A stretch of DNA of 64,000 nucleotides from a virus (taxonomy: Duplodnaviria > Caudoviricetes). A program made the position numbers and the translations under genes. Below the pieces are notes generated by a model. It was given only the letters and a program-made list of their open reading frames with translations, made no database searches and had not been told where the DNA came from. This document shows positions 1-64,000 of the stretch, in pieces; within the stretch, counting starts at the first letter, position 1, and the number at the start of each line of letters is the position of its first letter. The DNA is taken from IMG/VR virus record IMGVR_UViG_3300025867_000005. One strand, 5' to 3'.

Positions 1-222
1 ACATTCAAGCCTTGAAGAAGCACAAAGGAAAAGGAATACGGGTAGTAAGCGAAAAATACGACTATGAATTTTGTTTCTTAGATGACTACGTATTGAATGA
101 TGAACAGACGGCGGAAGAACTTGCGAAATTAAACATGCAAGTCCGCAATAACTTCGAAGACCTGATTTTAAAAGGGAAATTGTCTATAGAAGATGCGAAT
201 GCCAATCACCAACACACTTTAA

Positions 223-1044
223 TTGAACTTTTCGCAAAGACAATTCCAGGAGTTTTTTATGCAAGAAAACCACATATTAGATGATTTCTCAGATCGATTC
301 CCTCCTTATGGAAACGAAACTGATTATCAGAAGCTTAAAGCTGAATTCGAAAAACGTTTCGGTAAACAAGATTTCACTGTTTGGGGTCTTGAAAACTACA
401 GCCTACACAATTACGGCAGACTTTATGACGCCATCATTAAGAATCAGACAACTAAACCTTCTGTGACAAGAAGAGAACATGTGCTGGATGCTGGTCTAAC
501 TGAAAGGCTACAGAAACGTATTGCAATGATGACAAAACAGGATTCATCCAGATTGGCTTCTGACTTCCAAGATGTCAGCGATCTTCAGTTCAAATTCCGC
601 AAGCAGCTGTTTGATCTTTATTCCGAGAACAGGGACGACAAAACAGATGAATATTTCAAGGAATTGAAGAAGCTGGAAAAAGAACAGAAACGTGAAGTCC
701 AGCAAGTAGCCAAATCAATCTATGACGAAGTGAAAGAAACTCTCGGCCATAGTCAGAAGGTCGGTACAAAGGAAGTTGAAAACAAATACAACTTTTGGCT
801 CTACAAGGGAAATACAGGCATGAAGATAACCGTACTTAAAGACGGCAAAAAGATCATGACTCTTAAATGCGGACGCGACATTGATCATGAAACCAGCGGC
901 GCAAGGGAAAAAGTATTGACGATTCTTGGAAATGAAGATGAATTGAACAAGAAGAGAGACAAAGAAAAATTCGTCATTTCTTATGCAGATACGGCAAAAG
1001 ACATTCTTAGGATTTATGCCGATACTTTGAAGAAAGTTATCTGA
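223..1044 (+). CDS. hypothetical protein (true start may be the ATG at 259)
   Basis: 273-aa ORF with phage-like composition; no recognisable motif. Confidence 0.6.
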   Translation: MNFSQRQFQEFFMQENHILDDFSDRFPPYGNETDYQKLKAEFEKRFGKQDFTVWGLENYSLHNYGRLYDAIIKNQTTKPSVTRREHVLDAGLTERLQKRIAMMTKQDSSRLASDFQDVSDLQFKFRKQLFDLYSENRDDKTDEYFKELKKLEKEQKREVQQVAKSIYDEVKETLGHSQKVGTKEVENKYNFWLYKGNTGMKITVLKDGKKIMTLKCGRDIDHETSGAREKVLTILGNEDELNKKRDKEKFVISYADTAKDILRIYADTLKKVI

Positions 1045-1115
1045 AAATACCTATATGTTTCATAATCAAAATTGATAAGTCTTTTTATAGGTATGTAACA
1101 AAGGATTTATCAGAT

Positions 1116-2015
1116 ATGAAAATACTATCTTTAGACGGTGGCGGAGTGTTCGGGGTAGGACAAGCACTTATTCTATCGCAACTAGATAACAGCAAGTGGG
1201 ATCTTGTCTGTGGAACAAGCATCGGTTCAGCCGTAGCGGCATTTGTAGCTACAGGAAAGGAAATCAATGTAGACTTTTTCAGAGAACACATGCCTGAAAT
1301 TTTCAATCCTTCTGCCTTCCGAAACCCTCTTTGGGTGTCAAGATACAGTGACAAGTATATCAACAAATTGCTTTCCAAAACCTTTAAGGGGGAAATGCTT
1401 AAGGACACCCAGATTCCGATATATATCACGGCTTCTTCGATCAGCGGACATTCTCCTAAAGTGTTTTCAAGCCTAAGCGTGGAAGACGGAACCATGCTTA
1501 TCAGCGATTGCGTAAGGGCGAGCTGTGCAGCTCAGACGTATTTCAGACCCTGGCAGGGTTATGGAGACGGGGGTATTTTTACCAACAACCCAAGTATGGT
1601 TGCGGTTACATGGGCAATGCGTGAATTCGGGATAGGCATGGACGAAATCGAACTTTGCAGTATCGGAACCGGTGCATTTTCAAGAAGCGGATATGAAAAC
1701 GGAGACAACCTCGTCTATTGGGGAAATTGGATGGTACGAGCCTTATTCGAAGGTGGCGCTGATAAACTGTTTGATGAAATGGCATCTTCGTTGCCACTTA
1801 AGAGATATGACAGGTATCAATTCGTTAAACGTCCTTATTGGAAAATCGACAACATTGAACATATGAGGGAAGCTATTGAAGATTGGATGCACCCTGCCCT
1901 CGATATGAGTTTAGAAATCAAACACGGAATTCTATCATCAGATGAATACGAAGGTGAAATGATCACCCTCAATACTGAAGAAGAAGACAATTTTAACAAA
2001 GCGATGAAAATTTAG
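1116..2015 (+). CDS. patatin-like phospholipase
   Basis: LSLDGGG oxyanion motif, GTSIG (GxSxG) nucleophile, DGG catalytic Asp. Confidence 0.9.
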   Translation: MKILSLDGGGVFGVGQALILSQLDNSKWDLVCGTSIGSAVAAFVATGKEINVDFFREHMPEIFNPSAFRNPLWVSRYSDKYINKLLSKTFKGEMLKDTQIPIYITASSISGHSPKVFSSLSVEDGTMLISDCVRASCAAQTYFRPWQGYGDGGIFTNNPSMVAVTWAMREFGIGMDEIELCSIGTGAFSRSGYENGDNLVYWGNWMVRALFEGGADKLFDEMASSLPLKRYDRYQFVKRPYWKIDNIEHMREAIEDWMHPALDMSLEIKHGILSSDEYEGEMITLNTEEEDNFNKAMKI

Positions 2016-2023
2016 GAAAAAAT

Positions 2024-2431
2024 ATGACAATGAATTATGGAGAGGCGATAGCTTACTTTAAGTCGGTTAAACAGATAGACAAGGTAATTGCCTTGTTCGG
2101 AAATCAACCATTGATTGAAGCTTTGCTGGCTTGGAAATCCATACAGATACGCTTTAAGGAATCGGGTTTGACATATGAAGGGCTTTCAGATACAGAACTC
2201 TGGGATAAGCTTTGGGAGAATGTCGAATTCTCTAAGGAACGCTGGGCGGTTATCGCGGGAATCAAGCCACAATTGGCTAACAATATTTTTGAAAGACTAA
2301 GAGGATACCGTTTAATCTTTCCTGACGGCACAATTGATGTCATTGCGAACCAATACGTCAATTCAATCATTATTGATAAACTGGGCTTGAACACACCTAA
2401 AGAAAGCCACGATAAAAAAACCAAAGAATAA
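2024..2431 (+). CDS. hypothetical protein
   Basis: ORF with AGGA RBS, packed against neighbours. Confidence 0.6.
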   Translation: MTMNYGEAIAYFKSVKQIDKVIALFGNQPLIEALLAWKSIQIRFKESGLTYEGLSDTELWDKLWENVEFSKERWAVIAGIKPQLANNIFERLRGYRLIFPDGTIDVIANQYVNSIIIDKLGLNTPKESHDKKTKE

Positions 2432-2475
2432 ACCTATTGTGTTTTGCAACAACGTAACACAAAGGAAAAAAAGAA

Positions 2476-2769
2476 ATGTCAAAAGAATTGTTCGATGTTA
2501 AGTTTACAGGCAAGAATGACAACCGTAAGTTTCAGATGGTGCGTAACCTTTGGACAGCGGTTTCTGACAACAAGAACCGTTATTCCAGGGTTCAGTTTGT
2601 ATCTATGCGCAGTCATAAGGACAGCGTTAGTTTCGGTCTGAAGTATATCACATCAGACGGGAAGCGTTCTGGTATGGTGAGAATCAGCGAAGCTCTTCCT
2701 TTTGAAATCGGTGTTATGACGACTCCGGCCGTGATTCAGACGTTGAAGGTTTTCGACAGTTATCGTTAA
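2476..2769 (+). CDS. hypothetical protein
   Basis: ORF with AAGGA RBS. Confidence 0.55.
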   Translation: MSKELFDVKFTGKNDNRKFQMVRNLWTAVSDNKNRYSRVQFVSMRSHKDSVSFGLKYITSDGKRSGMVRISEALPFEIGVMTTPAVIQTLKVFDSYR

Positions 2770-3054
2770 ATGAAACTAGAAGAACTTCCTGACATCCCTG
2801 GTCATCTTTTTAAAGATGTCTGTTGGCAAAACGACAGCAAAACTTTAATCGGGAAATACAGTCCTTTTATTTGCCCTCACGGCAAGATGGTAGTCAAGTG
2901 GATCAGCTATGACAAAGAAAAACAAGAAGCTACTCTGTTTGTCCATTCAGGTTCTGACAAATACAAAGGGAAAACGGCGGTTTCCAAAGTGATACCGGCG
3001 CTCAAATTCACAGCGGGGACAGAGAATCTTTTGCCATTCTTTTTGTCACTGTAA
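2770..3054 (+). CDS. hypothetical protein
   Basis: abuts the previous stop codon; followed by a terminator. Confidence 0.55.
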   Translation: MKLEELPDIPGHLFKDVCWQNDSKTLIGKYSPFICPHGKMVVKWISYDKEKQEATLFVHSGSDKYKGKTAVSKVIPALKFTAGTENLLPFFLSL

Positions 3055-3061
3055 GGAATGA

Positions 3062-3093
3062 AGAAAGAAGACTTTCGGGTCTTCTTTTTTTTT
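3062..3093 (+). terminator. rho-independent terminator
   Basis: AGAAGAC-TTTCGG-GTCTTCT followed by a T run. Confidence 0.75.
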
Positions 3094-3121
3094 ATAGACT
3101 TTACACCTTATGAGGTAAAAA

Positions 3122-4258
3122 ATGTCATATTTAGGAAATCTTGAAAACTTTGACGCGGCGGCGACAACCCCTTGTGATGAAAGGGTTTTGAAAAAGATAA
3201 TCCCGTATTTCGTAGATCAATTTACCAATGCTGATTCTTCCAACAGTAAAGCGAGAATGATCCGTTATCTCATTTCTAAAGCGGCCGGAAGTATTTCTAT
3301 GTCTTCTTCTTTACAATGCAAACCAGAAGAAGTGGTTTTTACATCTGGCGGCACGGAATCAAATAATACCGTTATTCTCGGTTTCCCATATGCAGAAGGT
3401 AAAACGGTAGCGGTTTCAGCGACAGAACACAAGTCGGTCTTGAAAACAGCGGAAAAGATACAAGGACATCAGATTATTCCTGTTTTAGAAAACGGGATCG
3501 TTGACCTTGTGGCGTTAGAAGATTTGCTAAAGACAGGGAAAATTGGCTTAGTCAGTATTCATGCTGTAAACAATGAAACAGGAGCCATACAGCCGGTTTC
3601 AGACATTAAAAAGCTTTGTTCTGATTATGGGGCATGTTTTCACACCGATGCCAGCCAATATTGGGGGAAAGTACCAGAAAGGCTTGATGCAGATTACATT
3701 ACAATCTCTGGACACAAGGCACATGCTCCCAAGGGCGTAGGCGCGTTAATCATGAAAGATACGGCACCTTCAATCCGTCCTTTGCTTGTAGGCGGCAATC
3801 ATCAGAATGGCAGAAGGGCCGGAACCCTTGCTGTCCCTCTTATTGTCGGTATGGGGATGGTGACTGAATATTTCAAAGAGAACTATGACTTTTGTAACAG
3901 GATCAAGCTTCTAAGAGATAACATGCTTGATGATTTGACAATGTACGGCAATGTCGTTCTTAACACAGATAAGAATTGTCAAGCTCTATTCCTTAATTTT
4001 TCATTGACGGACATTGAAGCTTCCGACGTTATCGCCTATCTTGAGAAGCAACACGGAATAATTGTCAGCAGAGGAAGCGCTTGTATGGAGGGTAGAACTA
4101 GCCATGTCATAGCTAGCATGCGTGGGAAGACGAAAGAAATGGCATCTAACAGCATCAGGATATCTTGGTCGAAGTTCAACAAGACAAGCAATTTTATGTC
4201 TTTGCCGCACATCATAGAAAATTCTATCGAAGAAATGAAAAAGCAAACGATAATTTGA
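3122..4258 (+). CDS. iscS: cysteine desulfurase (IscS/NifS, class V aminotransferase)
   Basis: DAAATTP, FTSGGTESNN, HTDASQ, SGHK (PLP lysine), GSAC (catalytic Cys). Confidence 0.92.
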   Translation: MSYLGNLENFDAAATTPCDERVLKKIIPYFVDQFTNADSSNSKARMIRYLISKAAGSISMSSSLQCKPEEVVFTSGGTESNNTVILGFPYAEGKTVAVSATEHKSVLKTAEKIQGHQIIPVLENGIVDLVALEDLLKTGKIGLVSIHAVNNETGAIQPVSDIKKLCSDYGACFHTDASQYWGKVPERLDADYITISGHKAHAPKGVGALIMKDTAPSIRPLLVGGNHQNGRRAGTLAVPLIVGMGMVTEYFKENYDFCNRIKLLRDNMLDDLTMYGNVVLNTDKNCQALFLNFSLTDIEASDVIAYLEKQHGIIVSRGSACMEGRTSHVIASMRGKTKEMASNSIRISWSKFNKTSNFMSLPHIIENSIEEMKKQTII

Positions 4259-4275
4259 TATTCTCCACCATATTT

Positions 4276-7152
4276 ATGAAAATGCCGAGATATGCTTTAG
4301 ACAAACCAAATACACAGAAGCCTGTGCAGAATCCCACTGTACCCAAAACCCTCCCCAAGAACATAGAAGAACCCGATTATGTTTGGGACCCAGATCACAA
4401 GAACAAACCGGAAGGTGGTGATTGGAAAGAGACAGACAAGGGTTGGTCTAAGGCTAAGAAACCACAGAAGCAGAAACAACCTTCTAAGTCGAAGAAGACT
4501 GTCAAAAAAGATGTCCGTCAGGAAGTAGAAGACAAAACTAAAGCCGCAGCCAAAACCGTAGAAGAATATTACGGTAAAATTGACGACGGTGAAAAGGAGA
4601 AAATCAACAAGGAAACGCAAGCCCTGTTGCGCGACTATATCGAAAAAGCGGCTAAGGGAGAACCAGCCATTCTTCCAGAACTCAGTCATGAAGCCAAGAA
4701 AAAATTCCTACAGGCTCTTTTTATTACCGTCAGGGCTAAACAGATAGAATCTATTCCTGTTCAGGACAAGACTCTTAAAGAAAACCAGACTAAGATTGTC
4801 AATGATTTGTACGGTCATGCCAATAAGGCTTTGGAAGAAGTGGTAGAAGACATCAATACCAGGTCTATCACTCAAAAAAACATCAGGCCGAATACAGCCA
4901 AGGGATTCATTCCTAAACCATCAGACAAAGACGTTTCGAAACAGTCTGAAACGGAATTCTCTGACACTTTGGCGCTTTCAGATGAAAAGGACTATATTCA
5001 GGCGTTCCGCAAGAAACCTTCTATGCGAGGTATGGAATTTTCTTCTTTGCCACAAAACGAACAGGAACAGGCAGACCGGCTTGCTTATAACAACAAGCTT
5101 TATGGGGAAAACTTTTCAAGGCTTAATTGGAGCATCAAGGATATCGTCAAGTACCATCCTACCAAAAACAGGAATTCTTTCATTGTCGACGGATATGTGA
5201 AAAATCCTAATTCCGTAGTTTCTGACATTTCTATCCCCGTGAACGAGGCCGACCCTGCAAAGATGGCTAAGGCGATGAACAGTTTGATGAAAAAGCTTGT
5301 CGGATTAGGATTTAAAGGAATTGTCGAAACAGGGAAGAACGCCGAAGATATCGCAATGAATAAAGGCATGTTGACAGTCAGCACCGACAATCCCAAACAT
5401 GCGTTGGCGGTAAACGATATCATCAAGGAAACCTTTGCCGAAAACGGCATCCATGCCGATTCCTCTGTACACAAAAAACAATTCGGAATGGATGAAGAAA
5501 ACCTTTTTGACTATGGAACGAGGTTGAAAAAGATTGTTCCGAAGGATGGTTCAGGATTTGAATTGCCGCTAAAGGATTTGCCCAAATATATGGCCGCTGC
5601 CCGTTATAACGGCGTGGATTTGATCGTAGAAAAGGGTGGCAAGTTTAATCTTGTCCCTCATGACGCCAACAGTGAAGTCGGCAAACTAGGCATAGACGGG
5701 ATGACGGACAGGCATCCGAAAGAACTGATTGCAGAACTCTACTTTGCTAACAAGAAAGACAAGCAGCCGAAACCAGAACTTTCTGCCATTGAATTAGAAG
5801 ACCCGTTCGCGGATATCCGTAAAAATCTTCCAGAAGAAGAGAAAGAACCTGACTTTTCAATATTGGATACTGAAAAAGAGGAACTGGTTCAAGAAGAAAA
5901 ACAGGAACCTAAGCCGGAACCCGTGCCTTCTTTTGATGGAGAAAAGATAGAAGAAAACGTAAAATCCATCTCTGACAAGGCGGTAATGAAAGACTTGTCA
6001 GTCTTTAATGATATCAAAGCAACCCTACAGGGGATGATTGGTGACATTTCGGCGTCACGTAATGTAAGACTGTATCCGCAATACAAAAAGGCGATCGGAA
6101 AGATAGCACTAGGACTTCTCAAAGGAGAAATAAATGACAAGACTCCTCCTGAAGTAACGGAACTTTTCAAGAAGGTCGAAGATTCGATAAAAGATTATCA
6201 GGCTCCAGTTATGCCGAAGACAACAAAAGCATTTAATTTCGAAGCTATGCCGAACTACAAGAAGCTAGCCGATGTCGGAACTACGGAAGACATTTCAGAC
6301 GTTTCCAGTAGGGATACCGGTTGGAAATATACGGAACAATCGGGTAAGCCGATGATCATTTCAAAAACTTCCAACGGCATACACGGTCTTGAATTCGGCA
6401 CAAAAGAAGAAGCAAAAGCATGGGCTAGAAAGAATCCGTACGTCGGGGATAAGTTCAAAGTTGACAGCGTGGAAGACTACGGCTATGAATTTGAGAAAGA
6501 TGCGGATTTGAATTCGGGTAAAAGACTTAGCAAAGCCTTGAAACCAGACACGTCTAAGGTTGGCGCAATTCTTGATCATTACAAGATCGGAGAGGGAGAC
6601 GACAGGCTTAAATACATCCTTGGATACAAAAGGTATCTATTGAACCAAGCTTCAGATGAAGATAAGAACGAAATCTATTCCAACGGTTTGAAGAATTGGC
6701 TAGGCAAAAAATCATCAACTGATTTAAAATCAGACTTTTTGGATCGAATGGCGGCATCAGACCCTGAAAACAGCGACGGTCTTAAAAACGCCATGAATGA
6801 AATCAGCCCGGAAGACTTCGTTAAGCTTATTAATGGAATCGGAGTTGTTACTCCTGGAACCAGACAATCAAGCCTTCAGGAACGGCGAACACGTATGGCT
6901 GACATCGTTTTCAACACGTATGAGGCTCCAGACGGATTAAAACCCATCCAGAAGCTTCCTGTTGTTGTGGAAGGGATGAAAGTAAATGAACCTTTCAGGG
7001 TTAAGAGTCTTGAAGGGGATTATGCCCAAGGCAAACCTGGAGATTATCTAATTCATGGTATAGAAGGAGAAAACTATATCTGTGATGCTGATATCTTCCA
7101 CAAGACATATAAAGGAATTACCGAATCCATAAAGAAGGCAAGAAGGGCATAA
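4276..7152 (+). CDS. large multidomain protein with N-terminal YxxDPxHK..GWSK motif and C-terminal PGDYG-like domain
   Basis: likely ATG start at 4276; motif YVWDPDHKNKPEGGDWKETDKGWSK; C-terminal GKPGDYLIHGIEGENYICDADIFHKTY. Confidence 0.7.
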   Translation: MKMPRYALDKPNTQKPVQNPTVPKTLPKNIEEPDYVWDPDHKNKPEGGDWKETDKGWSKAKKPQKQKQPSKSKKTVKKDVRQEVEDKTKAAAKTVEEYYGKIDDGEKEKINKETQALLRDYIEKAAKGEPAILPELSHEAKKKFLQALFITVRAKQIESIPVQDKTLKENQTKIVNDLYGHANKALEEVVEDINTRSITQKNIRPNTAKGFIPKPSDKDVSKQSETEFSDTLALSDEKDYIQAFRKKPSMRGMEFSSLPQNEQEQADRLAYNNKLYGENFSRLNWSIKDIVKYHPTKNRNSFIVDGYVKNPNSVVSDISIPVNEADPAKMAKAMNSLMKKLVGLGFKGIVETGKNAEDIAMNKGMLTVSTDNPKHALAVNDIIKETFAENGIHADSSVHKKQFGMDEENLFDYGTRLKKIVPKDGSGFELPLKDLPKYMAAARYNGVDLIVEKGGKFNLVPHDANSEVGKLGIDGMTDRHPKELIAELYFANKKDKQPKPELSAIELEDPFADIRKNLPEEEKEPDFSILDTEKEELVQEEKQEPKPEPVPSFDGEKIEENVKSISDKAVMKDLSVFNDIKATLQGMIGDISASRNVRLYPQYKKAIGKIALGLLKGEINDKTPPEVTELFKKVEDSIKDYQAPVMPKTTKAFNFEAMPNYKKLADVGTTEDISDVSSRDTGWKYTEQSGKPMIISKTSNGIHGLEFGTKEEAKAWARKNPYVGDKFKVDSVEDYGYEFEKDADLNSGKRLSKALKPDTSKVGAILDHYKIGEGDDRLKYILGYKRYLLNQASDEDKNEIYSNGLKNWLGKKSSTDLKSDFLDRMAASDPENSDGLKNAMNEISPEDFVKLINGIGVVTPGTRQSSLQERRTRMADIVFNTYEAPDGLKPIQKLPVVVEGMKVNEPFRVKSLEGDYAQGKPGDYLIHGIEGENYICDADIFHKTYKGITESIKKARRA

Positions 7153-7206
7153 TTTTTTATACTCCATTCCTATAATGAATGATATTAGGAAGGAGTCTCG
7201 TGAATA

Positions 7207-7524
7207 ATGCTTTTGAAAAAAATCTCGCCTGCGTGTTTGACGCAAATAAGGAAAAAATACAGCCTTACGCATATCGTCATGTGGGCCAAATCAGAAGAAG
7301 GTCAATACGTTATTTCCAACGGAGACAACCCTGATACCTGTGTACAGGCGGCATTGCTTGCAAGCAGATTTAGGAAATTCCTTGGTTGGCCTAATATCAG
7401 CTTCGAAGTCGCACCGAAACTAGCTGAAGTTTTGGTGGAAAATGAAAAGCTCAAAAACGAAAATAAAGCACTGAAAGAAAAACTAAAGGCGGCTGGATAT
7501 GAAGAAAAGCGGAATGAGGAATAA
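7207..7524 (+). CDS. hypothetical protein with C-terminal coiled coil
   Basis: AGGAG RBS; heptad-like ENEKLKNENKALKEKL. Confidence 0.55.
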   Translation: MLLKKISPACLTQIRKKYSLTHIVMWAKSEEGQYVISNGDNPDTCVQAALLASRFRKFLGWPNISFEVAPKLAEVLVENEKLKNENKALKEKLKAAGYEEKRNEE

Positions 7525-7891
7525 GGCAAGTCCTGCCAAAAGGGCATTCGCCAAGTATCTCAGAAGGAATCAGACCCATCCTGAATTGGAACTTGGCAAA
7601 GCCTTGAAAGAGTACTTCCCGAATGTGCCGATATACAGTCAAAGCTTGAGCTACGGCTATATCCTTGACTTCTATGTCGCTTCAAACAAAGAAGGAGCGC
7701 CCTATAAGGGAATCGCGATAGAAGTAGACGGTCCTTGCCATCTTGCAAGGAAGGAATATGATAAACATCGTGATGCCGTGTTATGGAGTAAAGGAATCCG
7801 TACTTTAAGGTTTGATATTAAGGCAATAAAGAATAATCTGAAAGTAGTTTTGTCTATCATCTATTGCGAGTTGACAAAAATCAGAAAATAA
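7514..7891 (+). CDS. DUF559/Vsr-like endonuclease domain protein
   Basis: LRRNQTHPE...YILDFY...IEVDGPCH...YDKHRD...GIRTLRF. Confidence 0.8.
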   Translation: MRNKASPAKRAFAKYLRRNQTHPELELGKALKEYFPNVPIYSQSLSYGYILDFYVASNKEGAPYKGIAIEVDGPCHLARKEYDKHRDAVLWSKGIRTLRFDIKAIKNNLKVVLSIIYCELTKIRK

Positions 7892-7927
7892 GATACTATA
7901 TGTATTGAAGAAAGGTTTATCAGAATT

Positions 7928-8503
7928 ATGCCTTACATGCTTAACAAAAATTGGCAGGTTATCAAGAAGATCACCGTTCAAAAAGCCATTAAAAAAGTTA
8001 TCAACGGACGCGCTTTGTTCCTCGAAGCGGAAACAGGGCAATTCTTTGATTTTGAACAATGGAAGAATCGTGGAAATTCTCATAAGTCCATCAGATTCGG
8101 AAACGGACAGATTGCCAAGCCGGAGTTCATTGTCCTTACCTGTTATAGCGGTATCGGAATGCGCCCTATCCCTGAAGATCCTAGAATCAGCAGATACAAC
8201 ATCTTTGTCAGAGACGGAGGCTGTTGCATGTATTGCGGATGTAAGTTGAATTGGGGTAAAGGTAGTTTTACCTATGACCACGTTCATCCCCGTTCCAGAG
8301 GTGGCAGAACGGATTGGGATAACATTGTCTTGTGTTGCCACAAGTGCAACCACCATAAAGGCAATAAATATCTTCAAGATTCAGGAATGTCATTGATCAA
8401 TCTCCCGCACAAGCCAAGTGCTAAAGAACTTCGGGAGAAATCTATCAAGATGCGTCAACAAATTTGGAAACAAGAAGATAAGGGGATCGAGAGATTCCTT
8501 TAA
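7928..8503 (+). CDS. HNH endonuclease
   Basis: IFVRD..CMYCG...TYDHVHPRSRGGRTDWDNIVLCCHKCNHHK. Confidence 0.9.
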   Translation: MPYMLNKNWQVIKKITVQKAIKKVINGRALFLEAETGQFFDFEQWKNRGNSHKSIRFGNGQIAKPEFIVLTCYSGIGMRPIPEDPRISRYNIFVRDGGCCMYCGCKLNWGKGSFTYDHVHPRSRGGRTDWDNIVLCCHKCNHHKGNKYLQDSGMSLINLPHKPSAKELREKSIKMRQQIWKQEDKGIERFL

Positions 8504-8518
8504 ACAGAAAGGCACAAG

Positions 8519-8761
8519 ATGATTCACGAATTGAATACCTATCAGGATGATGAAGGAAGAATTGTCGTTAAACATACCTGCATATCTGACAGCTCAATGT
8601 TATTCACAGGGAAACAGCGTGTGAAAACTGCGGATATGAAGGAATGGGATTGGGAATTCGCTTTCCCTACGGATGTCCAGACCCTTGAATCCGCCTTTGA
8701 ACGTTTCGACGAAGTCTGTAAACGCAGGCTCGACGAACACAATGAAAAATTCAAGAAATAG
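8519..8761 (+). CDS. hypothetical protein
   Basis: small ORF in a tightly packed run. Confidence 0.5.
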   Translation: MIHELNTYQDDEGRIVVKHTCISDSSMLFTGKQRVKTADMKEWDWEFAFPTDVQTLESAFERFDEVCKRRLDEHNEKFKK

Positions 8762-8770
8762 AATCGGCAC

Positions 8771-9025
8771 ATGAATATCTACGATCTAGCTAATTCAGAA
8801 ATTCCTGAAACAGGGTATCCCTTTTGCTTCTTTGACGGTAGAAAAATGAAGCCTAAGCATCTTTGGTTTAGTCTAAAGATGGAAACCGTGTCTTTCCTTT
8901 GGGAGAACAAGTTTTATTCATTGAAGATTGATGACCCGCTGACAATCGGGGAAGAAGGATATATATTTTCTGAATTGCCTATTGAAACCAAAAGGCCATG
9001 TAAACAAGAAAGGATTTTAACATGA
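8771..9025 (+). CDS. hypothetical protein
   Basis: ATGA overlap with the next ORF. Confidence 0.5.
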   Translation: MNIYDLANSEIPETGYPFCFFDGRKMKPKHLWFSLKMETVSFLWENKFYSLKIDDPLTIGEEGYIFSELPIETKRPCKQERILT

Positions 9026-9288
9026 ATTCCATGTCGATACAAACTCTCGAAAACGGGAATATCAAAGTCAGATTCAATTATCCGGTTTCAGACACGATTC
9101 AAATCGAAAATCAACAAACCGAACAGATGAAACAGAATATCCACAAGATGTTCCCTCCAAATGTCTATATCCGTTTTGAATATGAAAATAACGGAAGCAA
9201 ACTGACAGGCATTTTTACAGATACAACGGTCGAAGAAATCAAGACGGCGCTTGTGAAATACTTCCCGTTTGTGCTTATCAAAGGTTAA
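9022..9288 (+). CDS. hypothetical protein
   Basis: translationally coupled ORF. Confidence 0.5.
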   Translation: MNSMSIQTLENGNIKVRFNYPVSDTIQIENQQTEQMKQNIHKMFPPNVYIRFEYENNGSKLTGIFTDTTVEEIKTALVKYFPFVLIKG

Positions 9289-9296
9289 AAAAGAAT

Positions 9297-10022
9297 ATGG
9301 AATTGAAATTTATCGGTGCTGGAAGTTGTTTTAACACCGCATTAGGAAATACGTCAGCATGTCTTCCCGTAGGAAATTCTGCCTTCCTATTGGATTGCGG
9401 GGAATCCGTCTTTCATCAAATTCAAGAAGGCGGCCTTCTGAACGGATTCAAGAATGTAAACGTTTTCATCACGCATAGCCATAGCGACCATTGCGGAAGC
9501 CTTTCAAGTCTTCTCTTCTATTGCTATTATGTCTTGAAAGCCAAGCCAAGAGTCTTTGCTCCACAAGCTGTTTTCCAAATCCTTGACCTTCAGGGAAGTT
9601 TTCCCGAAGCATATGAAAAGAACGTATTGGAATACGGTAAGAAAGAAACGTTCCAAACCGACCTCCTAAGCCCTTCAGGACTTGTGAACATCACCGTTTA
9701 CCCGATGAAAGAAAGTCATGCTGACCTTGAATCTTTCGGGTTCCTATTTGCTGACAGCATCGGAGACTGTTTTTATTACAGCGGGGATTCGAAAGAACTC
9801 CGTCCGAATATCCTTTCTCTTTTCAGAAAAAACCAAATCAAGAGAATCTATCATGATTGCAGTTGGGTTGACTATCCTGACAGCGTACATCTTTCATACA
9901 ATAAACTTTGTCAAATCATAACAGACCCGAAGGAAAGGGAACGGGTTGTTTTGATGCATTTTGATAAAGGTTTTAATTTCGAACAGGCCAAACATGATGG
10001 ATGGTCTTTCCCGACAGCATAG
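9297..10022 (+). CDS. metallo-beta-lactamase fold hydrolase, RNase Z/BN-like
   Basis: LDCGE, THSHSDHCG (HxHxDH), YSGDS, C-terminal His motifs. Confidence 0.85.
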   Translation: MELKFIGAGSCFNTALGNTSACLPVGNSAFLLDCGESVFHQIQEGGLLNGFKNVNVFITHSHSDHCGSLSSLLFYCYYVLKAKPRVFAPQAVFQILDLQGSFPEAYEKNVLEYGKKETFQTDLLSPSGLVNITVYPMKESHADLESFGFLFADSIGDCFYYSGDSKELRPNILSLFRKNQIKRIYHDCSWVDYPDSVHLSYNKLCQIITDPKERERVVLMHFDKGFNFEQAKHDGWSFPTA

Positions 10023-10057
10023 AACCTTCTTTAACACCGATAAAGGATTTATAAACA

Positions 10058-10387
10058 ATGGCGAAAAGAAAGAACACAAAGAAAGAACAGGCAGTGACAA
10101 GAAACAAGAAACCGGTAGGACAGGACTTGTTTAAACTGATAACTGAAAAACTTGGACGTGAATTGACTGACGAAGAAACTGAAATCATTACGGAATCCGC
10201 AAAGCTTTTCGTGGCAGATACCTTTCTCCCGAATATTGTATTTGACAAGGAACTCCTTAAAGAAGTCGTCTTGTCAAACGAAATCGTCACAAAAGATGAT
10301 TTTGAAGACTTTGATGAGGAAGATGATTTTGAAGACAAGCCTTATAGCAGCTTTGACATTTTCAAAACGGGAGATGAATATGAATAG
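10058..10387 (+). CDS. hypothetical protein with basic N-terminus and acidic C-terminus
   Basis: ORF composition. Confidence 0.55.
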   Translation: MAKRKNTKKEQAVTRNKKPVGQDLFKLITEKLGRELTDEETEIITESAKLFVADTFLPNIVFDKELLKEVVLSNEIVTKDDFEDFDEEDDFEDKPYSSFDIFKTGDEYE

Positions 10388-10874
10388 CCAAAAGAGCCTT
10401 CACAACGTCTTGACAATGCTTTTCTATTACCTTCCTGAAAACATCGCTTTCAACAGTTTGGAAAAGATGGCTAACTTGATGAAAGCTGAAGTATTTAAGT
10501 CGAAATACAACAAGATCATTTCCCCTGATGAAATCAGCGCCACAGCGATTCTTGAGGTTATCAAAGACCTTGGAAAGAATTTCGTCACTTTGAAAACGTC
10601 AAAAGACAGGGTTTTACTAAAGACCACTCCTGAATTCAAAGCGATCGTAAGTGGGCTTATCATTAAAGCAAGCCCTACATATGTCAATCGGATTAAAGAC
10701 TTGTCAAGAATTTTGTTCCGAAACGCTGATTTTTCTTCGAATCAAATCGTTAAGAAAGAAGCCAAGGAAAGCGACAGGGTACTTGAAGTCATGAATTCAT
10801 TGGCTGATAAGACGGGAGAAATCTATTCCTTGATAAACAGGCTCTACGGTATTCTGAAAGACAACGGACTATGA
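10374..10874 (+). CDS. hypothetical protein
   Basis: GGAG RBS before ATG 10374/10380; ATGA overlap downstream. Confidence 0.55.
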   Translation: MNMNSQKSLHNVLTMLFYYLPENIAFNSLEKMANLMKAEVFKSKYNKIISPDEISATAILEVIKDLGKNFVTLKTSKDRVLLKTTPEFKAIVSGLIIKASPTYVNRIKDLSRILFRNADFSSNQIVKKEAKESDRVLEVMNSLADKTGEIYSLINRLYGILKDNGL

Positions 10875-11218
10875 GGGAAGTGAAAGATATCATCTATTGG
10901 TTTCTGACCCGTTCGATATTCATCTTCCTGATGTTTTCATACCTCAGATCAGAGAATAAGGTTTCAGGATGCTTTTTCATCCCGATTCTATTATATTGCG
11001 GAATCTGCATGCTAACAAGAATGGCTTGCCTCAGAAACATAAGAATGCGCTTCGCAGATCTTGCCATGTTTGTCCTTGACCTAATTCCTTCAATCGCGCT
11101 GATGACGCTTGTAGAACCGTGTTTTAAGGTCGTTACGGAAGTGTTCATCTCTTCCTACTATTTCACGATGTATCTTAAACTTCTTTTCAGAAAGATGTCA
11201 GTAGGGGATTGGAAATGA
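10871..11218 (+). CDS. membrane protein (about 4 TM segments)
   Basis: several hydrophobic segments. Confidence 0.55.
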   Translation: MREVKDIIYWFLTRSIFIFLMFSYLRSENKVSGCFFIPILLYCGICMLTRMACLRNIRMRFADLAMFVLDLIPSIALMTLVEPCFKVVTEVFISSYYFTMYLKLLFRKMSVGDWK

Positions 11219-11769
11219 AGACCCACGTAATAGGAGATAACCATTTCTACCATGCGAATATCATCCGCTATTGTGACAGACATCCGGAAAACCGGAAAGA
11301 CAGATTCTTTGACGTTGAAGAAATGAACGAATATATGATATCGGCTTGGAACCAGACGGTAGACAGGAATGATGAAGTCATACATGCCGGTGACTTCGCC
11401 CTATGTCGCTATTATGATCAGCTTGAAGCCGTCTTCAAACGCCTAAACGGAAGAATTTCCCTGATATTGGGGAATCACGATTGCCATTCCAAATTGACGA
11501 AAGAAAGACTTTATCGGGTGGGATTCCAAAGGATAGAAGAAAAGGAAATCATTCTACGGGATCAGAAAATCATCATCACGCACCAACCGATTCGAAACCC
11601 AGATCCTGATTGGTTCAATATCCACGGTCATATCCATGACAAGAAATCCTTACTCCCTAACCAGTTCAATGTAAGTGTGGAACAAAATAATTACCGTCCG
11701 TTTCTATTACAGGATATCATTGACAATTTCGCTAAACCGTATTTTATGAAAGGAACCACAAATGCCTAG
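11215..11769 (+). CDS. calcineurin-like metallophosphoesterase
   Basis: GDNHFYH, HAGDF, LGNHD, THQP, IHGHIH. Confidence 0.88.
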   Translation: MKTHVIGDNHFYHANIIRYCDRHPENRKDRFFDVEEMNEYMISAWNQTVDRNDEVIHAGDFALCRYYDQLEAVFKRLNGRISLILGNHDCHSKLTKERLYRVGFQRIEEKEIILRDQKIIITHQPIRNPDPDWFNIHGHIHDKKSLLPNQFNVSVEQNNYRPFLLQDIIDNFAKPYFMKGTTNA

Positions 11770-12433
11770 ACAAGAAGAAGAGGAAGAAATCGTTATGCCG
11801 CAGTTCGTTCTGCCCCAATCCGATTACCTGACAAGATCCAGAATCATCTATTTCAACACAGAATTCAACCAAATCAGCGCAAGATCCTGTATCGAAAGAC
11901 TTTTGATTATGGACGCCGAAAGCATTCATGACGATATCACCTTGCTTATCGACAGCAACGGGGGCGATGTCTATTCTTTCTTTGCCATTTATGACACCAT
12001 CACCAAGCTTATCCACTGCGATGTCGCTACCGTCTGTTTGGGACGCGCTATGTCTTGCGGCCAAATGCTCCTGATGTCGGGAACCAAAGGCAAACGTTTC
12101 ATCACTGAAAATTCAAATGTCATGATGCACCAGATCAGTTCAGGAACCATAGGCAAAATTTCAGAAATGGAAAACCATGTCCAAATGGTACAGAATCTGA
12201 TGAAAACATTTGAGAAAATCATCCTCAAACACTCTAAGATAAAGAAGACAGAACTTTCAAGATTGATGTCCAGAGATGCCTATATGTCCCCTGAAGAAGT
12301 CATAGAATACGGAATCTGTGACCATATCATCAAAAAACCATCCGACCTTTATTCCCATCTCGTTACCAAAAACATCAAAACACGCAACGTCATCGATAAA
12401 ATGGTAGACGAATCAAAAGTAGAAAGAACATAA
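11762..12433 (+). CDS. clpP: ATP-dependent Clp protease proteolytic subunit
   Basis: IDSNGG, AMSCG (Ser), MMHQ (His), RDAYMSPEE (Asp). Confidence 0.9.
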   Translation: MPRQEEEEEIVMPQFVLPQSDYLTRSRIIYFNTEFNQISARSCIERLLIMDAESIHDDITLLIDSNGGDVYSFFAIYDTITKLIHCDVATVCLGRAMSCGQMLLMSGTKGKRFITENSNVMMHQISSGTIGKISEMENHVQMVQNLMKTFEKIILKHSKIKKTELSRLMSRDAYMSPEEVIEYGICDHIIKKPSDLYSHLVTKNIKTRNVIDKMVDESKVERT

Positions 12434-12436
12434 GCA

Positions 12437-13318
12437 ATGGATACAATGGATACAACCTATATCTTTTACCACAAGGCCGACCACGACGGCTGTTTAAGCG
12501 CTTTCCTTGTAAAGGATTGGCTTGATAAACAAAACAGGAAATACTGCCTGATGCCTTGCGACTACGGCTGTGAACCGTATGACAGACTTGAAGAAATCAA
12601 AGGAAATCAGGTTTTCCTCCTTGACTTTTGTTTTGAAAAAGAAGGTGTCATGCAAAGAATTAAAGACGATTCTAAGTCCTTCATATGGATAGACCACCAC
12701 CAAAAAGCAATCCAAATGTTTCAGGACTTGAATATACAGGGATTACAGACAAAAGAAGAAAGCGCTTGCATGTTGACTTTCCGATATCTGTATCCCGATA
12801 CAAGGATGCCTGAAGCCGTTGAAAGAATAGGCTTGTTCGATTGTTGGAAACACGAAGACAGGAAGGAAATCATCGGGTTTGAATACTATCTGCAAAGCAG
12901 AGAATTGCCTCCTGACGGCATGGAATGGCAATTTATCCTTACCCTTAATTCTGAAGATTGTGACGAATACTCTAATTTCGGTTGGGTATCTTATCGCAAG
13001 GACCAAATTCTGAATAAAAAAATCCTTGAAGACTTTAGCTTCGAAACAGTTTTACACGGATATAAAATCCTCGCCGTCAATACCCAAACCAAGGGAAGCC
13101 TTGGCTTCGGAACCCGATTGAAAGAATATGACTTCTGTATCTCTTTTGTCTTTACAGGGAAGTTGTGGAAATACTCAGTCTACAGCAGTTCTAACGATTG
13201 CGCCGAATTCAGCCATAGGTTTTACGGCGGCGGCGGACATAAGGGAGCCGCAGGTTTTCAAACATCTGTACTTGTATTGAACCCGTTAACAATGAAAGAA
13301 GGTAACGATGGGAAATAA
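12437..13318 (+). CDS. DHH/DHHA1 family phosphoesterase
   Basis: YHKADHDG, LLDF, WIDHH, GGGGHKGAAGF. Confidence 0.88.
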   Translation: MDTMDTTYIFYHKADHDGCLSAFLVKDWLDKQNRKYCLMPCDYGCEPYDRLEEIKGNQVFLLDFCFEKEGVMQRIKDDSKSFIWIDHHQKAIQMFQDLNIQGLQTKEESACMLTFRYLYPDTRMPEAVERIGLFDCWKHEDRKEIIGFEYYLQSRELPPDGMEWQFILTLNSEDCDEYSNFGWVSYRKDQILNKKILEDFSFETVLHGYKILAVNTQTKGSLGFGTRLKEYDFCISFVFTGKLWKYSVYSSSNDCAEFSHRFYGGGGHKGAAGFQTSVLVLNPLTMKEGNDGK

Positions 13319-14111
13319 AATCTTCCTTCCCGATGGCTCACCCCTGATCCTGACAACAGGAAGCGCAAAAGATGTAGGGGATGGCAATCATACATTCGGT
13401 GAATTGTACGAACACCGTATACTCCTGTATATGGCTTGGCTTAAATCCCTCCCCAAAGATATGGCTTGGAAAAGCCTTAGACATCATTCCTCCAACGGCA
13501 ATGAAGAACCGATGTTTAAAGATTCCTTTATCTCAGGATTGAATATCCCAGGCCTCCAAGGAATAGATCAACAAATCAGTTACCATATCCCCCTTAGATA
13601 TTTCGACATCTGCCCTGGTAAAGAATTGAAACAGGCACCGGTTTGGGATCAGCATTCCAGCTTCGATGTCTTAGACCGACTACTCGAATATGTAGCAAAT
13701 CCAAAAACAAATTTTGATGCAGATTTCATTCCCGACGGCAACCCCAGGACTTGGATCGGTTTTGACCTCGACGGAACACTAGCAAGATATGACAAAGAAC
13801 AGGCAGTCAATCCCTTGACAGGCAGATACGACGGGCTTTGGATCGGCCAACCGATACCCGAAACCGTAAAACTTGCAAGGTATTGGATCAATAAGGGCGT
13901 GGAAATCCGAATCCTTACCGCTAGAGTATCGGCACTCCCTTTCTTGGAAAAACCGATACAGGAACAACAGGTCGTCTCTAAAATACAGGATTGGTGCCTA
14001 CTGCACTTGGGTAAAATAATCCCCATTACTTGTAAGAAAGACAAAAACATGTTCTGTCTCTATGACGATAGAACCATTCAGCTTATCAAGAATACAGGGA
14101 TACGGAAATAG
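13308..14111 (+). CDS. fusion of a conserved phage domain (WDGH-like) and a HAD-family phosphatase
   Basis: DGNHTFGELYEHR..WKS.RH..QISYH..WDQH; HAD motifs FDLDGTLA, LTAR, YDDR. Confidence 0.72.
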   Translation: MGNKIFLPDGSPLILTTGSAKDVGDGNHTFGELYEHRILLYMAWLKSLPKDMAWKSLRHHSSNGNEEPMFKDSFISGLNIPGLQGIDQQISYHIPLRYFDICPGKELKQAPVWDQHSSFDVLDRLLEYVANPKTNFDADFIPDGNPRTWIGFDLDGTLARYDKEQAVNPLTGRYDGLWIGQPIPETVKLARYWINKGVEIRILTARVSALPFLEKPIQEQQVVSKIQDWCLLHLGKIIPITCKKDKNMFCLYDDRTIQLIKNTGIRK

Positions 14112-14154
14112 TCCATAAGAATATAACTACCAAGTTGGGGTCATTAGACCCCCC

Positions 14155-14193
14155 AGGGTCTAACAACAGGGTCTAACAACAGGGTCTAACAAC
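14155..14193. repeat. 13-bp tandem repeat x3 (AGGGTCTAACAAC)
   Basis: read directly; a related copy lies near 14251. Confidence 0.9.
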
Positions 14194-14314
14194 TATTTTT
14201 GTCTAGCCTAAGCCCATTGAAACATAACCTTCTGTGTCAAAGACTACCAATAGGTCTAACATCAACCTATAGTGATTCCAAACTTCAATTATACCATATA
14301 TCCACAAACCCTAA

Positions 14315-14415
14315 ACCCCATAAACCCCCACGAAAACCCCCTTGAAAACCCCCAAATCCATAGAACCCATAGAACCCATAGAACCCCCCTTGAATACCCC
14401 CTTGAATACCCCACT
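14315..14415. repeat. C-rich tandem repeats ((C)CCATAGAA x3; CCCCCTTGAA(T)A x3)
   Basis: read directly. Confidence 0.85.
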
Positions 14416-14453
14416 AATCAGCCCTTTGTCAAGCAAAATATTTCGTTTTTTAA

Positions 14454-14500
14454 CTGTTGACAGATTTTCTGTTGACAGATATCTTAATCTGTTGACAGAT
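14454..14500. repeat. CTGTTGACAGAT x3
   Basis: read directly. Confidence 0.85.
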
Positions 14501-14880
14501 TTTCTATTTTGTCAAGTCTTTTTTACCTTACAGACACTAGATTTTTAAGTAATAGTCGTTAGTGTCTATACATAAAGGTTAATTATTCTTTTCTCCATTG
14601 TTGTCAAGATGAAAATAATCCCTTGTGTCAATATACATAAAGATGTATATTCAGTTATCAAGCCTAGATTTTTCTTTTCTAGAGAAGAATAGAGTCCGTA
14701 AATGAAAAGCTTCTTTTGCTTGACAAAAGAATAGGATACCTGGAATCCTATTGTCAAACAGATTCCTTTTCTGAAAGAGAAGAAATAGGACGGCTAATTT
14801 AAAATTTACTTGACAAAAGTAAAAAAGGGTCTGTTATACGTAACTGAAAATTCCAGAATTTGGAATTTCGATTAGTCAGT

Positions 14881-14933
14881 GGATACATCTATCCAGTGGA
14901 TACATCTGTTCAGAGAATACATCTATCCAGTGG
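14881..14933. repeat. 17-bp iteron-like repeat GATACATCTATCCAGTG x3 (imperfect)
   Basis: read directly. Confidence 0.8.
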
Positions 14934-15406
14934 GTACTTGACAGGTTCCGGGGTATATGGTATTTTGTTGTCAAATCTTAAAGGGAAGATTTCTTTTAAG
15001 GAAACCAGATTATCTGAAAGGAAGATGTTATGTCTTACGCTGCTTGCCTACTGGGTTAAGAAAAACGGCGGGCTTGGAGACTACATTTGTCGGGAGAAGA
15101 TGACGGATGAGGAGAATGGTATGCGCTGGCTTAGAATTCAATGTGAACCGCACAGTGTCAAGATGTTTTTGGAAGGTTGTCAGAAATTCGGGTATGCCGT
15201 GCTCAATTGCTGGTAACGTTATAAAGTAGGTAGGGTAGGAGAGATAAGACAAACGAAATCAATACGGCGATGGCGAATCTGTTAATCGAGGCTTTTAGCT
15301 GTTGCAGGTGTCACTTCGTTTTATTTAAGAATGTTCCTGCGAATGTGCGGAAAGCGGGAGATCAAATCATCACTGACGGTCAGGAAGACATTGGAAGGTA
15401 TTGTGA

Positions 15407-16021
15407 ATGATTAAGAATCTGGGGATATTAGGCGGTAGTTTCAATCCCGTACATCTAGGACACCTTGGGATTGCAACTTCGGTTTTAGGTCAAGGTATCG
15501 ACAAGGTTTTGTTTCTTCCCGACAATGTTTCTCCTTTCAAGGTTTCAGGTGTTAAGCCTTTAGAAGATATGTCAAGGCATCGGTTAGAAATGCTTAAGCT
15601 TTGTTGTGTCGGCAATCCGTTATTCGGGATCGAGACGATGGAAATCCATACAGATGTTGTCAGTTATACCTATGTCACTTTACAGAAACTAAAGGAGAAA
15701 TACGGAGAACACATTTCCTTTATTTTAGGTTTAGATTCTCTGTTGTCTTTGCATCTTTGGTACAGGAGCCAGGAATTGGTCCGGGAATGTGATTTCATTA
15801 CGGTTTTACGGCCTGGGGTCGAGCGTCCCGTTGGATTGCCGGGTTTTCCCAAGGATATTGAAGACCGGTTGTTATCCCGGATTATCGAACCGAAAGGAAG
15901 ATATGACATCAGTTCCACGATTATCAGGGAGAAGATAAGGAAACAGGAATCCCTGCGGGGTTTGGTTCCTTTAGCCGTAGAAGAGTATATCAAGGCCAAT
16001 CATTTATATCTTGACCCTTGA
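15407..16021 (+). CDS. nadD: nicotinate/nicotinamide-nucleotide adenylyltransferase
   Basis: GGSFNPVHLGH, SYT, LGLDSL..LHLW, ISSTIIRE. Confidence 0.92.
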   Translation: MIKNLGILGGSFNPVHLGHLGIATSVLGQGIDKVLFLPDNVSPFKVSGVKPLEDMSRHRLEMLKLCCVGNPLFGIETMEIHTDVVSYTYVTLQKLKEKYGEHISFILGLDSLLSLHLWYRSQELVRECDFITVLRPGVERPVGLPGFPKDIEDRLLSRIIEPKGRYDISSTIIREKIRKQESLRGLVPLAVEEYIKANHLYLDP

Positions 16022-16115
16022 CAACTTCAGGTGTTTTTGCTGTATTGCCAAGTATCAAAAGGAAAACTTGGGTTTCCGAATGAGAACCACAAGTTTGTAA
16101 AGAAAGGAAGGTATT

Positions 16116-16433
16116 ATGTTATATCCGTGTTTCGTCGCGAGGTTTATTCTTCGTTATCAAAAGTGGAAACAGCCATACGCGGAGTTAAAGCACAGGCGTC
16201 GTTATAACCAAGGTGTTTATGTCGATGTTGTTAAAAAGATCAAGATGTCGGTAAGGGACGGGAAAACCTTTTGTTACGAAATCGGTCTTTCAGAACATAC
16301 GGTAAAATATCTTCGGAAGAAGCTTATGCGCAGGGGTTACGATGTCGGGATTTACGATATCAATGGCAAGTATCTTGTCGAAGGTGAAATCAAAAACACA
16401 GAAACATATTCTATTTGTGTCAATTGGGAGTAA
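16116..16433 (+). CDS. hypothetical protein
   Basis: GGAAGG RBS. Confidence 0.5.
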   Translation: MLYPCFVARFILRYQKWKQPYAELKHRRRYNQGVYVDVVKKIKMSVRDGKTFCYEIGLSEHTVKYLRKKLMRRGYDVGIYDINGKYLVEGEIKNTETYSICVNWE

Positions 16434-16450
16434 GGAAAGAGGTAGAGATA

Positions 16451-17236
16451 ATGGAAACAGATTTGAAGAATCAGATTGTTACGTGGATCAAGGATTGGTT
16501 TAAGACCAACGGAGACGGATGTCATGCTGTTATCGGGATCAGCGGAGGGAAAGATAGTAGTGTTGTAGCCGCTCTCTGTGTGGAAGCCTTGGGTAAGGAC
16601 AGGGTACTCGGTGTCTTGATGCCTAACCGCAGGCAGGATGATATTGATTGCAGTTATAAGCTGGTAGAACATTTGGGAATCCAACATCTGCTGGTGGATA
16701 TCGGGAATGCTTATGAAGCTTTGACGAACAGCATTGACAAGGCAATGATTGATGTCAATTACAGCAATGCGGTTCAAAACAATCCTTCCGCGAAACCGTA
16801 TGATTTCAATTCCGTGTATTGGAACAACACACCGGCTAGATTGCGCATGACCACTCTTTACGGTATTGCCGCCTGTGTCAACGGACGTGTTGCGAATACC
16901 TGTAATTTGAGTGAAAACTTCATTTCATATAGCACTAAATTTGGAGATGCGGCCGGTGATTTCAGTCCCCTTAGCGATTTGACTGTTACCGAAGTCAAGG
17001 CTTTGGGATATCAGTTGGGATTGCCCAAGGATTTGATTGAGAAGGTTCCTGCGGATGGAATGTGTGGGCAGACGGACGAAGACAGGCTTGGTTTTACATA
17101 TGCCGTTTTGGACAAGTATATCCGGACGGGAGAAATTGAAGACTTGGAAGTCAAGGTTAGGATTGACAACATGCACGTTGCTGGTTTGCACAAACTCAGG
17201 TATATGGACGGCTTTAAGAAGCCTGAAAGAATTTGA
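16451..17236 (+). CDS. nadE: NH3-dependent NAD+ synthetase
   Basis: GISGGKDS, ARLRM, TKFGD, QTDEDRLG. Confidence 0.93.
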   Translation: METDLKNQIVTWIKDWFKTNGDGCHAVIGISGGKDSSVVAALCVEALGKDRVLGVLMPNRRQDDIDCSYKLVEHLGIQHLLVDIGNAYEALTNSIDKAMIDVNYSNAVQNNPSAKPYDFNSVYWNNTPARLRMTTLYGIAACVNGRVANTCNLSENFISYSTKFGDAAGDFSPLSDLTVTEVKALGYQLGLPKDLIEKVPADGMCGQTDEDRLGFTYAVLDKYIRTGEIEDLEVKVRIDNMHVAGLHKLRYMDGFKKPERI

Positions 17237-17310
17237 AAGCTTTTCGGACGAGTCTATTGACACCGTGTATCGCTTTTGATATGGTGTTGGCATTGAAAGG
17301 ATTTTTCGTT

Positions 17311-18204
17311 ATGGGATATATGCACATAAACCAGCTTTACAAGGACCAAACAATTCTTGAATTCAAGGAAGCCTTTGCAATGGAAAAGGTTCATGGGACT
17401 TCCTCGAACATTTCTTGGAATGGGACAGAGGTCAGCTTTTTCGCCGGTGGAGAAAGTCATGTAAATTTCGTCAATCTTTTTGACAAAGAAGCCCTGAAAT
17501 CGGCTTTCCAGAAGGTTTTCGGTGACACTCCTGCTATTATCTACGGAGAAGCCCACGGAGGCAGCCAACAGAAGATGTCGAAGACGTATGGAGACCGTTT
17601 GCGCTTTATTGCCTTTGATGTCTTTTCTTCTGACAGGTTCTGGGATGTCGAGGATGCCTACCGTCTTGTTACAGAAGATTTTGGTTTGCTGTTCGTTCCA
17701 TTCCAAAGGATTCCAGCGACAGTAGAGGCATTTGAAATTAAAAAAAACGCGCCTTCTGAGGTTGCGGCAATTTACGGTTGTCAAGGGAATACCGACAGGT
17801 TCGGCTTCTGTCCTCCTATCAGGGAGGGAATTGTCATCCGCCCCATTCACGAGTTTACCGACAAGTGGGGAAAACGAGTGATTTGCAAACACAAACGCCC
17901 TGAATTTCAGGAACGTCAAAATACCCCGGATGTCAAGGATTTCGATCCTGAGAAGATAAAACAGATGGAAGAGGCAGATGCTGTTGCTGAAGAATGGGTT
18001 GTTGTGGAAAGGCTTAATCATGTTTTGGACAAGCTAGGTAATCCTAAAGAATTGTCCATGACGGGGAAGGTTATAAGCGCTATGGTTGAAGATGTTCTTC
18101 GGGAAGCAGAAGGTGAAATCAATCTTGATGACAAATCAAGAATCGCCAAAGCAATCGGGAACAAGACGGTGAAGATGTACAAGGAATTTTGCAGAAAGGT
18201 TTGA
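17311..18204 (+). CDS. RNA ligase, Rnl2 family
   Basis: motif I EKVHGT, III YGE, IIIa FIAFDV, IV EGIVIRP, V KHK; promoter at 17257 supports ATG 17311. Confidence 0.82.
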   Translation: MGYMHINQLYKDQTILEFKEAFAMEKVHGTSSNISWNGTEVSFFAGGESHVNFVNLFDKEALKSAFQKVFGDTPAIIYGEAHGGSQQKMSKTYGDRLRFIAFDVFSSDRFWDVEDAYRLVTEDFGLLFVPFQRIPATVEAFEIKKNAPSEVAAIYGCQGNTDRFGFCPPIREGIVIRPIHEFTDKWGKRVICKHKRPEFQERQNTPDVKDFDPEKIKQMEEADAVAEEWVVVERLNHVLDKLGNPKELSMTGKVISAMVEDVLREAEGEINLDDKSRIAKAIGNKTVKMYKEFCRKV

Positions 18205-18205
18205 T

Positions 18206-18430
18206 ATGAAATACTGCTATCATGTATACGGGGAAGTGAAAACGTTTTTTCAAACAGTTGATTACAGTGGTATCGTTACTTCAGATACCAAAATTTGCAG
18301 CGATGTGGATTTTAAACATCTTGAAGAGCAAATTGTCTCCACTTGTATTGAAGTAAAAGGCCTTAGCCAAGACACAAACGCAAGATGTTTGATTAAGTCT
18401 ATGACCTTCTTGCATGAAATCGAGGACTGA
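18206..18430 (+). CDS. hypothetical protein
   Basis: tightly packed ORF. Confidence 0.5.
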   Translation: MKYCYHVYGEVKTFFQTVDYSGIVTSDTKICSDVDFKHLEEQIVSTCIEVKGLSQDTNARCLIKSMTFLHEIED

Positions 18431-18431
18431 C

Positions 18432-18764
18432 ATGAAAATTATCAAATGGATTAAAGACTTGTTTTCGGAACCTGAATTCAGTGCGCAGAGCGCATATGAA
18501 TTGGCGAATGAACGCAAGAAACAAAAAGATGAAGATGAAGCCAAATATCTCATTAAAATGATTAAACGGAAGATTAGCGATGCGGCCTGGCTTCAGAATT
18601 TCCGTTTTGAATATGATTTCTATCGAGAAGGGGGAATTCCTCCGAATGACGAAACCGCTAAGATTATCTGTGATTACTTTAATGACAAAGGATTTTACGT
18701 TTATCTCAAGAATGATATGTTGCTTATAAGCTGGTATCAGCCAAACAAGGAAAAACGTGTTTAA
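18432..18764 (+). CDS. hypothetical protein
   Basis: GAGG RBS. Confidence 0.5.
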   Translation: MKIIKWIKDLFSEPEFSAQSAYELANERKKQKDEDEAKYLIKMIKRKISDAAWLQNFRFEYDFYREGGIPPNDETAKIICDYFNDKGFYVYLKNDMLLISWYQPNKEKRV

Positions 18765-18929
18765 AAGGTAAATTTTATGATGACTGAAAAAGACAAACAA
18801 GAAATCGAAGAGATGATTAAGAAACAGTTATCAGAGAATTCATCTGATGATTCTGGATGTTTGACGATTCTGCTCATGTTTTTGTTTTTATCGGTTTTTA
18901 TGGGTTGCTGATATCAAGGATGTAAAATT

Positions 18930-19151
18930 ATGGCTACAGATAGAAAAACAATGTCTATTGAAGACTACGAAATGCTCTTGAAATCTCAGGAGCGCACAAA
19001 TCTTTACAAGTTGATGGAACTTGCTCAGGCCGGTCTTGATAATTGCGGAATCTGTATATTCTGTCAGGATTGCCCGAGACTAGGGAATTGCATTATCAAA
19101 AAGACGTGCGATGAAGTAGAAGCCAGGATTAAAAGCGGAGAACTTTCTTAG
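18930..19151 (+). CDS. small Cys-rich protein
   Basis: CGICIFCQDC...C....C. Confidence 0.5.
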   Translation: MATDRKTMSIEDYEMLLKSQERTNLYKLMELAQAGLDNCGICIFCQDCPRLGNCIIKKTCDEVEARIKSGELS

Positions 19152-19253
19152 AACTATAAATTTCAGCAGGCTATTGACAAAGCAAGAAGAAATATGCTAT
19201 AGTTCCACCATCAAAAGAAACAATAGGGACAATCCCTAGAAAGGTAAGGAACT

Positions 19254-20108
19254 ATGAACGAGCTGGGTCTGTTGAACGTTTGGTGGATGGTTCGTGAGGA
19301 TATTTCGATCGGCATCGTGCAGATGCATGACATCTTGCAAAAGTATGGCCTTGATCCTGATATGATGCGGGTCCCTAGTGACCGTGAGTGTGTGCGTCGC
19401 GGCATCGACAGTTTCCATAACCGTAGGGGTTATAAGCGCCGTGTCGTCGAGAAGATCAGTGAGACTCAGAACAAGGCGGTTTTCGGTATCCTCGGAATCA
19501 GTCTTGACAAAGAGCACGAGAATTCCAGTTACATCCAGAACACAAAAGTCATTCTTGACAAGAATTCCGGAACTATCAGTGCGGAAGGCGCTTTGTCGGA
19601 CGAGGTTCTTAACAAGGTTGACAATTGCCGTGGCACCTATAACAGCGAAGATCTTCGTACGCTTTGCAAGAATGTCGTGCGGAAGTGCTTCGGGGTCAGC
19701 AAGCGGCCTACTGGCGGTGTTTACATGGTTCCGTTCACTTTCAAGAGTAAGATCGATGCCTTGAATGCCGTTCTTGGTGAAGTCGCTGGCAAACGTGAAG
19801 CGTGTGTCTATGTCGAGCGTATTTTCGGCGGAGAAGAGGAGAAAGATACTGCCGCCGTCAGCGTCTTCGATGATCTGAACAAGCGGTTGTCGTTCCTGAT
19901 GAACAGCGTCAAGAATGTCACGAAACAGGTTTGCCGACTGAAGGGCAAGAATGTTCAGATGGAAGAGATCAAGTATATCGCTGAAGTCTATCAGAACATC
20001 CTTGGAAAGCGGGAAGCGATTGCGGAATTCAGTGATGTCTTTAAAACCGCATCTGAGAAGATTGAGGAAGCCATTTCCAATCTTACCATCGTTCCTGAGA
20101 AGGCATAA
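19254..20108 (+). CDS. conserved phage protein (DUF6744/DUF3150-like)
   Basis: own promoter (19174) and terminator; RPTGGVYMVP motif; family assigned from memory. Confidence 0.5.
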   Translation: MNELGLLNVWWMVREDISIGIVQMHDILQKYGLDPDMMRVPSDRECVRRGIDSFHNRRGYKRRVVEKISETQNKAVFGILGISLDKEHENSSYIQNTKVILDKNSGTISAEGALSDEVLNKVDNCRGTYNSEDLRTLCKNVVRKCFGVSKRPTGGVYMVPFTFKSKIDALNAVLGEVAGKREACVYVERIFGGEEEKDTAAVSVFDDLNKRLSFLMNSVKNVTKQVCRLKGKNVQMEEIKYIAEVYQNILGKREAIAEFSDVFKTASEKIEEAISNLTIVPEKA

Positions 20109-20131
20109 CGGCAATCGGTGACATACAACAG

Positions 20132-20160
20132 AAGGGGATTGGAATTCCAATCCCCTTTTT
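20132..20160. terminator. bidirectional terminator between convergent genes
   Basis: perfect palindrome AAGGGGATTGGAATTCCAATCCCCTT followed by T. Confidence 0.75.
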
Positions 20161-20163
20161 CCT

Positions 20164-21144
20164 TTATAGAAGCACTTCTTTTATCGCTGTAGCCAGCTCA
20201 TACATAAGCGGTGGACAAACGCTGTTTCCGATTATCTGTCTGGCATGGTTTCTGCTTTTAAATTTGAACCCCTGTGGAAATCCTTGAATCGCCATCAATT
20301 CATTCTGACTTAAAACGCGTGGCTGATATGGGCTAAAGTGATCGCTGTTGCAAAGAATAGGACAGGACGGTTTTGAAGGGTCTATTTTCTTCGCGCTTTT
20401 TTGCCGTCCGACAGATTTTCCAGGAAGAGCTTGTTCCCAATACCCGACATACCTTTCTGTCAAAGGACGAAATTTCCCTTCTTCCAATATTTCTAGAACT
20501 TGCTGAGCTTGTACTTCTTGGTATTCAGGACATGGGAATGTGAATTCCTTATTCAAATCCTTACGTATTCCTACGATGAAAATTCTTTTTCTGACTGTCG
20601 GGATTCCGAAATCTTTAGCTGAAATCACCTTGTATTTGATGACATAACCTGCGTTTTCAAATCCTGCTTTTACTTCTTCAAAAATGTGTGAAAATCTCGC
20701 ATTGGCCATTTGCGGAACGTTTTCCATTACAAAAGCACGAGGTTGTAAACCTTCAAGAATCCTTACCGCTGCTTTGAAAAGGAAATTTCTTTCATCTTCT
20801 GGATTCATTTTACCAGCAGGGCTGAATCCGCAGCATACCGGACTCATATCCAAGACATCGAGCATTCTTTCTTTCAAACCGGCGACAGACAGGATTTCAC
20901 TTGAATCTACTGTCCTTATGTCTTTTGTTATCACAGGAAAACCGAAATTTTCATACAGGCATTCATATGCCGGTTTCCAGAATTCAACGGCACACAGTTC
21001 TCGGTATCCCGCCATAGAATATCCAAGACTGGAACCACCGCCGCCAGCGAAAAGGGAAACTACAGTCGGTGAATTTTCTGATTTCTGTTCTTGGTGTTTC
21101 TGCCAAAGGTAAGATAGGCGTTCGTAATAAGTTAAGTTTTTCAT
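20164..21144 (-). CDS. dcm: C5 DNA cytosine methyltransferase
   Basis: SLFAGGGG (I), variant SPVCCGFS (IV), MENV (VI), RKRIF (VIII), QGFP, GNSV (X). Confidence 0.85.
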   Translation of the reverse strand: MKNLTYYERLSYLWQKHQEQKSENSPTVVSLFAGGGGSSLGYSMAGYRELCAVEFWKPAYECLYENFGFPVITKDIRTVDSSEILSVAGLKERMLDVLDMSPVCCGFSPAGKMNPEDERNFLFKAAVRILEGLQPRAFVMENVPQMANARFSHIFEEVKAGFENAGYVIKYKVISAKDFGIPTVRKRIFIVGIRKDLNKEFTFPCPEYQEVQAQQVLEILEEGKFRPLTERYVGYWEQALPGKSVGRQKSAKKIDPSKPSCPILCNSDHFSPYQPRVLSQNELMAIQGFPQGFKFKSRNHARQIIGNSVCPPLMYELATAIKEVLL

Positions 21145-21255
21145 GTTTTAGAATAGAAATGCTATTGACAGATTTCAACATTTTTGGTAAATTACACGCA
21201 TCTAAAGAACAAAAGGCTTGTAAGCCTTAAAGAACAAATAAAAGGAAAAACAGAT

Positions 21256-22479
21256 ATGGGTAAGACTCTCGGAATCAAGATGAGCAAGGCGGAACGTGAA
21301 CAGGCTATTTCAAAGTTCATGGTTAAACTTCTAAAGGAAAAGGAAAAGGCGGTTGTCTTTAAGACCCCCCATGAGGTAGTGAAGTCAGACATTACTGTCA
21401 AAGCATTGCTTGACAAGACGGCGACAAGCATGTGCGGACTGCCGGAAATCAATCTGAACCCGATTTTCCAGCGGGGATTCGTTTGGGGTCAGGACAAAGA
21501 AGACGCTTTGTTGAACACGATCCTTGAAGGCGGGCAGATCCCTAGCCTTACATTCGGTAAAGTGCGGGACAAGAACCCCAGCAGTTTTAATCGAATCTGT
21601 TGTGTCGATGGAGGTAATCGGATTCAGACTCTTTTGCGTTTCATCAATAACAAACGCGCGATTGCCGGTCTGTTCTGTCGAGACGAAGACGACGGAAGTG
21701 TTTCTGTTGATTCTACCAAGACCGTGAATCTGTATATCGGAAAGAAGTTTAAGGATCTTCCCGTTGACGTTCAAAACAAGATTCTGAACTATAAGTTTTC
21801 TTTTATCATTGAAGAGGTTGAGAAGGAAAATGATTTGACCAATATTTTCTTGCGGTTGAATTGCGGCGGTGTGGATATGGATTTCGGGCAGATTCTTATT
21901 GCCAAGTATCGGGAAACGGAATTCGGAAAGGCAATCTTGAATTTTATCGAAACAGAAACAGGGCGTGTTCTTCTTGGTCGCAAACGTGTCGGCAAAGTCA
22001 GCATTCCGAGTCTTTTCCTCCGGTGTTCTGGAATCGTCGCGACGGCAAGTGACTTTATGCGGTTTGTCGGGCGTGGCGGTGCCGATCAGTTTCTTGGAGA
22101 AAGTTCTGCTACTTCTTCTAAGGAAGCCGACAACAGCATGCTTCATTTCAAGAAGGCGGTGGAAGTGTTCAACAAGTATTTCTCAGATTTCGAGTTTTAT
22201 CAGCACGTCTTTGAAAAGAATGGCGCTAAGAAACTTGTTACCTGTACTTTCTCAAAACAAGAGAAGGTTAAGACGGCCATTATTTCCGTTCTTTGCGGAA
22301 TCGATGATCTTGATTTTGTTATCAAGAATCACATGGCCATCGGAGAAAATCTTGTTCAAAAGCTTCTTCCGTCTACGGTGGCAGATTCAATTCTGTTGAA
22401 CCTCCTTACCGTTCAAACGACCATGCGCGGTCGCCGTGAACAGGCAATGATGCAAATCCGTGAATGCTTTGGAATTTAA
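21256..22479 (+). CDS. DUF262 (ParB-like/GmrS N-terminal) domain protein
   Basis: PIFQRGFVW, IPSL, VDGGNRIQT, IFLRLN.GG. Confidence 0.8.
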   Translation: MGKTLGIKMSKAEREQAISKFMVKLLKEKEKAVVFKTPHEVVKSDITVKALLDKTATSMCGLPEINLNPIFQRGFVWGQDKEDALLNTILEGGQIPSLTFGKVRDKNPSSFNRICCVDGGNRIQTLLRFINNKRAIAGLFCRDEDDGSVSVDSTKTVNLYIGKKFKDLPVDVQNKILNYKFSFIIEEVEKENDLTNIFLRLNCGGVDMDFGQILIAKYRETEFGKAILNFIETETGRVLLGRKRVGKVSIPSLFLRCSGIVATASDFMRFVGRGGADQFLGESSATSSKEADNSMLHFKKAVEVFNKYFSDFEFYQHVFEKNGAKKLVTCTFSKQEKVKTAIISVLCGIDDLDFVIKNHMAIGENLVQKLLPSTVADSILLNLLTVQTTMRGRREQAMMQIRECFGI

Positions 22480-22543
22480 GACATAACGGAAAAGGGTATA
22501 TGTATTAGATATACCCTTTGTCCGATTTCCATAAGGTGCTAAG

Positions 22544-22792
22544 ATGAAAAGAATAAGCTTCAAAGGAATTCCTGTAAAGTGTTTTGAAACCCCGAAGCCA
22601 ATGAATGAAACCGTTAATCGGAGTCTCTGGATTTTGGAACAGTTCAAGGCAAAACACGGGAGACTTCCCAGACCCGAAGACAAAGCGTTTACAAAGCTTA
22701 CAGAAGTCCAGCAGGTATTTGCCAATGGCTTACGCAAGACCGTAACTGAAGGGCTCTATAAGCGTTTCTTGGAGATTTCTAAACATGGCTAA
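22544..22792 (+). CDS. hypothetical protein
   Basis: AAGGT RBS. Confidence 0.5.
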   Translation: MKRISFKGIPVKCFETPKPMNETVNRSLWILEQFKAKHGRLPRPEDKAFTKLTEVQQVFANGLRKTVTEGLYKRFLEISKHG

Positions 22793-23459
22793 GAAAGACT
22801 TTAATTATTGTCCGAAGAAAGCTGCATTTAGAAAAGAATGTATCTCCAAACCCATCCTTGAAATCTTCAGTGGACCTTTGCCAGAAGACAAAATCATTGT
22901 GGATACAGCGGGGGAATACTCAAAGAACGTCAAGGCGACAGCATGTTATCAGCTTCTTAAAGCAGGGGCGATCACTTCGACTACCCAATTCATGGGCGTT
23001 GACAACGAATCGAAATCCGGAAGTGATGGCGTTGTCAAGACAAATACTTTACGGTATGGACAGGGTTGCCGCTGGCATATTCCTTGTGTCTGTGATGAGA
23101 TTCAAAATTTCTGTTTGAGTAACAGAGACAGAATCGGGTTTATCAGTCTTGACCTTCAGGCATTGGCCCCGAATTGTTTCTTTGTGTTCGAAAGAACATT
23201 ACAAGCGATGCAGGGAGCCAGTCATAAATTCGGAATTTGTTTCAACTCCATTTTCAGCTTGCCTTGGAATATGCAAGAGAACCTTGTCAAAAACGGGCTT
23301 GTGGAAGAGGCGATGGAAACGGAATTTCAACGCTATCAAGAAGCTAATCCTTTTTTCGTCGATCTTCTTCAAAGCTACATTCCGATGTCTTGGTTCTGGT
23401 ATGAAGGATGTGGAAAATCTCAAACTATTTTGGGAAGTTTTGTTTTTGTAAAGGAGTAA
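22785..23459 (+). CDS. hypothetical protein (possible degenerate SAM-dependent fold)
   Basis: MGVDNE and FISLDL strands only. Confidence 0.4.
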   Translation: MAKKDFNYCPKKAAFRKECISKPILEIFSGPLPEDKIIVDTAGEYSKNVKATACYQLLKAGAITSTTQFMGVDNESKSGSDGVVKTNTLRYGQGCRWHIPCVCDEIQNFCLSNRDRIGFISLDLQALAPNCFFVFERTLQAMQGASHKFGICFNSIFSLPWNMQENLVKNGLVEEAMETEFQRYQEANPFFVDLLQSYIPMSWFWYEGCGKSQTILGSFVFVKE

Positions 23460-24208
23460 AATTATGTCTCTTTTCGCCACTGTGTTTTCATGGTCTTTTT
23501 CGTATTGTTTGTAAGCCTAATGATTAAATCGGCTACACTTGACAGGAAAAGGAAAATTGCTGTAGTCAAACCTGGAAGCATTTTTGTCCAAAGCAATGAA
23601 GAACAGAATCCTTTCGCAAAAGACTATCATGAATATGTTATCCTTGAAGTGAAAAACGGTTATGTTTTATATCAAGACACAAAATCTTTGATAATTTATA
23701 CTACAGATATCAACACCTTCATTTATCTGTATCGCCTTCAACAGGGAGTAAAATCATGAAAAAGTTTCTCAAGTATCTGTTCACTCATGTAAGCCTTAAA
23801 CCAAGTCATCCGGAAGAATCAGATCCGGGTTGGGAAGTCCGTTGGATTTTCTTCAAAATTCCGTTCCTGAAAAGAAATGTAAAAAAAGAAGACGACCCTG
23901 TTGACAAGAACGGCAACATTTGATAATGTATTGTCATTGAAAGCAAACAAAGGAATTGAATTATGAATGAAGTTCAGGACAAGACATTGCCGAAGATCAA
24001 GAAACCTTCTGGTTGGAAACAAAAAGGAAGTTTCTGGGTTAAAAGTAGTAAGTATGGTTTGCGCTACATGTGTCCGGTTTGCGGGAAAAAGGCACTTGGC
24101 ACGAATTTCAAAAGCGACATGCATCATCATTTAAAAACTTGTCCGTGTTTTACGGACAAGTAATCTCAAATCAGACAAAAGAAAAAACCAAGAAAGGTAA
24201 AAGAAACA

Positions 24209-24655
24209 ATGAATGTTGATCCGAAGAATCGTTACATCATGCAGTACATTAAGGTTAAGGACGAGACCGGCCGAATGGCCCCTATCGGCGTCCTTACGTC
24301 AGGACTCGATAAGGACGGCAAGATCATCTATGCCTATTCCCTAACCAACACGAAGCCTACCAAGGCGCAGAAGGCCGCAGGTGTTAAGCCTGATAAGTTC
24401 GACATGGAGTTTGCAGTTAATCTCGCAATGAAGCGTCTTGATGATGGCGGGATGGATATTTCCAAGCTTCCTTCCCTTGTTTCGGGAATGATGAAGCCCA
24501 AGAATCTGCAAGTCAAGATTAACCAAGTCAAGACGCGCAAGGACGGGAACCTTCCTGAGAATTTCATCGGGTATCCCGGAACCAACCGTGGCTACATCAA
24601 GATTCGCGGTTTTAAGGAGCGTTCTGAAGCCTATTTCAAGGATGCCACCAAGTAA
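24209..24655 (+). CDS. hypothetical protein
   Basis: AAGGT RBS, 148 aa. Confidence 0.55.
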   Translation: MNVDPKNRYIMQYIKVKDETGRMAPIGVLTSGLDKDGKIIYAYSLTNTKPTKAQKAAGVKPDKFDMEFAVNLAMKRLDDGGMDISKLPSLVSGMMKPKNLQVKINQVKTRKDGNLPENFIGYPGTNRGYIKIRGFKERSEAYFKDATK

Positions 24656-24780
24656 GGCATTGAAAATCTAGAACAGCGAATCTATTAAGAAACATCTTCC
24701 TTTGGCAGAAGGAAAAACAGAAAAAGAAACAGAAGAAGGTAACTGCTATTCCCTTCTTCAAAAAAAGAAAGACAAAAACA

Positions 24781-24993
24781 ATGAAGAATACCAAGACTCA
24801 GATCACCAGTTCCACCATCGTCGGCTTTGCAGAGGCGCGCAAGATCGTCCGCAAGGCTGGTTTCAAGAGCCATCAGGCTTACTCATGGGCGAAGATCGAG
24901 GGCCGCCTTCCCGCTGGCCTTCCCGAGACCCCGAAGACCGTGTATGCCCGTTATTGGAAGGGCTGGGATCAGTTTCTTAGCGTCACCAAGTAA
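24781..24993 (+). CDS. stand-alone phage-integrase-repeat-like protein
   Basis: FAEAR...GFKS...Y....RLP..LP..P..VY...WKGW pattern. Confidence 0.55.
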   Translation: MKNTKTQITSSTIVGFAEARKIVRKAGFKSHQAYSWAKIEGRLPAGLPETPKTVYARYWKGWDQFLSVTK

Positions 24994-25023
24994 TCTTGGA
25001 TAGACGTTTGTGAAGAAAAAGAA

Positions 25024-25052
25024 AGAGAGGGTGAAAACCCTCTCTTTTTTTA
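25024..25052 (+). terminator. rho-independent terminator
   Basis: AGAGAGGGT-GAAA-ACCCTCTCT followed by a T run. Confidence 0.8.
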
Positions 25053-25340
25053 TTCCTTAAAATCAAATCCGATGCAATGAAAAGGTAGTCGTTCAGATTC
25101 AAAGATTTCTATTGACTGTTCTCTGAAGTTCGGGCATGAAAGCGGGTCAATCATTATTCTGCTATAAAGACATCCTAGACAGGAGTGGAAGACTAATTTT
25201 TGATTATTTGCATCATCCGCTTCAGAAATGGAAAGAACACAACTGTTATGTTTACAATTGCCAAGTTTTGTCACAAATTGTTTCATTTTGTTCGATAATC
25301 CTCCGTAATGTCAAAGAATAGATTGCAAGGAGGAATTCTT

Positions 25341-25667
25341 ATGGGTCGCAAAAGAAAGTTCAATTCGATTCTCGTTCAGGATTCCAAAACAGATAACCTT
25401 CTGTTGATTTCTTTCGAAAACGGAAAAATTGCAAACGAGGGCTTAAATCTAGATATCGATAAGGGTTTTCTCTCAGACAGACTGGTAAACGGAAGGTTGC
25501 CACCGAACAAGATTTTGTTGACAGATGTGATTAAAGACGGAGAAAATTCAAGCTTCGCCATAAAGGCTTGTGTCGATTTGATTCTTGAAGGGAAATCCGT
25601 AAATTTTTGGGATATTGTAGAAAATCCCGATTATGTTTCCTACTTCTTACAAAAAGTTAAGATTTAG
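25341..25667 (+). CDS. hypothetical protein
   Basis: AGGAGG RBS. Confidence 0.55.
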   Translation: MGRKRKFNSILVQDSKTDNLLLISFENGKIANEGLNLDIDKGFLSDRLVNGRLPPNKILLTDVIKDGENSSFAIKACVDLILEGKSVNFWDIVENPDYVSYFLQKVKI

Positions 25668-25738
25668 TTTCCAAAATGTATTGACAACCTGGAACTAAAA
25701 TGTTATCTTTCTTTTATCAAATGGGGAAGGAAGACTTT

Positions 25739-25996
25739 ATGTTCAAAGCGATTGTCAGAATCACCGAAGGAACAGGGGCGGGTTACGGCATGCCTGCACA
25801 TCTCTATGTCAGTGGAGAAGGCATTGCTATGTCCAAGTCTCCGAAGAAAGCACTTACAGAAGCCAACAGGCTTGCAGAAGTAAGCCGTTCAGAAGATTGT
25901 GTCAAGCAAGGATTACCTAAAGGTGTAGGGCTGATTCCTGTCTACGGAGAAACGATCCTTTTCAAGGATGAAAAGATTGTGATGGTGAAGGCATGA
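25739..25996 (+). CDS. hypothetical protein
   Basis: promoter at 25681; ATGA overlap downstream. Confidence 0.5.
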   Translation: MFKAIVRITEGTGAGYGMPAHLYVSGEGIAMSKSPKKALTEANRLAEVSRSEDCVKQGLPKGVGLIPVYGETILFKDEKIVMVKA

Positions 25997-26358
25997 AAAA
26001 AGAAAAATTCCATCCATTCTTCAGTTACAATAAAAATTGCCGCAAGACGGCATGGGATACACCGGAATATCTGACAGAAGAAGATTGGAGATTCCTCGCG
26101 GGTTTGATTCCTTTCCTTGAATCAGATGATATCGGTGGGGCTAGAAATTATTTGTTTCCTTTAGGGGAAAAGTGGAATCTTGCTGATGATTTCTTTAATC
26201 GGACAATCGGTTGGCCAGAAGGATATTCATATTGCCCGAATATTGAAATCTGGTGCAAAGACATTGAAAAAACCTATTTCTATCAGTTAGGATTCCTAGC
26301 AATTAAGAAATACTGTTGTAAGATGAAAGAAGCTCTTAAAAAGCATCTGGATACTTGA
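25993..26358 (+). CDS. hypothetical protein
   Basis: translationally coupled ORF. Confidence 0.5.
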   Translation: MKKEKFHPFFSYNKNCRKTAWDTPEYLTEEDWRFLAGLIPFLESDDIGGARNYLFPLGEKWNLADDFFNRTIGWPEGYSYCPNIEIWCKDIEKTYFYQLGFLAIKKYCCKMKEALKKHLDT

Positions 26359-26415
26359 CAACCGAGATTAGTCTATGATATATTGACGGCATTCCAACAG
26401 GAAAGGACTTACAAC

Positions 26416-26988
26416 ATGAAAATTGACAGATTTCCGACAGCAGAAGAAGGTTTTAAATTGACTCCGTGCGTTATCGCCGGTGTTGATTGTTTTCTCATTG
26501 GACCCTTGGACATCAAAACAAAATTCAATGAGAGTAACAAGATTTTCCGTTCCAGCATTTGGACGGCTGACGGCTATCCCGTAAGTCTGGGTTTCCGCAA
26601 GTTTACGAATTACGGCGAAGCCCCTGCCTTCGAACCGTTTGATGTCAACAAAGATGACATGACATTCGTCACGAAGAAAGACGGAACATGTTGTGATGGC
26701 AACACCAGAATTGAAACAGAAGATGGTATAAAAACCATTCAAGAAATCTGCGAAGGTCGGTATTTGGGTCGGGTTTTAGGATATGATCATTCCAATAACC
26801 AGATTAAGTTTACGAAGGTTGTTGCACATTCCGTTAAGTCGAACAAAAACGACTGGTTCCTTTTAACCTTAGAGGATGGGACAGAAGTAAAACTAACTGG
26901 CTCACACTTGGTTTGGCTTCCTGAGTTATCTTGTTATCGTCGGGTTGATCAGCTTAAAGGCGATGAAGAAATTCTGATGTCAAAATAG
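26416..26988 (+). CDS. T4 Rnl1-like RNA ligase N-extein fused to split intein N-half (IntN 26689-26985)
   Basis: SLGFRKFTNYGE and motif I KKDGT, then intein block A CCDGNTRIETEDG and block B KLTGSH, then stop. Confidence 0.88.
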   Translation: MKIDRFPTAEEGFKLTPCVIAGVDCFLIGPLDIKTKFNESNKIFRSSIWTADGYPVSLGFRKFTNYGEAPAFEPFDVNKDDMTFVTKKDGTCCDGNTRIETEDGIKTIQEICEGRYLGRVLGYDHSNNQIKFTKVVAHSVKSNKNDWFLLTLEDGTEVKLTGSHLVWLPELSCYRRVDQLKGDEEILMSK

Positions 26989-27038
26989 ACTTCATCTATT
27001 TTTGTTGATATTTCCCTTACATAAAGGAGGATATCAAC

Positions 27039-27941
27039 ATGTTAGAAAAAACTGTAATGAATGCGCTTGCTACTCATAATATCGCCAAAGAGGATTTGTT
27101 CAAGATGTATTGTGAGCAAGAAATGAGCTTAACTAAAATAAAGGAAGTCACTGGACTTCAATTCCATCAAACTCTGGGAATTCTAAGGTTCTTTGGAATC
27201 CGCACCAGAGGAATAAGTGAATCACAAAAAACGAAAACTTACCGTAAAGAATTCGAAGAAACCATTGAAAAAAGATTCGGTCAAGGAATCAAAAACCCGT
27301 CACAAGCAGAATGTGTAAAAGAAAAGAAACGCCAAACTTTTCTTAAAAATTATGGGGTTGATAACATCTGGAAAAGTCCAAGCTTTAAGGAGTTCCTTGA
27401 CGGAAGAATGTTGGAACTTTATGGACAGAAAAGAGTTTCTGAAAATTACGCAGAGATGGGAGAAGAAGAACAAAGAAAGGCCTCTGAACGAAGAAGTCTT
27501 TCGGCTCGGACTGCTTGGGAAAATAAAAGTGAGGAATCTAAATCTCAACAAATAAAAAGAATCCACAAAGGAGGGTCTTCGGAGATTGAAAAGGCTTTCG
27601 GGAAACATCTTGATTTTCTAGGGATTGAATATGAAACCTCTTTCTATCTCGGAGTGAATCAGTTTGATTATCGACTATCTGGGACTAACATTCTGATCGA
27701 AATAAATGGAGACTTCTGGCATGGGAATCCATCCTTATATGTCAGCGGAGACGTTATCCGCTTCCCAGTAAAGAGCGTGTTGGTTGATAAGTTGTGGGAG
27801 AAAGATGAAAAGAAGCGGCAAAAAGCAATAGGAAAAGGGTTTGTTGTCATCACTTTTTGGGAAAGGTTCCTAAAAAAAGCAACAGAAGAAGAAATTAGGA
27901 AGAAGGTATATGATGAAATTAAAGTCCATTCAAAGGATTGA
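27039..27941 (+). CDS. free-standing putative homing endonuclease (Vsr/DUF559-like PD-(D/E)XK)
   Basis: EKKRQTFLKNYGVDN DNA-binding repeat; FDY...LIEINGDFWHG...KD..K...GF.VI.FWE. Confidence 0.8.
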   Translation: MLEKTVMNALATHNIAKEDLFKMYCEQEMSLTKIKEVTGLQFHQTLGILRFFGIRTRGISESQKTKTYRKEFEETIEKRFGQGIKNPSQAECVKEKKRQTFLKNYGVDNIWKSPSFKEFLDGRMLELYGQKRVSENYAEMGEEEQRKASERRSLSARTAWENKSEESKSQQIKRIHKGGSSEIEKAFGKHLDFLGIEYETSFYLGVNQFDYRLSGTNILIEINGDFWHGNPSLYVSGDVIRFPVKSVLVDKLWEKDEKKRQKAIGKGFVVITFWERFLKKATEEEIRKKVYDEIKVHSKD

Positions 27942-28836
27942 AAACAATTCTAAGCGTTATGATATCCAAACTGAAACTGGGAATTTCTTTGCTAATGGAA
28001 TTTTAGTACACAACTGTTTGATTGTCAGCAAGTTCAACGGTCAGCTTATCGTCAGGACTCGCGGCACCATTGATGCCCGAGGGATGCCTAACGGCCAAGA
28101 AATTGACGAATTGATTGCCAAGTATCCAAAGGCTTTTGATAATGACTGGTTGGACAAAGGATTCAGCATTTGTTATGAGTGGACTACCCCTAGTAACATC
28201 ATTGTTCTGGCCGAATCCACAGAACCGGAACTTTGGCTTACGGGGATTATTGATCACAAAGATTATTCCTATGCCCCGCAGAAAATCCTTGATGCTGCCG
28301 TTACCTTCCTTGGTGGCGTCAAGCGTCCGAAGACGTATAAATTCAACAGCTTTGAAGAAATGGTTGCGGCGGTTGAAGCTTTCCGTGGCATTGAAGGAGT
28401 AGTCGTTTATGCCTGTAACGGTCAAATTTTGAAGAAGGTTAAGAGTGTCGCTTATTTGGCGTTGCACCGTATGAAAAGCCATCTTGGGAGCACTGAGAAC
28501 GTTGTTGATTATTTTCTTGCCAACGGTTGCAAAACGTCCGAAGACCTGATTGCGAAAGTGACGGCTGACAGCGATTTCGAAATCGCGAAAGTCATCAGTC
28601 TTTCTGCTCCGATGGTTGCGGAAGCCTATCGCCGCACGGTGGAACAGCTAGATACGGCTTATTCGTTTGTTGAACAAAACGTCAAGGTTCTTGTAAACCG
28701 TAAAGACATGGCGACGGCGATCCTTGGTCACAATAAGGAATTGTCGGGCTTTATGTTTCAAATGCTTGACGGGAAAATCAAACAGCCTTGGAATGATGTT
28801 GTTTTGAAGAAAATCATGATGGCCTATGTTAAGTAG
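27910..28836 (+). CDS. split intein C-half (IntC 27910-28014) fused to Rnl1-like RNA ligase C-extein
   Basis: YDIQTETGNFFANGILVHN|C (blocks F/G, Cys+1); ligase motifs RTRG, YEW..P.NIIV, EGVVV, KKVKS..YL.LH. Confidence 0.9.
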   Translation: MMKLKSIQRIENNSKRYDIQTETGNFFANGILVHNCLIVSKFNGQLIVRTRGTIDARGMPNGQEIDELIAKYPKAFDNDWLDKGFSICYEWTTPSNIIVLAESTEPELWLTGIIDHKDYSYAPQKILDAAVTFLGGVKRPKTYKFNSFEEMVAAVEAFRGIEGVVVYACNGQILKKVKSVAYLALHRMKSHLGSTENVVDYFLANGCKTSEDLIAKVTADSDFEIAKVISLSAPMVAEAYRRTVEQLDTAYSFVEQNVKVLVNRKDMATAILGHNKELSGFMFQMLDGKIKQPWNDVVLKKIMMAYVK

Positions 28837-28876
28837 AATTTTTTGATATTCAATTACAAGGTAGGAGAACTAAACG

Positions 28877-29380
28877 ATGAATGATGGGTTTTGGATTAAT
28901 TACGCCAACGGTAAAACTGTACGGATTCACGAGCATGAGACGGATATCAGGAATCCCAGTGTCTTTAAGAAGTTAGGCTTCAATGTCAAAGAAATGGAAG
29001 CCTTCAAACCGTTTAAGCTTGGCGTGGATCGTGAAAAGTTCATGTTGTGGTTGATGCACAAATATCCACTTATGCGGGTACGCGGGCATGGTATTTCCAC
29101 GACTTTTGAATTTGATTCCAGGTCACGTCAATCCCCTTTGGATGCTGTTTTTGAGTTTGCTGAAAACAACTTGGGTCAATTTTCCATGTTGACTATCAAC
29201 AACTTTGCAACCAAAGAATCTGTTGACATTTCTTTCGGTGCGTTTAAAGATTTGATGGACTCCGATGGGGCAGAAGGAGTTTTGCGTTACGGTTCGACGA
29301 TTAGAATAAATTCGAACGTTCTAAAAGAGCTTCGTAAAATCTCCCGTGTGCTAAAAACCACTGACATGTTGAAAAAGTAA
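28877..29380 (+). CDS. hypothetical protein
   Basis: AGGAG RBS, 167 aa. Confidence 0.6.
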   Translation: MNDGFWINYANGKTVRIHEHETDIRNPSVFKKLGFNVKEMEAFKPFKLGVDREKFMLWLMHKYPLMRVRGHGISTTFEFDSRSRQSPLDAVFEFAENNLGQFSMLTINNFATKESVDISFGAFKDLMDSDGAEGVLRYGSTIRINSNVLKELRKISRVLKTTDMLKK

Positions 29381-29520
29381 AGGATGGTGAAAAATGAATT
29401 GGATTTTAAAAATGCTTAAACGGTACAATGCTTGGCTGACGACCGACCCGATTATTTGGAAGGCAATGAAAACCGCCAAAAAGAACGGGAATAAATGCAA
29501 CTTAGTCGCAAGGTGGAAAA

Positions 29521-30519
29521 ATGGAATCTGATTATAGCTATGTTTATGATCCGGAACATAAGAAGAACCCAGGAAGCGGATTTTCTAAAACAGAAAAGGG
29601 CTGGTCTAAAACAGACTATCAAGAAGACATACAAAAGCCAGAAGTGCAGGATAAGTTTGTTTTTGAACACAATGCCGTCTTTAAGTTCGGTAGCAAACTA
29701 AATGTAAATTTTCACGGAACGACGGAAGCATCAAAATCATTTCCTTCAAGATTTCGTGATGCTTTAAAAAGATTTATCGGTAAGAAAAACCAATACAAAG
29801 AATTTCAGCAGAAGTATTCGGAATTACTTGATTCAGTCGTTGAAAAAACCAAAGGTTCTGAAAACCCTTTGGTTATTTACGGTTGGTCTGTCAGAAGCGG
29901 GCAGGATAATGGTCAATTTGATGTTGAAATGCTTGGTGTTGACCCCGTACATACAGCAATGATAGGCGAAGAAATCGCCAAAGAATTCGGAAGAGTAGAA
30001 ATTGCAACTGATACCCCGACACAAGAAACGAAATCCATCATCATTGATAAAAATGGGAATGCTTCTTCTTTTCTTGGTTTACCGGCTGTACACCAGGGTA
30101 AAACAAGGTTTACGTTTTCCACGAATGTAACTGTAGACATTGATAATACGGAACCGAAAGATTTTATAGACGGACTTAAGAAGGCCTTTCGGAACAAACT
30201 CGTTTCTATTAGAAATGACGTGATGACAAGAAACAATGAAAAGAATTTCATCAAGAAGGTAAAGGCGGCGTTTGAAGAGTCTGGGGCAACGTTTACTCCG
30301 CAACAAATATCCATATCTCCCGTTTTCGGAGGTTATCGCGATCAAAAAACACATGAAGTAGGAACGGAAATTTCATATGACATCCATTTTAAACAAATAG
30401 ATCCAGAACAAGCCGTTCTTATTTCGAAAGCATTGAATAAACAATTTCACCAACAATCCACTCTTCTAACAGGGTACGGAAATAACAAGAGAGCGGCATT
30501 TTATATTTCAGGAATCTGA
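29521..30519 (+). CDS. tandem SAM-lyase-like domain protein with N-terminal YxxDPxHK motif
   Basis: C-terminal GGYRD..TEISY..QAVLISKAL..QQSTLL; paralogous to 60817-61677. Confidence 0.55.
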   Translation: MESDYSYVYDPEHKKNPGSGFSKTEKGWSKTDYQEDIQKPEVQDKFVFEHNAVFKFGSKLNVNFHGTTEASKSFPSRFRDALKRFIGKKNQYKEFQQKYSELLDSVVEKTKGSENPLVIYGWSVRSGQDNGQFDVEMLGVDPVHTAMIGEEIAKEFGRVEIATDTPTQETKSIIIDKNGNASSFLGLPAVHQGKTRFTFSTNVTVDIDNTEPKDFIDGLKKAFRNKLVSIRNDVMTRNNEKNFIKKVKAAFEESGATFTPQQISISPVFGGYRDQKTHEVGTEISYDIHFKQIDPEQAVLISKALNKQFHQQSTLLTGYGNNKRAAFYISGI

Positions 30520-30626
30520 CAAATCTTTTTATGGAAGCCATTGACAAGCCCGAATGGTTTTGATATTGTATCTATATCGAAGCCACTTTAGGATTTATTG
30601 AAGAGAATTGAAGAAAGGGTTTAGAC

Positions 30627-31193
30627 ATGAAAACTCAAAAGTTGAAACAGTTGGTTCAGGAATGTGGTAAGGTTACAGTCCGATTGACGGATGAACTTTG
30701 GGATGAATCTTGTGGACAGAAAGGAATGCTTGCGGATGTCATCCAATATATTGATGAGGATGATGGTTGCAGATTCGTTTTCGATTACCAACGCTATTTG
30801 GCGAATGATCTTCCGCTGCAAACTCGAAACTACTACATCGATACCGGTCTCGGAACGGCATTCGAAGCGGGTCTGATGTCGATGAATCGGGTTCAGGAAG
30901 ATATCTATGCGGAGAAAGAGGGAGAAATCTCTTGTGAAATCGTGGATGAACTTCTTAACAAATATCTTTCAAGCGGTAGCCAGCTTTCTTATGTGGAATG
31001 GATGGAAGCCCGCCTGAAGGCTACAACTTCGGAAGACTTAGCCGTTGCGGAAATCAAAGCGTTGGACGGCATGAAGATTGATGAAGTTCACCAAAAGGCA
31101 GATGAAGTCCTTTTGAAGGTTCTGAAATCCGCTGGTTTTTCTAAGCTTGTCGCCGCATATCGCGAAGCAAGTGTTGATTTCTATTACATCTAA
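30627..31193 (+). CDS. hypothetical protein
   Basis: promoter at 30541. Confidence 0.55.
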   Translation: MKTQKLKQLVQECGKVTVRLTDELWDESCGQKGMLADVIQYIDEDDGCRFVFDYQRYLANDLPLQTRNYYIDTGLGTAFEAGLMSMNRVQEDIYAEKEGEISCEIVDELLNKYLSSGSQLSYVEWMEARLKATTSEDLAVAEIKALDGMKIDEVHQKADEVLLKVLKSAGFSKLVAAYREASVDFYYI

Positions 31194-31458
31194 TGAAGAA
31201 ATATGTCGAATTCTAGGAATCGAAGGGATTAGATTATGGTAAGCAGTGGAATGAAAAATCCGATTTATATTGAATACTATTCCCATTCGGGAGAAGGTTT
31301 CTATAAGATCGATATTCCTTGGAGTCGGTTTCATAAATATACGGTGGTTCTTTGTCCCGTAAATGAAGGAATTGAAAAAGCAAAGCTGGTCGCTGAAAAG
31401 GCGATTAAAGAGGCGCTGGCTTTAGCACTTGAAAACCCAATTGAGAAGGAGCAAAACG

Positions 31459-31980
31459 ATGAATGAACGTGTGTATGATGGATACTTGAAGGTTGATCGT
31501 GTTGATGTTGATTTGGGAGACGGCAAACTTGTCAAGCGGGAAGTGGTCAGGGTCAGGGATGCCGTTGCGGTTCTCTGTTACTGTCCTGGAACTGACAAAT
31601 TCTTGTTCACTAAGCAATTCCGTATTGGGGCCAATGCAGAAACTTTTGAGGTCCCTGCCGGTTGCATTGACAAGGGCGAAAATCCAGTCGATGCCGCTAT
31701 TCGTGAAACGAAAGAAGAGACAGGCCGTGAAGTCTTGTACATCCGTAAAGCCGGGGAATTTTTCCTGAGTCCGGGATATACGACAGAGAAGATGTATCTG
31801 TATATCGCCTGTGTGGGAGAAGACAATCTCGGTCAGCATCTTGATGGTGATGAATTCCTTACGATTGTTGAAATGAGCCCTCGTGATCTGGTCAAGTATA
31901 CATTTAAAGACATCAAGACGCAATACCTTGTCAATAGTTTTGCTTTAAAACAGACACCTTTGATCTCTGAAGAAAATTGA
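31459..31980 (+). CDS. NUDIX hydrolase, ADP-ribose pyrophosphatase-like
   Basis: KQFR, PAGCIDKGENPVDAAIRETKEETG Nudix box, SPG. Confidence 0.88.
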   Translation: MNERVYDGYLKVDRVDVDLGDGKLVKREVVRVRDAVAVLCYCPGTDKFLFTKQFRIGANAETFEVPAGCIDKGENPVDAAIRETKEETGREVLYIRKAGEFFLSPGYTTEKMYLYIACVGEDNLGQHLDGDEFLTIVEMSPRDLVKYTFKDIKTQYLVNSFALKQTPLISEEN

Positions 31981-32249
31981 TTTCACCCTATTGACATCAT
32001 AGGCTCGTTGTGGTATATTGTCTTCATTCAAGAGACCCAAGGGGGTCTTTTAAAGAAATCAGAGGAGACAGATATGAACCCAAACCGAGAGAATGAGAAG
32101 AAAGTGATGCGGCAAGAAATCATGAATGTCATTCGTGCCAATGGCGTTCCTATCACTGGTGATTTGTGGTTTTCTTTGATCTTCCGTACACATTCAGAAC
32201 TCAAAAAGATTTGTAATGAACTTCACATCGTCACGAAAGGTATCTGAAA

Positions 32250-32696
32250 ATGATGACAAAGCCCGTTGTTAAGAATGCCAAGCAGACCGACGTTATTGAA
32301 GTCCTCCCTATCCTTAAGAAGTTCATGAGCCCCGGCCAGCTCTGTGCCGTCGCTGATATGACTCGCGGGGAAGAGGGTCAGTTTTTCCGCAACAAGATGG
32401 TTGAGATGGCGGAAATCTTCAAGATGATGCCCAAGACCTACGAAACTGATGGTGAGGGGAAAAACGCGGTTGCCTACCTCCACTTCTTCAAGAATGATTG
32501 TGATTGGTACATTACCGAGAAGGATGTTGACAGCGACAATGAAGGTCAGATTCAGGCCTTCGGTTTGGCAAAGATTTGGGAAGCCGAACTTGGCTATATC
32601 AACATCAAGGAACTTCAGGCTTGCGGTGTTGAAGTTGACCTGTATTGGACGCCCAAGACCATCGGCGAAATCCGTAAGGAAATCGAAAACAATTAA
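32250..32696 (+). CDS. DUF2958-like phage protein
   Basis: YETDG..AYLHFF..DWYITE..AFGL..AELGY..EL..EVDLYWTPKT. Confidence 0.7.
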   Translation: MMTKPVVKNAKQTDVIEVLPILKKFMSPGQLCAVADMTRGEEGQFFRNKMVEMAEIFKMMPKTYETDGEGKNAVAYLHFFKNDCDWYITEKDVDSDNEGQIQAFGLAKIWEAELGYINIKELQACGVEVDLYWTPKTIGEIRKEIENN

Positions 32697-32913
32697 AGAC
32701 AGAAAGGTTGTTTTATGAAATACCTTCGGCCTAAGACTCGCGGAGAATTGCGGGATGCCCTTAAGAAAGGCATTCCTTGTGAAATCATTGCTAGTAATCA
32801 GGAGATCACCGATATCTGCTTGAAATGGTGGCTGAATTTCAGTGATTATACAGTAGTGGAATCTGAAAATAAAGGATGGTGCCTTTACGTCCCGAAAGAC
32901 ATGGATCAATAAA

Positions 32914-33219
32914 ATGGCTAGGACTATCGTAAAACTAAGAGACTACTACTTCGAATATTCTTCCGTTGTTGATGCTCCCGTAACTTGGGGTATGAAAAAG
33001 AAGGACTTCGAAGCCTACTATAGAGAAGAATACGGAAGGTCTTCTCTTGAAGATTTTCAAGACAGGATGAAAAGGGTTGATAAAAACGGAACATCTTCAG
33101 TGTCGGGTTCTTCTGTCGAAGAAGTTTTGGATGGGAATTGCGCGGGTCCAAACGGGAAAGAATTGACGGTAGAGGAAATTTACAAATTCTATTGCCTTCA
33201 TGAACCTTTTTCTAAATGA
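32914..33219 (+). CDS. conserved phage hypothetical protein
   Basis: EYSSVVDAPVT..GTSS..NCAGPNG. Confidence 0.55.
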   Translation: MARTIVKLRDYYFEYSSVVDAPVTWGMKKKDFEAYYREEYGRSSLEDFQDRMKRVDKNGTSSVSGSSVEEVLDGNCAGPNGKELTVEEIYKFYCLHEPFSK

Positions 33220-33402
33220 AAGGGTGAAAATGACAACTTGGGAAAAATTTAAGTAGTCATTTGAAAAATGTTGGATGGCATTTAGGGACAGGCAAGATGA
33301 ATGCAGGACCTACAAGATTATTGTAGAAAACCGTTAGACTCTATTGACATTCCTGAAATGATATGGTATCTTGCTGTTATCAATTGAAAGGAACAGAAGA
33401 CA

Positions 33403-34110
33403 ATGGCTAAACGTTTTTGGACAGCAGACCCTCATTATGGAAATCCGAACATTTCCCTGTATTGCGGTAGACCTTGGGTAAAACCCTGTCATCTCAATGC
33501 GCAGGGTCAATGGATCAGTCCTGAAGCCGCTCTTGAAGTCGCGGAAGCCAATAACCGCATTCTGTTGAAGAATCACAACAGCCGAGTAAAACAAGAAGAC
33601 ACGACCATCTGTGTCGGGGACTATGCCTGTAAGGGGAATGAAAAGGGTGTCGCCGGTTTCAGAGACAAACCCGCCGATCTCATTTCTAAGCAGAATGGAA
33701 CCTATATTATCATCGAAGGAAACCATGACTTTTGCAATGGCGTTAAAACCGTTGCGGAATTTATGACGGTTTCCATCGGAAGGTATCATGCAGGGGTTCA
33801 GCATATTCCTCTTCTTGACGAGAAAGTCTATAACGATTATATGGCATTGTCTCCGGAAGCAAAGGCGAAATCCGGATTCAAGAACACCATGAGCCAGTCT
33901 ATGCGTGATTTTTGTTTCAGGCATGCCAAGTATTGTCGAGAGAATCTTGACTTCATCATTTGCGGACATGTGCATAACAAATGGCGGGTTAAGAAAATCG
34001 CGGGTATCTGGCATATCAATGTCGGTGTGGATGTCTGCCGCTATATGCCGATTGATGATCAGGAAGTCTTGACCATCTACGAGAAGACGATTCGTGAATA
34101 TGGGAAATAA
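33403..34110 (+). CDS. calcineurin-like metallophosphoesterase
   Basis: TADPHYG, VGDY, EGNHD, CGHVH, INVGVD. Confidence 0.87.
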   Translation: MAKRFWTADPHYGNPNISLYCGRPWVKPCHLNAQGQWISPEAALEVAEANNRILLKNHNSRVKQEDTTICVGDYACKGNEKGVAGFRDKPADLISKQNGTYIIIEGNHDFCNGVKTVAEFMTVSIGRYHAGVQHIPLLDEKVYNDYMALSPEAKAKSGFKNTMSQSMRDFCFRHAKYCRENLDFIICGHVHNKWRVKKIAGIWHINVGVDVCRYMPIDDQEVLTIYEKTIREYGK

Positions 34111-34465
34111 AGAGAAGGTGTCAGGGAGACTTGACACCTTTTCTTTTTTATGGTATCTTGTGTTTATCAAATCGATACGAAAGGGCTTAAACCATGAATA
34201 ACATGACTGAAATCGTTGGAATCTGCGTTCCTGAAATCACTGTTTTTAAAGATGGTGATGAAATCATTATCCTTCACAAGAATCAGGATTCTCTCTTGAA
34301 GTTCACTCTTCCTCCGGATTTTAACCCTATGGCTTCTGAAATCAGCGCGGCGGTAAACCGTGCGTGTTCTGGTTTGGATTGGGACAAGAATTTCGATGAA
34401 GTGTTTAACCATCGTGCGTATCGGGATGCCGTTATGAACATCCCTTCTTATTTGATTGGAGAATA

Positions 34466-35461
34466 ATGAACAAATTCCTAACCGGCAAGATCCCGGAAGA
34501 TATCACGGTCTATCTGAAACCCGCTGAAAAAGTTTCACAGGCTGTCAGTGATGAAGATATTCTTAAAGTCGATGCAGTTCCAGGTTTCGTTTTTGAAACG
34601 GGAAATAAAAAGACAGAAGAGACTGCAAAGTCTTGGGCTTTTGGATATTGTAACGATGATTTTAACAAGGAAAGTTTCGCAAACAGAATTGTTGTAAAGA
34701 AGAATGTCCCTGTCAGTGGCTATCACCTTATCGGTTTGGAAATCCGAAGTGAAGGCGGTAGGGCTTGGAAGGTCTTAGATAGTAACGGGCATCTTTTCGA
34801 TCTTCGTGAAGATGTTTTGTTGGACATCCTTCAATACGCAGGTGTTGAAAACGGCATCATTAAGGCGGATCTAATCTGGGCTGTTGTCGGGTCACAGATG
34901 AAACTTATCAGGGTAGGATCTGAATTGCACAAGAGAATCCTTGCCTACACTGTAGAAAAGGGGAAACAAAGCATTAAAGATCTTGTCATCGGGCACGTTT
35001 ATTCAACGCCTAAAGGTCAAGACAATTATGTCTTTATTGGGAGATACGATGCTGTTGCCTTTTCTAAAGAAAAGGCGATCAAATATCACAAAGGTTTCGT
35101 CTTCTACAAAATCAAAGAATACAGCTATGATGGTTTTTCATACCAAAAAGAAATTGATGAATGTAACTACTTTAAAGTTGTTATTCTGAAGACATACAAT
35201 CTCGTCAAAGATGTCGGAACGGTTATTGTCCCTGACAACTTCTTAGATAGAGTCCGTAAAAACTATTTGGATCGAGATTCTTTAAAAGATTATCCGAGAT
35301 TGCAATTCTTAGGATATGAAAATTACAAGAAACCTAATTATTGGATTTCAGATTCTTCCTTCCTGTTCAATATGGAAGGTTTCACAGACAAACCGATTGA
35401 AGACATTGATGAATGGAACAGGGATTGGTATTCTATCTTGACTTCGCAAAAGAAAGGCTGA
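34466..35461 (+). CDS. conserved phage hypothetical protein
   Basis: 331-aa ORF; RSEGGRAWKV..FDLREDVLLD. Confidence 0.6.
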   Translation: MNKFLTGKIPEDITVYLKPAEKVSQAVSDEDILKVDAVPGFVFETGNKKTEETAKSWAFGYCNDDFNKESFANRIVVKKNVPVSGYHLIGLEIRSEGGRAWKVLDSNGHLFDLREDVLLDILQYAGVENGIIKADLIWAVVGSQMKLIRVGSELHKRILAYTVEKGKQSIKDLVIGHVYSTPKGQDNYVFIGRYDAVAFSKEKAIKYHKGFVFYKIKEYSYDGFSYQKEIDECNYFKVVILKTYNLVKDVGTVIVPDNFLDRVRKNYLDRDSLKDYPRLQFLGYENYKKPNYWISDSSFLFNMEGFTDKPIEDIDEWNRDWYSILTSQKKG

Positions 35462-35464
35462 AAA

Positions 35465-37078
35465 ATGAATTTGCTTAAACAGGTCAAAGACAACGATCAG
35501 GATTTCGAGTGGTATCCGACTACTAATGAAATGATTTCTGTCGTTTCTAAAAAACTCAATGAACTTTATGAATTTAATATGTTTTCCTGCCTTGATGTCG
35601 GTGCAGGTGACGGACGTGTCTTGACCAAAATCAATGAACATTTTATTGAAGGTTACGAAGAGTATGAACGTAGATTTCACGGTATCAGCCAGAAATTCGC
35701 TATCGAAAAGTCGCAGATCCTGTTGCAAAATCTTCCTGAAGACGTGATTGTTTTGGGAACCGAATTCAACAATCAAACCCTGATTGATAAAAATGTTGAT
35801 GTCATCTTTTCCAATCCGCCTTATAGTGAGTATGAAGCATGGGCAAGCCGCATCATTCTTGAATCCAATTGTAAACACATTTTTCTTGTCATCCCTCAAA
35901 GGTGGAAAGACAGCCAAAGAGTCAAGACGGCGCTTGAAAAGCGGAAGTCAGAAGCTGAAGTTCTTTTCAGCGGGGATTTTCAAAATGCTGAACGGCAGGC
36001 AAGGGCTAAGATTGATGTCCTTTATATCGACTTGCAGGGCCGTAGTGGAAAAGAAAGTGTTGACCCGTTTGACATTTGGTTTAATGATAATTTCAAGTTC
36101 TCTGCCCCCGAAGTCACCCCTGAAGTTGCCACCGAAGTTAAAAAAGATGAATTGGTAGGTGGCAGGAATCAGATTGAAGTCATGGTTGAACTCTATTTGA
36201 ACGGGTTGTCGAAGCTGATTGATAATTATCAAAATGTCAGTAAGATCGATCCTGAAATCCTACGGGAAATCGGAGTTAATATCGCCAACGTAAAAACCGC
36301 ATTGAAGGAGAAGGTTCGCGGACTTAAAAAACTATACTGGGAAGAACTCTTTGCAAGACTGGAAACCGTTACCAAGCGTCTGACTTCAAAGACCAGGTAT
36401 GAAATGCTTCAAAAGATGAACCAATATACAGGGATTGATTTTACAACTGAAAACGTCTATGCAATCGTAATGTGGGCTTTGAAAAATGCCAACAAGTATA
36501 TTGATTCTCAGCTCCTTGATGTCTACAAAGACATGACGCGGGAAGAAAATGCCCAAGCATATAAGAGTAATGTACACATGACAAAAGATACTTGGCGGTA
36601 TTGCCGTTCCGGTGATGAAAGTGTTTCGCATTACAGCCTTGATTATCGTATTGTTCTTTGTCATTGGAGCGCCTTGGAAAGCTATAGCCGTCAGCGGCAT
36701 CTTTCCACGCGTACAGCCGGTATGATTAACGACATCTTCACGATCGCCAACAATCTCGGGTTTGATGTCATTAATGACAGTTATGAGCGGGATTGGGAAT
36801 ATGGTCAGCTTGAAACCTTCTACTTCAAAACTGAGAAGAAGGGAACTGATTTTAAGGAAGAAATCTTCTGTACATTCAGAATTTACAAAAACGGGAACAT
36901 TCATATCAAGTTCAATCAGAAATTCATGAAAGCGATGAATATCGAAGCCGGTAGGCTTTTGGGATGGCTTAAATCTTCTAAACAGGCAAGCGAAGAAATG
37001 GGGATTGAAGAAGAAGAAGCCGAATCCCTGTTCCTGACGAATATCCAAATCAAAACAATCCCCTTACTTACGGCGTGA
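35465..37078 (+). CDS. DUF4942-type N6-adenine DNA methyltransferase
   Basis: EWYPT, LDVGAGDG, FSNPPY, C-terminal YKNGNIHIKF. Confidence 0.8.
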   Translation: MNLLKQVKDNDQDFEWYPTTNEMISVVSKKLNELYEFNMFSCLDVGAGDGRVLTKINEHFIEGYEEYERRFHGISQKFAIEKSQILLQNLPEDVIVLGTEFNNQTLIDKNVDVIFSNPPYSEYEAWASRIILESNCKHIFLVIPQRWKDSQRVKTALEKRKSEAEVLFSGDFQNAERQARAKIDVLYIDLQGRSGKESVDPFDIWFNDNFKFSAPEVTPEVATEVKKDELVGGRNQIEVMVELYLNGLSKLIDNYQNVSKIDPEILREIGVNIANVKTALKEKVRGLKKLYWEELFARLETVTKRLTSKTRYEMLQKMNQYTGIDFTTENVYAIVMWALKNANKYIDSQLLDVYKDMTREENAQAYKSNVHMTKDTWRYCRSGDESVSHYSLDYRIVLCHWSALESYSRQRHLSTRTAGMINDIFTIANNLGFDVINDSYERDWEYGQLETFYFKTEKKGTDFKEEIFCTFRIYKNGNIHIKFNQKFMKAMNIEAGRLLGWLKSSKQASEEMGIEEEEAESLFLTNIQIKTIPLLTA

Positions 37079-37363
37079 AATCATGACAACTAAAAAAGTG
37101 GAAGACTTCCTTAAAAGCGTAGAAGCACAGAAAAAAGACAAAGATCTGTTTTTAAGAGATGGGGCATACTGTTGTCAAAAGCTAACTGAACATTATCATG
37201 AAGCCAAGGGCGATCTTATGGTGATGGAACATAGCGGGATGTTTGATGATTCTGAAATTGGAGAAGAAAAGAAACGGATTACCACAGTGGAAGCTGCGCT
37301 TCGATTCTATGGTTCTTCTCTTTAGCTGTTGACGACATGGAATCGGTTTGATATCTTCTTTCT

Positions 37364-37849
37364 ATGAAAAGTTCTCACGCAATCCGAAACCTTACGGAAG
37401 CCTTAAAGCTCCCTCTCGGGCATTATGACAGAATCAATGCCCAGAAAACTGTTTCGAAAATTTATTCAAAAGTCAGGGATAATGAGAAGATTCTGAGGGA
37501 GAAGATGAGGAAAAGTAGGATTCCGATCTACTTCGAGAAACCTGAATATTTCGACATCTGCCAATCCATTTGTCATTCTTTGTTTCTGCCAGGCATAAAG
37601 AAGATCGTCTTTCAGAGTCCAGATGTTGATCCTAGTGCCGGTGGGCACTATATTCTCGGAGAAATTCACATCAAATACTGTAATACTGATGTCTTGACAA
37701 TTCTCCATGAATTGACCCATCATATCGAACGGTGTGAAAAAATGAAAGATGATCACGGTGACATCTTCGTTGAATTCGAAAACCTTGCATTCGAAGCTTT
37801 TATTTCTTGGTATCGCCTTCAGACACTTGACAACAATCCGAGTTTTTGA
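37364..37849 (+). CDS. HExxH zinc metalloprotease-like (SprT-like)
   Basis: TILHELTHH...DHG..F. Confidence 0.6.
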   Translation: MKSSHAIRNLTEALKLPLGHYDRINAQKTVSKIYSKVRDNEKILREKMRKSRIPIYFEKPEYFDICQSICHSLFLPGIKKIVFQSPDVDPSAGGHYILGEIHIKYCNTDVLTILHELTHHIERCEKMKDDHGDIFVEFENLAFEAFISWYRLQTLDNNPSF

Positions 37850-38357
37850 TACTGTATCAGTATTGAAAGAAAGGAAGTGTTGATATGGATAAAATCGTAA
37901 ACGCCATCAACGAAATTCAGAAGATTGATATGCAGGTTCTTTGCAAGGACATTATCGATATCAGTGTCTATAGAAAAAATCCGCAAGAAATGAACATCAT
38001 GAAGATTTCCGAGAAAGTCGGGTTGCCAGTAGAGGACGTTATCCGTATCGTTACGGACCTCGCCGTTTCTGGCTTTGCAAACGGTCTATATGTAGATAAA
38101 TACAAAATGTAAGTATTCCTATTGACAGATTACTGAAGTTTTGATAATGTATCTTCATCGAATCAAGGAAAGGCAGGCGAAACATGAAAAAAGGTTTTCA
38201 GACTTTTCTATCGGCGAAAGACGAAGCTGACAAGATGAAGGATTTGTTTAAAACTCCTTTTAGCGTTTTCTTTGATTGGGCTTGGGACGGCATCAACAAT
38301 TGGCGGATTGCTGTCGGAGATTACAGGACGGCAGAATACACAGCAAAGGATTAAGAC

Positions 38358-38717
38358 ATGAATGTTTCAGATATCAACATCGGTGATTATTTCATTACTT
38401 CGGCCATTCCGGAAAATCGGGCGTTCCGATACGGAATTTTTTGTAAAGCAAAGGAAGACCTTAAGGTGGTTTTCGAACGCTTTACCAACGGAGAAGAATT
38501 TCCACTTTTTGTCAAAGACGGACAAGTGGATATGGGAAACTGGGTAAAGACTTGTCTTAGCGGCGAAGAGAAAGTAAAGGCGGTAATTTGCATTCTTGAT
38601 CGCGGACAAGAGACGGAAGAACAGCTTCGTTGGCAGATTGATTCCGCGACTAATGACATCATTGCCACCAAGAAGGTGACAGACGACGTTTTTAAATCGG
38701 TTATGGTAAGGGAGTAA
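38358..38717 (+). CDS. hypothetical protein
   Basis: AAGGA RBS. Confidence 0.5.
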   Translation: MNVSDINIGDYFITSAIPENRAFRYGIFCKAKEDLKVVFERFTNGEEFPLFVKDGQVDMGNWVKTCLSGEEKVKAVICILDRGQETEEQLRWQIDSATNDIIATKKVTDDVFKSVMVRE

Positions 38718-38718
38718 T

Positions 38719-38991
38719 ATGAAAAAGATCATGTTTTTGGTTGCCCTGTTGGCGGTATTCGTCCTTTCAGGTTGTATTGAAAGAAAGATTGTACAGGTTG
38801 TCGATAAAGATGGCAAAGTGATAGAAGAGTATGATCGACCATTTCCCTCTATGCATCTTAATCCAAAATGTGTATCATTTGTTGAAGGATGTGAATACTT
38901 TATCGTGTATGCTGATGCTTCACGCACTTATGTTCACAAGGGAAATTGCAAGAATCCCATTCATATCCACAACGGCGGGAATCACGAGTAA
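38719..38991 (+). CDS. putative lipoprotein
   Basis: MKK plus hydrophobic core plus LSGC lipobox. Confidence 0.65.
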   Translation: MKKIMFLVALLAVFVLSGCIERKIVQVVDKDGKVIEEYDRPFPSMHLNPKCVSFVEGCEYFIVYADASRTYVHKGNCKNPIHIHNGGNHE

Positions 38992-39807
38992 GAAAGGAAT
39001 ACTACAATGCTAGAAATCAAGTTTAATGGAAAGTTGGAATCGGTGCGGTCAGTCAAGGATGTGAACATGTTTCCATGTCTTGGTAAGTATAAAAAAGAAA
39101 AAGTTATTGTAGCGTTTTTCAACAGTACATGCGGAATTGTTGTTAGCAGTGATGATCCAGATAATAAACCGGGAGAGTTTTACACGAATTGGAGTCCAGA
39201 AAGCTTCATCTATATAAATTCTGGTGCATCAGTTAGTTTCACGGTTACAAACAAGTAAGGAACAAAAATGAAAATTGAAGACTTACAGAATGTAGATCGG
39301 GATGTATTGATCAGCCGCATTATTGAACTGGAATGCGCTATCAAGTGGCTTGTGAATGACAGGATGAAAAATTTTGATGACAGACAGTACGGCAAAGGCA
39401 ACATGCGGAATATCCTAGAAAACGGCAGCCTTCCGGTAATTGAAGTGGAGAATGTTTAAAAATGAAAAACGCATTTTCCTTATTGTTTGTCGGATGCGCT
39501 ATAATGCTGTTCAGTCTGGCATTAGGAATCTGTGGAGTTACAGTCTTTAGGCTTTTTATGTCTTCTAATTCCGTTACCCCTTCACAGTGGACACAGACAC
39601 TTGAAACATTGGAACGAAGCAGCAACGGAAAAACCAGTTGTGATGTCAAATGGGAAGATAAGAAGATGACCCTTACTTTTCACTTCAATGACATTACCAA
39701 TTCCTTCTTTCGAAACTGAAATTTATGAGAGTAAAACTGTAAATGATGTTTTTGTCGTCGAAGTGTAGGGTGATGATATTGTTACCAAGAGGGTGCTTTT
39801 CAACTAA

Positions 39808-40122
39808 ATGAAAGCTTACAAACTCATAAGAATCAGGGAAAATGGAAGTTTAGGTCCTCTGTTTATCAACAGGAAACAGGTAATCGAATTCGGGAAATGG
39901 ATACCTTCCAAATGCATACCCACAAAAGGATTCGCTGTAAGACCGGGTTGGCACTGTACATCTAAACCCTGTGCCCCTCATCTTAAAACAACCCTGTCTA
40001 ACGGTGAACAGCGGGTTTGGTGTCGGGTTGAAATCAAAGGCGTGACGGAAATCAAAAGACCTATCAGCCAAGGCGGGATCTGGTATCTTGCTAAAGAGAT
40101 CAAGTTCTTGAATTTACTGTAA
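39808..40122 (+). CDS. conserved phage hypothetical protein
   Basis: PTKGFAVRPGWHC..P.APHL..QGG.WYLA. Confidence 0.6.
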   Translation: MKAYKLIRIRENGSLGPLFINRKQVIEFGKWIPSKCIPTKGFAVRPGWHCTSKPCAPHLKTTLSNGEQRVWCRVEIKGVTEIKRPISQGGIWYLAKEIKFLNLL

Positions 40123-40146
40123 GGTTTCCTGAAAAATAAAAAACGG

Positions 40147-40763
40147 TTGTCTATATCCGGACTGTACGCAAGTATAGGGTTCGGCTATTGCCTTGATAAC
40201 ATAATGGCTAGTGTAACCTCTGGACATCGTAAAACCTCTTTAAACAGGGTCTAGGCGAGCCACAGGCGAAGGTCCGGAGCAAGACAGTGGATAACACCCC
40301 CTTGCTTAAAGATTGACAGAAACGTATTTCTGAGGCTATGCGATCCTTGTGAGAGAACACAGGGAACTAAAAAGGCTTGAGAAGTACGGAATTGCCCGCG
40401 ACGGTAGATTTGAGACACTTCTATCGTGGGGATCTGTCGGGACTATTTCCAGGCCACTTAAGTCAGCTAAGTCTAGGCGCGAACGGGGTTTCGCCGGAGG
40501 ACGAGGGAAATAGGGAATACAGTGAAATTCTGTATTCAGCTTGTGACACGACGGAACTGAGTAGACCTCTGCATCCTGGCTTTATTTTCGGGATAAATAC
40601 CTGAACTAGCGTAGGACATTGTTGAAAACCTTCCCCTAAGCTTATACGAATTAGGTATCAAGCATGTGTCGGTTTTCAGAAGATATCAGTATTTTCTGAA
40701 TACAGGAGAATATGGTTTCATTCTTTATCTTTACTTTGGATAAGGGGTGGAACCGTGTTCTCC
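40147..40763 (+). ncRNA. candidate large structured ncRNA (family unassigned; strand inferred from G-U pairs and GNRA loop)
   Basis: ~620-nt gap with nested helices: TCCGGAC/GTCCGGA, CTGTAC-GCAA-GTATAG, CTATTTCC/GGAAATAG, GAATACAG/CTGTATTC, long G-U hairpin at 40705-40763. Confidence 0.55.
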
Positions 40764-40971
40764 AACCTGTCCTTGCTTGCCGAATGTCAATATCAGACTG
40801 GGAAATGATGATTCTCTTCCTTTTCCTTTCGGCAATATGTTTCCTTTTTCTTTCTTTTGGGTATTGGTTTTAAAGCCTTCTCCATATATCCAAGATACAT
40901 TCTTTAAGAATAGGATTGGAAAATAAGAAATGGAAAAGATATAAAACATATACACAGGAAGGAGGAAAAGG

Positions 40972-41364
40972 ATGATAGAAGAATATGTAATCGGGAAAAT
41001 ATTAGAAATCAGAGAGAAAGAAGAAAACACATCTAGAAGCATTGTCAGTATTTGTGTCGAAGGAAGAACAGAGACTTCGGAACATTTTAAAGAATATGCC
41101 AAGATGTTCAAATCAGGAGACGAAGTTATTTGTGTTTGGAGACCTGAATTCAAAAAGATTACGAATATGTGGTTTCCTAATTTATGGACAAAGATAGCCA
41201 AACAGATAGAGCCATATCCAACCGTCTTGTTAAAGACAACAAGTAAAAAAGGGAAAACATATTGGAGAAAAGCAAGGGTAGATTTATTAGAAAAGAAGAA
41301 ACAAAAGAAAACCATTGAAAACCCTTCGATTGTAAAATCAGGGAAAAACTTGATAATGTATTGA
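40972..41364 (+). CDS. hypothetical protein
   Basis: AGGAGG RBS. Confidence 0.5.
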   Translation: MIEEYVIGKILEIREKEENTSRSIVSICVEGRTETSEHFKEYAKMFKSGDEVICVWRPEFKKITNMWFPNLWTKIAKQIEPYPTVLLKTTSKKGKTYWRKARVDLLEKKKQKKTIENPSIVKSGKNLIMY

Positions 41365-41423
41365 AATCCCTATTTACAGAAAACCGCAAATCTGTTATTT
41401 TATAAAAAAGGAAGCAAAAGGAA

Positions 41424-41753
41424 ATGATTGAAAACGAACTGAAGATTCTTAGACACAGCTTGGGAACGGATTGGGAAGGGGATCTTACTTGGCATAGGAA
41501 TTATTTTGATCCCGGCGGAGAAGACATCAAAATTTGTGAAAGCCTTCTTGCTAGAGGATTGATGACAAAGGCAAAGACGGCCTTTATCGGGAATAATTTG
41601 TATTATGTGACAGAAGCTGGAAAACAGTTTGTCAGGGAAAATATCATCCAGAAACCTAAGTTGTCTCGAAGCAAGGAACGGTATCGGAAATATCTTCAGG
41701 AAGACAGTTGTTTGGATTTTGGAGAATGGTTAAAGAAAGGTCGGTATAAGTGA
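41424..41753 (+). CDS. conserved phage hypothetical protein
   Basis: ILRHSLG..HRNYF..YYVTEAG..RY..YL..FGEWL. Confidence 0.6.
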   Translation: MIENELKILRHSLGTDWEGDLTWHRNYFDPGGEDIKICESLLARGLMTKAKTAFIGNNLYYVTEAGKQFVRENIIQKPKLSRSKERYRKYLQEDSCLDFGEWLKKGRYK

Positions 41754-42811
41754 AATTTTTCATCTACGGTGGAACGATTGACGGAGAACACAGCAGGACT
41801 TCGGGTATTGTCAACAAAATCAAAACCTGTTTGTTGGATTACGGAGGCGGAATGTCGATGAACGGACATCCATTGGATACACCGTCATTGGTACAGGATT
41901 TATACAATTCAAACCGGTGGATAGACACTATGATTTGGATGCCGGATATCAGGAACGAAGAACCAAAACATTATCCTATCAAGAAGGTAGGGGATGTTTT
42001 GATTTGTTCCAAAGTTATGCGGGAAGGCTATACCCGATTGGATGCCGTCAGCCGTATTTTTAAAATGCAGGGTAATGCCGTCATCTGCATTTACAAAGAC
42101 GAAACTCCTTTCCGTTTCGAGTTGATAGATGCTCTCGGGAATATTTGGTGTTCGACCACCGAAATCAGCGTTCTGTGCAAGGCTATCAATGACCTATACA
42201 AACAGACGCGGGAAAGTGTACGACTCGGCTCAGTGCACGTCAATAGGCTTGACGGTTATCCTAGAGACAGAGACAGCATTCGGTATCTGATTCGTGCGAA
42301 TCAAGCTTTGAAAGACAAAATCATGGAAAGCTGCGGAAACCGGTTTTTCGGAAATATAAGCACAAGATGTCAGAACCTATTCCCGAGTTGTTCCGGTACC
42401 GGCGTTGTTTTTGTCAGTCCGAGGAATTGTGACAAAACCGGCTTGACGGCTGAAGATATGGTTCCCTGTTATCTTGAAGACAGTTTGGTTTGTTACGGTG
42501 GACAGATGAAACCGAGTGTCGATACTCCGATACAGATTGCCCTGTATAACCAATTGCCTGGAATCAAATACATGATTCATGGACATGCATTTCTAAAACC
42601 AGGCAGTTATTCTTTTGATGTTTCAGAGACAAATGAATACCGGTTTTGCGGGGACTACAGGGAAAAAGATTTGATTTTGAAAGTAATACCAGAAGGATCG
42701 GAATACGGTGTCGTAAATTTAAAAAATCACGGATTCCTTATCTATTCTTCGAATGAAGACCAACTGAAAGAAATCTTAACTTCTTCAGACTGGGAAATGA
42801 AAAGATGGTAG
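41750..42811 (+). CDS. protein with C-terminal class II aldolase/adducin domain
   Basis: GNISTR, KPSVDT, IHGHA, LKNHG. Confidence 0.75.
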   Translation: MKFFIYGGTIDGEHSRTSGIVNKIKTCLLDYGGGMSMNGHPLDTPSLVQDLYNSNRWIDTMIWMPDIRNEEPKHYPIKKVGDVLICSKVMREGYTRLDAVSRIFKMQGNAVICIYKDETPFRFELIDALGNIWCSTTEISVLCKAINDLYKQTRESVRLGSVHVNRLDGYPRDRDSIRYLIRANQALKDKIMESCGNRFFGNISTRCQNLFPSCSGTGVVFVSPRNCDKTGLTAEDMVPCYLEDSLVCYGGQMKPSVDTPIQIALYNQLPGIKYMIHGHAFLKPGSYSFDVSETNEYRFCGDYREKDLILKVIPEGSEYGVVNLKNHGFLIYSSNEDQLKEILTSSDWEMKRW

Positions 42812-42895
42812 AAGAAAAACAAGAAGAAATTGTCGAAATCATACGTGGATTACCGAAGGATGCTAAGTTACACGTCTTCAACAAGGAGAAAGAAA

Positions 42896-43342
42896 ATGAA
42901 TGAATCGAATATGGGATGGATATGTCCGAAGTGTGGAAGAGTAAACGCTCCTTGGGTAAGCAGTTGCCCTTGTTATTGCGAAAAGACCGATCAACAAGGA
43001 AACCGATATCCTATTTATCCGAATACTACACCTTATCCCTTTCCAAGTTTCCCTTATCCTACTTATCCAATCGTAACTTGTGAAGGGAATACTACGGTGT
43101 CAGAAACCAAGGATACCGTAAGGTTCGAAACTTCTACAGAAGGTATCATCGCCGGAATTATTGAAAGTCCTATTCCGTTGGAAGTATTTCCGAACAAAAT
43201 GGGAATAAACGTTTGTTCCGTAGAAAAACTTTCTTGGGAACGGCAGAGCGACGGGCAGCTTAGAAGCTTGTCTATACGTTTTATCCCGGATACTGAAGAT
43301 CAAAAGGAATCTTTAAATGATCCGGAAAGAACAGTAAAATGA
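42896..43342 (+). CDS. zinc-finger hypothetical protein
   Basis: GWICPKCGRVNAPWVSSCPC. Confidence 0.55.
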   Translation: MNESNMGWICPKCGRVNAPWVSSCPCYCEKTDQQGNRYPIYPNTTPYPFPSFPYPTYPIVTCEGNTTVSETKDTVRFETSTEGIIAGIIESPIPLEVFPNKMGINVCSVEKLSWERQSDGQLRSLSIRFIPDTEDQKESLNDPERTVK

Positions 43343-43589
43343 ATTTATTTTGATATTTGTGAAATGTTTGCGCGAAGAATCTATAATGTGTTAGGAGACG
43401 GAATGAAAGAAACGACAAATAGGATAAACTTGATTACAGGGCGAAAACCCTATAGTCGTTTTTTGTCTAATGGAGGCAAACGAAACTAACCGTTAAGAGA
43501 AAGTTTTAGATTTTTAATGGAAGACACTTGACGGGAGTTAAAGAAACTGTTAAAGTGTCTTTTGTTTTCTACGAGAAGAAGTTGTTTTT

Positions 43590-43679
43590 GGAGAGTTGGC
43601 AGAATTGGTAAATGCGCGGGCCTGGAAAGCCTGCGGGAATCAAAAACCCACGAGGGTTCGAACCCCTCACTCTCCTCCA
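43590..43679 (+). tRNA. trnS: tRNA-Ser(GGA)
   Basis: cloverleaf, loop CT-GGA-AA, long V arm, encoded CCA. Confidence 0.9.
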
Positions 43680-43700
43680 GTTTTTGAAATTTGAGATTAA

Positions 43701-43794
43701 GGAGGGTTGGGGGAATTGGTTGAACCCGGATGTCTCGAAAACATCTGAATCGGCTAACACCCGGTTCTGTCAGTTCGAATCTGACACCCTCTTG
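43701..43794 (+). tRNA. trnS: tRNA-Ser(CGA), no encoded CCA
   Basis: GATGT-CTCGAAA-ACATC, long V arm, GTTCGAATC. Confidence 0.88.
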
Positions 43795-43797
43795 CTG

Positions 43798-43864
43798 GAT
43801 AAGTTGAAGTACCTTTACGTGGTTTCTGGTATAGGGTCGCTTGCGATTCTCGAAATCTTCAACA
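43798..43864 (+). repeat. 67-bp dispersed repeat, copy 1
   Basis: 62/67 identical to 47574-47640. Confidence 0.9.
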
Positions 43865-43884
43865 GTGTTCTTTAAAATTAGAAT

Positions 43885-43972
43885 CGGAGTTTAGCTCAGT
43901 TGGTAGAGCACCGCACTTTTAATGCGGGGGTAGCGTAAGCAATCACGGGTTCGAACCCCGTAACTCCGGCCA
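43885..43972 (+). tRNA. trnK: tRNA-Lys(TTT) with long variable arm
   Basis: CCGCA-CTTTTAA-TGCGG; 17-nt V region; CCA. Confidence 0.87.
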
Positions 43973-43988
43973 TTAAAGGGAAACAAAA

Positions 43989-44020
43989 GTTGCGTCCCCT
44001 GCGGGCGCATGAATTGAAAC
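43989..44020 (+). CRISPR. solitary type I-C-like CRISPR repeat unit 1
   Basis: GTTGCGTCCCCTGCGGGCGCATGAATTGAAAC (32 nt). Confidence 0.75.
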
Positions 44021-44130
44021 CGACGCAGACTAAGAATCTGTGGCTGCCGAAAGGCAGCGGTTAATTTTGACAATTGAATAAGTTCTTGAATTCACACAGG
44101 TTCCCTTAAATGGATTCTTGTGTGAAATTT

Positions 44131-44205
44131 GCGGGTGTATCTCAAAGGCTAGAGACTCAGTTTACCAAACTGATTATGAGAGTTCAATTCTCTTCTCCCG
44201 CTCCA
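44131..44205 (+). tRNA. trnG: tRNA-Gly(ACC)
   Basis: GCGGG acceptor, TCAGT-TTACCAA-ACTGA, U73-CCA. Confidence 0.85.
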
Positions 44206-44380
44206 GATGGGTCCAATCGCCCCATGATTGGTAGCCAGTTCACATGACTGGTTTGCAGCGATATCAGATGTATGGATTTCAGTAGGAGCCTCAGTGTGAC
44301 CGCAATGAAATCCAGGCATTGAAGTATTGGAATCTGTTTTAGAAAAAATCATGGCAGTAACCTCTGTGTAAAAGGTAAAT

Positions 44381-44479
44381 AGTAGAATAGGCCAAATTGG
44401 TAGGGCAGTTGACTGTTACTCAACCCAAGACAATCTTAACCGATTGTGTGTGCAGGTTCGAATCCTGCTTCTACTGCCA
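44381..44479 (+). tRNA. trnN: tRNA-Asn(GTT) with 27-nt variable arm
   Basis: GTTGA-CTGTTAC-TCAAC; G73-CCA. Confidence 0.8.
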
Positions 44480-44488
44480 TTTTAAGAA

Positions 44489-44565
44489 CGGCGCGTGGGT
44501 CAACTTGGTAGACCGCTTGATTCGGGTTCAAGAATTTGCTGGTTCAAATCCAGTCGCGCCGACCA
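44489..44565 (+). tRNA. trnP: tRNA-Pro(CGG)
   Basis: CTTGA-TTCGGGT-TCAAG; C1-G72; ACCA. Confidence 0.9.
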
Positions 44566-44612
44566 TGTTTGAACGGGTTTGAAGAAAATGAAAAAAATCT
44601 TCAGTATCCCTA

Positions 44613-44862
44613 TTGACAACATGCCGTGGATTTAGTAAGATGTGCGGCGTTGAAAGGACAAGTAGGGAAACCAAAAATCCTGACAACAAATGTTCTTTGA
44701 GAGATGAAATGATGGTTCTGAATAGGTCAGAAGGAAGCGATGCTATGACGGTGGCAACCCAATGGCTAAAACGCGGCCAGATACGGTTCGATTCCGTGAT
44801 TCAGAAAAATCAGAAAAATTTTTCGAAGACCACTTGACAGACGGCGGCGGTTTTGCTAAAGT
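44613..44862 (+). promoter_or_regulatory. tandem sigma70 promoters with GC-rich discriminators and a boxA-like site
   Basis: TTGACA-17-TAAGAT-GTGCGGCG (44613); TGTTCTTTGAGA (44691); TTGACA-17-TAAAGT-CTGCGG (44834). Confidence 0.7.
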
Positions 44863-45351
44863 CTGCGGTGTTGAAGAGAAAAAGGCAAAAAGCGGTTTGA
44901 CGCCGCGCCCTGCGGAAAAGTTCAGAAATGAACTGGGGTAAAAATTGACAACTGAATACGATTTGAAAAAGAGTCTCTGAAGACCGGCCTGAATGAAAAG
45001 CTCAGGAAATGGGAACAAATCCCGCCCGGAAAAAAGAGACTTATCGCCATGCCGCCTTAAAACGGTATGGACTGGTTGATGAATCCAAGATTCCGTTCCC
45101 TTAAAGGAATGTTGAGTCAAGTGAAGTCAATCAAGAATTTCTGAAAACAGGCGGTGTCTGCCTGACCCTATTTAATAGTAGGGTGAAAGGACTCGGGCGT
45201 TAGTTCTGTGTTCAATCCGTAGCGCTTCCTTGAGAAGTGTATAACGTGTTGAAAGGTGTTAATCTTAGAAATCAGATTCACAGGGTCTGATGGAGATGTC
45301 GGTTGCCAGACTTGTGTGGCAATTAAAAAGCACCGCTGAACGCCAAATCTT

Positions 45352-45440
45352 GAGGGTATGGAGTAATTGGTTAACTCGCCAGGTTTTCATCCTGGAAACG
45401 CACTGCGCTTGTGCGGGTTCGAATCCCGCTACCCTTGCCA
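45352..45440 (+). tRNA. trnE: tRNA-Glu(TTC) with long variable arm
   Basis: CCAGG-TTTTCAT-CCTGG; 17-nt V region; GCCA. Confidence 0.85.
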
Positions 45441-45615
45441 TCTTTCGATGCGAATATCGGACAGACAATTTTGAAAATCTTAAGAAGGTAGATTCATGGT
45501 TCGACGGAATTGTGAATCCTGACCTAACAGGGATAGATTCTACGTGGTGTATGGTGCACACTGGCCCCCTCAAACGGGCCGGGGGACAACGTTCAAGTCG
45601 TTGACGGAAGAACAA

Positions 45616-45646
45616 GTTTGTGTCTGCAAAGACGCATAAGTGAAAT
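45616..45646 (+). CRISPR. divergent solitary repeat-like unit 5
   Basis: GTTTGTGTCTGCAAAGACGCATAAGTGAAAT (31 nt). Confidence 0.45.
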
Positions 45647-45677
45647 CCCCTACAACTTTACCCCTGAACAGGGGAAT

Positions 45678-45753
45678 GCATCGGTAGTTCAATTGGTAGA
45701 ACGATGGACTTCCACTCCGTAGGTTGCCGGTTCAAGCCCGGTCCGATGCTCCA
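45678..45753 (+). tRNA. trnG: tRNA-Gly(TCC)
   Basis: ATGGA-CTTCCAC-TCCGT; TCCA. Confidence 0.9.
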
Positions 45754-45754
45754 T

Positions 45755-45783
45755 GTTGCACAAGTTTGTGTATGAATTGAAAT
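45755..45783 (+). CRISPR. solitary type I-C-like repeat unit 2
   Basis: GTTGCACAAGTTTGTGTATGAATTGAAAT (29 nt), 1 nt after the tRNA CCA. Confidence 0.6.
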
Positions 45784-45827
45784 AAATAGCGGTATATCAG
45801 TTAGTAGATAGTTTCCATGATTTTTAT

Positions 45828-45903
45828 AGGAGTGTCGTATAGATGGTTTTTACGGATGTCTGATAAACATCTTAAGAGGGTTCGACTCCCTCCACTCCTA
45901 CCA
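45828..45903 (+). tRNA. trnI: tRNA-Ile(GAT)
   Basis: GATGT-CTGATAA-ACATC; ACCA. Confidence 0.88.
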
Positions 45904-46014
45904 TTTGTCGGAATTAGAACTGTCGTGAAATTCACATTGATCAGTGAAAAGTAATTCTGGAGCCGCATAGACAGTTATATACCCCCTCGGTCAAAGGGTA
46001 CGACAATTAATTTT

Positions 46015-46090
46015 GGGGCTGTCGTCTAAGAGGAAGGACATAGGGCTGAAAATCCTACGGTGATGGTTTCGAGTACCTCTGGCCCCACCA
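46015..46090 (+). tRNA. trnF: tRNA-Phe(GAA)
   Basis: TAGGG-CTGAAAA-TCCTA; ACCA. Confidence 0.83.
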
Positions 46091-46188
46091 ATTTAAAGCT
46101 GAATAGCAACGTATCCAAGCCGTTGTGCCCGTCCCTTCTTTTGGAAGGTAATGATATGCGGTTGAAATCCGAAGCTTGGCCGATTTAC

Positions 46189-46308
46189 GGGGATGTGGCG
46201 CAATGGCAAACACGGGTTGTATCCTAACAGCTTAGGTCGTGCGGAACAGCCTGTTGTCTAAATCCAAATTACGACAACTTGTATGTTCGAATCCTGCCTT
46301 CCCCATCA
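46189..46308 (+). ncRNA. tRNA-like RNA (Arg-CCT-like) with two extra helices in the variable region
   Basis: GGGGATG/CTTCCCC acceptor, GTTCGAATC T-loop, irregular anticodon loop, ends ATCA. Confidence 0.5.
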
Positions 46309-46315
46309 TTTTTTA

Positions 46316-46479
46316 CGGGACGAAGTAAAACGGAAAGGTCTCGGATCAATTGATCCCGAACACATGTCAGACTGGTAAGCGCAACCGAATTGACTTCGGG
46401 TTTATTTTCCGATAAAAGACTATAACACCAAGGAATGGTGCCTTGGAAATATTTGGTTCGACTCCAAAAGTCCCGACCA
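46316..46479 (+). ncRNA. tRNA-like RNA with a large insertion in place of the D arm (copy A)
   Basis: CGGGAC/GTCCCG-ACCA, T arm TTTGG-TTCGACT-CCAAA. Confidence 0.6.
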
Positions 46480-46591
46480 ACATCTGTTTCTAATTAATTC
46501 AGAGAAAACATTGAACAGCCGTGGGCTCTGTTTAATCTCAATCGGTGAGTTTACCTAATGCGGTAAAAGTCCGTGGCCTCCTCCGTTTTAT

Positions 46592-46680
46592 TGATAGGTG
46601 CGGAGAATGGTATTCCAGTTGGCTGTTAACCAACCGTCCCGCAAGGGCAATCGCTGGTTCGAATCCAGTCCTATCAGCCA
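46592..46680 (+). tRNA. trnN: tRNA-Asn(GTT) no. 2 with long variable arm
   Basis: GTTGG-CTGTTAA-CCAAC; V arm CCC-GCAA-GGG; GCCA. Confidence 0.85.
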
Positions 46681-46688
46681 TTTTTTAT

Positions 46689-46821
46689 GCAGTAGGAGTA
46701 AAACGTAAAGTCGGTTCTGGAAACCTCTGGGTTCGTTCGATGTCGTGCCCAGTCAAGGAACTGATATAACACCTCCAAACGAAGGAGGAGATATCTGGTT
46801 AGACTCCAGTCTACTGTACCA
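46689..46821 (+). ncRNA. tRNA-like RNA with a large insertion in place of the D arm (copy B)
   Basis: GCAGTAG/CTACTGT-ACCA, T arm CTGG-TTAGACT-CCAG. Confidence 0.6.
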
Positions 46822-46847
46822 TTGCTGCGACTTGTAGCATAAGAATT

Positions 46848-47196
46848 TCTGGCGTAGCTTAAGCCTTACCCAAACAAAACAGTCCCTATGTCAGGGATAT
46901 GATGTTTGTAAAACAAGGGATAGACCTTGGGTTTAAATTGAAAGGGTGTGGCCACATCTTTTTAAGGAAAACCCAAATAAGGGAACGTGTTTGAAATCCC
47001 CTTGGGGAAAAAACAACTGCGATGATGCAGTAAGATGATAAGGAAGAAGAGATAGACGGTTTGCATTTGACATACTGGTGTAATCTGGTTAGCACGGCCC
47101 TGATAGAGGGGGAGGTCCGGGTTCAAATCCCTAGTGTCGCTAGATGCGGGCTGGAACAAGATTGAAATCCTCTGAAGGTACTTATCCGCCAGACCA
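46848..47196 (+). ncRNA. candidate ~350-nt CCA-ended RNA with an embedded degenerate tRNA domain (47069-47142)
   Basis: TCTGGCG/CGCCAGA closing stem plus CCA; internal D arm and GGTTCAAATCC. Confidence 0.4.
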
Positions 47197-47198
47197 AT

Positions 47199-47493
47199 TT
47201 TACCTGCTTCTCAGAAGTTATAGGGTTCTGTTTTGAAACATAAGAATATCAATTTGTTTAGCGGATATCCCTTATGAAAAGGAAGTCTTATGATTCTGAG
47301 GATATTCATTCCCATTTCGTTTATGGAGAGTGCTGGTGAAAGACGCATAGGAAAGGACAATTGGAAGGGATTCACGACTTGCGATATGCCTATGCGCCTT
47401 AAAGTGAATATGCGTTGTCATTCAGTCGGATGTCAATGTGAACTATTTACGGCTCATATCCTTTGGCGGATGCCTTAATCCGTGGAAGGTAAA
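47199..47493 (+). ncRNA. candidate ~295-nt structured RNA
   Basis: TTTACCT/AGGTAAA, CTCAGAA/TTCTGAG, CATAAGA/TCTTATG, ATATTCATT/AGTGAATAT, CGCATAGG/CCTATGCG. Confidence 0.5.
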
Positions 47494-47494
47494 T

Positions 47495-47568
47495 GGGGAT
47501 GTATCTCAATTGGACAGAGTGTGTGGCTTCTAACCACAAGGTTGCGGGTTCGACTCCCGCTTTCCCCA
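47495..47568 (+). tRNA. trnR: tRNA-Arg(TCT), no encoded CCA
   Basis: TGTGG-CTTCTAA-CCACA; GGTTCGACTCC. Confidence 0.87.
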
Positions 47569-47573
47569 CGGGT

Positions 47574-47640
47574 GATAAGTTGAAGTACCTTTACGTGGTT
47601 TCACCTATAGAGTCACTTGCGATTCTCGAAATCTTCAACA
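47574..47640 (+). repeat. 67-bp dispersed repeat, copy 2
   Basis: 62/67 identical to 43798-43864. Confidence 0.9.
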
Positions 47641-48286
47641 AAATGATATCTTGGATAATTTTTAAGAATTTCATAGCTTTCCCTTCTTTAAAGTGTTGGA
47701 AAGTTGAAACATCAATAATACAAAGTTCTATATTTCGTTCGTGACAAGCTTGGCATTTCCTGTTGTCATTGTTTTGAATTTTGGAAAGCTTATCTTCACC
47801 GTAGATAGGTTCGTAATGAAAGATACCATTTAGTTCGAAAGCAAGTTTCAAAGAAGGAATGTAGATATCTAGTTCTGAATTGATAGCGTCCTTCCTATTG
47901 AAGTGGAATTCAAGATTTGGGTAAAGGATCGGCAACTTCGTTTCCAACCACCTTTCAAGCTTAGATATTTTTGTTCCTTTTGTTTTATGCATGTTATTAT
48001 AGGTTGCTGAACAAGATTGACTGCAAAAATGGTGTTTGGATTTCTTGATGCGCGAAATTTGTATCTTAAATTTTTTACTACATTGTTCGCAGTTGATAAA
48101 AATTGGAGGATGAACAGATTGACCGAAACAGATAAGAGAACAATATTCAGAAGTTTCACCTTTTTTTGTATTTTGAATCCTGTGTTTTTCTTTGTAGAAA
48201 GTTTTACCGCAATGTTTACATTGTAACGGTAGTAGTTGACGTGATTTAGCTGCTTGGAATTCTTCTTCGGTAAAAAGTGGTATCAT
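47591..48286 (-). CDS. Zn-finger plus Vsr/DUF559-like putative homing endonuclease
   Basis: CxxC..YCS..C repeats; ELDIYIP..LAFELNGIFHY; AGGAGG RBS. Confidence 0.8.
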   Translation of the reverse strand: MIPLFTEEEFQAAKSRQLLPLQCKHCGKTFYKEKHRIQNTKKGETSEYCSLICFGQSVHPPIFINCEQCSKKFKIQISRIKKSKHHFCSQSCSATYNNMHKTKGTKISKLERWLETKLPILYPNLEFHFNRKDAINSELDIYIPSLKLAFELNGIFHYEPIYGEDKLSKIQNNDNRKCQACHERNIELCIIDVSTFQHFKEGKAMKFLKIIQDIILLKISRIASDSIGETT

Positions 48287-48329
48287 AATCTATTCCTCCT
48301 ACATATGGAATGAATATCGAAGAACAATT

Positions 48330-48352
48330 TTCGACTCTCGCCTTCCCCACCA
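48330..48352 (+). pseudogene. displaced duplicate 3' end of tRNA-Arg with CCA
   Basis: TTCGACTCTCGCCTTCCCCACCA; 19/21 match to 47549-47569. Confidence 0.8.
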
Positions 48353-48632
48353 ATAACCGAGAAGGGTCAGCAAACTTCAAAATAATGAAGGCTGGAAAAA
48401 ATAGACGGCATAGGACATGGTTCGATTCCCTTAGCCTTGGTAGGATGTCCGGATTGCTGGAACTTATGTGAAATCACCTTCTCGATGCTTTCAAACATCC
48501 CCTTTGAGTCAGAAAAATCAGCGGGATGTTTTCAAATAAGCCTTGTGACTTCTACAAATTTATCTGACAAGTTTCTGTTTGTCACAGGGAAGATCGGAAA
48601 CTTCCGACACGGGGATGAAAAGCCCCGAATAT

Positions 48633-48709
48633 GCTTGTGTAGCGCAACTGGATAACGCATCTGGCTCTTACCCAGAGGATTGCGGGATCGTTCCCCGCCA
48701 CAAGTACCA
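48633..48709 (+). tRNA. trnK: tRNA-Lys(CTT)
   Basis: TCTGG-CTCTTAC-CCAGA; ACCA. Confidence 0.87.
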
Positions 48710-48721
48710 TTTTTTTTAAGA

Positions 48722-48811
48722 GGGGGTTGTTCTTTACGGAGGTCTGTAAAACCTTTGCCGTTATTATGTAAAGCGGTTCGGCAGATAGTTCGACTCTATC
48801 AGCCCCCACCA
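48722..48811 (+). tRNA. trnY: D-armless tRNA-Tyr(GTA)
   Basis: GGGGGTT/AGCCCCC-ACCA; GAGGT-CTGTAAA-ACCTT; only ~10 nt in place of the D arm; 28-nt V arm. Confidence 0.75.
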
Positions 48812-48925
48812 ATTTTGCCGAGTTCCTACCTGAAACCTGCCGCTTCAACAACCGGTTACAGAAAACCTTGATTTTCGCACGTCAAGGATTTTGTGAAGGG
48901 AAAGCGTTAGGGAAAACGGTGAATC

Positions 48926-49002
48926 GCCCCTGTAACTCAATTGGCTAGAGGCTCTGACTCGTAATCAGAAAGTTGTCAGATCATACCTGACCGGGGGCTC
49001 CA
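48926..49002 (+). tRNA. trnT: tRNA-Thr(CGT)
   Basis: TCTGA-CTCGTAA-TCAGA; TCCA. Confidence 0.85.
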
Positions 49003-49099
49003 TTTTTAGGATTAACATTGCGAGAGGTTTAAATCACGCCGGACACATGTTCCGGAGTTGTCGGTATCCAATCCGTTTTCCCGCAAACACTTTAGAATG

Positions 49100-49174
49100 G
49101 GGGGTATAGCTCAATGGCTAGAGCTCCACGCTTACATCGTGGCTATAGGAGTTCGATTCTCTTTACCCCCACCA
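49100..49174 (+). tRNA. trnV: tRNA-Val(TAC)
   Basis: CCACG-CTTACAT-CGTGG; ACCA. Confidence 0.9.
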
Positions 49175-49492
49175 TGTTTAAGAATGCTTTAGAATGGGAG
49201 AAAGGTCGGGTAGAAAAGTCCCAAGTCTCACAGCCAATTTCGGTTAGATTCCTATTTGAATGTGCTTTTGAAAAAGTGATTCAGGATATGGATCTTTCCG
49301 ACCAGTTTGACAGACAAGAGATGTTGAAAAACACGCCTATGGAATAGACCTACTACGAGAACGGCTATTATGTAGGAAGGAAGAAACCCCGTGAAGCAAC
49401 ATGGGGATAGTGCCTGGTGGCTTAACCACCATCCCCGTAAAGGGTATAACGTAGATAAGCGGCACCACTTGTTTTTGTCTGTCAGATTTTAT

Positions 49493-49615
49493 GGGGTCCC
49501 TGTTTTCCAAACACTGGTACTGATTAAACACTAATTATCAGGAAACGGCTTGCGGATGGTAACGCAGGTGTTCTACGGAACTAGAGAATGGTGAAAATCC
49601 GTTCGGTCCCCACCA
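49493..49615 (+). ncRNA. CCA-ended tRNA-like RNA (123 nt) without a recognisable anticodon arm
   Basis: GGGGTCC/GGTCCCC-ACCA; T-like arm GAATGG-TGAAAAT-CCGTTC. Confidence 0.5.
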
Positions 49616-49636
49616 CTTTTAAGGTTTATTTTTCAT

Positions 49637-49711
49637 GCCTGCGTCGTCTACTGGCTAGGACATTAGATTCTCAATCTAATAAAGACGGATCGATACCGTT
49701 CGCAGGTGCCA
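49637..49711 (+). tRNA. trnE: tRNA-Glu(CTC)
   Basis: TTAGA-TTCTCAA-TCTAA; GCCA. Confidence 0.88.
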
Positions 49712-49742
49712 GAGGGGGAAGATTTTGGTTTTGAAGACGAAT

Positions 49743-49832
49743 GAGAGTTTGGGTGAAATGAATTAGCCAACGGTCTGCAAAACCGTAAAACACAGAAATG
49801 TGATGAGGGTTTAAGTCCCTCAACTCTCTCCA
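49743..49832 (+). tRNA. trnC: tRNA-Cys(GCA) with long variable arm
   Basis: ACGGT-CTGCAAA-ACCGT; 18-nt V region; U73-CCA. Confidence 0.83.
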
Positions 49833-49842
49833 TTTTTTAGAT

Positions 49843-49917
49843 AGGGATATGATGTAACTAGTAGCATGAAAATCTCCAAAATTTTCTGTCCAGACGCGAA
49901 TTCTGGTATCCCTGCCA
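49843..49917 (+). tRNA. trnW: tRNA-Trp(CCA)
   Basis: AAAAT-CTCCAAA-ATTTT; GCCA. Confidence 0.85.
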
Positions 49918-50209
49918 CACAAAGGAAACTACGACGCGCTACAAACTGAAGCCGAGAAGCCTAAGATGCGCTAAGTACGATCAAGGGGTGAGACGATTCT
50001 TGATTTGCGCAAGAGATAGAAAAGTCAACGTACCCTAGTTTCCCTGATTTACTAAAAAAAGATTAGCGGAAAACTATCAAGAACCACTTGACACAGAAGC
50101 AGAGGTTTGATACAGTGTTTGTGTTTGAGAAATTCTAGGTGCTGTAAGCAAGTCCTTATTAGGACTGTGAAGCCCGAATAGACCTTTGAAAACTGAATGT
50201 GATTTAAAT

Positions 50210-50289
50210 GGTGGAATGGCCGGAAACTCTTTTTCGGGGCTCCGATTTAATGGGGCTTAATGTTGGGGAAGATCCAATATCCACTACCA
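50210..50289 (+). ncRNA. degenerate CCA-ended tRNA-like RNA
   Basis: GGTGGA/TCCACT-ACCA cloverleaf with non-canonical loops. Confidence 0.45.
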
Positions 50290-50325
50290 ATTTATGTCGA
50301 TTTATGTTAATTTATGTCGATTTAT

Positions 50326-50405
50326 TGCGGTAGGGATTAAGGTAAGGTTTACCTAATGAGGCTCATAACCTTGTAACCAGAGATCGTTCCTCTGCGCCGC
50401 ATCCA
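50326..50405 (+). tRNA. trnM: tRNA-Met(CAT), initiator-like
   Basis: TGCGG/CCGCA acceptor; GAGG-CTCATAA-CCTT; TCCA. Confidence 0.75.
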
Positions 50406-50412
50406 ATTTTAA

Positions 50413-50445
50413 GTTGTGCTATTCGAATAGCACATGAATTGAAAC
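50413..50445 (+). CRISPR. solitary type I-C-like repeat unit 3
   Basis: GTTGTGCTATTCGAATAGCACATGAATTGAAAC (33 nt). Confidence 0.65.
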
Positions 50446-50458
50446 ATCACGGGACAAT

Positions 50459-51462
50459 GGGAATATGGAATAACGGCTAGTTCACCTCACTTAACCATTT
50501 CAATAGTTAAATATTCTGCCATTTTGTTTGATAATTATAATCCGTGTAGAGGAGACGTATGATACCACTTTACACCGAAGAAGAATTTAACAAGGCTAAA
50601 TCAAGAGATTTACTTCCCAACCAATGTAAAAATTGCGGGAAGATTTTCTTTAGAGAAAAACACAATATAATGTTTTACATTAATAATGGAGGTGGAGATT
50701 TTTGTTCAATTTCTTGTTCTTTTAAATTCAATAACCCACTGATTGAAGTTGTTTGTCATACATGTGGAAAATCATTTAAGAAGAAAAAACTTGATGCAGA
50801 TAAAGAAGAACGGCATTTTTGTAGTAGAAGTTGTGCTAATAAATATTCTTCAAATATCAATAAAGAACAAAAGACTTTAAACCAAAAGAAATGGGCAAAT
50901 TCAGAAGAAGGAAAAAATTTTTTAACTAAAACAAGCAAATTGGCATGTATTAAAAGTATAGAAATTAGAAAACTTAAATGGAAAATGAATAAATGTCCGG
51001 TTTGTGGTAAAGAGTTTAGGGTAATGTTTAAACATAAGAAATACTGTTCGGCAACTTGTTATAATAAAATATCTGGTGGTATAAAAAGGGGGTCTAGTAG
51101 AGGTAAGCATGGTTGGTATAAGGGATACTGGTGTGATTCTTCTTGGGAACTTGCTTGGGTGATTTACAACCTTGATCATGGGATTAAGTTTGAAAGGAAT
51201 CATCAAGGTTTTGAATACGAATTTGAAGGAAAGAAACATAAATACTATCCAGATTTCATTTTAGAAGATGGAACTTACGTTGAAATTAAATCTGTTATGG
51301 ATGAAAAGAACAAAGCTAAAATTGCTTCGTTCCCAACTTCAATTAAAGTTTTACAGCATAAAGAGATTAAAATATTCATAGACCATGCGATTAAAATCTA
51401 TGGTAAAAATTTCATCTCATTATATGAGGAAGGTCTGGGTTCGAATCCCGGTATTCTCGCCA
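50459..51462 (+). pseudogene. tRNA (probably Asp) split in the anticodon loop by an endonuclease gene; halves at 50459-50491 and 51423-51462
   Basis: GGGAATA/TATTCTC-GCCA acceptor, GAAT/GTTC D stem, CCTCA/TGAGG anticodon stem, CTGGG-TTCGAAT-CCCGG T arm. Confidence 0.8.
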
Positions 51463-51476
51463 ACGCCTTGACATAG
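50559..51476 (+). CDS. Zn-finger plus TnsA-like PD-(D/E)XK putative homing endonuclease
   Basis: three CxxC..CS..C units; DSSWE..YYPDF..YVEIK. Confidence 0.82.
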   Translation: MIPLYTEEEFNKAKSRDLLPNQCKNCGKIFFREKHNIMFYINNGGGDFCSISCSFKFNNPLIEVVCHTCGKSFKKKKLDADKEERHFCSRSCANKYSSNINKEQKTLNQKKWANSEEGKNFLTKTSKLACIKSIEIRKLKWKMNKCPVCGKEFRVMFKHKKYCSATCYNKISGGIKRGSSRGKHGWYKGYWCDSSWELAWVIYNLDHGIKFERNHQGFEYEFEGKKHKYYPDFILEDGTYVEIKSVMDEKNKAKIASFPTSIKVLQHKEIKIFIDHAIKIYGKNFISLYEEGLGSNPGILANALT

Positions 51477-51540
51477 CTTAAGCGTAAAGCCCCGACATTG
51501 TAGTCGGGAGATGAAGCCTAACGAACTTCTGACTCGGCCA
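51465..51540 (+). pseudogene. degenerate tRNA (Thr-TGT-like)
   Basis: TAGCTT/AAGC D arm, CCCGAC-ATTGTA-GTCGGG; poor acceptor stem and T loop. Confidence 0.4.
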
Positions 51541-51684
51541 ATTTGTCCCATGTCCTGAACAAAGGGATAACAGGACTTAATTACGTTTCTGCTGGCAGAG
51601 CCGATAAAGATCCACCCCGGAAGTGCAGAAAGTAAGGGACAAACTTTTTGATATCAGATTCTATTAATGTAACAAGGGTTTTAT

Positions 51685-52173
51685 ATGTCTAGGAAAAGAA
51701 CATGGACTGATGAAGATTTTACTAAGGCGGCTTCTGTTTCTACTTCTGTTCGAGATCTTCTAAAAAAGATAGGATTACATCCAACTGGAGCAAACTATAA
51801 AACGGTTTGGGCAACTGTCAGGCGTTTAGGAATAAATACCAAACATTGGGTCGGGAGTGGCCATCTTAAAGGTAAAACACATAATTGGTCTAAGTGTCTA
51901 CCTTTCGAAGAGATTTTGATAAAAGATTCGCATTATAGAGGTAGTACTTCTCGGTTAAAATCTAGACTAATAAAAAACGGAAAGCTTTTAAATAAGTGTT
52001 ATGAATGTGGACAAGAACCTTTATGGAAAGGAAAGATTTTAGTTCACGTTCTTGACCATATTAATGGCGACAATACAGATAATAGAATCGAAAACCTTAG
52101 ATTGTTGTGTCCGAATTGTAATAGTCAAACAGAAACTTTTGCTGGGAAGAATAGAAAGTTTGTTCATTGTTAA
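51685..52173 (+). CDS. HNH homing endonuclease
   Basis: CYECG..LDHINGDNTDNRIENLRLLCPNCNSQT. Confidence 0.9.
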   Translation: MSRKRTWTDEDFTKAASVSTSVRDLLKKIGLHPTGANYKTVWATVRRLGINTKHWVGSGHLKGKTHNWSKCLPFEEILIKDSHYRGSTSRLKSRLIKNGKLLNKCYECGQEPLWKGKILVHVLDHINGDNTDNRIENLRLLCPNCNSQTETFAGKNRKFVHC

Positions 52174-52175
52174 TA

Positions 52176-52265
52176 CGTGCCGTATCCCAACTGGCTGGAG
52201 GAGCGGGACTCAAAATCCCGTGGACGGAAGTCCCACTGTGGGTTCGAATCCCACCGGCACGACCA
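52176..52265 (+). tRNA. trnL: tRNA-Leu(CAA)
   Basis: CGGGA-CTCAAAA-TCCCG; long V arm; ACCA. Confidence 0.9.
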
Positions 52266-52272
52266 TTTTAAA

Positions 52273-52308
52273 CAGGGTGTAGCTCAATCTGGCTAGAGCG
52301 CGTGATTT
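52273..52308 (+). pseudogene. orphan 5' half of a tRNA-Pro-like gene
   Basis: CAGGGTG-TA-GCTC-AATCTGGCTA-GAGC-G-CGTGA-TT then unrelated sequence. Confidence 0.65.
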
Positions 52309-52341
52309 TTATCATTCCTAAATCTTAAGGGCAGTATTTAT

Positions 52342-52427
52342 CTGTGTGTAGTCCGTAATTTGGTAGCGGGTCGGCTTTGGGAGCCGGAGCGAAAGTCTTG
52401 TAGGTTCAAATCCTATCACACAGACCA
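52342..52427 (+). tRNA. trnP: tRNA-Pro(TGG) with extended variable arm
   Basis: TCGGC-TTTGGGA-GCCGG; 12-nt V region; ACCA. Confidence 0.83.
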
Positions 52428-52496
52428 CTGTCGGCTATGGATAAGCTTCCTTCTATACTTTTATGGAAAAACCAGCTTTCCGCTTTCCGACACTTT

Positions 52497-52573
52497 CGAG
52501 GTATATTTCAATTGGTTAGAAGAACGGTCTCATAATCCGTTAGTTGAAGGTTCGACTCCTTCTACCTCGACCA
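52497..52573 (+). tRNA. tRNA-Met/Ile2(CAT)
   Basis: ACGGT-CTCATAA-TCCGT; ACCA. Confidence 0.85.
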
Positions 52574-52639
52574 ATTTTCACTTCAACTTAGTAACGCCAA
52601 AAGAAGAAATGTACGGCTTCTTGAGAAGAAGTGAATTAT

Positions 52640-52716
52640 GCTCCTGTGGCGCAATTGGCAGTCGCGTCTGGCTAAGGACCAGATTGTTGGGGATTCGAAT
52701 TCCTCCAGGAGCACCA
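52640..52716 (+). tRNA. trnL: tRNA-Leu(AAG) with short variable loop
   Basis: TCTGG-CTAAGGA-CCAGA; 5-nt V loop; ACCA. Confidence 0.83.
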
Positions 52717-52841
52717 TTTTTATTACAGGTAGTGAGAAATAGGAATCTCCATAAACCAATGAATAATTTTTCAAGACCTGTTGACGGAAGTAATCCGTTG
52801 TGGTATTTTATCTTTATCGAAAGCAAGAAAGGGATAAAACC

Positions 52842-53243
52842 ATGACAGTTAAACAGCTAGTTAGTCGTTTCAAAAAGATCAAGAAACTTGATTTGTCGAA
52901 GATTGCTTTTGAACAGCACACAAAGAGTGAGCTCGATGTATGTTTCGTTATTGACGGAAGCATTAAACGTCTGAGGATTTTCTATGTTGGTGAATATCAG
53001 TTTGATTGGTGGAAACCACAATTCGAAGAATTTGTGAAGACGGGTAAATTTGATTTTTCAACGTATCACGAAATCTATGGAAATGGGACTCACCCATCAG
53101 ATGTCGGTGTCGCGATTCGGGTTCCGATGATTCTTGAAAACGGTGTTTATGTTGAAGATTCGAAGAAAACGTTGGAATTGGTTGGTGAATATCGCAGAAC
53201 GATTAACTATGAAGTCGGTATTCGTCGCATCGCAAAAAAGTAA
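52842..53243 (+). CDS. hypothetical protein
   Basis: own promoter at 52781. Confidence 0.6.
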   Translation: MTVKQLVSRFKKIKKLDLSKIAFEQHTKSELDVCFVIDGSIKRLRIFYVGEYQFDWWKPQFEEFVKTGKFDFSTYHEIYGNGTHPSDVGVAIRVPMILENGVYVEDSKKTLELVGEYRRTINYEVGIRRIAKK

Positions 53244-53275
53244 AGAGAAACCTTGTGATAGCGGTTTCTGGAAAC

Positions 53276-53308
53276 GTGGTCGTAGCCTAATTGGATAGGC
53301 AACAGCTT
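53276..53308 (+). pseudogene. orphan 5' half of a tRNA (Arg-like D loop)
   Basis: GTGGTCG-TA-GCCT-AATTGGAT-AGGC-A-ACAGC-TT then a boxA-like site. Confidence 0.55.
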
Positions 53309-53331
53309 GTTCTTTGAAAAGTTAATTTTAT

Positions 53332-53406
53332 GGGGGTATACTATAATGGCTATTACGCCACACCTGCACTGTGGCAATCTCGGTTCGATTCCGAGTACCT
53401 CCACCA
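53332..53406 (+). tRNA. trnA: tRNA-Ala(TGC)
   Basis: G3:U70 pair; CCACA-CCTGCAC-TGTGG (C33); ACCA. Confidence 0.83.
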
Positions 53407-53434
53407 GTTTGGTTAACCCGTAAGGGTTTGTGAA

Positions 53435-53466
53435 GTTGCGCCATTTACGGGCGCATGAATTGAAAC
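53435..53466 (+). CRISPR. solitary type I-C-like repeat unit 4
   Basis: GTTGCGCCATTTACGGGCGCATGAATTGAAAC (32 nt). Confidence 0.75.
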
Positions 53467-53508
53467 ACGCGGCTCCATTCCTCTGTTACACTACGCGTAT
53501 ACACTAAT

Positions 53509-53584
53509 GTCCCTGTAGCTCAATTGGAAGAGCGTTACACTACGAATGTAAAGGTTGCAGTTTCGAATACTGTCAGGGATGCCA
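53509..53584 (+). tRNA. trnR: tRNA-Arg(ACG)
   Basis: TTACA-CTACGAA-TGTAA; GCCA. Confidence 0.88.
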
Positions 53585-53589
53585 AAAAG

Positions 53590-53678
53590 GGAAGACGAAT
53601 CAGTAAGGTTGCTGACACTGTTTGCTAAACAGATGGCTCCCTAAAAAGAGTGAGAATCGTGTTCTCCGTCTTCCGCCA
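53590..53678 (+). tRNA. trnS: tRNA-Ser(GCT)
   Basis: CTGT-TTGCTAA-ACAG; long V arm; GCCA. Confidence 0.8.
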
Positions 53679-53681
53679 TTT

Positions 53682-53791
53682 TCTGTGTGTTAGCGCGTCA
53701 AGTTGAGGGCGTGTCGCGGTTCAATTGTAAAAACTTGCGGTTTCCGGACTTTACTCCCGGACGAATGGAAGTTGCGTTCCAGACACACAGG
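53682..53791 (+). ncRNA. enlarged five-arm cloverleaf RNA
   Basis: CTGTGTGT/ACACACAG closing four hairpins. Confidence 0.45.
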
Positions 53792-53905
53792 ATGTTTTAG
53801 AGGTTTGTTGGTCGAAAAACCATCCCCTGTGTTTATGTAAAGGCTGGGCATCTTTATTCCTTAAACCAGCGTGTCCCCTTGGGGAGCGCATAAAAGGAGA
53901 AAAGT

Positions 53906-54340
53906 ATGAACAATATGTTGCCGAATCTGTTTACAGACAGGGTGTTTAACGAGATGATGGAAGCTTTGGAAAGAAGCCCAAGCATTTATCATCAGGATAG
54001 TTCGGGGTATCCCGTGGATATCGCCGAAAGAACTTCAGAAGAAGGAGTCGTCTTGTCATATGAGATTATCGTCGCCCTTGCCGGGATCAGGAAAGAAAAT
54101 CTTGATGTCAGCATTGACGGTGATGAACTTACAATAATTGTCAGGAAGGCTTCTGAAACTGAAAGCAAGACAAGGAAAATCATTCAGAAGGGAATCAGCA
54201 GCCGTGCTATGGAATTGCGTTACAAGCTGAACGGAATAGACAAAGCAGGGATTAAGTCGTGCTTTAAAGACGGCTTGCTGAAAATCGAGCTTCCTCTTCA
54301 GGAAGAAGCGAAAGCTCAGAAAATCACAATCGAAGACTAA
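53906..54340 (+). CDS. small heat-shock protein (Hsp20/alpha-crystallin)
   Basis: YPVDI, ALAG..KENLDV, FKDGLLKIELP..KITIE. Confidence 0.88.
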   Translation: MNNMLPNLFTDRVFNEMMEALERSPSIYHQDSSGYPVDIAERTSEEGVVLSYEIIVALAGIRKENLDVSIDGDELTIIVRKASETESKTRKIIQKGISSRAMELRYKLNGIDKAGIKSCFKDGLLKIELPLQEEAKAQKITIED

Positions 54341-54400
54341 AAACCCGGAATGAAGATGTGCCGTTAAGGTCTTTGCTTTTTAGACACAAGGGATGGTTTT

Positions 54401-54477
54401 GGCGGTGTGTCGCAATTGGCAGTCGAGGAACACTCAGAATGTTCTTGTTGTGGGTTCAAATCCCGCCACCGTCACCA
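54401..54477 (+). tRNA. trnL: tRNA-Leu(CAG) with short variable loop
   Basis: GAACA-CTCAGAA-TGTTC; 5-nt V loop; ACCA. Confidence 0.85.
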
Positions 54478-54500
54478 CTTTTAAAACGGAAAGGAAAAAT

Positions 54501-54806
54501 ATGAAGAAACTAATTATTCTTTTGGTTCTGTTGTTAGGTCAGATGTCTGTTAGGGCTGATACGAACAGTACGGAAACCATTAACAATTACGGCATTATCG
54601 CGACGAACCTGATAGATTTTTCGTATCTGTCTGTTACGAATGCATCTTTCAGTGGTGTTTATTATGATAGCCGAACGACTTTTACGAATGTGGAATTCGT
54701 TGCCATAGATAATCGTTTCATGCTGAACCTGAATAGCAATCAGATGGAAATTGTCAAGGAAAGATTCCCTGGAAAAGTCTTTACGAATTCCATAACCATC
54801 TATTGA
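54501..54806 (+). CDS. secreted hypothetical protein
   Basis: signal peptide MKKLIILLVLLLGQMSVRA. Confidence 0.6.
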   Translation: MKKLIILLVLLLGQMSVRADTNSTETINNYGIIATNLIDFSYLSVTNASFSGVYYDSRTTFTNVEFVAIDNRFMLNLNSNQMEIVKERFPGKVFTNSITIY

Positions 54807-54855
54807 ATGTGTGCCTCGACGGCTTCAAATCGTATTCAGAGAAATGATTTCAAAT

Positions 54856-54930
54856 GTTGGTATTAGCACAACGGTAGTGTGTCTGACTGTGAATCAGAAG
54901 AAGAGGGATCAGCACCCTCATGCCAACCCA
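54856..54930 (+). tRNA. trnH: tRNA-His(GTG)
   Basis: G-1:C73; TCTGA-CTGTGAA-TCAGA; CCA. Confidence 0.87.
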
Positions 54931-55072
54931 ACAAATACGTCACAACACCTGTTAGACGTTAAAAAACAGAGTAAGCAAATAAACAGAAGACCTGTGCGCC
55001 TTAGGCTTAACGAATTCCGACGTTTTCTTCGTCGAAAATTCTGAACCATTCAAGAAATGAGGTTATAAATTC

Positions 55073-55669
55073 ATGGTTAAGTTCATTGATGATAATGGAA
55101 AGGAATTCTTTTCCTGTTCTAGCGCAGAAGCCAGATTCGCGATTCAGTCGGTTAAAGAAAAGAGGGAAAAGATAGACCCTGCCGAAAGGGAATCGCAAAG
55201 AATAATTAGAGAAAGGGAATTCATTCTTTCCAAATATGCAGAAACCCCGGTAGAGAAAATTTCTTGTGAAAAGCCGTATATGGATGTAAACTTCTTTATT
55301 GACTGTAAGGTAGAGATCGAAAGTTTAGACAAGATAGTGACACAAATATTTATGCACCCATTTCAATATGCCAATCTTCTGAAGCGGGAAAGAGATATTT
55401 TAGAACTAGAGCGCCAAATAGATTTCACAAGAACAGGGATGGTGGCGAAACTTTGGAATTCGGAAATATATATTTCCCCAAAAATTCAAGAAGATGAACT
55501 TTACCTGGTTTCACTAGAGCCGGAAGAAGAATTCTTCGGAAAGAGATTCAAGATTGACAGGACAGAAGAAGTTGAAACCATTTCTTCGATTGAAGACTAT
55601 CTTGGAAAGGTAATCGAAGAATTAGAAGACAAGAGAAATGAAATCATGGCTTCTAAGTTAAATCGCTAA
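55073..55669 (+). CDS. hypothetical protein with a possible major-capsid-protein-like segment
   Basis: IFMHP..YA.L.K..RDIL..E.Q....TG..AKLW.SEI.IS.KI....LY...EPE.FG. Confidence 0.45.
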   Translation: MVKFIDDNGKEFFSCSSAEARFAIQSVKEKREKIDPAERESQRIIREREFILSKYAETPVEKISCEKPYMDVNFFIDCKVEIESLDKIVTQIFMHPFQYANLLKRERDILELERQIDFTRTGMVAKLWNSEIYISPKIQEDELYLVSLEPEEEFFGKRFKIDRTEEVETISSIEDYLGKVIEELEDKRNEIMASKLNR

Positions 55670-55680
55670 ATCTTTACAAG

Positions 55681-55714
55681 AGCGGGGATTCCTTACAGGG
55701 GTCTCCGCTTTTTT
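55681..55714 (+). terminator. rho-independent terminator
   Basis: AGCGGGGATTCC..GGGGTCTCCGCT followed by a T run. Confidence 0.75.
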
Positions 55715-56429
55715 CTTTTCCACCCTGTTGACAATCTGGGATGATTATGGTAAAGTGTCTGTATTGAAAGGAAGAAAAGGATGAACTTCAAATACAGAGT
55801 TGTTAAGGTCGGTGGCTTTCAGATCGGTTCTTATAAGACGAAGAAGGACGCAAAGAAAGCTATCCGTGGTTCAGAATACGGATTTTACCAGATCATCAAC
55901 AAGCTTTCGGGTCTTGCGGTTTGGGAAGGTTGGAACTGAAAAGAAAGGGAACCATTATGTACGAAGATTATTCTGAAGCTGAAAGTCACGGTGGGACGAT
56001 GCACGGTGGCCTTTTTATTTCGGCAGACGAAATCCAGTGGATGGAAGAACTTGACAAACAGGAAATGGAAGATGATTTGAAACAGTGGGCTATCGATAGC
56101 GCTAGGCGTGACATGCTTGCGCCGACTGTGTATGCATTGAACGGAAAGAAAATCTTCCGGAACATCTATACCGGAGACCTGTGTTTCGAGGATGGTTCGG
56201 AAGTAAATTAAAAAGAAAGTATGTAAGAAATGTTTAAGTTTGTTCGTGGATTCATCGCGTTTGTTTTTGTCATGATTATTCTGACGTTCCTTGCATATGG
56301 CATCATCTTCTTCGGGGCGATCAGAATTATGTCTCCCGTAGTCAAGGATGCACAGCAGAACGGCCTTAAGGCGGTTGTCGATAAGGTTTGGTACGGAGAG
56401 GCTGGGAATACCAACCGGTAATTTTGATG

Positions 56430-59400
56430 GGCATGAGGTGTAACGGTTGCATTGCGAGGAAAAGGGAGGCTAAAAAATCGTGACGAAAACTGTAAGGCTG
56501 ACAGCGCCGCCCCGCTTTGGTACGCTTTGCCTATCAAAATATGCCGCAATGCGCTTGCGGTATCGAGTTTCAGGAATGCTTGAAGGCTTGACCGTCAAGG
56601 CAAGGGAGCGACATGAATCCGGTTGAACAGTATTTGAGTGACATGGGGGCGATTCGCTCGACTGGCGCGGGAACCGTGGAAACGTCCTACTACACCGCGC
56701 TTTCCACGCTCTTGAACGAGATCGGCAAGAAGCCAAGCCCGAAAGTCCGTTGCGTTATCCAGCTTCAGAACAAAGGCGCGGGCATGCCTGACGGCGGCAT
56801 GTTCACCGCCGACCAGTTCAGAGGCAAAGCCGCCAAAGAGGACGCCGGGGCGAACCCGCTCAAAACCCTCCCGCCTTCCCGTGGCGTGATCGAAGTCAAA
56901 TCCCCCGCCGAGGACATGGCGGACATCATCGAAAGCGAGCAAATCGCCCGCTATTGGGATCACTACGGCCTTGTTCTGGTCACGAATTACCGCGCTTTCA
57001 CGCTGATCGGGCGCACGGCCACAGGTCACGCCGTGGAACTGGAAAGTTTCACGCTGGCCGCGACCGAGGCGGAATTCTGGAAACTGGCCGCGCACCCGCG
57101 CACCTGCCCCGCCGCCCTGCGCGAACGGTTCGCCGAATACCTATACCGCGCGATGACCCATAACGCCCCGCTGGCCTCGCCGCAGGACGTGGCCGCTATC
57201 CTCGCCTCCTATGCCCGTGACGCCAAGGCACGCATCGAACACGCCGACTTGCCCGCGCTGGCCGGATTGCGTGAAGCCCTGGAGCACGCCCTTGGTCTCA
57301 AATTCGAGGGCGATAAGGGCGAGCACTTCTTCCGCTCCACGCTGATTCAAACTCTCTTCTATGGCATTTTCTCAGCATGGGTGCTTTGGGCAAGGAAACG
57401 CAAGCCTGCCCCCGCCGCATCCGTCAAGGAAAAGAGCCTCAAATATGCGTTGAAAGAAACGGCAGCATCCTACCGCACGAACGCCAAGCAGTTTGAATGG
57501 CGTTCAGCCGTGTGGCTCCTGCGCGTGCCGATGATCCGCGCACTATTCGGGCAGATTGCCACGCCGGAACGTCTCGGCCCCTTGGGGCTGGAAGAAGTCC
57601 TCGACTGGGCCGCGTCCGCCCTGAACCGCGTGGACGGCGACGCGTTCTTCACCGCCTTTGACGAGGGGCACGCCGTCCAGTACTTCTATGAGCCGTTCCT
57701 GCAAGAGTTTGACCCCGAGTTGCGCAAAGACCTTGGCGTATGGTACACGCCGACCGAGATCGTTGAATATCAGGTTGAGCGCGTGGATACCGTCCTGCGC
57801 GAAGAGCTGCACATTGCCGACGGGCTGGCCGACCCGCGCGTGATCGTCCTTGACCCGTGCTGCGGCACCGGGGCCTATGTGCGTGCTGTGCTGAACCGCA
57901 TCGCCAAGACGCTAGACGCCAAAGGCGGCGACGCGTTGAACGCGCAAGAAGTAAAAACCGCAGCGCTTGAACGCGTGTTTGGCTTCGAGATCCTGCCCGC
58001 GCCGTTCGTTATCGCCCATCTGCAAATCGGTCTGTTGCTGGAAACGCTCGGCGCACCGCTCATAGAGTCAAAAGAGCCCGACAAGAAGGCTGAACGCGTC
58101 GGCGTATACCTGACCAACTCCCTGACCGGCTGGGAGCCGCCCAAGGAGAAGCCCAAGCAACTGCTCCTCATGCCCGAACTCGAACAGGAGCGCGACGCGG
58201 CCAACAACGTGAAACAGGGGAAGAAAATCATAGTCGTAATCGGCAACCCACCCTATAACGGTTTTGCGGGTGTCAGCCCCGAAGAGGAGAACGGGCTTGT
58301 AAATGCATATAAAGAAGGACTGAGTGATTGGGGCATAACCCGAAATTACCTCGATGACTTGTATGTGAGATTTTTCCGTTTGGCCGAAAAGCGTATTACC
58401 GAGCACAGTGGTTTGGGAGTTGTGTCCTTCATTTCAAACTTCTCCTACCTCTCTGAACAGTCTTATGTGATTATGCGTCGTCGTTTCCTTGAAGAGTTCG
58501 ACACACTCCGGTTCGACTGCCTTAACGGTGACAGTCGCGAGACTGGCAAACTGACACCGGATGGGAACCCCGACCCTTCAGTCTTCTCGACTCAATGGAA
58601 TCGTGAAGGTATTCGCGTTGGCACTGCCATCGGACTGATGGTCAAACACGATAATCGAAGTCAAAGCAAAGACAAGGCGAAAGTCTCGACTGAGCATGGG
58701 ACGGTTCGCTTCCGGCAATTCTGGGGAACGAAGAAACGCGAAGAACTACTTGCGAGCCTTGCATCCTCAAATTTTGATGCTCAATACGACATTTCAAGCC
58801 CCTCGCTTTCAAATCGTTGGAGTTTTCGACCGTCTGACGTTTCGGCCACATATTTGCAATGGTCCAACGTCGTTGATTTGAGTGCCGAGAAGCCTTTTCT
58901 TGGCTTAAACGAAAATAGAGGCGGCGATCTTCAGTGTATTGATAAGGATGCTTTACGGGCTAAGATTCAAGTCTACCTTGACCAAAATTTGTTGTGGGAT
59001 GAATATGTTTCACCTTCTGCTGCGCTAACAAAGCCTGCCGCTGGGTTCAAACCTGAAAGTGTAAGGAAAAAAGTTCAGGCAGAAGAGCCTTTCTCGGAGG
59101 ATCGCATTCAACGTTACTTGCGTAGACCATTCGATACTGTTTGGGCTTACATTTCGGACGTGAGCCCACTGTGGAATCGCTCTCGCCCCGAGTTGCGCAC
59201 ACACTTGGCGGGCAGCCAGAAGTGTTTCATAACACGTCCCTCATGTCCCGCTAATCCCGAGGGTATCCCAGTGCATATGACAAGGCTCGCAGGGGAGCAG
59301 GATTCAATACGTGGTCATGCGTACTATTTCCCTGTCAGACTGAAAAAGACCCAAAAGAAAAAAGTAGCCATGATGGGTGTGGAATCTGAAGAAGTGAAGC

Positions 59401-59730
59401 CCCGAAATGCGGAAGAGAAGTCTGACGAGTCCGCCAGAAGAGTATACCATAAACAGGAGGTACTCTTTGATGATGATGTTTCAACAGCCAACCTTTCCCC
59501 CGCCACGCTCTACTACCTCCCCGGCACATCCGGTTGGGACGCTCCCGCCGAACCGCTCCTCACATACGAACTCGTAAACGGAGAAATGACGATCACGGGC
59601 GTAGACTCCTTCTTCACAGGCAATTCTTTGCCTATCCCGGAAAATCTTGCAGGCTACCCCGTTACCTCCATCGGCGACTACGCATTTTCCGACTGTGCAT
59701 CCCTCACCTCTGTCAACATCCCCAGCGGCG
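56430..59730. other. GC-rich, probably host-derived insertion
   Basis: abrupt shift to G/C-ending codons relative to the AT-rich flanks. Confidence 0.75.
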
Positions 59731-59900
59731 GATATAGTGACAATATGGGATGGCATAAAACTCAGAGTCATAATGCCCTATACAGGATTAAAAAGGGTTC
59801 ATGGTACGGTAGTTGCCGGCCTCTTGTAGAATATCGTGGTGGCGTCAGTAGGAAACAAATGCTTGCGGATATCGAAAAGTTTTCAAAGAAAGGAAATTAA
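56613..59900 (+). CDS. chimeric Type IIG/ISP-like restriction-modification enzyme (truncated specificity domain) fused to a BspA-like LRR fragment and a phage-like tail
   Basis: PDG..IEVK nuclease, YFYE.FL..GVWYTP, LDPCCGTG, GNPPY; then TLYYLPGTSGW..VTSIGDYAFSDCASLTSVNIP. Confidence 0.8.
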   Translation: MNPVEQYLSDMGAIRSTGAGTVETSYYTALSTLLNEIGKKPSPKVRCVIQLQNKGAGMPDGGMFTADQFRGKAAKEDAGANPLKTLPPSRGVIEVKSPAEDMADIIESEQIARYWDHYGLVLVTNYRAFTLIGRTATGHAVELESFTLAATEAEFWKLAAHPRTCPAALRERFAEYLYRAMTHNAPLASPQDVAAILASYARDAKARIEHADLPALAGLREALEHALGLKFEGDKGEHFFRSTLIQTLFYGIFSAWVLWARKRKPAPAASVKEKSLKYALKETAASYRTNAKQFEWRSAVWLLRVPMIRALFGQIATPERLGPLGLEEVLDWAASALNRVDGDAFFTAFDEGHAVQYFYEPFLQEFDPELRKDLGVWYTPTEIVEYQVERVDTVLREELHIADGLADPRVIVLDPCCGTGAYVRAVLNRIAKTLDAKGGDALNAQEVKTAALERVFGFEILPAPFVIAHLQIGLLLETLGAPLIESKEPDKKAERVGVYLTNSLTGWEPPKEKPKQLLLMPELEQERDAANNVKQGKKIIVVIGNPPYNGFAGVSPEEENGLVNAYKEGLSDWGITRNYLDDLYVRFFRLAEKRITEHSGLGVVSFISNFSYLSEQSYVIMRRRFLEEFDTLRFDCLNGDSRETGKLTPDGNPDPSVFSTQWNREGIRVGTAIGLMVKHDNRSQSKDKAKVSTEHGTVRFRQFWGTKKREELLASLASSNFDAQYDISSPSLSNRWSFRPSDVSATYLQWSNVVDLSAEKPFLGLNENRGGDLQCIDKDALRAKIQVYLDQNLLWDEYVSPSAALTKPAAGFKPESVRKKVQAEEPFSEDRIQRYLRRPFDTVWAYISDVSPLWNRSRPELRTHLAGSQKCFITRPSCPANPEGIPVHMTRLAGEQDSIRGHAYYFPVRLKKTQKKKVAMMGVESEEVKPRNAEEKSDESARRVYHKQEVLFDDDVSTANLSPATLYYLPGTSGWDAPAEPLLTYELVNGEMTITGVDSFFTGNSLPIPENLAGYPVTSIGDYAFSDCASLTSVNIPSGGYSDNMGWHKTQSHNALYRIKKGSWYGSCRPLVEYRGGVSRKQMLADIEKFSKKGN

Positions 59901-59902
59901 AA

Positions 59903-60322
59903 ATGAAGATTACTCTTCTTCCAGATCAGCTTTTTGCACTTAGAATCTTGGGAAAAAACGGATACCGTCCCCATTTTTATTGGGATGTCGCTTCCCTTAA
60001 CAAATGTCAGGAAGAAGTAGCAGTGCTTATTGTTGCTCTTCTCAGGAAACGGACTCTTAATTATTTCGGATTGAAATCGGAAGGTCTTGACTTTGATATT
60101 GACGGAAATCCGATGGAAGAAACTTTCCAGAGATGGATGTCGGCTAGCAATTCCAAAAAATCAGTAGGAGTTCCAGACAAGGGATGGGATTTGTTTGTTA
60201 ATTCCTTGCTGAATTCCGTGCCGAATCAACCCATGACTTCTTGGGTCGGAAGTGATAAGGAATTTCTTGCCGCTATTCAAAGCGTATGGGATGATATTTT
60301 CTTTAACAAGAGAAGTCGGTAA
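59903..60322 (+). CDS. hypothetical protein
   Basis: AAGGA RBS. Confidence 0.55.
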   Translation: MKITLLPDQLFALRILGKNGYRPHFYWDVASLNKCQEEVAVLIVALLRKRTLNYFGLKSEGLDFDIDGNPMEETFQRWMSASNSKKSVGVPDKGWDLFVNSLLNSVPNQPMTSWVGSDKEFLAAIQSVWDDIFFNKRSR

Positions 60323-60358
60323 TAAAACTTTATCTGATAGTCTTGTCAACTATCAGAT

Positions 60359-60820
60359 ATGCGCAAGAACTTCATCAGGTGTGACGGCGGCAGACGGGCA
60401 GCTGGGTTTAAAGGCATAACATGCGATTGTGTATGCCGCAGTATCGCTATCGTTACCGGTCGGCCTTATCTTGAAGTCTACAATGAGCTGAAAGTCCTTT
60501 GCAAAAAAGAACGAAGGCTTAAAACGAAACGTCGGTCTAGTCATAGGACAGGGATTCATACCGGGCATAAATGGTTTCGAGATTGGATGGTTTCTAAAGG
60601 TTTCATTTGGGTTAAATCAAGAAGGGGAAAACTTAATTTCAGCCAAAATAATCTTCCGATGGGAAGACTAATCGTGTTTATTGCGGTTCATGTACATTAC
60701 GCAGCGGTTATCGACGGAATCGTGTATGACACATGGAATCAATATATGGATGATGATAACACCATCTCAGGATATTGGGAATTTGATAGAAAAGACGTAT
60801 GTAAAGGAGTTGATAAATGA
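60359..60820 (+). CDS. conserved phage protein, possible papain/C39-like Cys-His-Asp fold
   Basis: DCVCRSIAI...HYAAVIDG..YDTW. Confidence 0.45.
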   Translation: MRKNFIRCDGGRRAAGFKGITCDCVCRSIAIVTGRPYLEVYNELKVLCKKERRLKTKRRSSHRTGIHTGHKWFRDWMVSKGFIWVKSRRGKLNFSQNNLPMGRLIVFIAVHVHYAAVIDGIVYDTWNQYMDDDNTISGYWEFDRKDVCKGVDK

Positions 60821-61677
60821 ACTTTTCAATTGTGCCCGTACAAGAACAAAAACAAGGAAGGACAGATTTCTATCTGATCGCGGTTTCTCAAATAAACAGA
60901 AGAACGGCTTATCAGTATGTCCACGATCCTTTACACAAAAACAAACCTGAAGGAAGTGGTTGGGAATCTACCGATTCCGGATGGAGCAAAGACAAAGGAG
61001 ATCCTTCAGGCGCGAAAATGACATTCAGCCCGGAAGTAAATGTGCCGGTCTTCAACAAAGAAAAGACAGAAGAGAATATTAAAAACATGTCAGTCCACAT
61101 TTCTTCTGCGATTAAAGAAGTGCTCGGTAAAGAAGTAGGACACCGGCTTTCTTCACGTAAATCGGGTAGATATATGGAAGCGGGTGTTATTTATAAGGAA
61201 GCAAGTTTTTCTGTAGACATCAAAGACATTAATGAAGAACAGGCGGAGAAGATAGCTAGGAAAATAGCGGACAAGATGCAACAAAGTTCAGTCCTTGTTT
61301 TCAACAATGACACAAGAAAGGCGAATCTCGTATTCGCTTCCGGAAGAGAAAATGAAGATTTTGAGTTGACGCCGCAAAGCAAAGAATTTTTCCTAAAGTC
61401 TACCGGGAATAACAAACAGACGATTGATAAAATAGACGAAAGTGTCAGAGCTGCAATGGAAGGCAAGGTAACGGGTTGGACAACAAGGAAAATAAAACAG
61501 ACTAGCATCAGAATCGGGAAAGACAGTTACATCAATACAAGTCATGCCGTTTCTCTTCATGGAATTGAAGAAGAAGATGCAGAAAAAATTGCCAAGCACT
61601 TGACAACAACCTTTGGAACTGATATCCTTTGTGTTGATTTGAAAAACAGATCGAAGAAGATAATCAAGAAAGGTTAA
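60817..61677 (+). CDS. tandem SAM-lyase (T3 SAMase)-like protein with N-terminal YxxDPxHK motif
   Basis: GRYMEA..KEASF..QAEKIAR..QQSSVLVF..TRKANLVFASG. Confidence 0.6.
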   Translation: MNFSIVPVQEQKQGRTDFYLIAVSQINRRTAYQYVHDPLHKNKPEGSGWESTDSGWSKDKGDPSGAKMTFSPEVNVPVFNKEKTEENIKNMSVHISSAIKEVLGKEVGHRLSSRKSGRYMEAGVIYKEASFSVDIKDINEEQAEKIARKIADKMQQSSVLVFNNDTRKANLVFASGRENEDFELTPQSKEFFLKSTGNNKQTIDKIDESVRAAMEGKVTGWTTRKIKQTSIRIGKDSYINTSHAVSLHGIEEEDAEKIAKHLTTTFGTDILCVDLKNRSKKIIKKG

Positions 61678-61995
61678 GACACATGAGAATTGTGAAAATT
61701 GGCGGCAAGTGGTATGTCAACCGCTGTGGAGGGGTTGGGATTCAGGGGAAAGAAGCACGAGATTCAGAATTCCGTGAATTTTGCCATTTGCGGCAGAATA
61801 AAGAAGGGTGTAATTGTCCACTTCTTAATGACAAGTTAGGAACCAAGTACTTTGGCAAAGAAGAAGATGTCATTGAAATTGAAGAAGATGTCGCGATGGC
61901 ATTGTTGCGAAATTGCCGATAGCTGATTCTATCTTGTGTCGCCGTGATTGATTTAGATAAGAAAAAGTTTTTATAATTAATTCTATTAGACACAT

Positions 61996-62071
61996 GCCCC
62001 TGTAGCTCAGTTGGAAGAGCGCGACGGTCCTAACGTTGAGGTCGCTGGTTCGAGCCCAGTCAGGGGTGCCA
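61996..62071 (+). tRNA. trnR: tRNA-Arg(CCT)
   Basis: CGACG-GTCCTAA-CGTTG; GCCA. Confidence 0.87.
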
Positions 62072-62079
62072 ATTCAGAT

Positions 62080-62155
62080 GGAGATTTAGTTTAACTGGAA
62101 AAAACCGGAGAATCATAATCTCTTAATATCGGTTCGAGTCCGGTAGTCTCCACCA
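62080..62155 (+). tRNA. tRNA-Ile2/Met(CAT)
   Basis: GGAGA-ATCATAA-TCTCT; ACCA. Confidence 0.83.
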
Positions 62156-62209
62156 GATCCACTGCTGGGAACAAAATGACAGCGCCTGTCTTGCGATAGT
62201 AGGCAATAT

Positions 62210-62284
62210 TGCCCTATGGTGTAATTGGTAGCACGAAACGCTCTGGACGTTTAGGACTGGGATCGTACCCTGGTAGGGCAACCA
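62210..62284 (+). tRNA. trnQ: tRNA-Gln(CTG)
   Basis: U1-A72; AAACG-CTCTGGA-CGTTT; ACCA. Confidence 0.88.
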
Positions 62285-62291
62285 ACGCTAT

Positions 62292-62367
62292 GGCCCTGTG
62301 GTGTAATCGGCAAGCACATGACTCTTTGAAAGTCAAAGACAGAGATCGTACCTCTGCGGGGCTACCA
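62292..62367 (+). tRNA. trnQ: tRNA-Gln(TTG)
   Basis: TGACT-CTTTGAA-AGTCA; ACCA. Confidence 0.87.
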
Positions 62368-62791
62368 ATCGAGTATCACGCGGACTCATGAATAGAAAAG
62401 GAAGATATGAACACAGAAATACGTAAAGCATATGTCGAAGGCTGTGTAGACGAAATGAGTTTCTTTAAGCGCTTGGAAAAAGCAATGAAGGAAGATTCTC
62501 AACCAGAAGAATATGAATTGGGTACAGATATCCATGATTTAGATATCAATCCAGATACGCTTAAGTTTTGATTTGAAAGGAAACAAAACAGAATGTTCAA
62601 ACAAAACGAAGCAGTGAAGTATACCTGTGGAAGTTTTTGCGGAGAAGGGATTATTGTCGGAATCTGCGCAATTGAACAGCCAGTGATCGGAGCCAATTAC
62701 ATCATTCAGGATTTGTCTGAAAACTTTCCTAATGATGTATATCCGTATAGTCACATCTCTTGTTCCGAATGTTGGCTAACAAAGGTCTGAA

Positions 62792-63241
62792 ATGAACATC
62801 AGTCTTAAAAATGACGCCGAAGCTTGGAAATTCCTTATTGAAATGGGTGGGGACTTCCGTATTCACACCAATAGAAACGGATTGAAGGTTTACATCTGTG
62901 TTTTAAACAGGAAGTATTCTGGCTACTACAAGTACTTCAGAAGGCGCTGGGATCTTTCGTCAAAACCAGACAAAAATAGTTGTGCCACTAGACCGGCATA
63001 TATCCATCAAGAAGATATTGTTGAATTTCCGAATGGATATCAAAATTCTATTTCTGGGAAGACTCTTGTTGAAATCGTAAATGCACACATTAAGAACATG
63101 TCGGGAAATATTTATGTCCCAGAAGGCGATTTTGAAGATTTTGAAAAACAGATTCAAGAAGACAAAGCCCGTCATGACTGGACACTTGAATTTAAAGGGT
63201 CTTTAGAAGATTTTAAAAAGCTAAGCGAAACTTGTTCTTGA
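62792..63241 (+). CDS. hypothetical protein
   Basis: 149-aa ORF in a packed run. Confidence 0.5.
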   Translation: MNISLKNDAEAWKFLIEMGGDFRIHTNRNGLKVYICVLNRKYSGYYKYFRRRWDLSSKPDKNSCATRPAYIHQEDIVEFPNGYQNSISGKTLVEIVNAHIKNMSGNIYVPEGDFEDFEKQIQEDKARHDWTLEFKGSLEDFKKLSETCS

Positions 63242-63305
63242 CCTATTGACATCCTAACCCGTATTTGCTATATTGTCTTCATTCAAGGAAGCAAAGGAGT
63301 AGACG

Positions 63306-63596
63306 ATGGCGAAGAAACTTTCAGACAAGACTTATCGCAACTGTTTGGACGCAAAAGGCAATTGTCTGAACTTGAAAGCCAAACAACCTAAGACCGTATC
63401 TGTCTTCTGTTGCGAAGCCACGGGAGAAGAATTCTCCTGTGTCGTATTAAATACCGACAGAGGCCTTTTAAGGGCTGCTGTTATAACGGATGAAAATGAC
63501 TTTGTTAAATGGATAGGAAACAAATGTATAGGAGCAGTTGTTCCTAGAAGAAATGCGCAAAACAAGGCAGTAGAAATGGGAATGTTGAGTTGTTAA
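63306..63596 (+). CDS. hypothetical protein
   Basis: promoter at 63246; AGGAG RBS. Confidence 0.55.
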   Translation: MAKKLSDKTYRNCLDAKGNCLNLKAKQPKTVSVFCCEATGEEFSCVVLNTDRGLLRAAVITDENDFVKWIGNKCIGAVVPRRNAQNKAVEMGMLSC

Positions 63597-64000
63597 ATGG
63601 CACATACTAGAAAAGACAGTTACGTAAAATGCAATGACATGTGGGATCATCTCCGTCCAGAAAATAAGAGATTCGTGGCGAAAAGGGAACGGATAGAAGC
63701 TAAAAAAATGATTCGCGATGAAATCGAATCTCCGGATGAAGTTGCAGAGAAAGGTCTTGGGCTTACCAAAGCCATTTCTACAATGCGAAAACTAATTTTC
63801 GAAAAGGGAATATCTGTAATCCCTAAAGGTGATTATTGTTATAGAGGTAAATGTTGTTGTCCGTATTGGGACAGTGCTTCCAATGTAGAGGAACAGAGCA
63901 ATGGGTTTTGTTGGTTTCTAGGCAAGGGAGACTGGATGCCTCCGGAAGAAGGTGGGACATTCCTCCTTTGGGATCAATGTAAAGAATGTGGGGAAAATGA

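Follow-up and report, generated by a model that had tools for sequence, protein, structure and literature searches.

Genes fractured by a split intein were reported in 2009 by Dassa, London, Stoddard, Schueler-Furman and Pietrokovski (PMC2677866). The loci of that report are gp41-1, NrdJ-1, IMPDH-1, NrdA-2, DnaE, DNA ligase and terminase. Hairpins 5' of the endonuclease are found in 15 of the 16 fractured loci, and 10 of these hairpins hold the T4/Aeh1-type late promoter element TATAAATA, which is not universal there (PMC2677866). A second arrangement of this type is that of Aeromonas phage Aeh1, where a free-standing homing endonuclease, mobE, likewise splits an essential-type enzyme gene into two separately translated ORFs, nrdA-a and nrdA-b (PMC2677866), and where a regulatory hairpin is again placed on the ribosome-binding site of the endonuclease (as cited in PMC2677866).

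Here we describe a locus of this kind whose host protein is an RNA ligase. It was analysed in a stretch of 64,000 nucleotides (the window) of the virus record IMGVR_UViG_3300025867_000005. The phage genome is complete, has 304 kb, comes from activated sewage sludge and encodes its Rnl1-type RNA ligase as two genes. The preliminary description had proposed three ORFs, namely the first part of the ligase fused to IntN, a Vsr-like nuclease gene with its own ribosome-binding site that overlaps the IntC start, and IntC fused to the remainder of the ligase, and had likened them to the layout of Dassa et al. All three ORFs were found where it had placed them (Table 1), the intein profiles are above cut-off at the exact junctions, and the likeness extends to the endonuclease/IntC overlap and the 5' hairpin (PMC2677866). 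Our reading of the locus, to which we give a probability of a little under nine in ten, is that of a fractured Rnl1-family ligase gene which was invaded by a cassette at KKDGT^CLIVS, whose product would be restored by trans-splicing and whose homing endonuclease would be held repressed.

The cassette of IntN, endonuclease gene and IntC measures 1326 bp and is inserted four residues past the adenylylation lysine. Its G+C content is 0.31-0.40, compared to 0.44-0.46 in the exteins. The reading frame of the endonuclease differs from that of the ligase halves, and the ribosome-binding site of IntC, AGGAAGAAGG, is located within the endonuclease gene. ORF3 has two adjacent ATGs, at 27910 and 27913, either of which could be the start, and the 3' end of the endonuclease gene overlaps ORF3 by 32 nt with the first and 29 nt with the second. 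The position and the ending of IntC are as first described, but its length of 35 aa may be 34 aa, because the database gene call (P0001, 307 aa) as well as the relatives P0008 and P0093 begin MKLKS.

Table 1. Features of the fractured ligase locus, in positions of the window.
Feature	Position	Strand	Remarks
Promoter candidate	26355..26384	+	sigma-70-like TTGACA-18-TATATT, TG extension, 11/12 matches, 31 nt 5' of ORF1
ORF1	26416-26988	+	N-extein 91 aa + IntN 99 aa; stop codon 26986-26988
N-extein	26416-26688	+	91 aa; last residues ...TKKDGT
IntN	26689-26985	+	99 aa; first residues CCDGNT; block B TGSH
A/U-rich hairpin and U run	26982..27002	+	spans ORF1 stop codon
Hairpin	27003..27039	+	pairs Shine-Dalgarno AAGGAGG (27024-27030) and A of endonuclease ATG
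Endonuclease ORF	27039-27941	+	300 aa; AAGGAGG upstream
ORF3	27910-28836	+	IntC + C-extein
IntC	27910-28014	+	35 aa (34 aa from ATG 27913); last residues ...ILVHN
C-extein	28015-28836	+	273 aa (28015-28833) plus stop; first residues CLIVSK

Contiguity of the joined exteins with intact Rnl1 homologues had been set beforehand as a point on which the proposal should be judged. When the alignment was run, the exteins met end to end, with neither gap nor overlap, on five intact homologues (P0003, P0002, P0004, P0009 and P0012), and P0003 (362 aa) runs across the junction as FVTKKDGTCLIVSKF, which is exactly ...KKDGT-CLIVSK.... The N-extein shares 92% identity with residues 1-91 of P0003, and the C-extein is 80% identical to P0003 and P0002. 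Motif I (K87-K-D-G-T91), including the adenylylation lysine, sits on the N-extein; its Lys, Asp and Gly are invariant across the family alignment and align with TKEDGS of T4 Rnl1. On the C-extein are motifs III (YEWTTPSN), IV (EGVVVY) and V (LKKVKS), together with the helical C-terminal domain, and these motifs align with residues E159, E227/G228 and K240/K242 of T4 Rnl1.

The assignment to the Rnl1-type ligases, also made earlier, is borne out by both profile and fold. The ligase family profile matches T4 Rnl1 (2c5u) at 2.6e-16, and the alignment takes in motifs I, III, IV and V. For the intact homologue P0003, the AlphaFold model (pLDDT 89.6) has its top fold matches in 2c5u, 5tt6 and 9do4, with an E of about 1e-15 over about 370 columns against T4 Rnl1, followed by fungal Trl1 ligase domains. 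On ORF3, Pfam RNA_lig_T4_1 (PF09511) scores 29.4 against a gathering score of 28.3 and PHROG 562 matches at 7e-29. The NCBIfam equivalog TIGR02308 (T4 RnlA) gives the ligase 49-63 bits, which is far below its cut-off of 242, and the protein is thus better seen as a distant member of the Rnl1 family than as a T4 RnlA equivalog. Judging from sequence, it belongs to the family of T4 Rnl1 and is predicted to join RNA ends, and it probably serves RNA or tRNA repair. A kinase-CPD end-healing protein, as found beside the L024 ligase, was not found in the sludge phage's own genome. Over-long downstream tRNAs were considered as intron carriers that would need the ligase, and this was rejected as the extra bases are variable arms.

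The unbroken form of the gene can also be seen in its genomic setting. In a related phage (L001 and L002) an uninterrupted ligase gene lies between the same upstream and downstream genes, and a wastewater contig joins the N-extein straight to the C-extein. A blastn search of the locus against 50,697 phage records gave no match, and a Pfam search of the neighbouring ORFs (25308-31193, 22785-23459 and 24209-24655) gave no families.

The match of the two intein halves is far beyond chance. The extein alignment stops at residue 91 of ORF1, residue 92 is a Cys, and NCBIfam intein_Nterm (TIGR01445) begins exactly at this residue with 31.7 bits against a cut-off of 24.5. At the other side, intein_Cterm (TIGR01443) ends at the HN|C junction with 28.3 bits against a cut-off of 15.6. 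The class-1 splicing residues are all present: Cys1, the block B T-x-x-H (here T-G-S-H, IntN residues 70-73), the terminal His-Asn and Cys+1; block A has T6/T10. Among five IntN sequences from three ligase lineages, Cys1 and the block B Thr and His are invariant, and Cys21 and Cys82 are clade-specific invariant cysteines. The net charges of the halves are complementary (IntN -3, IntC +2). The best match of the IntN family profile is the NrdJ-1 intein 8ubs (5.8e-6), followed by DnaE split inteins, and IntC matches 8ubs at 8e-4. For ORF1 and the endonuclease such matches required profiles; phmmer against the PDB with either single sequence gave no match.

Comparison with related loci points to a mobile cassette. 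The same cassette, with a DNA identity of about 90-92%, occurs in an 11,848-bp freshwater phage contig, where the surrounding ligase is only about 65-70% identical. In that alignment IntN is at 92% and the adjacent N-extein below 85%, while about 89.5% is reached by the 3' part of the endonuclease gene, by IntC and by 259 nt at the start of the C-extein. At the protein level the identities are 93% for IntN, 100% for IntC and about 65-70% for the exteins. The IntC that is 100% identical to that of the sludge phage is the IntC of P0008, in a ligase of only 65% identity. These identities show that the cassette was transferred recently between diverged ligase alleles. The endonuclease gene of the freshwater contig is broken by a 279-bp 5' deletion and a 1-nt insertion (compare the P0122 tail and P0125). 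Among the IntN changes listed, 12 codons are synonymous and 6 non-synonymous, over 64 synonymous and 233 non-synonymous sites, and therefore IntN appears to be under purifying selection while the endonuclease decays.

Intein-less sister alleles are found for three lineages (P0003, P0275 and L014-L016). Other Rnl1-type ligases and a second family of RNA ligases are also broken by related cassettes, in most cases one codon further upstream, at G^S instead of T^C, and the natural relatives of the intein use Ser+1 or Thr+1 in place of Cys+1. The endonuclease gene is intact in the independent loci L017, L020, L021 and L022, frameshifted in L027 and absent from L024 and L026. A metagenome scan for the P0093 locus brought back only intein-less sisters and L017. 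A search for longer alleles, which is a weak test, found no Rnl1 allele with a contiguous (non-split) intein. The small-share runs X3-X8 were left out of the habitat inference.

The alternative that survives best is that the intein halves no longer splice and only dock, leaving the ligase as a non-covalent two-chain enzyme like the NrdA of Aeh1. Phage split enzymes that reassemble without splicing are known from Aeh1 nrdA/mobE (PMC2677866), the second residue of the intein is an unusual Cys (CC...), and in L017 an Asn replaces the block B His, so that some members of the clade may deviate from canonical chemistry. The sludge-phage intein, however, has the complete set of class-1 splicing residues, and Cys1, the block B Thr and His, the His-Asn and the +1 nucleophile are present in every Rnl1-type clade member examined. 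Without splicing, a 134-residue HINT domain would stay in the motif I loop, four residues from the catalytic lysine, and the purifying selection on IntN also argues against this alternative. We thus regard docking alone as decidedly unlikely and prefer trans-splicing.

A dead ligase gene, disrupted by the cassette and left as two decaying fragments, has a slimmer chance still. Selfish elements abound in the genome, where a second fractured gene and at least five more intein matches were found, and Rnl1 is dispensable for T4 in many hosts. Against this, both extein ORFs run their full length, uninterrupted by frameshifts or stops, the catalytic motifs are all intact, and the exteins have kept 80-92% identity to uninterrupted homologues. 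At the sister locus the endonuclease has decayed, yet both ligase halves and both intein halves remain open and conserved. That the split is an assembly or sequencing artefact, be it through a chimeric contig or through errors that broke up a contiguous intein with an endonuclease inside it, has next to no chance of being right, for although the genome is a metagenome assembly, identical proteins occur on 5 contigs, a 205-kb contig of a public run spans the whole window with 0 differences, the endonuclease has its own frame, ribosome-binding site, hairpin, start and stop, and the three-ORF layout is repeated in the four independent loci with an intact endonuclease.

The middle gene of the ligase locus encodes a protein with a DUF7487-like helical domain at the N-terminus and a Vsr-like/EDxHD catalytic domain at the C-terminus. 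The catalytic residues D210, E221, F226-W227-H228 and D256 are intact; across 42 relatives D210, E221, W227 and H228 do not vary, and D225 and D256 are found in 90% or more of them. The active-site spacing of 18, 7 and 28 residues is that of Vsr D51, F62, H69 and D97, the catalytic residues of Vsr being D51/F62/F67-W68-H69/D97 (PMC2677866). PHROG 3339, 'homing endonuclease', matches at 9e-12, and the protein library contains 5970 relatives. The endonuclease profile has its best solved match in I-Bth0305I (3r3p) at 4e-6, followed by Vsr (1cw0) at 9e-5. Both also stand at the top of the fold matches of the endonuclease model (pLDDT 92.4; 3r3p with a TM of 0.73 to the target, 1cw0 and 1vsr), although the Foldseek E values are only 2e-3 to 8e-3. 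The early identification of a Vsr-like nuclease therefore stands, as do its own ribosome-binding site and its overlap with the IntC start. On these grounds the middle gene is classed as a free-standing Vsr-like/EDxHD homing endonuclease, which is predicted to cleave cassette-less alleles. The sludge-phage genome also has a DnaE fractured gene, and its endonuclease is unrelated to that of the ligase locus.

The signals around the endonuclease gene suggest that its expression may be restrained. The second of the two hairpins in Table 1 is predicted from its fold to act as a translational throttle on the endonuclease. The 71-nt fold over both hairpins has -19.3 kcal/mol (z = -4.0), and none of 200 shuffles was as stable; in L017 an analogous hairpin lies over the start codon of the homologous endonuclease (-20.7 kcal/mol, z = -6.9). 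Between ORF1 and the endonuclease gene, the first hairpin could act as a weak attenuator or terminator, and it failed the scan for G+C-rich terminators. The T4-late-promoter-like element TATAAATA is absent from 26989-27038. The promoter candidate, judged from its position, probably drives the whole unit of ORF1, endonuclease and ORF3. Promoter-like sites in the region are not more numerous than in shuffled controls, and the sigma-70 consensus may not be that of the host. Among the public runs listed, no RNA run contained the locus, and those of doubtful RNA type, which are probably DNA, covered only short parts.

A mechanism can be put together from these parts. The whole unit would be transcribed from a promoter 5' of ORF1, and the ligase would be translated as two separate halves, of 190 aa and 307/308 aa. 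Since one chain carries the nucleophilic lysine and the other carries motifs III-V, neither half is expected to be active alone. IntN, which is acidic, and IntC, which is basic, would then dock and fold into one HINT domain, and class-1 trans-splicing would proceed by the N-S acyl shift at Cys1, transesterification to Cys+1, Asn cyclisation and the S-N shift, releasing a 364-aa ligase with motif I restored. The hairpin that buries the ribosome-binding site would keep the level of endonuclease low. In a co-infection the endonuclease would cut intein-less ligase alleles, and repair from cassette-bearing genomes would copy the cassette into the cut allele, which is homing.

A wider reading is more speculative. 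The loci could belong to a split-intein lineage specialised on phage RNA ligases, which spread through three or more Rnl1-type lineages as well as another ligase family (PF09414 with an OB fold) and shifted by one codon to another +1 nucleophile, with trans-splicing as a regulated step that is redox- or metal-gated by Cys2, Cys21 and Cys82 together with Cys1 and Cys+1. We consider it unlikely that all of this is correct. If splicing were gated, the RNA ligase would become active only when the infection has reached a given stage or state.

With this locus RNA ligases, cut at the nucleotidyl-transferase motif I, join the short list of intein-fractured enzymes. RNA ligase had first been called an uncommon host protein. 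This holds for the searchable literature, in which our search found no paper reporting an intein-fractured RNA ligase, but not for metagenomes, which contain about ten related fractured RNA-ligase loci. The split intein of the locus is a natural and complete pair, akin to the NrdJ-1 intein, which is very fast, and could become a protein-engineering tool. The Ser+1 and Thr+1 relatives and the dissimilar DnaE split pair of the same genome could serve as a ready set for tests of orthogonality and protein ligation. Additionally, the related loci show the homing cycle of a split intein, with the endonuclease intact, frameshifted, 5'-deleted or absent and with empty alleles, and through these stages the intein halves remain under selection. 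For phage biology this is otherwise an ordinary selfish element in a gene of the non-essential type.

Comparison with the known systems shows which parts of the locus are familiar. T4 RNA ligase 1 (RnlA; 2c5u, 5tt6 and 9do4) agrees with the sludge-phage ligase in fold, down to the helical C-terminal domain, and in the nucleotidyltransferase motifs I, III, IV and V, but is only about 19-20% identical to it and is a single polypeptide without an intein, whereas the sludge-phage ligase is split. I-Bth0305I (3r3p), the characterised representative of the EDxHD homing endonucleases, and E. coli Vsr (1cw0) share with the endonuclease the fold of the catalytic domain, the active-site residues and their identical spacing at a sequence identity of about 20%. 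I-Bth0305I is found within a group I intron of a phage recA gene (PMC2677866), while the sludge-phage endonuclease is free-standing between intein halves. The NrdJ-1 split intein (8ubs and 9omb) is the closest solved relative of both halves. Its match to the IntN profile covers nearly the full length, though IntN itself is only distantly similar, and it is about 60% identical to IntC in blocks F and G. Both are split at the canonical site, which gives a long IntN and leaves about 35-40 aa for IntC. NrdJ-1 has another host, ribonucleotide reductase, and another insertion site, and unlike it the sludge-phage intein begins Cys-Cys, uses Cys+1 and has the clade-specific invariant Cys21 and Cys82.

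In Aeh1 the NrdA halves have no intein and reassemble non-covalently, whereas here the endonuclease is flanked by a complete split intein. The closest likeness is to the fractured genes of PMC2677866, which have the same order of N-extein-IntN, free-standing Vsr-like endonuclease and IntC-C-extein. The overlap of endonuclease and IntC (32 nt) falls within the 6-69 nt of those loci, and the hairpin over the translation start of the endonuclease, the phage origin and the insertion within a highly conserved catalytic motif are shared as well. The differences are in the host protein, as the hosts of PMC2677866 do not include an RNA ligase and that of the sludge phage is a T4 Rnl1-type ligase, and in the hairpin, which unlike many of theirs is without the late-promoter element. 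Finally, the loci of PMC2677866 were found in short read assemblies, while the sludge-phage locus is part of a complete 304-kb genome, which made it possible to recognise syntenic empty alleles and a decayed sister copy.

The three ORFs sit at exactly the coordinates given in the preliminary description, and the locus is a real, well-formed fractured gene. The window corresponds to positions 148571-212570 of a virus record of 304,025 bp, rated complete by CheckV. The stretch is present in two activated-sludge runs, and one 205-kb contig spans it with 0 differences. Extein and intein boundaries were set by script, and the resulting IntN-endonuclease-IntC segment is 1326 bp long with a G+C content of 0.31-0.40, versus 0.44-0.46 in the exteins. 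ORF3 can start at either of two adjacent ATGs, of which the second is the one chosen in the database (gene call P0001) and in relatives.

Features of the fractured ligase locus, of the surrounding phage genome and of related loci (bare coordinates are window positions; ^ marks the insertion point)
Feature	Position	Strand	Size	Description
ORF1	26416-26988		190 aa	N-extein and IntN
N-extein	26416-26688		91 aa
IntN	26689-26985		99 aa
Thr^Cys insertion	26686-26691 / 28012-28017
Second hairpin	27003-27039
Endonuclease ORF	27039-27941		300 aa	reading frame other than that of ORF1 and ORF3
ORF3	27910-28836		308 aa	IntC and C-extein; 307 aa from second ATG
IntC	27910-28014		35 aa
C-extein	28015-28833		273 aa
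GmrSD_N ORF	21184-22479		431 aa	restriction-endonuclease N-terminal domain (PF03235, 1.3e-13), ~4 kb upstream of ligase
tRNA array	43590-62367	+	29 genes	~15 kb downstream of ligase
tRNA Lys-UUU	43885-43972	+		over-long
tRNA Asn-GUU	44381-44479 and 46592-46680	+		over-long
tRNA Glu-UUC	45352-45440	+		over-long
tRNA Cys-GCA	49743-49832	+		over-long
DnaE locus	G000:C1:121641-125100			second fractured gene, confirmed in outline, outside window, ~23.5 kb upstream
DnaE first ORF			587 aa	ends in 94-aa IntN (GRG^CFVPWN...)
DnaE middle ORF			517 aa	unrelated to ligase-locus endonuclease
DnaE IntC			36 aa	MSKIKSLKK...AVHN^S
Other intein matches (genome positions)	12658-13581; 115296-117446; possibly 72793/76558			two in one ORF at 115296-117446
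L020, L021				Rnl1-type, KLDG^S; endonuclease full, overlaps IntC ORF
L027				Rnl1-type, KLDG^S; endonuclease frameshifted, two ORFs
L024/L025				Rnl1-type, KVDG^S; no endonuclease
P0123/P0276 (N halves), P0093 (C half)				Rnl1-type, KLDG^/KMDG^ and ^S
P0124/P0277				Rnl1-type, third lineage, KMDG^; N half only
L026				host protein of no named type, EKPDG^S; no endonuclease
L017	L017:2639-5924			PHROG 968 RNA ligase, KRHG^T; endonuclease present
L022/L023	L022:3048-5480 and L022:6112-7173			PF09414 and OB-fold RNA ligase, KTDEVR^CQN, upstream of motif I; endonuclease present; intact Rnl1-type ligase gene ~0.6 kb downstream
L015 intact allele	L015:4991-5065			reads RKLDGSLLIVSR
Protein adjoining L024 ligase	L024:1842-2771		310 aa	also in L025

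The preliminary description had made its reading depend on the joined exteins running contiguously along intact homologues, and this is what we found. A search with the C-extein returned about 300 relatives, mostly of 355-375 aa and uninterrupted. One of the intact homologues, P0003 (362 aa), is 92% identical to the N-extein and 80% to the C-extein, and reads ...FVTKKDGTCLIVSKF..., a perfect match to the junction expected from splicing. In an alignment that gave each extein its own row alongside five intact homologues, the extein ends met with 0 gap and 0 overlap; thus the first Cys of CC... is intein residue 1 and the Cys+1 is native to the ligase. The uninterrupted gene also occurs in two IMG/VR contigs (L001, L002), with homologues of the window ligase's flanking genes on both sides, which identifies the 1326-bp segment as an insertion, and in a wastewater contig the N-extein is joined directly to the C-extein. 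Three lineages have intein-less sister alleles: that of the window (P0003), the freshwater one (P0275, which shares a 90% cluster with the freshwater IntC protein P0008) and a third one (L014-L016).

The identities proposed earlier for the parts, namely a split intein, an Rnl1-type RNA ligase and a Vsr-like nuclease, are all borne out. The NCBIfam profiles intein_Nterm and intein_Cterm both pass their cut-offs, placed exactly at the extein junctions, and none of the class-1 residues (Cys1, block B T-G-S-H, His-Asn, Cys+1) is missing. The best match to a profile built from five IntN sequences is the NrdJ-1 split intein (8ubs, 5.8e-6, near full length), with DnaE split inteins next, and IntC matches NrdJ-1 at 8e-4. 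IntN is acidic (net charge -3) and IntC basic (+2). For the ligase, ORF3 is just over the gathering score of Pfam RNA_lig_T4_1, PHROG 562 is matched at 7e-29, and a profile of 27 intact homologues matches T4 Rnl1 (2c5u, 5tt6, 9do4) at about 1e-16, with KlDGs aligned to T4 TKEDGS and the residues of motifs III, IV and V likewise aligned. The AlphaFold model of P0003 (pLDDT 89.6) also has T4 Rnl1 as its best fold match (E 1e-15), and then fungal Trl1 ligase domains. The score is well under the NCBIfam equivalog cut-off, so this is a distant member of the Rnl1 family. With the nucleophilic lysine (K87) encoded by ORF1 and motifs III-V by ORF3, neither polypeptide can work as a ligase by itself.

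The middle ORF matches a PHROG annotated as homing endonuclease (9e-12) and has 5970 relatives in the protein library. All 42 relatives compared have D210, E221, W227 and H228, and at least 90% of them have D225 and D256; the spacing of D210, E221, H228 and D256 is that of Vsr Asp51, Phe62, His69 and Asp97 as given by Dassa et al. (PMC2677866). The profile finds I-Bth0305I (3r3p, 4e-6) and Vsr (1cw0, 9e-5), and these structures are also the best in a fold search with the endonuclease model (pLDDT 92.4). Trans-splicing of the ligase, the endonuclease activity of the middle gene and the ligase substrate are what we infer from sequence. Residues 472-747 of P0130, a 771-aa protein of the representative library, are homologous to the entire endonuclease (36% identity) and follow a long unrelated N-terminal region; P0130 may represent a fusion or a mis-called gene within the family.

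A candidate strong sigma-70-like promoter, by consensus match only, lies 31 nt upstream of ORF1. The 50-nt spacer 3' of ORF1 holds two hairpins (-19.3 kcal/mol, z = -4.0), the second of which pairs the endonuclease AAGGAGG and the A of its ATG. The homologous endonuclease of L017 (28% identity, 4e-26) has a hairpin of unrelated sequence over its own start codon (z = -6.9). The endonuclease ORF does overlap the start of IntC, as first noted, by 32 nt.

Alignment of public contigs to the window found an 11,848-bp contig in a freshwater run, which encodes P0122 (N-extein and IntN), P0125 (a 129-aa C-terminal endonuclease remnant, 98% identical) and P0008 (IntC and C-extein). It matches the window IntN at 92%, skips 279 bp (26985-27263, which takes in the stop codon of ORF1, the two hairpins and endonuclease codons 1-75), and continues at about 89.5% through what is left of the endonuclease, where 1 nt is inserted, and on through IntC into the C-extein for 259 nt; the N-extein just upstream is too diverged for alignment at 85%. 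At the protein level IntN is 93% and IntC 100% identical, versus about 65-70% in the exteins, and thus the same cassette is present in two diverged ligase alleles. Such sequence comparison is evidence for a mobile cassette and for a functional intein. In the freshwater allele the endonuclease is decaying and the intein halves are kept. The listed changes in IntN, 12 synonymous and 6 non-synonymous codons over 64 synonymous and 233 non-synonymous sites, indicate purifying selection on it.

The window cassette belongs to a recurrent and apparently undescribed clade, whose members were found by searches with ORF1, P0093 and the IntN profile. Identity to the window IntN steps down through 93, 51, 46 and 38%; the DnaE split intein that this phage also carries is at 23%. 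Most Rnl1-type members have the insertion between Gly and Ser of KxDG-S, one codon upstream of the window's; the inteins at the two positions are clearly homologous and both start Cys-Cys. The L017 IntN has Asn in place of the block-B His (T-G-N-N), which makes canonical splicing chemistry there questionable. The 310-aa protein adjoining the L024 ligase combines an AAA_33 kinase domain with a cyclic phosphodiesterase domain of the fungal-tRNA-ligase type (PF08302, over cut-off), and ligase and protein make up a Trl1-like heal-and-seal RNA repair set in separate genes; no homologue of this protein was found in the window's own genome. The fractured ligase of L022 and L023 carries a related split intein and a Vsr-like endonuclease, and some 0.6 kb further downstream the contig also has an intact Rnl1-type ligase gene.

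In the tRNA array of the window, several non-Ser/Leu tRNAs are 85-99 nt long. Introns were ruled out for the three aligned to Rfam (Lys-UUU, Glu-UUC and Asn-GUU 44381-44479), in which the extra 13-24 nt lie in the variable arm and not the anticodon loop, so that these are long-variable-arm tRNAs of unusual identity.

The arrangement of genes is that of the fractured genes of Dassa et al. 2009 (PMC2677866), as the preliminary description had it. In those genes hairpins were seen in 15 of 16 loci and endonuclease/IntC overlaps of 6-69 bp, both features shared with the window locus; many of the hairpins have a TATAAATA element, whereas this element was not found in the window's hairpins. Full-text literature searches that combined split inteins with RNA ligase, Rnl1 or RnlA turned up no paper in which such a pairing is described. 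RNA-ligase inteins in a survey of actinobacteriophages are in RtcB-type and tRNA-splicing ligases, families other than that of the window ligase. The hosts listed by Dassa et al. are gp41, IMPDH, DnaE, NrdA, NrdJ, DNA ligase, terminase and one unknown protein. RNA ligase is absent from that list, and the window locus adds it as a new host to a type of mobile element that is already known.

Follow-up and report, generated by a model that had tools for sequence, protein, structure and literature searches.

Lone CRISPR repeats are an accepted means of phage counter-defence; one of them, the solitary I-C repeat RacrIC1, acts as an inhibitor of type I-C (Camara-Wilpert et al. 2023, PMC10651486). 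Such RNA anti-CRISPRs (Racrs) are single repeats of a defined subtype, found outside arrays in non-coding viral or plasmid DNA and associated with their own promoter or an acr gene (PMC10651486). Viruses also carry mini-arrays and cas-less arrays directed against related viruses (PMC11656645), in which the spacer of a repeat-spacer-repeat unit corresponds to a host promoter or to a related virus, and the spacers of Cracr mini-arrays partly match host cas or defence promoters (bioRxiv 10.1101/2024.10.29.618823). A type I-C repeat is ~32 nt long: 2 nt overhang the 5′ side of a ~7-bp stem closed by a short loop, and 11 nt follow the stem as a single-stranded 3′ tail (PMC8524198). In the type I-C Cascade, a clamp of Cas5c and Cas7.7 holds the 5′ handle and nucleates the complex, which grips the crRNA by that handle and contains crRNA without the 3′ stem-loop (PMC7684278). 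How solitary repeats are expressed, and why one phage should have several, has been little studied.

The species 1 and 2 RNAs of phage T4 and small RNAs derived from bacterial tRNA spacers are non-tRNA RNAs freed by tRNA-processing enzymes, and in man-made polycistronic tRNA-gRNA arrays the same processing liberates gRNA from a strongly expressed tRNA operon. To our knowledge, none of the natural small RNAs from tRNA precursors contains a CRISPR repeat. Here we describe four solitary type I-C-class repeats (U1–U4) inside the tRNA block of a 304-kb phage genome from sewage sludge; the window is a 64-kb stretch of that genome, taken whole. In the literature searched, no paper ties solitary repeats to phage tRNA operons, as the preliminary description of this DNA had supposed: the word tRNA is absent from the main text of the Racr paper (PMC10651486), and the Cracr text does not mention it (bioRxiv 10.1101/2024.10.29.618823).

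Results

The 304-kb record is viral, with a CheckV completeness of 100%, and is mostly without annotation. All four units that had been proposed, starting at 43989, 45755, 50413 and 53435, are present on the + strand. A covariance model (R1) built on the units and related repeats scored them in the window at E 1e-8 to 1e-5, with the next match at E 0.75 (filters off), and the expected hairpin is in the minimum-free-energy fold of each. U1 (43989..44020; 32 nt; 47.4 bits, E 1.4e-8) has the layout 2+7+5+7+11 nt, with a predicted Cas5c cut at 44009/44010, and is 1 nt away from the array repeat of L053, a related phage. U2 (45755..45783; 29 nt; 35.2 bits, E 1e-5) has an AT-rich 6-bp stem and a predicted handle at 45773-45783; U3 (50413..50445; 33 nt; 43.6 bits) has an 8-bp stem and a predicted handle at 50435-50445; and U4 (53435..53466; 32 nt; 46.2 bits) has its predicted handle at 53456-53466. 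The exact 12-mer ATGAATTGAAAY occurs four times in the 64 kb, on the + strand only and always inside the tRNA block, as against a chance expectation of ~0.015 (by arithmetic, counting both strands and allowing one Y in the exact 12-mer). The four units are real and far from chance. A fifth had been claimed at 45616..45646 (+), where a hairpin that folds well is followed by TAAGTGAAAT; the hairpin is good, but R1 gave no match even at E 10, and this is at best a decayed copy. Each of U1–U4 lies in non-coding viral DNA with no other repeat within ~100 bp, and R1 found no second unit near any of them.

Their likeness to type I-C repeats was borne out. All four have the architecture of that class, with a 2-nt 5′ overhang, a stem of 6-9 bp and the 11-nt 3′ tail UGAAUUGAAAC, and they share the ...UG(G/A)AUUGAAA(C/U) tail of arrays that lie beside cas3-cas5c-cas8c-cas7-cas4-cas1-cas2. 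An identical tail is found in an Anaerotruncus array (L027) adjoining a full cas3-cas5d-csd1-csd2-cas4-cas1-cas2 operon and in further arrays of Oscillospirales MAGs, both of the two checked (G003, G004) having Cas5d, and it is typed I-C in a published catalogue of solitary repeat units, which includes I-C members with the same ATGAATTGAAAT tail. An array with exactly this stem was absent among the bacterial species representatives of the collection. Contigs related to the phage were binned with Paludibacteraceae and Omnitrophica MAGs, which is weak evidence on the host; no Cas5d was seen in the Paludibacteraceae MAG.

The preliminary description had found neither cas genes nor a regular array, and this holds for the window but not for the genome, in which the same repeat makes up a regular array of seven copies, 43 kb outside the window (G000:C1:256036-256463). 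Across the 304 kb, R1 recovered exactly U1–U4 and these seven repeats (E 5e-8 to 4e-5), with a runner-up at E 1.5. The array spacers are 33-35 nt long, no targets were found for them, and the array leader has a promoter motif of the same type as one heading the block ending in U1 (43528..43556, below). In six-frame searches of the genome, Cas5d, Cas7/Csd2 and Csd1 all went undetected even with the threshold at E 1, so that a host partner would be needed; the phage lineage retains arrays without any Cas5d, Csd1 or Csd2. The units had been called type I-C repeat mimics. They are indeed of the type I-C class, but they are not just host mimics, being solitary copies of the repeat of the phage's own array. 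The array itself belongs with the viral mini-arrays and cas-less arrays (PMC11656645), and the units share with these a virus-encoded repeat of a cas-associated type, a genome in which no effector cas was found and a probable reliance on host Cas proteins.

U1–U4 all lie between tRNA genes, on the same strand as the tRNAs and downstream of phage-type promoters. The tRNA distances given earlier were upheld by ARAGORN for U1, U2 and U4, the elements beside U3 being backed by hand only. U1 starts 16 nt past tRNA-Lys; U2 starts 1 nt past tRNA-Gly(tcc) and ends 44 nt ahead of tRNA-Ile; and U4 starts 28 nt past tRNA-Ala and ends 42 nt ahead of tRNA-Arg. Neither ARAGORN nor Rfam called the tRNA-like elements flanking U3, for which acceptor pairing was found by hand (GGGAATA/TATTCTC, 50459 with 51452), enclosing a 305-aa endonuclease ORF. 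Promoter-like sites on the + strand are found at 43528..43556 (phage type, TTGACG-N17-TAAAGT), at the head of the block ending in U1; at 50088..50116, ~300 nt upstream of U3; and at 52781..52809, upstream of a 147-aa ORF, tRNA-Ala and U4. A terminator-like hairpin with a T-run (44043..44068, +) lies 22 nt past U1, which would form the 3′ end of a Ser-Ser-Lys tRNA transcript. Metatranscriptome contigs, which cannot reveal RNA ends, are 100% identical to parts of the tRNA block, with the units outside their coverage. No recognisable acr gene was found near the units. The block also holds many further folded modules and stable RNAs.

Several units are separated by 0-13 nt only from the tRNA 5′ end that comes next; the measured gaps of 3, 13 and 13 nt leave no room for a 34-nt guide. 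The gaps after U2 and U4 are 44 and 42 nt because the tRNA that once abutted the unit is dead or deleted. The "spacer" after U2 (45784..45827, +), aligned with a relative's intact tRNA-Ile, is what remains of a former tRNA-Ile(gat), its 5′ half, the 3′ half having been replaced by the present tRNA-Ile (45828-45903); that after U4 (53467..53508, +) combines the terminal 11 nt of a tRNA-Thr(cgt), deleted here but retained in the related contig L119 from which the alignment was made, with a conserved 31-nt spacer before tRNA-Arg(acg). We thus rejected acquired spacers: what follows the units is local sequence, including tRNA remnants. For the unit tails no targets were found beyond relatives, which match at the syntenic site only, and the units, having no second repeat and only the phage's own adjacent sequence as "spacers", differ in this from viral mini-arrays.

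In a related lineage the syntenic tRNA block has five units and a partial sixth, which keep the exact tail while stems and flanks diverge. The covariation proposed for the stems was confirmed: 98.4% of cells are paired, with compensatory change in 5 of 7 pairs and stems that differ. U3 and unit c of the relative have a common stem core (GCTATT/AATAGC), and paired changes separate orthologues, both U3 from unit c and unit e of L119 from that of L125. The L119 contig begins with the tail ATTGAAAT, 3 nt ahead of its tRNA-Ile, which is further evidence for U2. Units have been gained, lost or have decayed between lineages. At 51565..51623 (+) the flanks are conserved and the relative carries unit d, but the site is empty in the window, where TTC (51587-51589) directly precedes a sequence (51590-51623) that equals the relative's tail after unit d at 32/34 positions. 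In the region upstream of hsp20 where relatives have unit e (53709..53780, +), the window has repeat-like remnants only, read by eye, and R1 has no match. At the four sites where one lineage is without the unit, the junction is preceded by TTC, CTC, TCC or TTA.

Discussion

We tentatively favour, at slightly less than even confidence, the reading that the units are Racr-type decoys that are released by tRNA processing and bind host Cas5c. Selection would keep solitary copies of the phage's own repeat inside polycistronic tRNA transcripts, the block being transcribed from phage promoters. RNase P and the tRNA 3′-end enzymes would excise the tRNAs and therefore release short inter-tRNA RNAs comprising little beyond hairpin and handle, of which the hairpin base and the UGA... 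handle would be recognised by host Cas5c. With 0-13 nt or junk after the unit, Cas5c, along with Cas7, may be drawn into dead-end or target-less complexes that compete with host crRNAs, as a Racr would. The diversity of the stems may prevent recombination between copies, which would delete the intervening tRNAs. In favour of this reading are the I-C identity and architecture of the repeat, the paired changes in its stems, the position of the units among the tRNAs and behind promoters, the need for a host partner and the precedent of RacrIC1; co-transcription with the tRNAs, release through their processing, binding to Cas5c and an effect on immunity are inferred. This locus differs from described Racrs in having four diversified copies per genome in a tRNA polycistron and a regular array of the same repeat, and its function is a proposal made from sequence. 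With the same repeat in a phage-borne array, pure inhibition of the host system is less obvious: retention of seven repeats implies a productive use of host I-C proteins, and decoys would starve the phage's own array too. One can also reason that loaded complexes pre-exist, so that a lytic phage profits little from blocking new Cascade assembly. No recognisable acr gene accompanies the units, which again counts against decoys. Finally, the junction trinucleotides hint at a link between units and PAM-protospacer junctions, which a pure decoy does not predict.

Alternatively, and this is the strongest rival, one could envision each unit as a single-repeat guide, in which Cas5c cuts the unit, the next ~34 nt of the phage's own sequence serve as spacer and RNase P sets the 3′ end. 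On co-infection, sister phages without the unit would become substrates of host Cascade-Cas3, while the carrier would be spared because the repeat occupies the PAM position, and units and array would act together in inter-phage warfare. As the type I-C Cascade holds the crRNA by its 5′ handle, without the 3′ stem-loop (PMC7684278), one repeat could suffice; the lineage's upkeep of arrays without effector genes, and the length available after U2 and U4, are consistent with such a use. The tail of unit d has its near match in the window with TTC upstream, that of U4 agrees with the relative at 29/34 with CTC, and all of the testable junctions (4/4) are within one change of TTC, as against a background of 0.166 per site, although these are just four junctions, looked at post hoc, and synteny accounts for the matches. 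However, there is no space for a full guide after U1, which is just ahead of the terminator, or after three units that have functional tRNAs 3-13 nt downstream; 2 of the 4 sister matches have 7-9 mismatches; and targets of the tails outside relatives were not found. We consider guides of this kind unlikely, and it is distinctly unlikely that giant phages plant lone repeats in tRNA operons as selfish guides by which unit-less sisters, the window's own TTC-flanked site at 51587-51623 being an example of such an allele, are destroyed or converted; were that so, it would amount to a CRISPR-based marker-exclusion or drive system on borrowed host proteins.

The same PAM-like trinucleotides in unit-less alleles would also be expected if the units were scars with little present function, left when the phage recombined with a CRISPR array (the host's or its own) where spacer and protospacer match, a repeat thereby taking the place of the PAM and targeting being escaped. 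Presence of the units does vary between lineages, varied stems could reflect varied source arrays, and U1 is nearly identical to an array repeat of a related phage. Scars should nevertheless decay evenly, whereas in intact units the 11-nt tail is perfect and the stem still pairs as their flanks diverge, beside other copies that are wholly decayed; the short AT-rich stems of U2 and of L119 units a-c are unlike natural I-C repeats, and paired changes are found between orthologous units. An origin of this kind, for units with little function left, is improbable.

It is highly improbable that the partner of the units is an unrecognised phage protein, whether a divergent Cas5/Cas6-like RNase or another RNA-binding protein, for which they might be processing or stabilising sites in both the tRNA precursor and the array transcript. 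The repeat does belong to the phage itself, whose genome leaves ample unannotated sequence, and its exact array stem was not met with in the bacterial representatives; against this, the six-frame searches at E 1 recovered none of the three effectors, and genuine host I-C arrays have an identical tail. Least credible is a Cas-independent signal of the tRNA operon, that is, a hairpin that acts as leader or trailer in processing by RNase P/E/Z, in stability or in antitermination, and whose likeness to a CRISPR repeat comes solely from recruitment of such a repeat, for although the units are always in inter-tRNA spacers, often immediately 5′ of a tRNA, in a block rich in other folded modules and stable RNAs, most tRNAs of the block are without the motif, a generic processing hairpin has no need of an invariant single-stranded tail that is the Cas5c-recognised handle, and the same repeat makes a regular array with spacers of even length.

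What appears new here, against the literature searched, is the placement of lone repeats in a tRNA operon, in a giant-phage lineage that combines a cas-less array with multiple stem-diversified single repeats. The units sit in what would be the RNA operon that a phage transcribes most strongly and processes with the greatest precision, and the presence/absence polymorphisms with PAM-like junctions offer a testable handle on decoy versus guide versus escape scar. Should the units work in the way suggested, tRNA operons would offer a natural means of delivering anti-CRISPR or guide RNAs, on the same principle as engineered tRNA-gRNA arrays, and the tRNA islands of large phages would merit screening for RNA-based immune modulators.

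Results

The preliminary description had placed four solitary repeat units on the plus strand (U1, 43989-44020; U2, 45755-45783; U3, 50413-50445; and U4, 53435-53466), and these positions were borne out. The window contains four exact copies of the 12-mer ATGAATTGAAAY, all on the plus strand and within the tRNA block, against about 0.015 expected by our own arithmetic, and each unit forms the expected hairpin on folding. A covariance model of the repeat (R1; 7-bp stem), built from an alignment of the units and related repeats, recovers from the whole genome U1-U4 and, elsewhere, a run of seven tandem repeats, the next best match having an E value of 1.5; on the window with filters off, its best match after the four units is at E 0.75. 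The model was used in place of a loose hairpin-plus-tail scan of the genome, which at up to 3 tail mismatches returned hundreds of chance matches. A fifth unit had been proposed at 45616-45646; it has a hairpin, yet the model does not recognise the motif there, and it is at best a decayed copy. A hairpin of repeat-like proportions at 44041-44072, 20 nt 3' of U1, was considered as making U1 a mini-array, but its score is that of a terminator rather than of a unit. In a search for acr genes beside the units, the small neighbouring ORFs were recognised by neither Pfam nor PHROGs.

The window spans positions 148571-212570 in a viral record of 304,025 bp, which is complete by CheckV. The full-length stretch is present in public activated-sludge metagenome runs, and three samples gave independent assemblies of the phage with identical units in each. 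ARAGORN identifies 29 tRNA genes in the window, and the dense plus-strand tRNA gene block at 43.5-55 kb also holds homing-endonuclease ORFs and phage-type promoter-like sites (TTGAC-N17-TAAAGT). At gathering thresholds, the only Rfam matches in the window are tRNAs; at E values up to 0.5, the tRNA block gains only three antisense tRNA matches to Plastid-ycf2 and, weakly, one to sX4, each falling well short of its gathering score. There are no Rfam matches around the seven-repeat array described below, nor to CRISPR-DR, ribozyme or intron families.

Several other features of this region were observed. A ∼67-nt repeated element with no Rfam match lies directly 3' of tRNA-Ser(cga) and tRNA-Arg(tct) (43798-43864 and 47574-47641). 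tRNA-Arg(tct) is split by an 810-bp insertion (47520-48329) that carries a minus-strand zinc-finger/HNH-like endonuclease ORF (47591-48286); in a wastewater relative the gene is uninterrupted, position 47519 being joined to 48330. An HNH endonuclease ORF found at 51685-52173 is likewise missing from a wastewater relative (joint 51674 to 52262). A further tRNA appears to be split (50459-51468), its 5' half beginning at position 50459 and its T-arm and the 3' strand of the acceptor lying at ∼51433-51468 (acceptor pairing checked by hand only); nested within it is a 305-aa endonuclease ORF (50559-51476) that also overlaps the tRNA 3' half. Three activated-sludge metatranscriptomes contain contigs that match the non-tRNA stretches 46845-47195 and 47219-47491 with 100% identity, the latter ending a few bases 5' of tRNA-Arg(tct); the contigs cover parts of the block and no unit, and these two stretches are candidate stable non-coding RNAs without an Rfam match. 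Shortly 3' of the block are a type IIG/ISP-like methyltransferase-restriction protein of 1095 aa (56613-59900) and a 286-aa protein (60817-61677) with a precomputed match to S-AdoMet lyase and a possible anti-restriction function.

The assignment of the units to type I-C is supported by a tail shared with an array beside a full I-C operon, by catalogue typing and by architecture. When one genome from each prokaryotic species was scanned, regular arrays with the 11-nt 3' tail of the units were confined to Oscillospirales MAGs. Contig L027 (Anaerotruncus) carries its array immediately 3' of cas2 in a complete cas3-cas5d-csd1-csd2-cas4-cas1-cas2 operon, and UGAAUUGAAAC is the handle of a type I-C system such as this one; Cas5d is also present in a Provencibacterium genome. 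The tail ATGAATTGAAAT is typed I-C in a published catalogue of solitary repeat units (PMC10651486). The unit architecture also fits that of Cas5c substrates, in which a hairpin (7-bp stem, pentaloop) carries a 2-nt overhang at its 5' end and an 11-nt tail at its 3' end (PMC8524198). Where the classical repeat has GTC...G followed by UGG, the units have GTT...A followed by UGA; both sides of the closing pair are changed and one handle position differs.

We found that the phage has a regular CRISPR array of its own, 43 kb beyond the end of the window (G000:C1:256036-256463; L009:12037-12464), consisting of seven copies of GTTGCGCCCCGCAGGGGCGCATGAATTGAAAC and six spacers of 33-35 nt, 3' of a phage-type promoter. 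The first four and last twelve bases of the units are identical to those of the array repeat, and overall identity is ∼84% for U1 and U4 (our own count from the alignment). A related phage contig (L053), syntenic with the region following the array, has a three-repeat array at the corresponding place, and U1 differs from that repeat by one base. Because the same genome has a regular array of this repeat, the solitary units carry the repeat of the phage itself. No cas genes were found near the seven-repeat array or elsewhere in the genome, and a six-frame search of the whole record, taken as far as E 1, recovered none of Cas5d, Cas7/Csd2 and Csd1; the reader of the repeats is most likely a host protein. 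When the six spacers and all unit tails were compared with the genome of the phage and with every locus retrieved, self and syntenic matches only were obtained; no spacer had a target in cultured phages, and in IMG/VR spacer 1, with each sixth position left unconstrained, had no target outside self and syntenic matches. Repeats within a CRISPR array are normally identical, and stem variation among them is unusual; in arrays of more distant relatives (L079:10430-10657 and L085:5540-6008), successive repeats have differing, internally compensated stems and a constant tail.

For the tRNA block, we recovered one other lineage, IMG/VR contig 3300014206_000056 with near-identical copies from other samples (L113/L119, L121-L124, L129-L133), and short pieces only of one or two more (L125/L138, L137). 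An aldolase-like neighbour gene yielded no relatives, hsp20 as bait gave three usable lineages only, and cultured phages had neither a relative of the block nor a similar repeat. Further relatives, at about 90% identity, are present in public wastewater and landfill runs. Neighbouring proteins of the relative are 73-92% identical to those of the window, and its syntenic block has five units (a-e). Its contig starts with ATTGAAAT, which marks the ortholog of U2, and it retains U4 in a decayed form that directly abuts tRNA-Thr (read by eye). Unit c and U3 have the stem core GCTATT/AATAGC in common, unit c being shorter by two base pairs on each side, and unit e shows a paired C:G to T:A change between L119 and L125. 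The stem covariation originally proposed held up: pairing holds in 98.4% of cells across 18 sequences, with both-sided changes in five of the seven pairs, far above shuffled and slid controls. Because the database members of this set were retrieved with a search pattern in which the tail was fixed, an invariant tail is evidence only for the units of the two tRNA blocks. In both blocks, units are bimodal, with either a perfect tail and paired stem amid diverged surroundings or no recognisable unit, as selection on an RNA hairpin and a sequence-specific single-stranded tail predicts.

Units have been both gained and lost. Unit d is absent from its site in the window, where the flanks are well conserved; at the unit e site there is no recognisable unit in the window or L137; and the unit a and b sites hold other sequence in the window, including at site a a ∼290-nt stretch seen in RNA contigs. 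In L125 (1252-1270), the repeat tail has left two tandem remnants (TGAATTGAAAC and AATTGAAAC) 12 nt 5' of unit e, and the window has repeat-like remnants at 53709-53780; these may mark an old mini-array upstream of hsp20. An initial reading of GTTGCGTT (window position 53778) as what is left of the 5' end of a deleted unit e was dropped, as the four-way alignment was too uncertain.

The sequences 3' of the units are not acquired spacers. U2 is followed by the 5' half of an old tRNA-Ile, the 3' half having been overwritten by the present tRNA-Ile, and U4 by the last 11 nt of tRNA-Thr (still in the relative) and a conserved spacer before tRNA-Arg; from both, the next tRNA is 42-44 nt away. U3 is 13 nt 5' of sequence read as the 5' half of the tRNA that an endonuclease ORF interrupts, unit a is 13 nt 5' of tRNA-Arg, the U2 ortholog is 3 nt 5' of tRNA-Ile, and U1 is 22 nt 5' of a terminator-like hairpin. 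Unit-to-tRNA distances thus range from 0 to 110 nt, and 33-35 nt is not preferred.

Discussion

Solitary repeat units and RNA anti-CRISPRs (Racrs), type I-C included, are established (PMC10651486), as are virus-borne mini-arrays and crRNA-like regulators (PMC11656645; bioRxiv 10.1101/2024.10.29.618823). tRNA operons do not come up in these texts; consistent with the preliminary description, which knew of no such arrangement, literature searches gave no paper mentioning tRNA operons with solitary repeats. New here are the placement within a tRNA polycistron, the four to six stem-diversified copies in each genome, the co-residence with a cas-less array of the same repeat, and unit gain and loss documented between sister lineages.

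In type I-C, the 5' handle is clamped by Cas5c and the first Cas7, nucleating Cascade, and the crRNA within the complex has no 3' stem-loop (PMC7684278); any hairpin-plus-handle transcript should therefore capture Cas5c, with the outcome set by the downstream sequence. RNase P cleavage leaving 0-13 nt would permit a stub complex only, whereas at least 40 nt would permit a full complex, either target-less or aimed at the syntenic site of relatives.

Aiming of this kind underlies a serious rival explanation, in which a unit and its adjacent sequence would act as a guide toward the syntenic position in relatives. In its favour, an array of the same repeat is maintained by the phage, the distance from U2 and U4 to the next tRNA would be long enough for a full complex, and the junction trinucleotide in the unit-less lineage is TTC, CTC, TCC or TTA, against a background of 0.166 per site for at most one change from TTC and of 2% for TTC itself, with 32 of 34 bases matching in the TTC case. 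However, these are four sites with comparable homology chosen post hoc. Moreover, the PAM-like junctions do not decide between a guide and an origin of the units through capture by recombination, because capture would predict the same trinucleotides. We rank a Racr-like decoy first, because every unit fits it and inhibition of interference by a type I-C solitary repeat has been demonstrated (PMC10651486); an anti-CRISPR function for the units of this phage is plausible.
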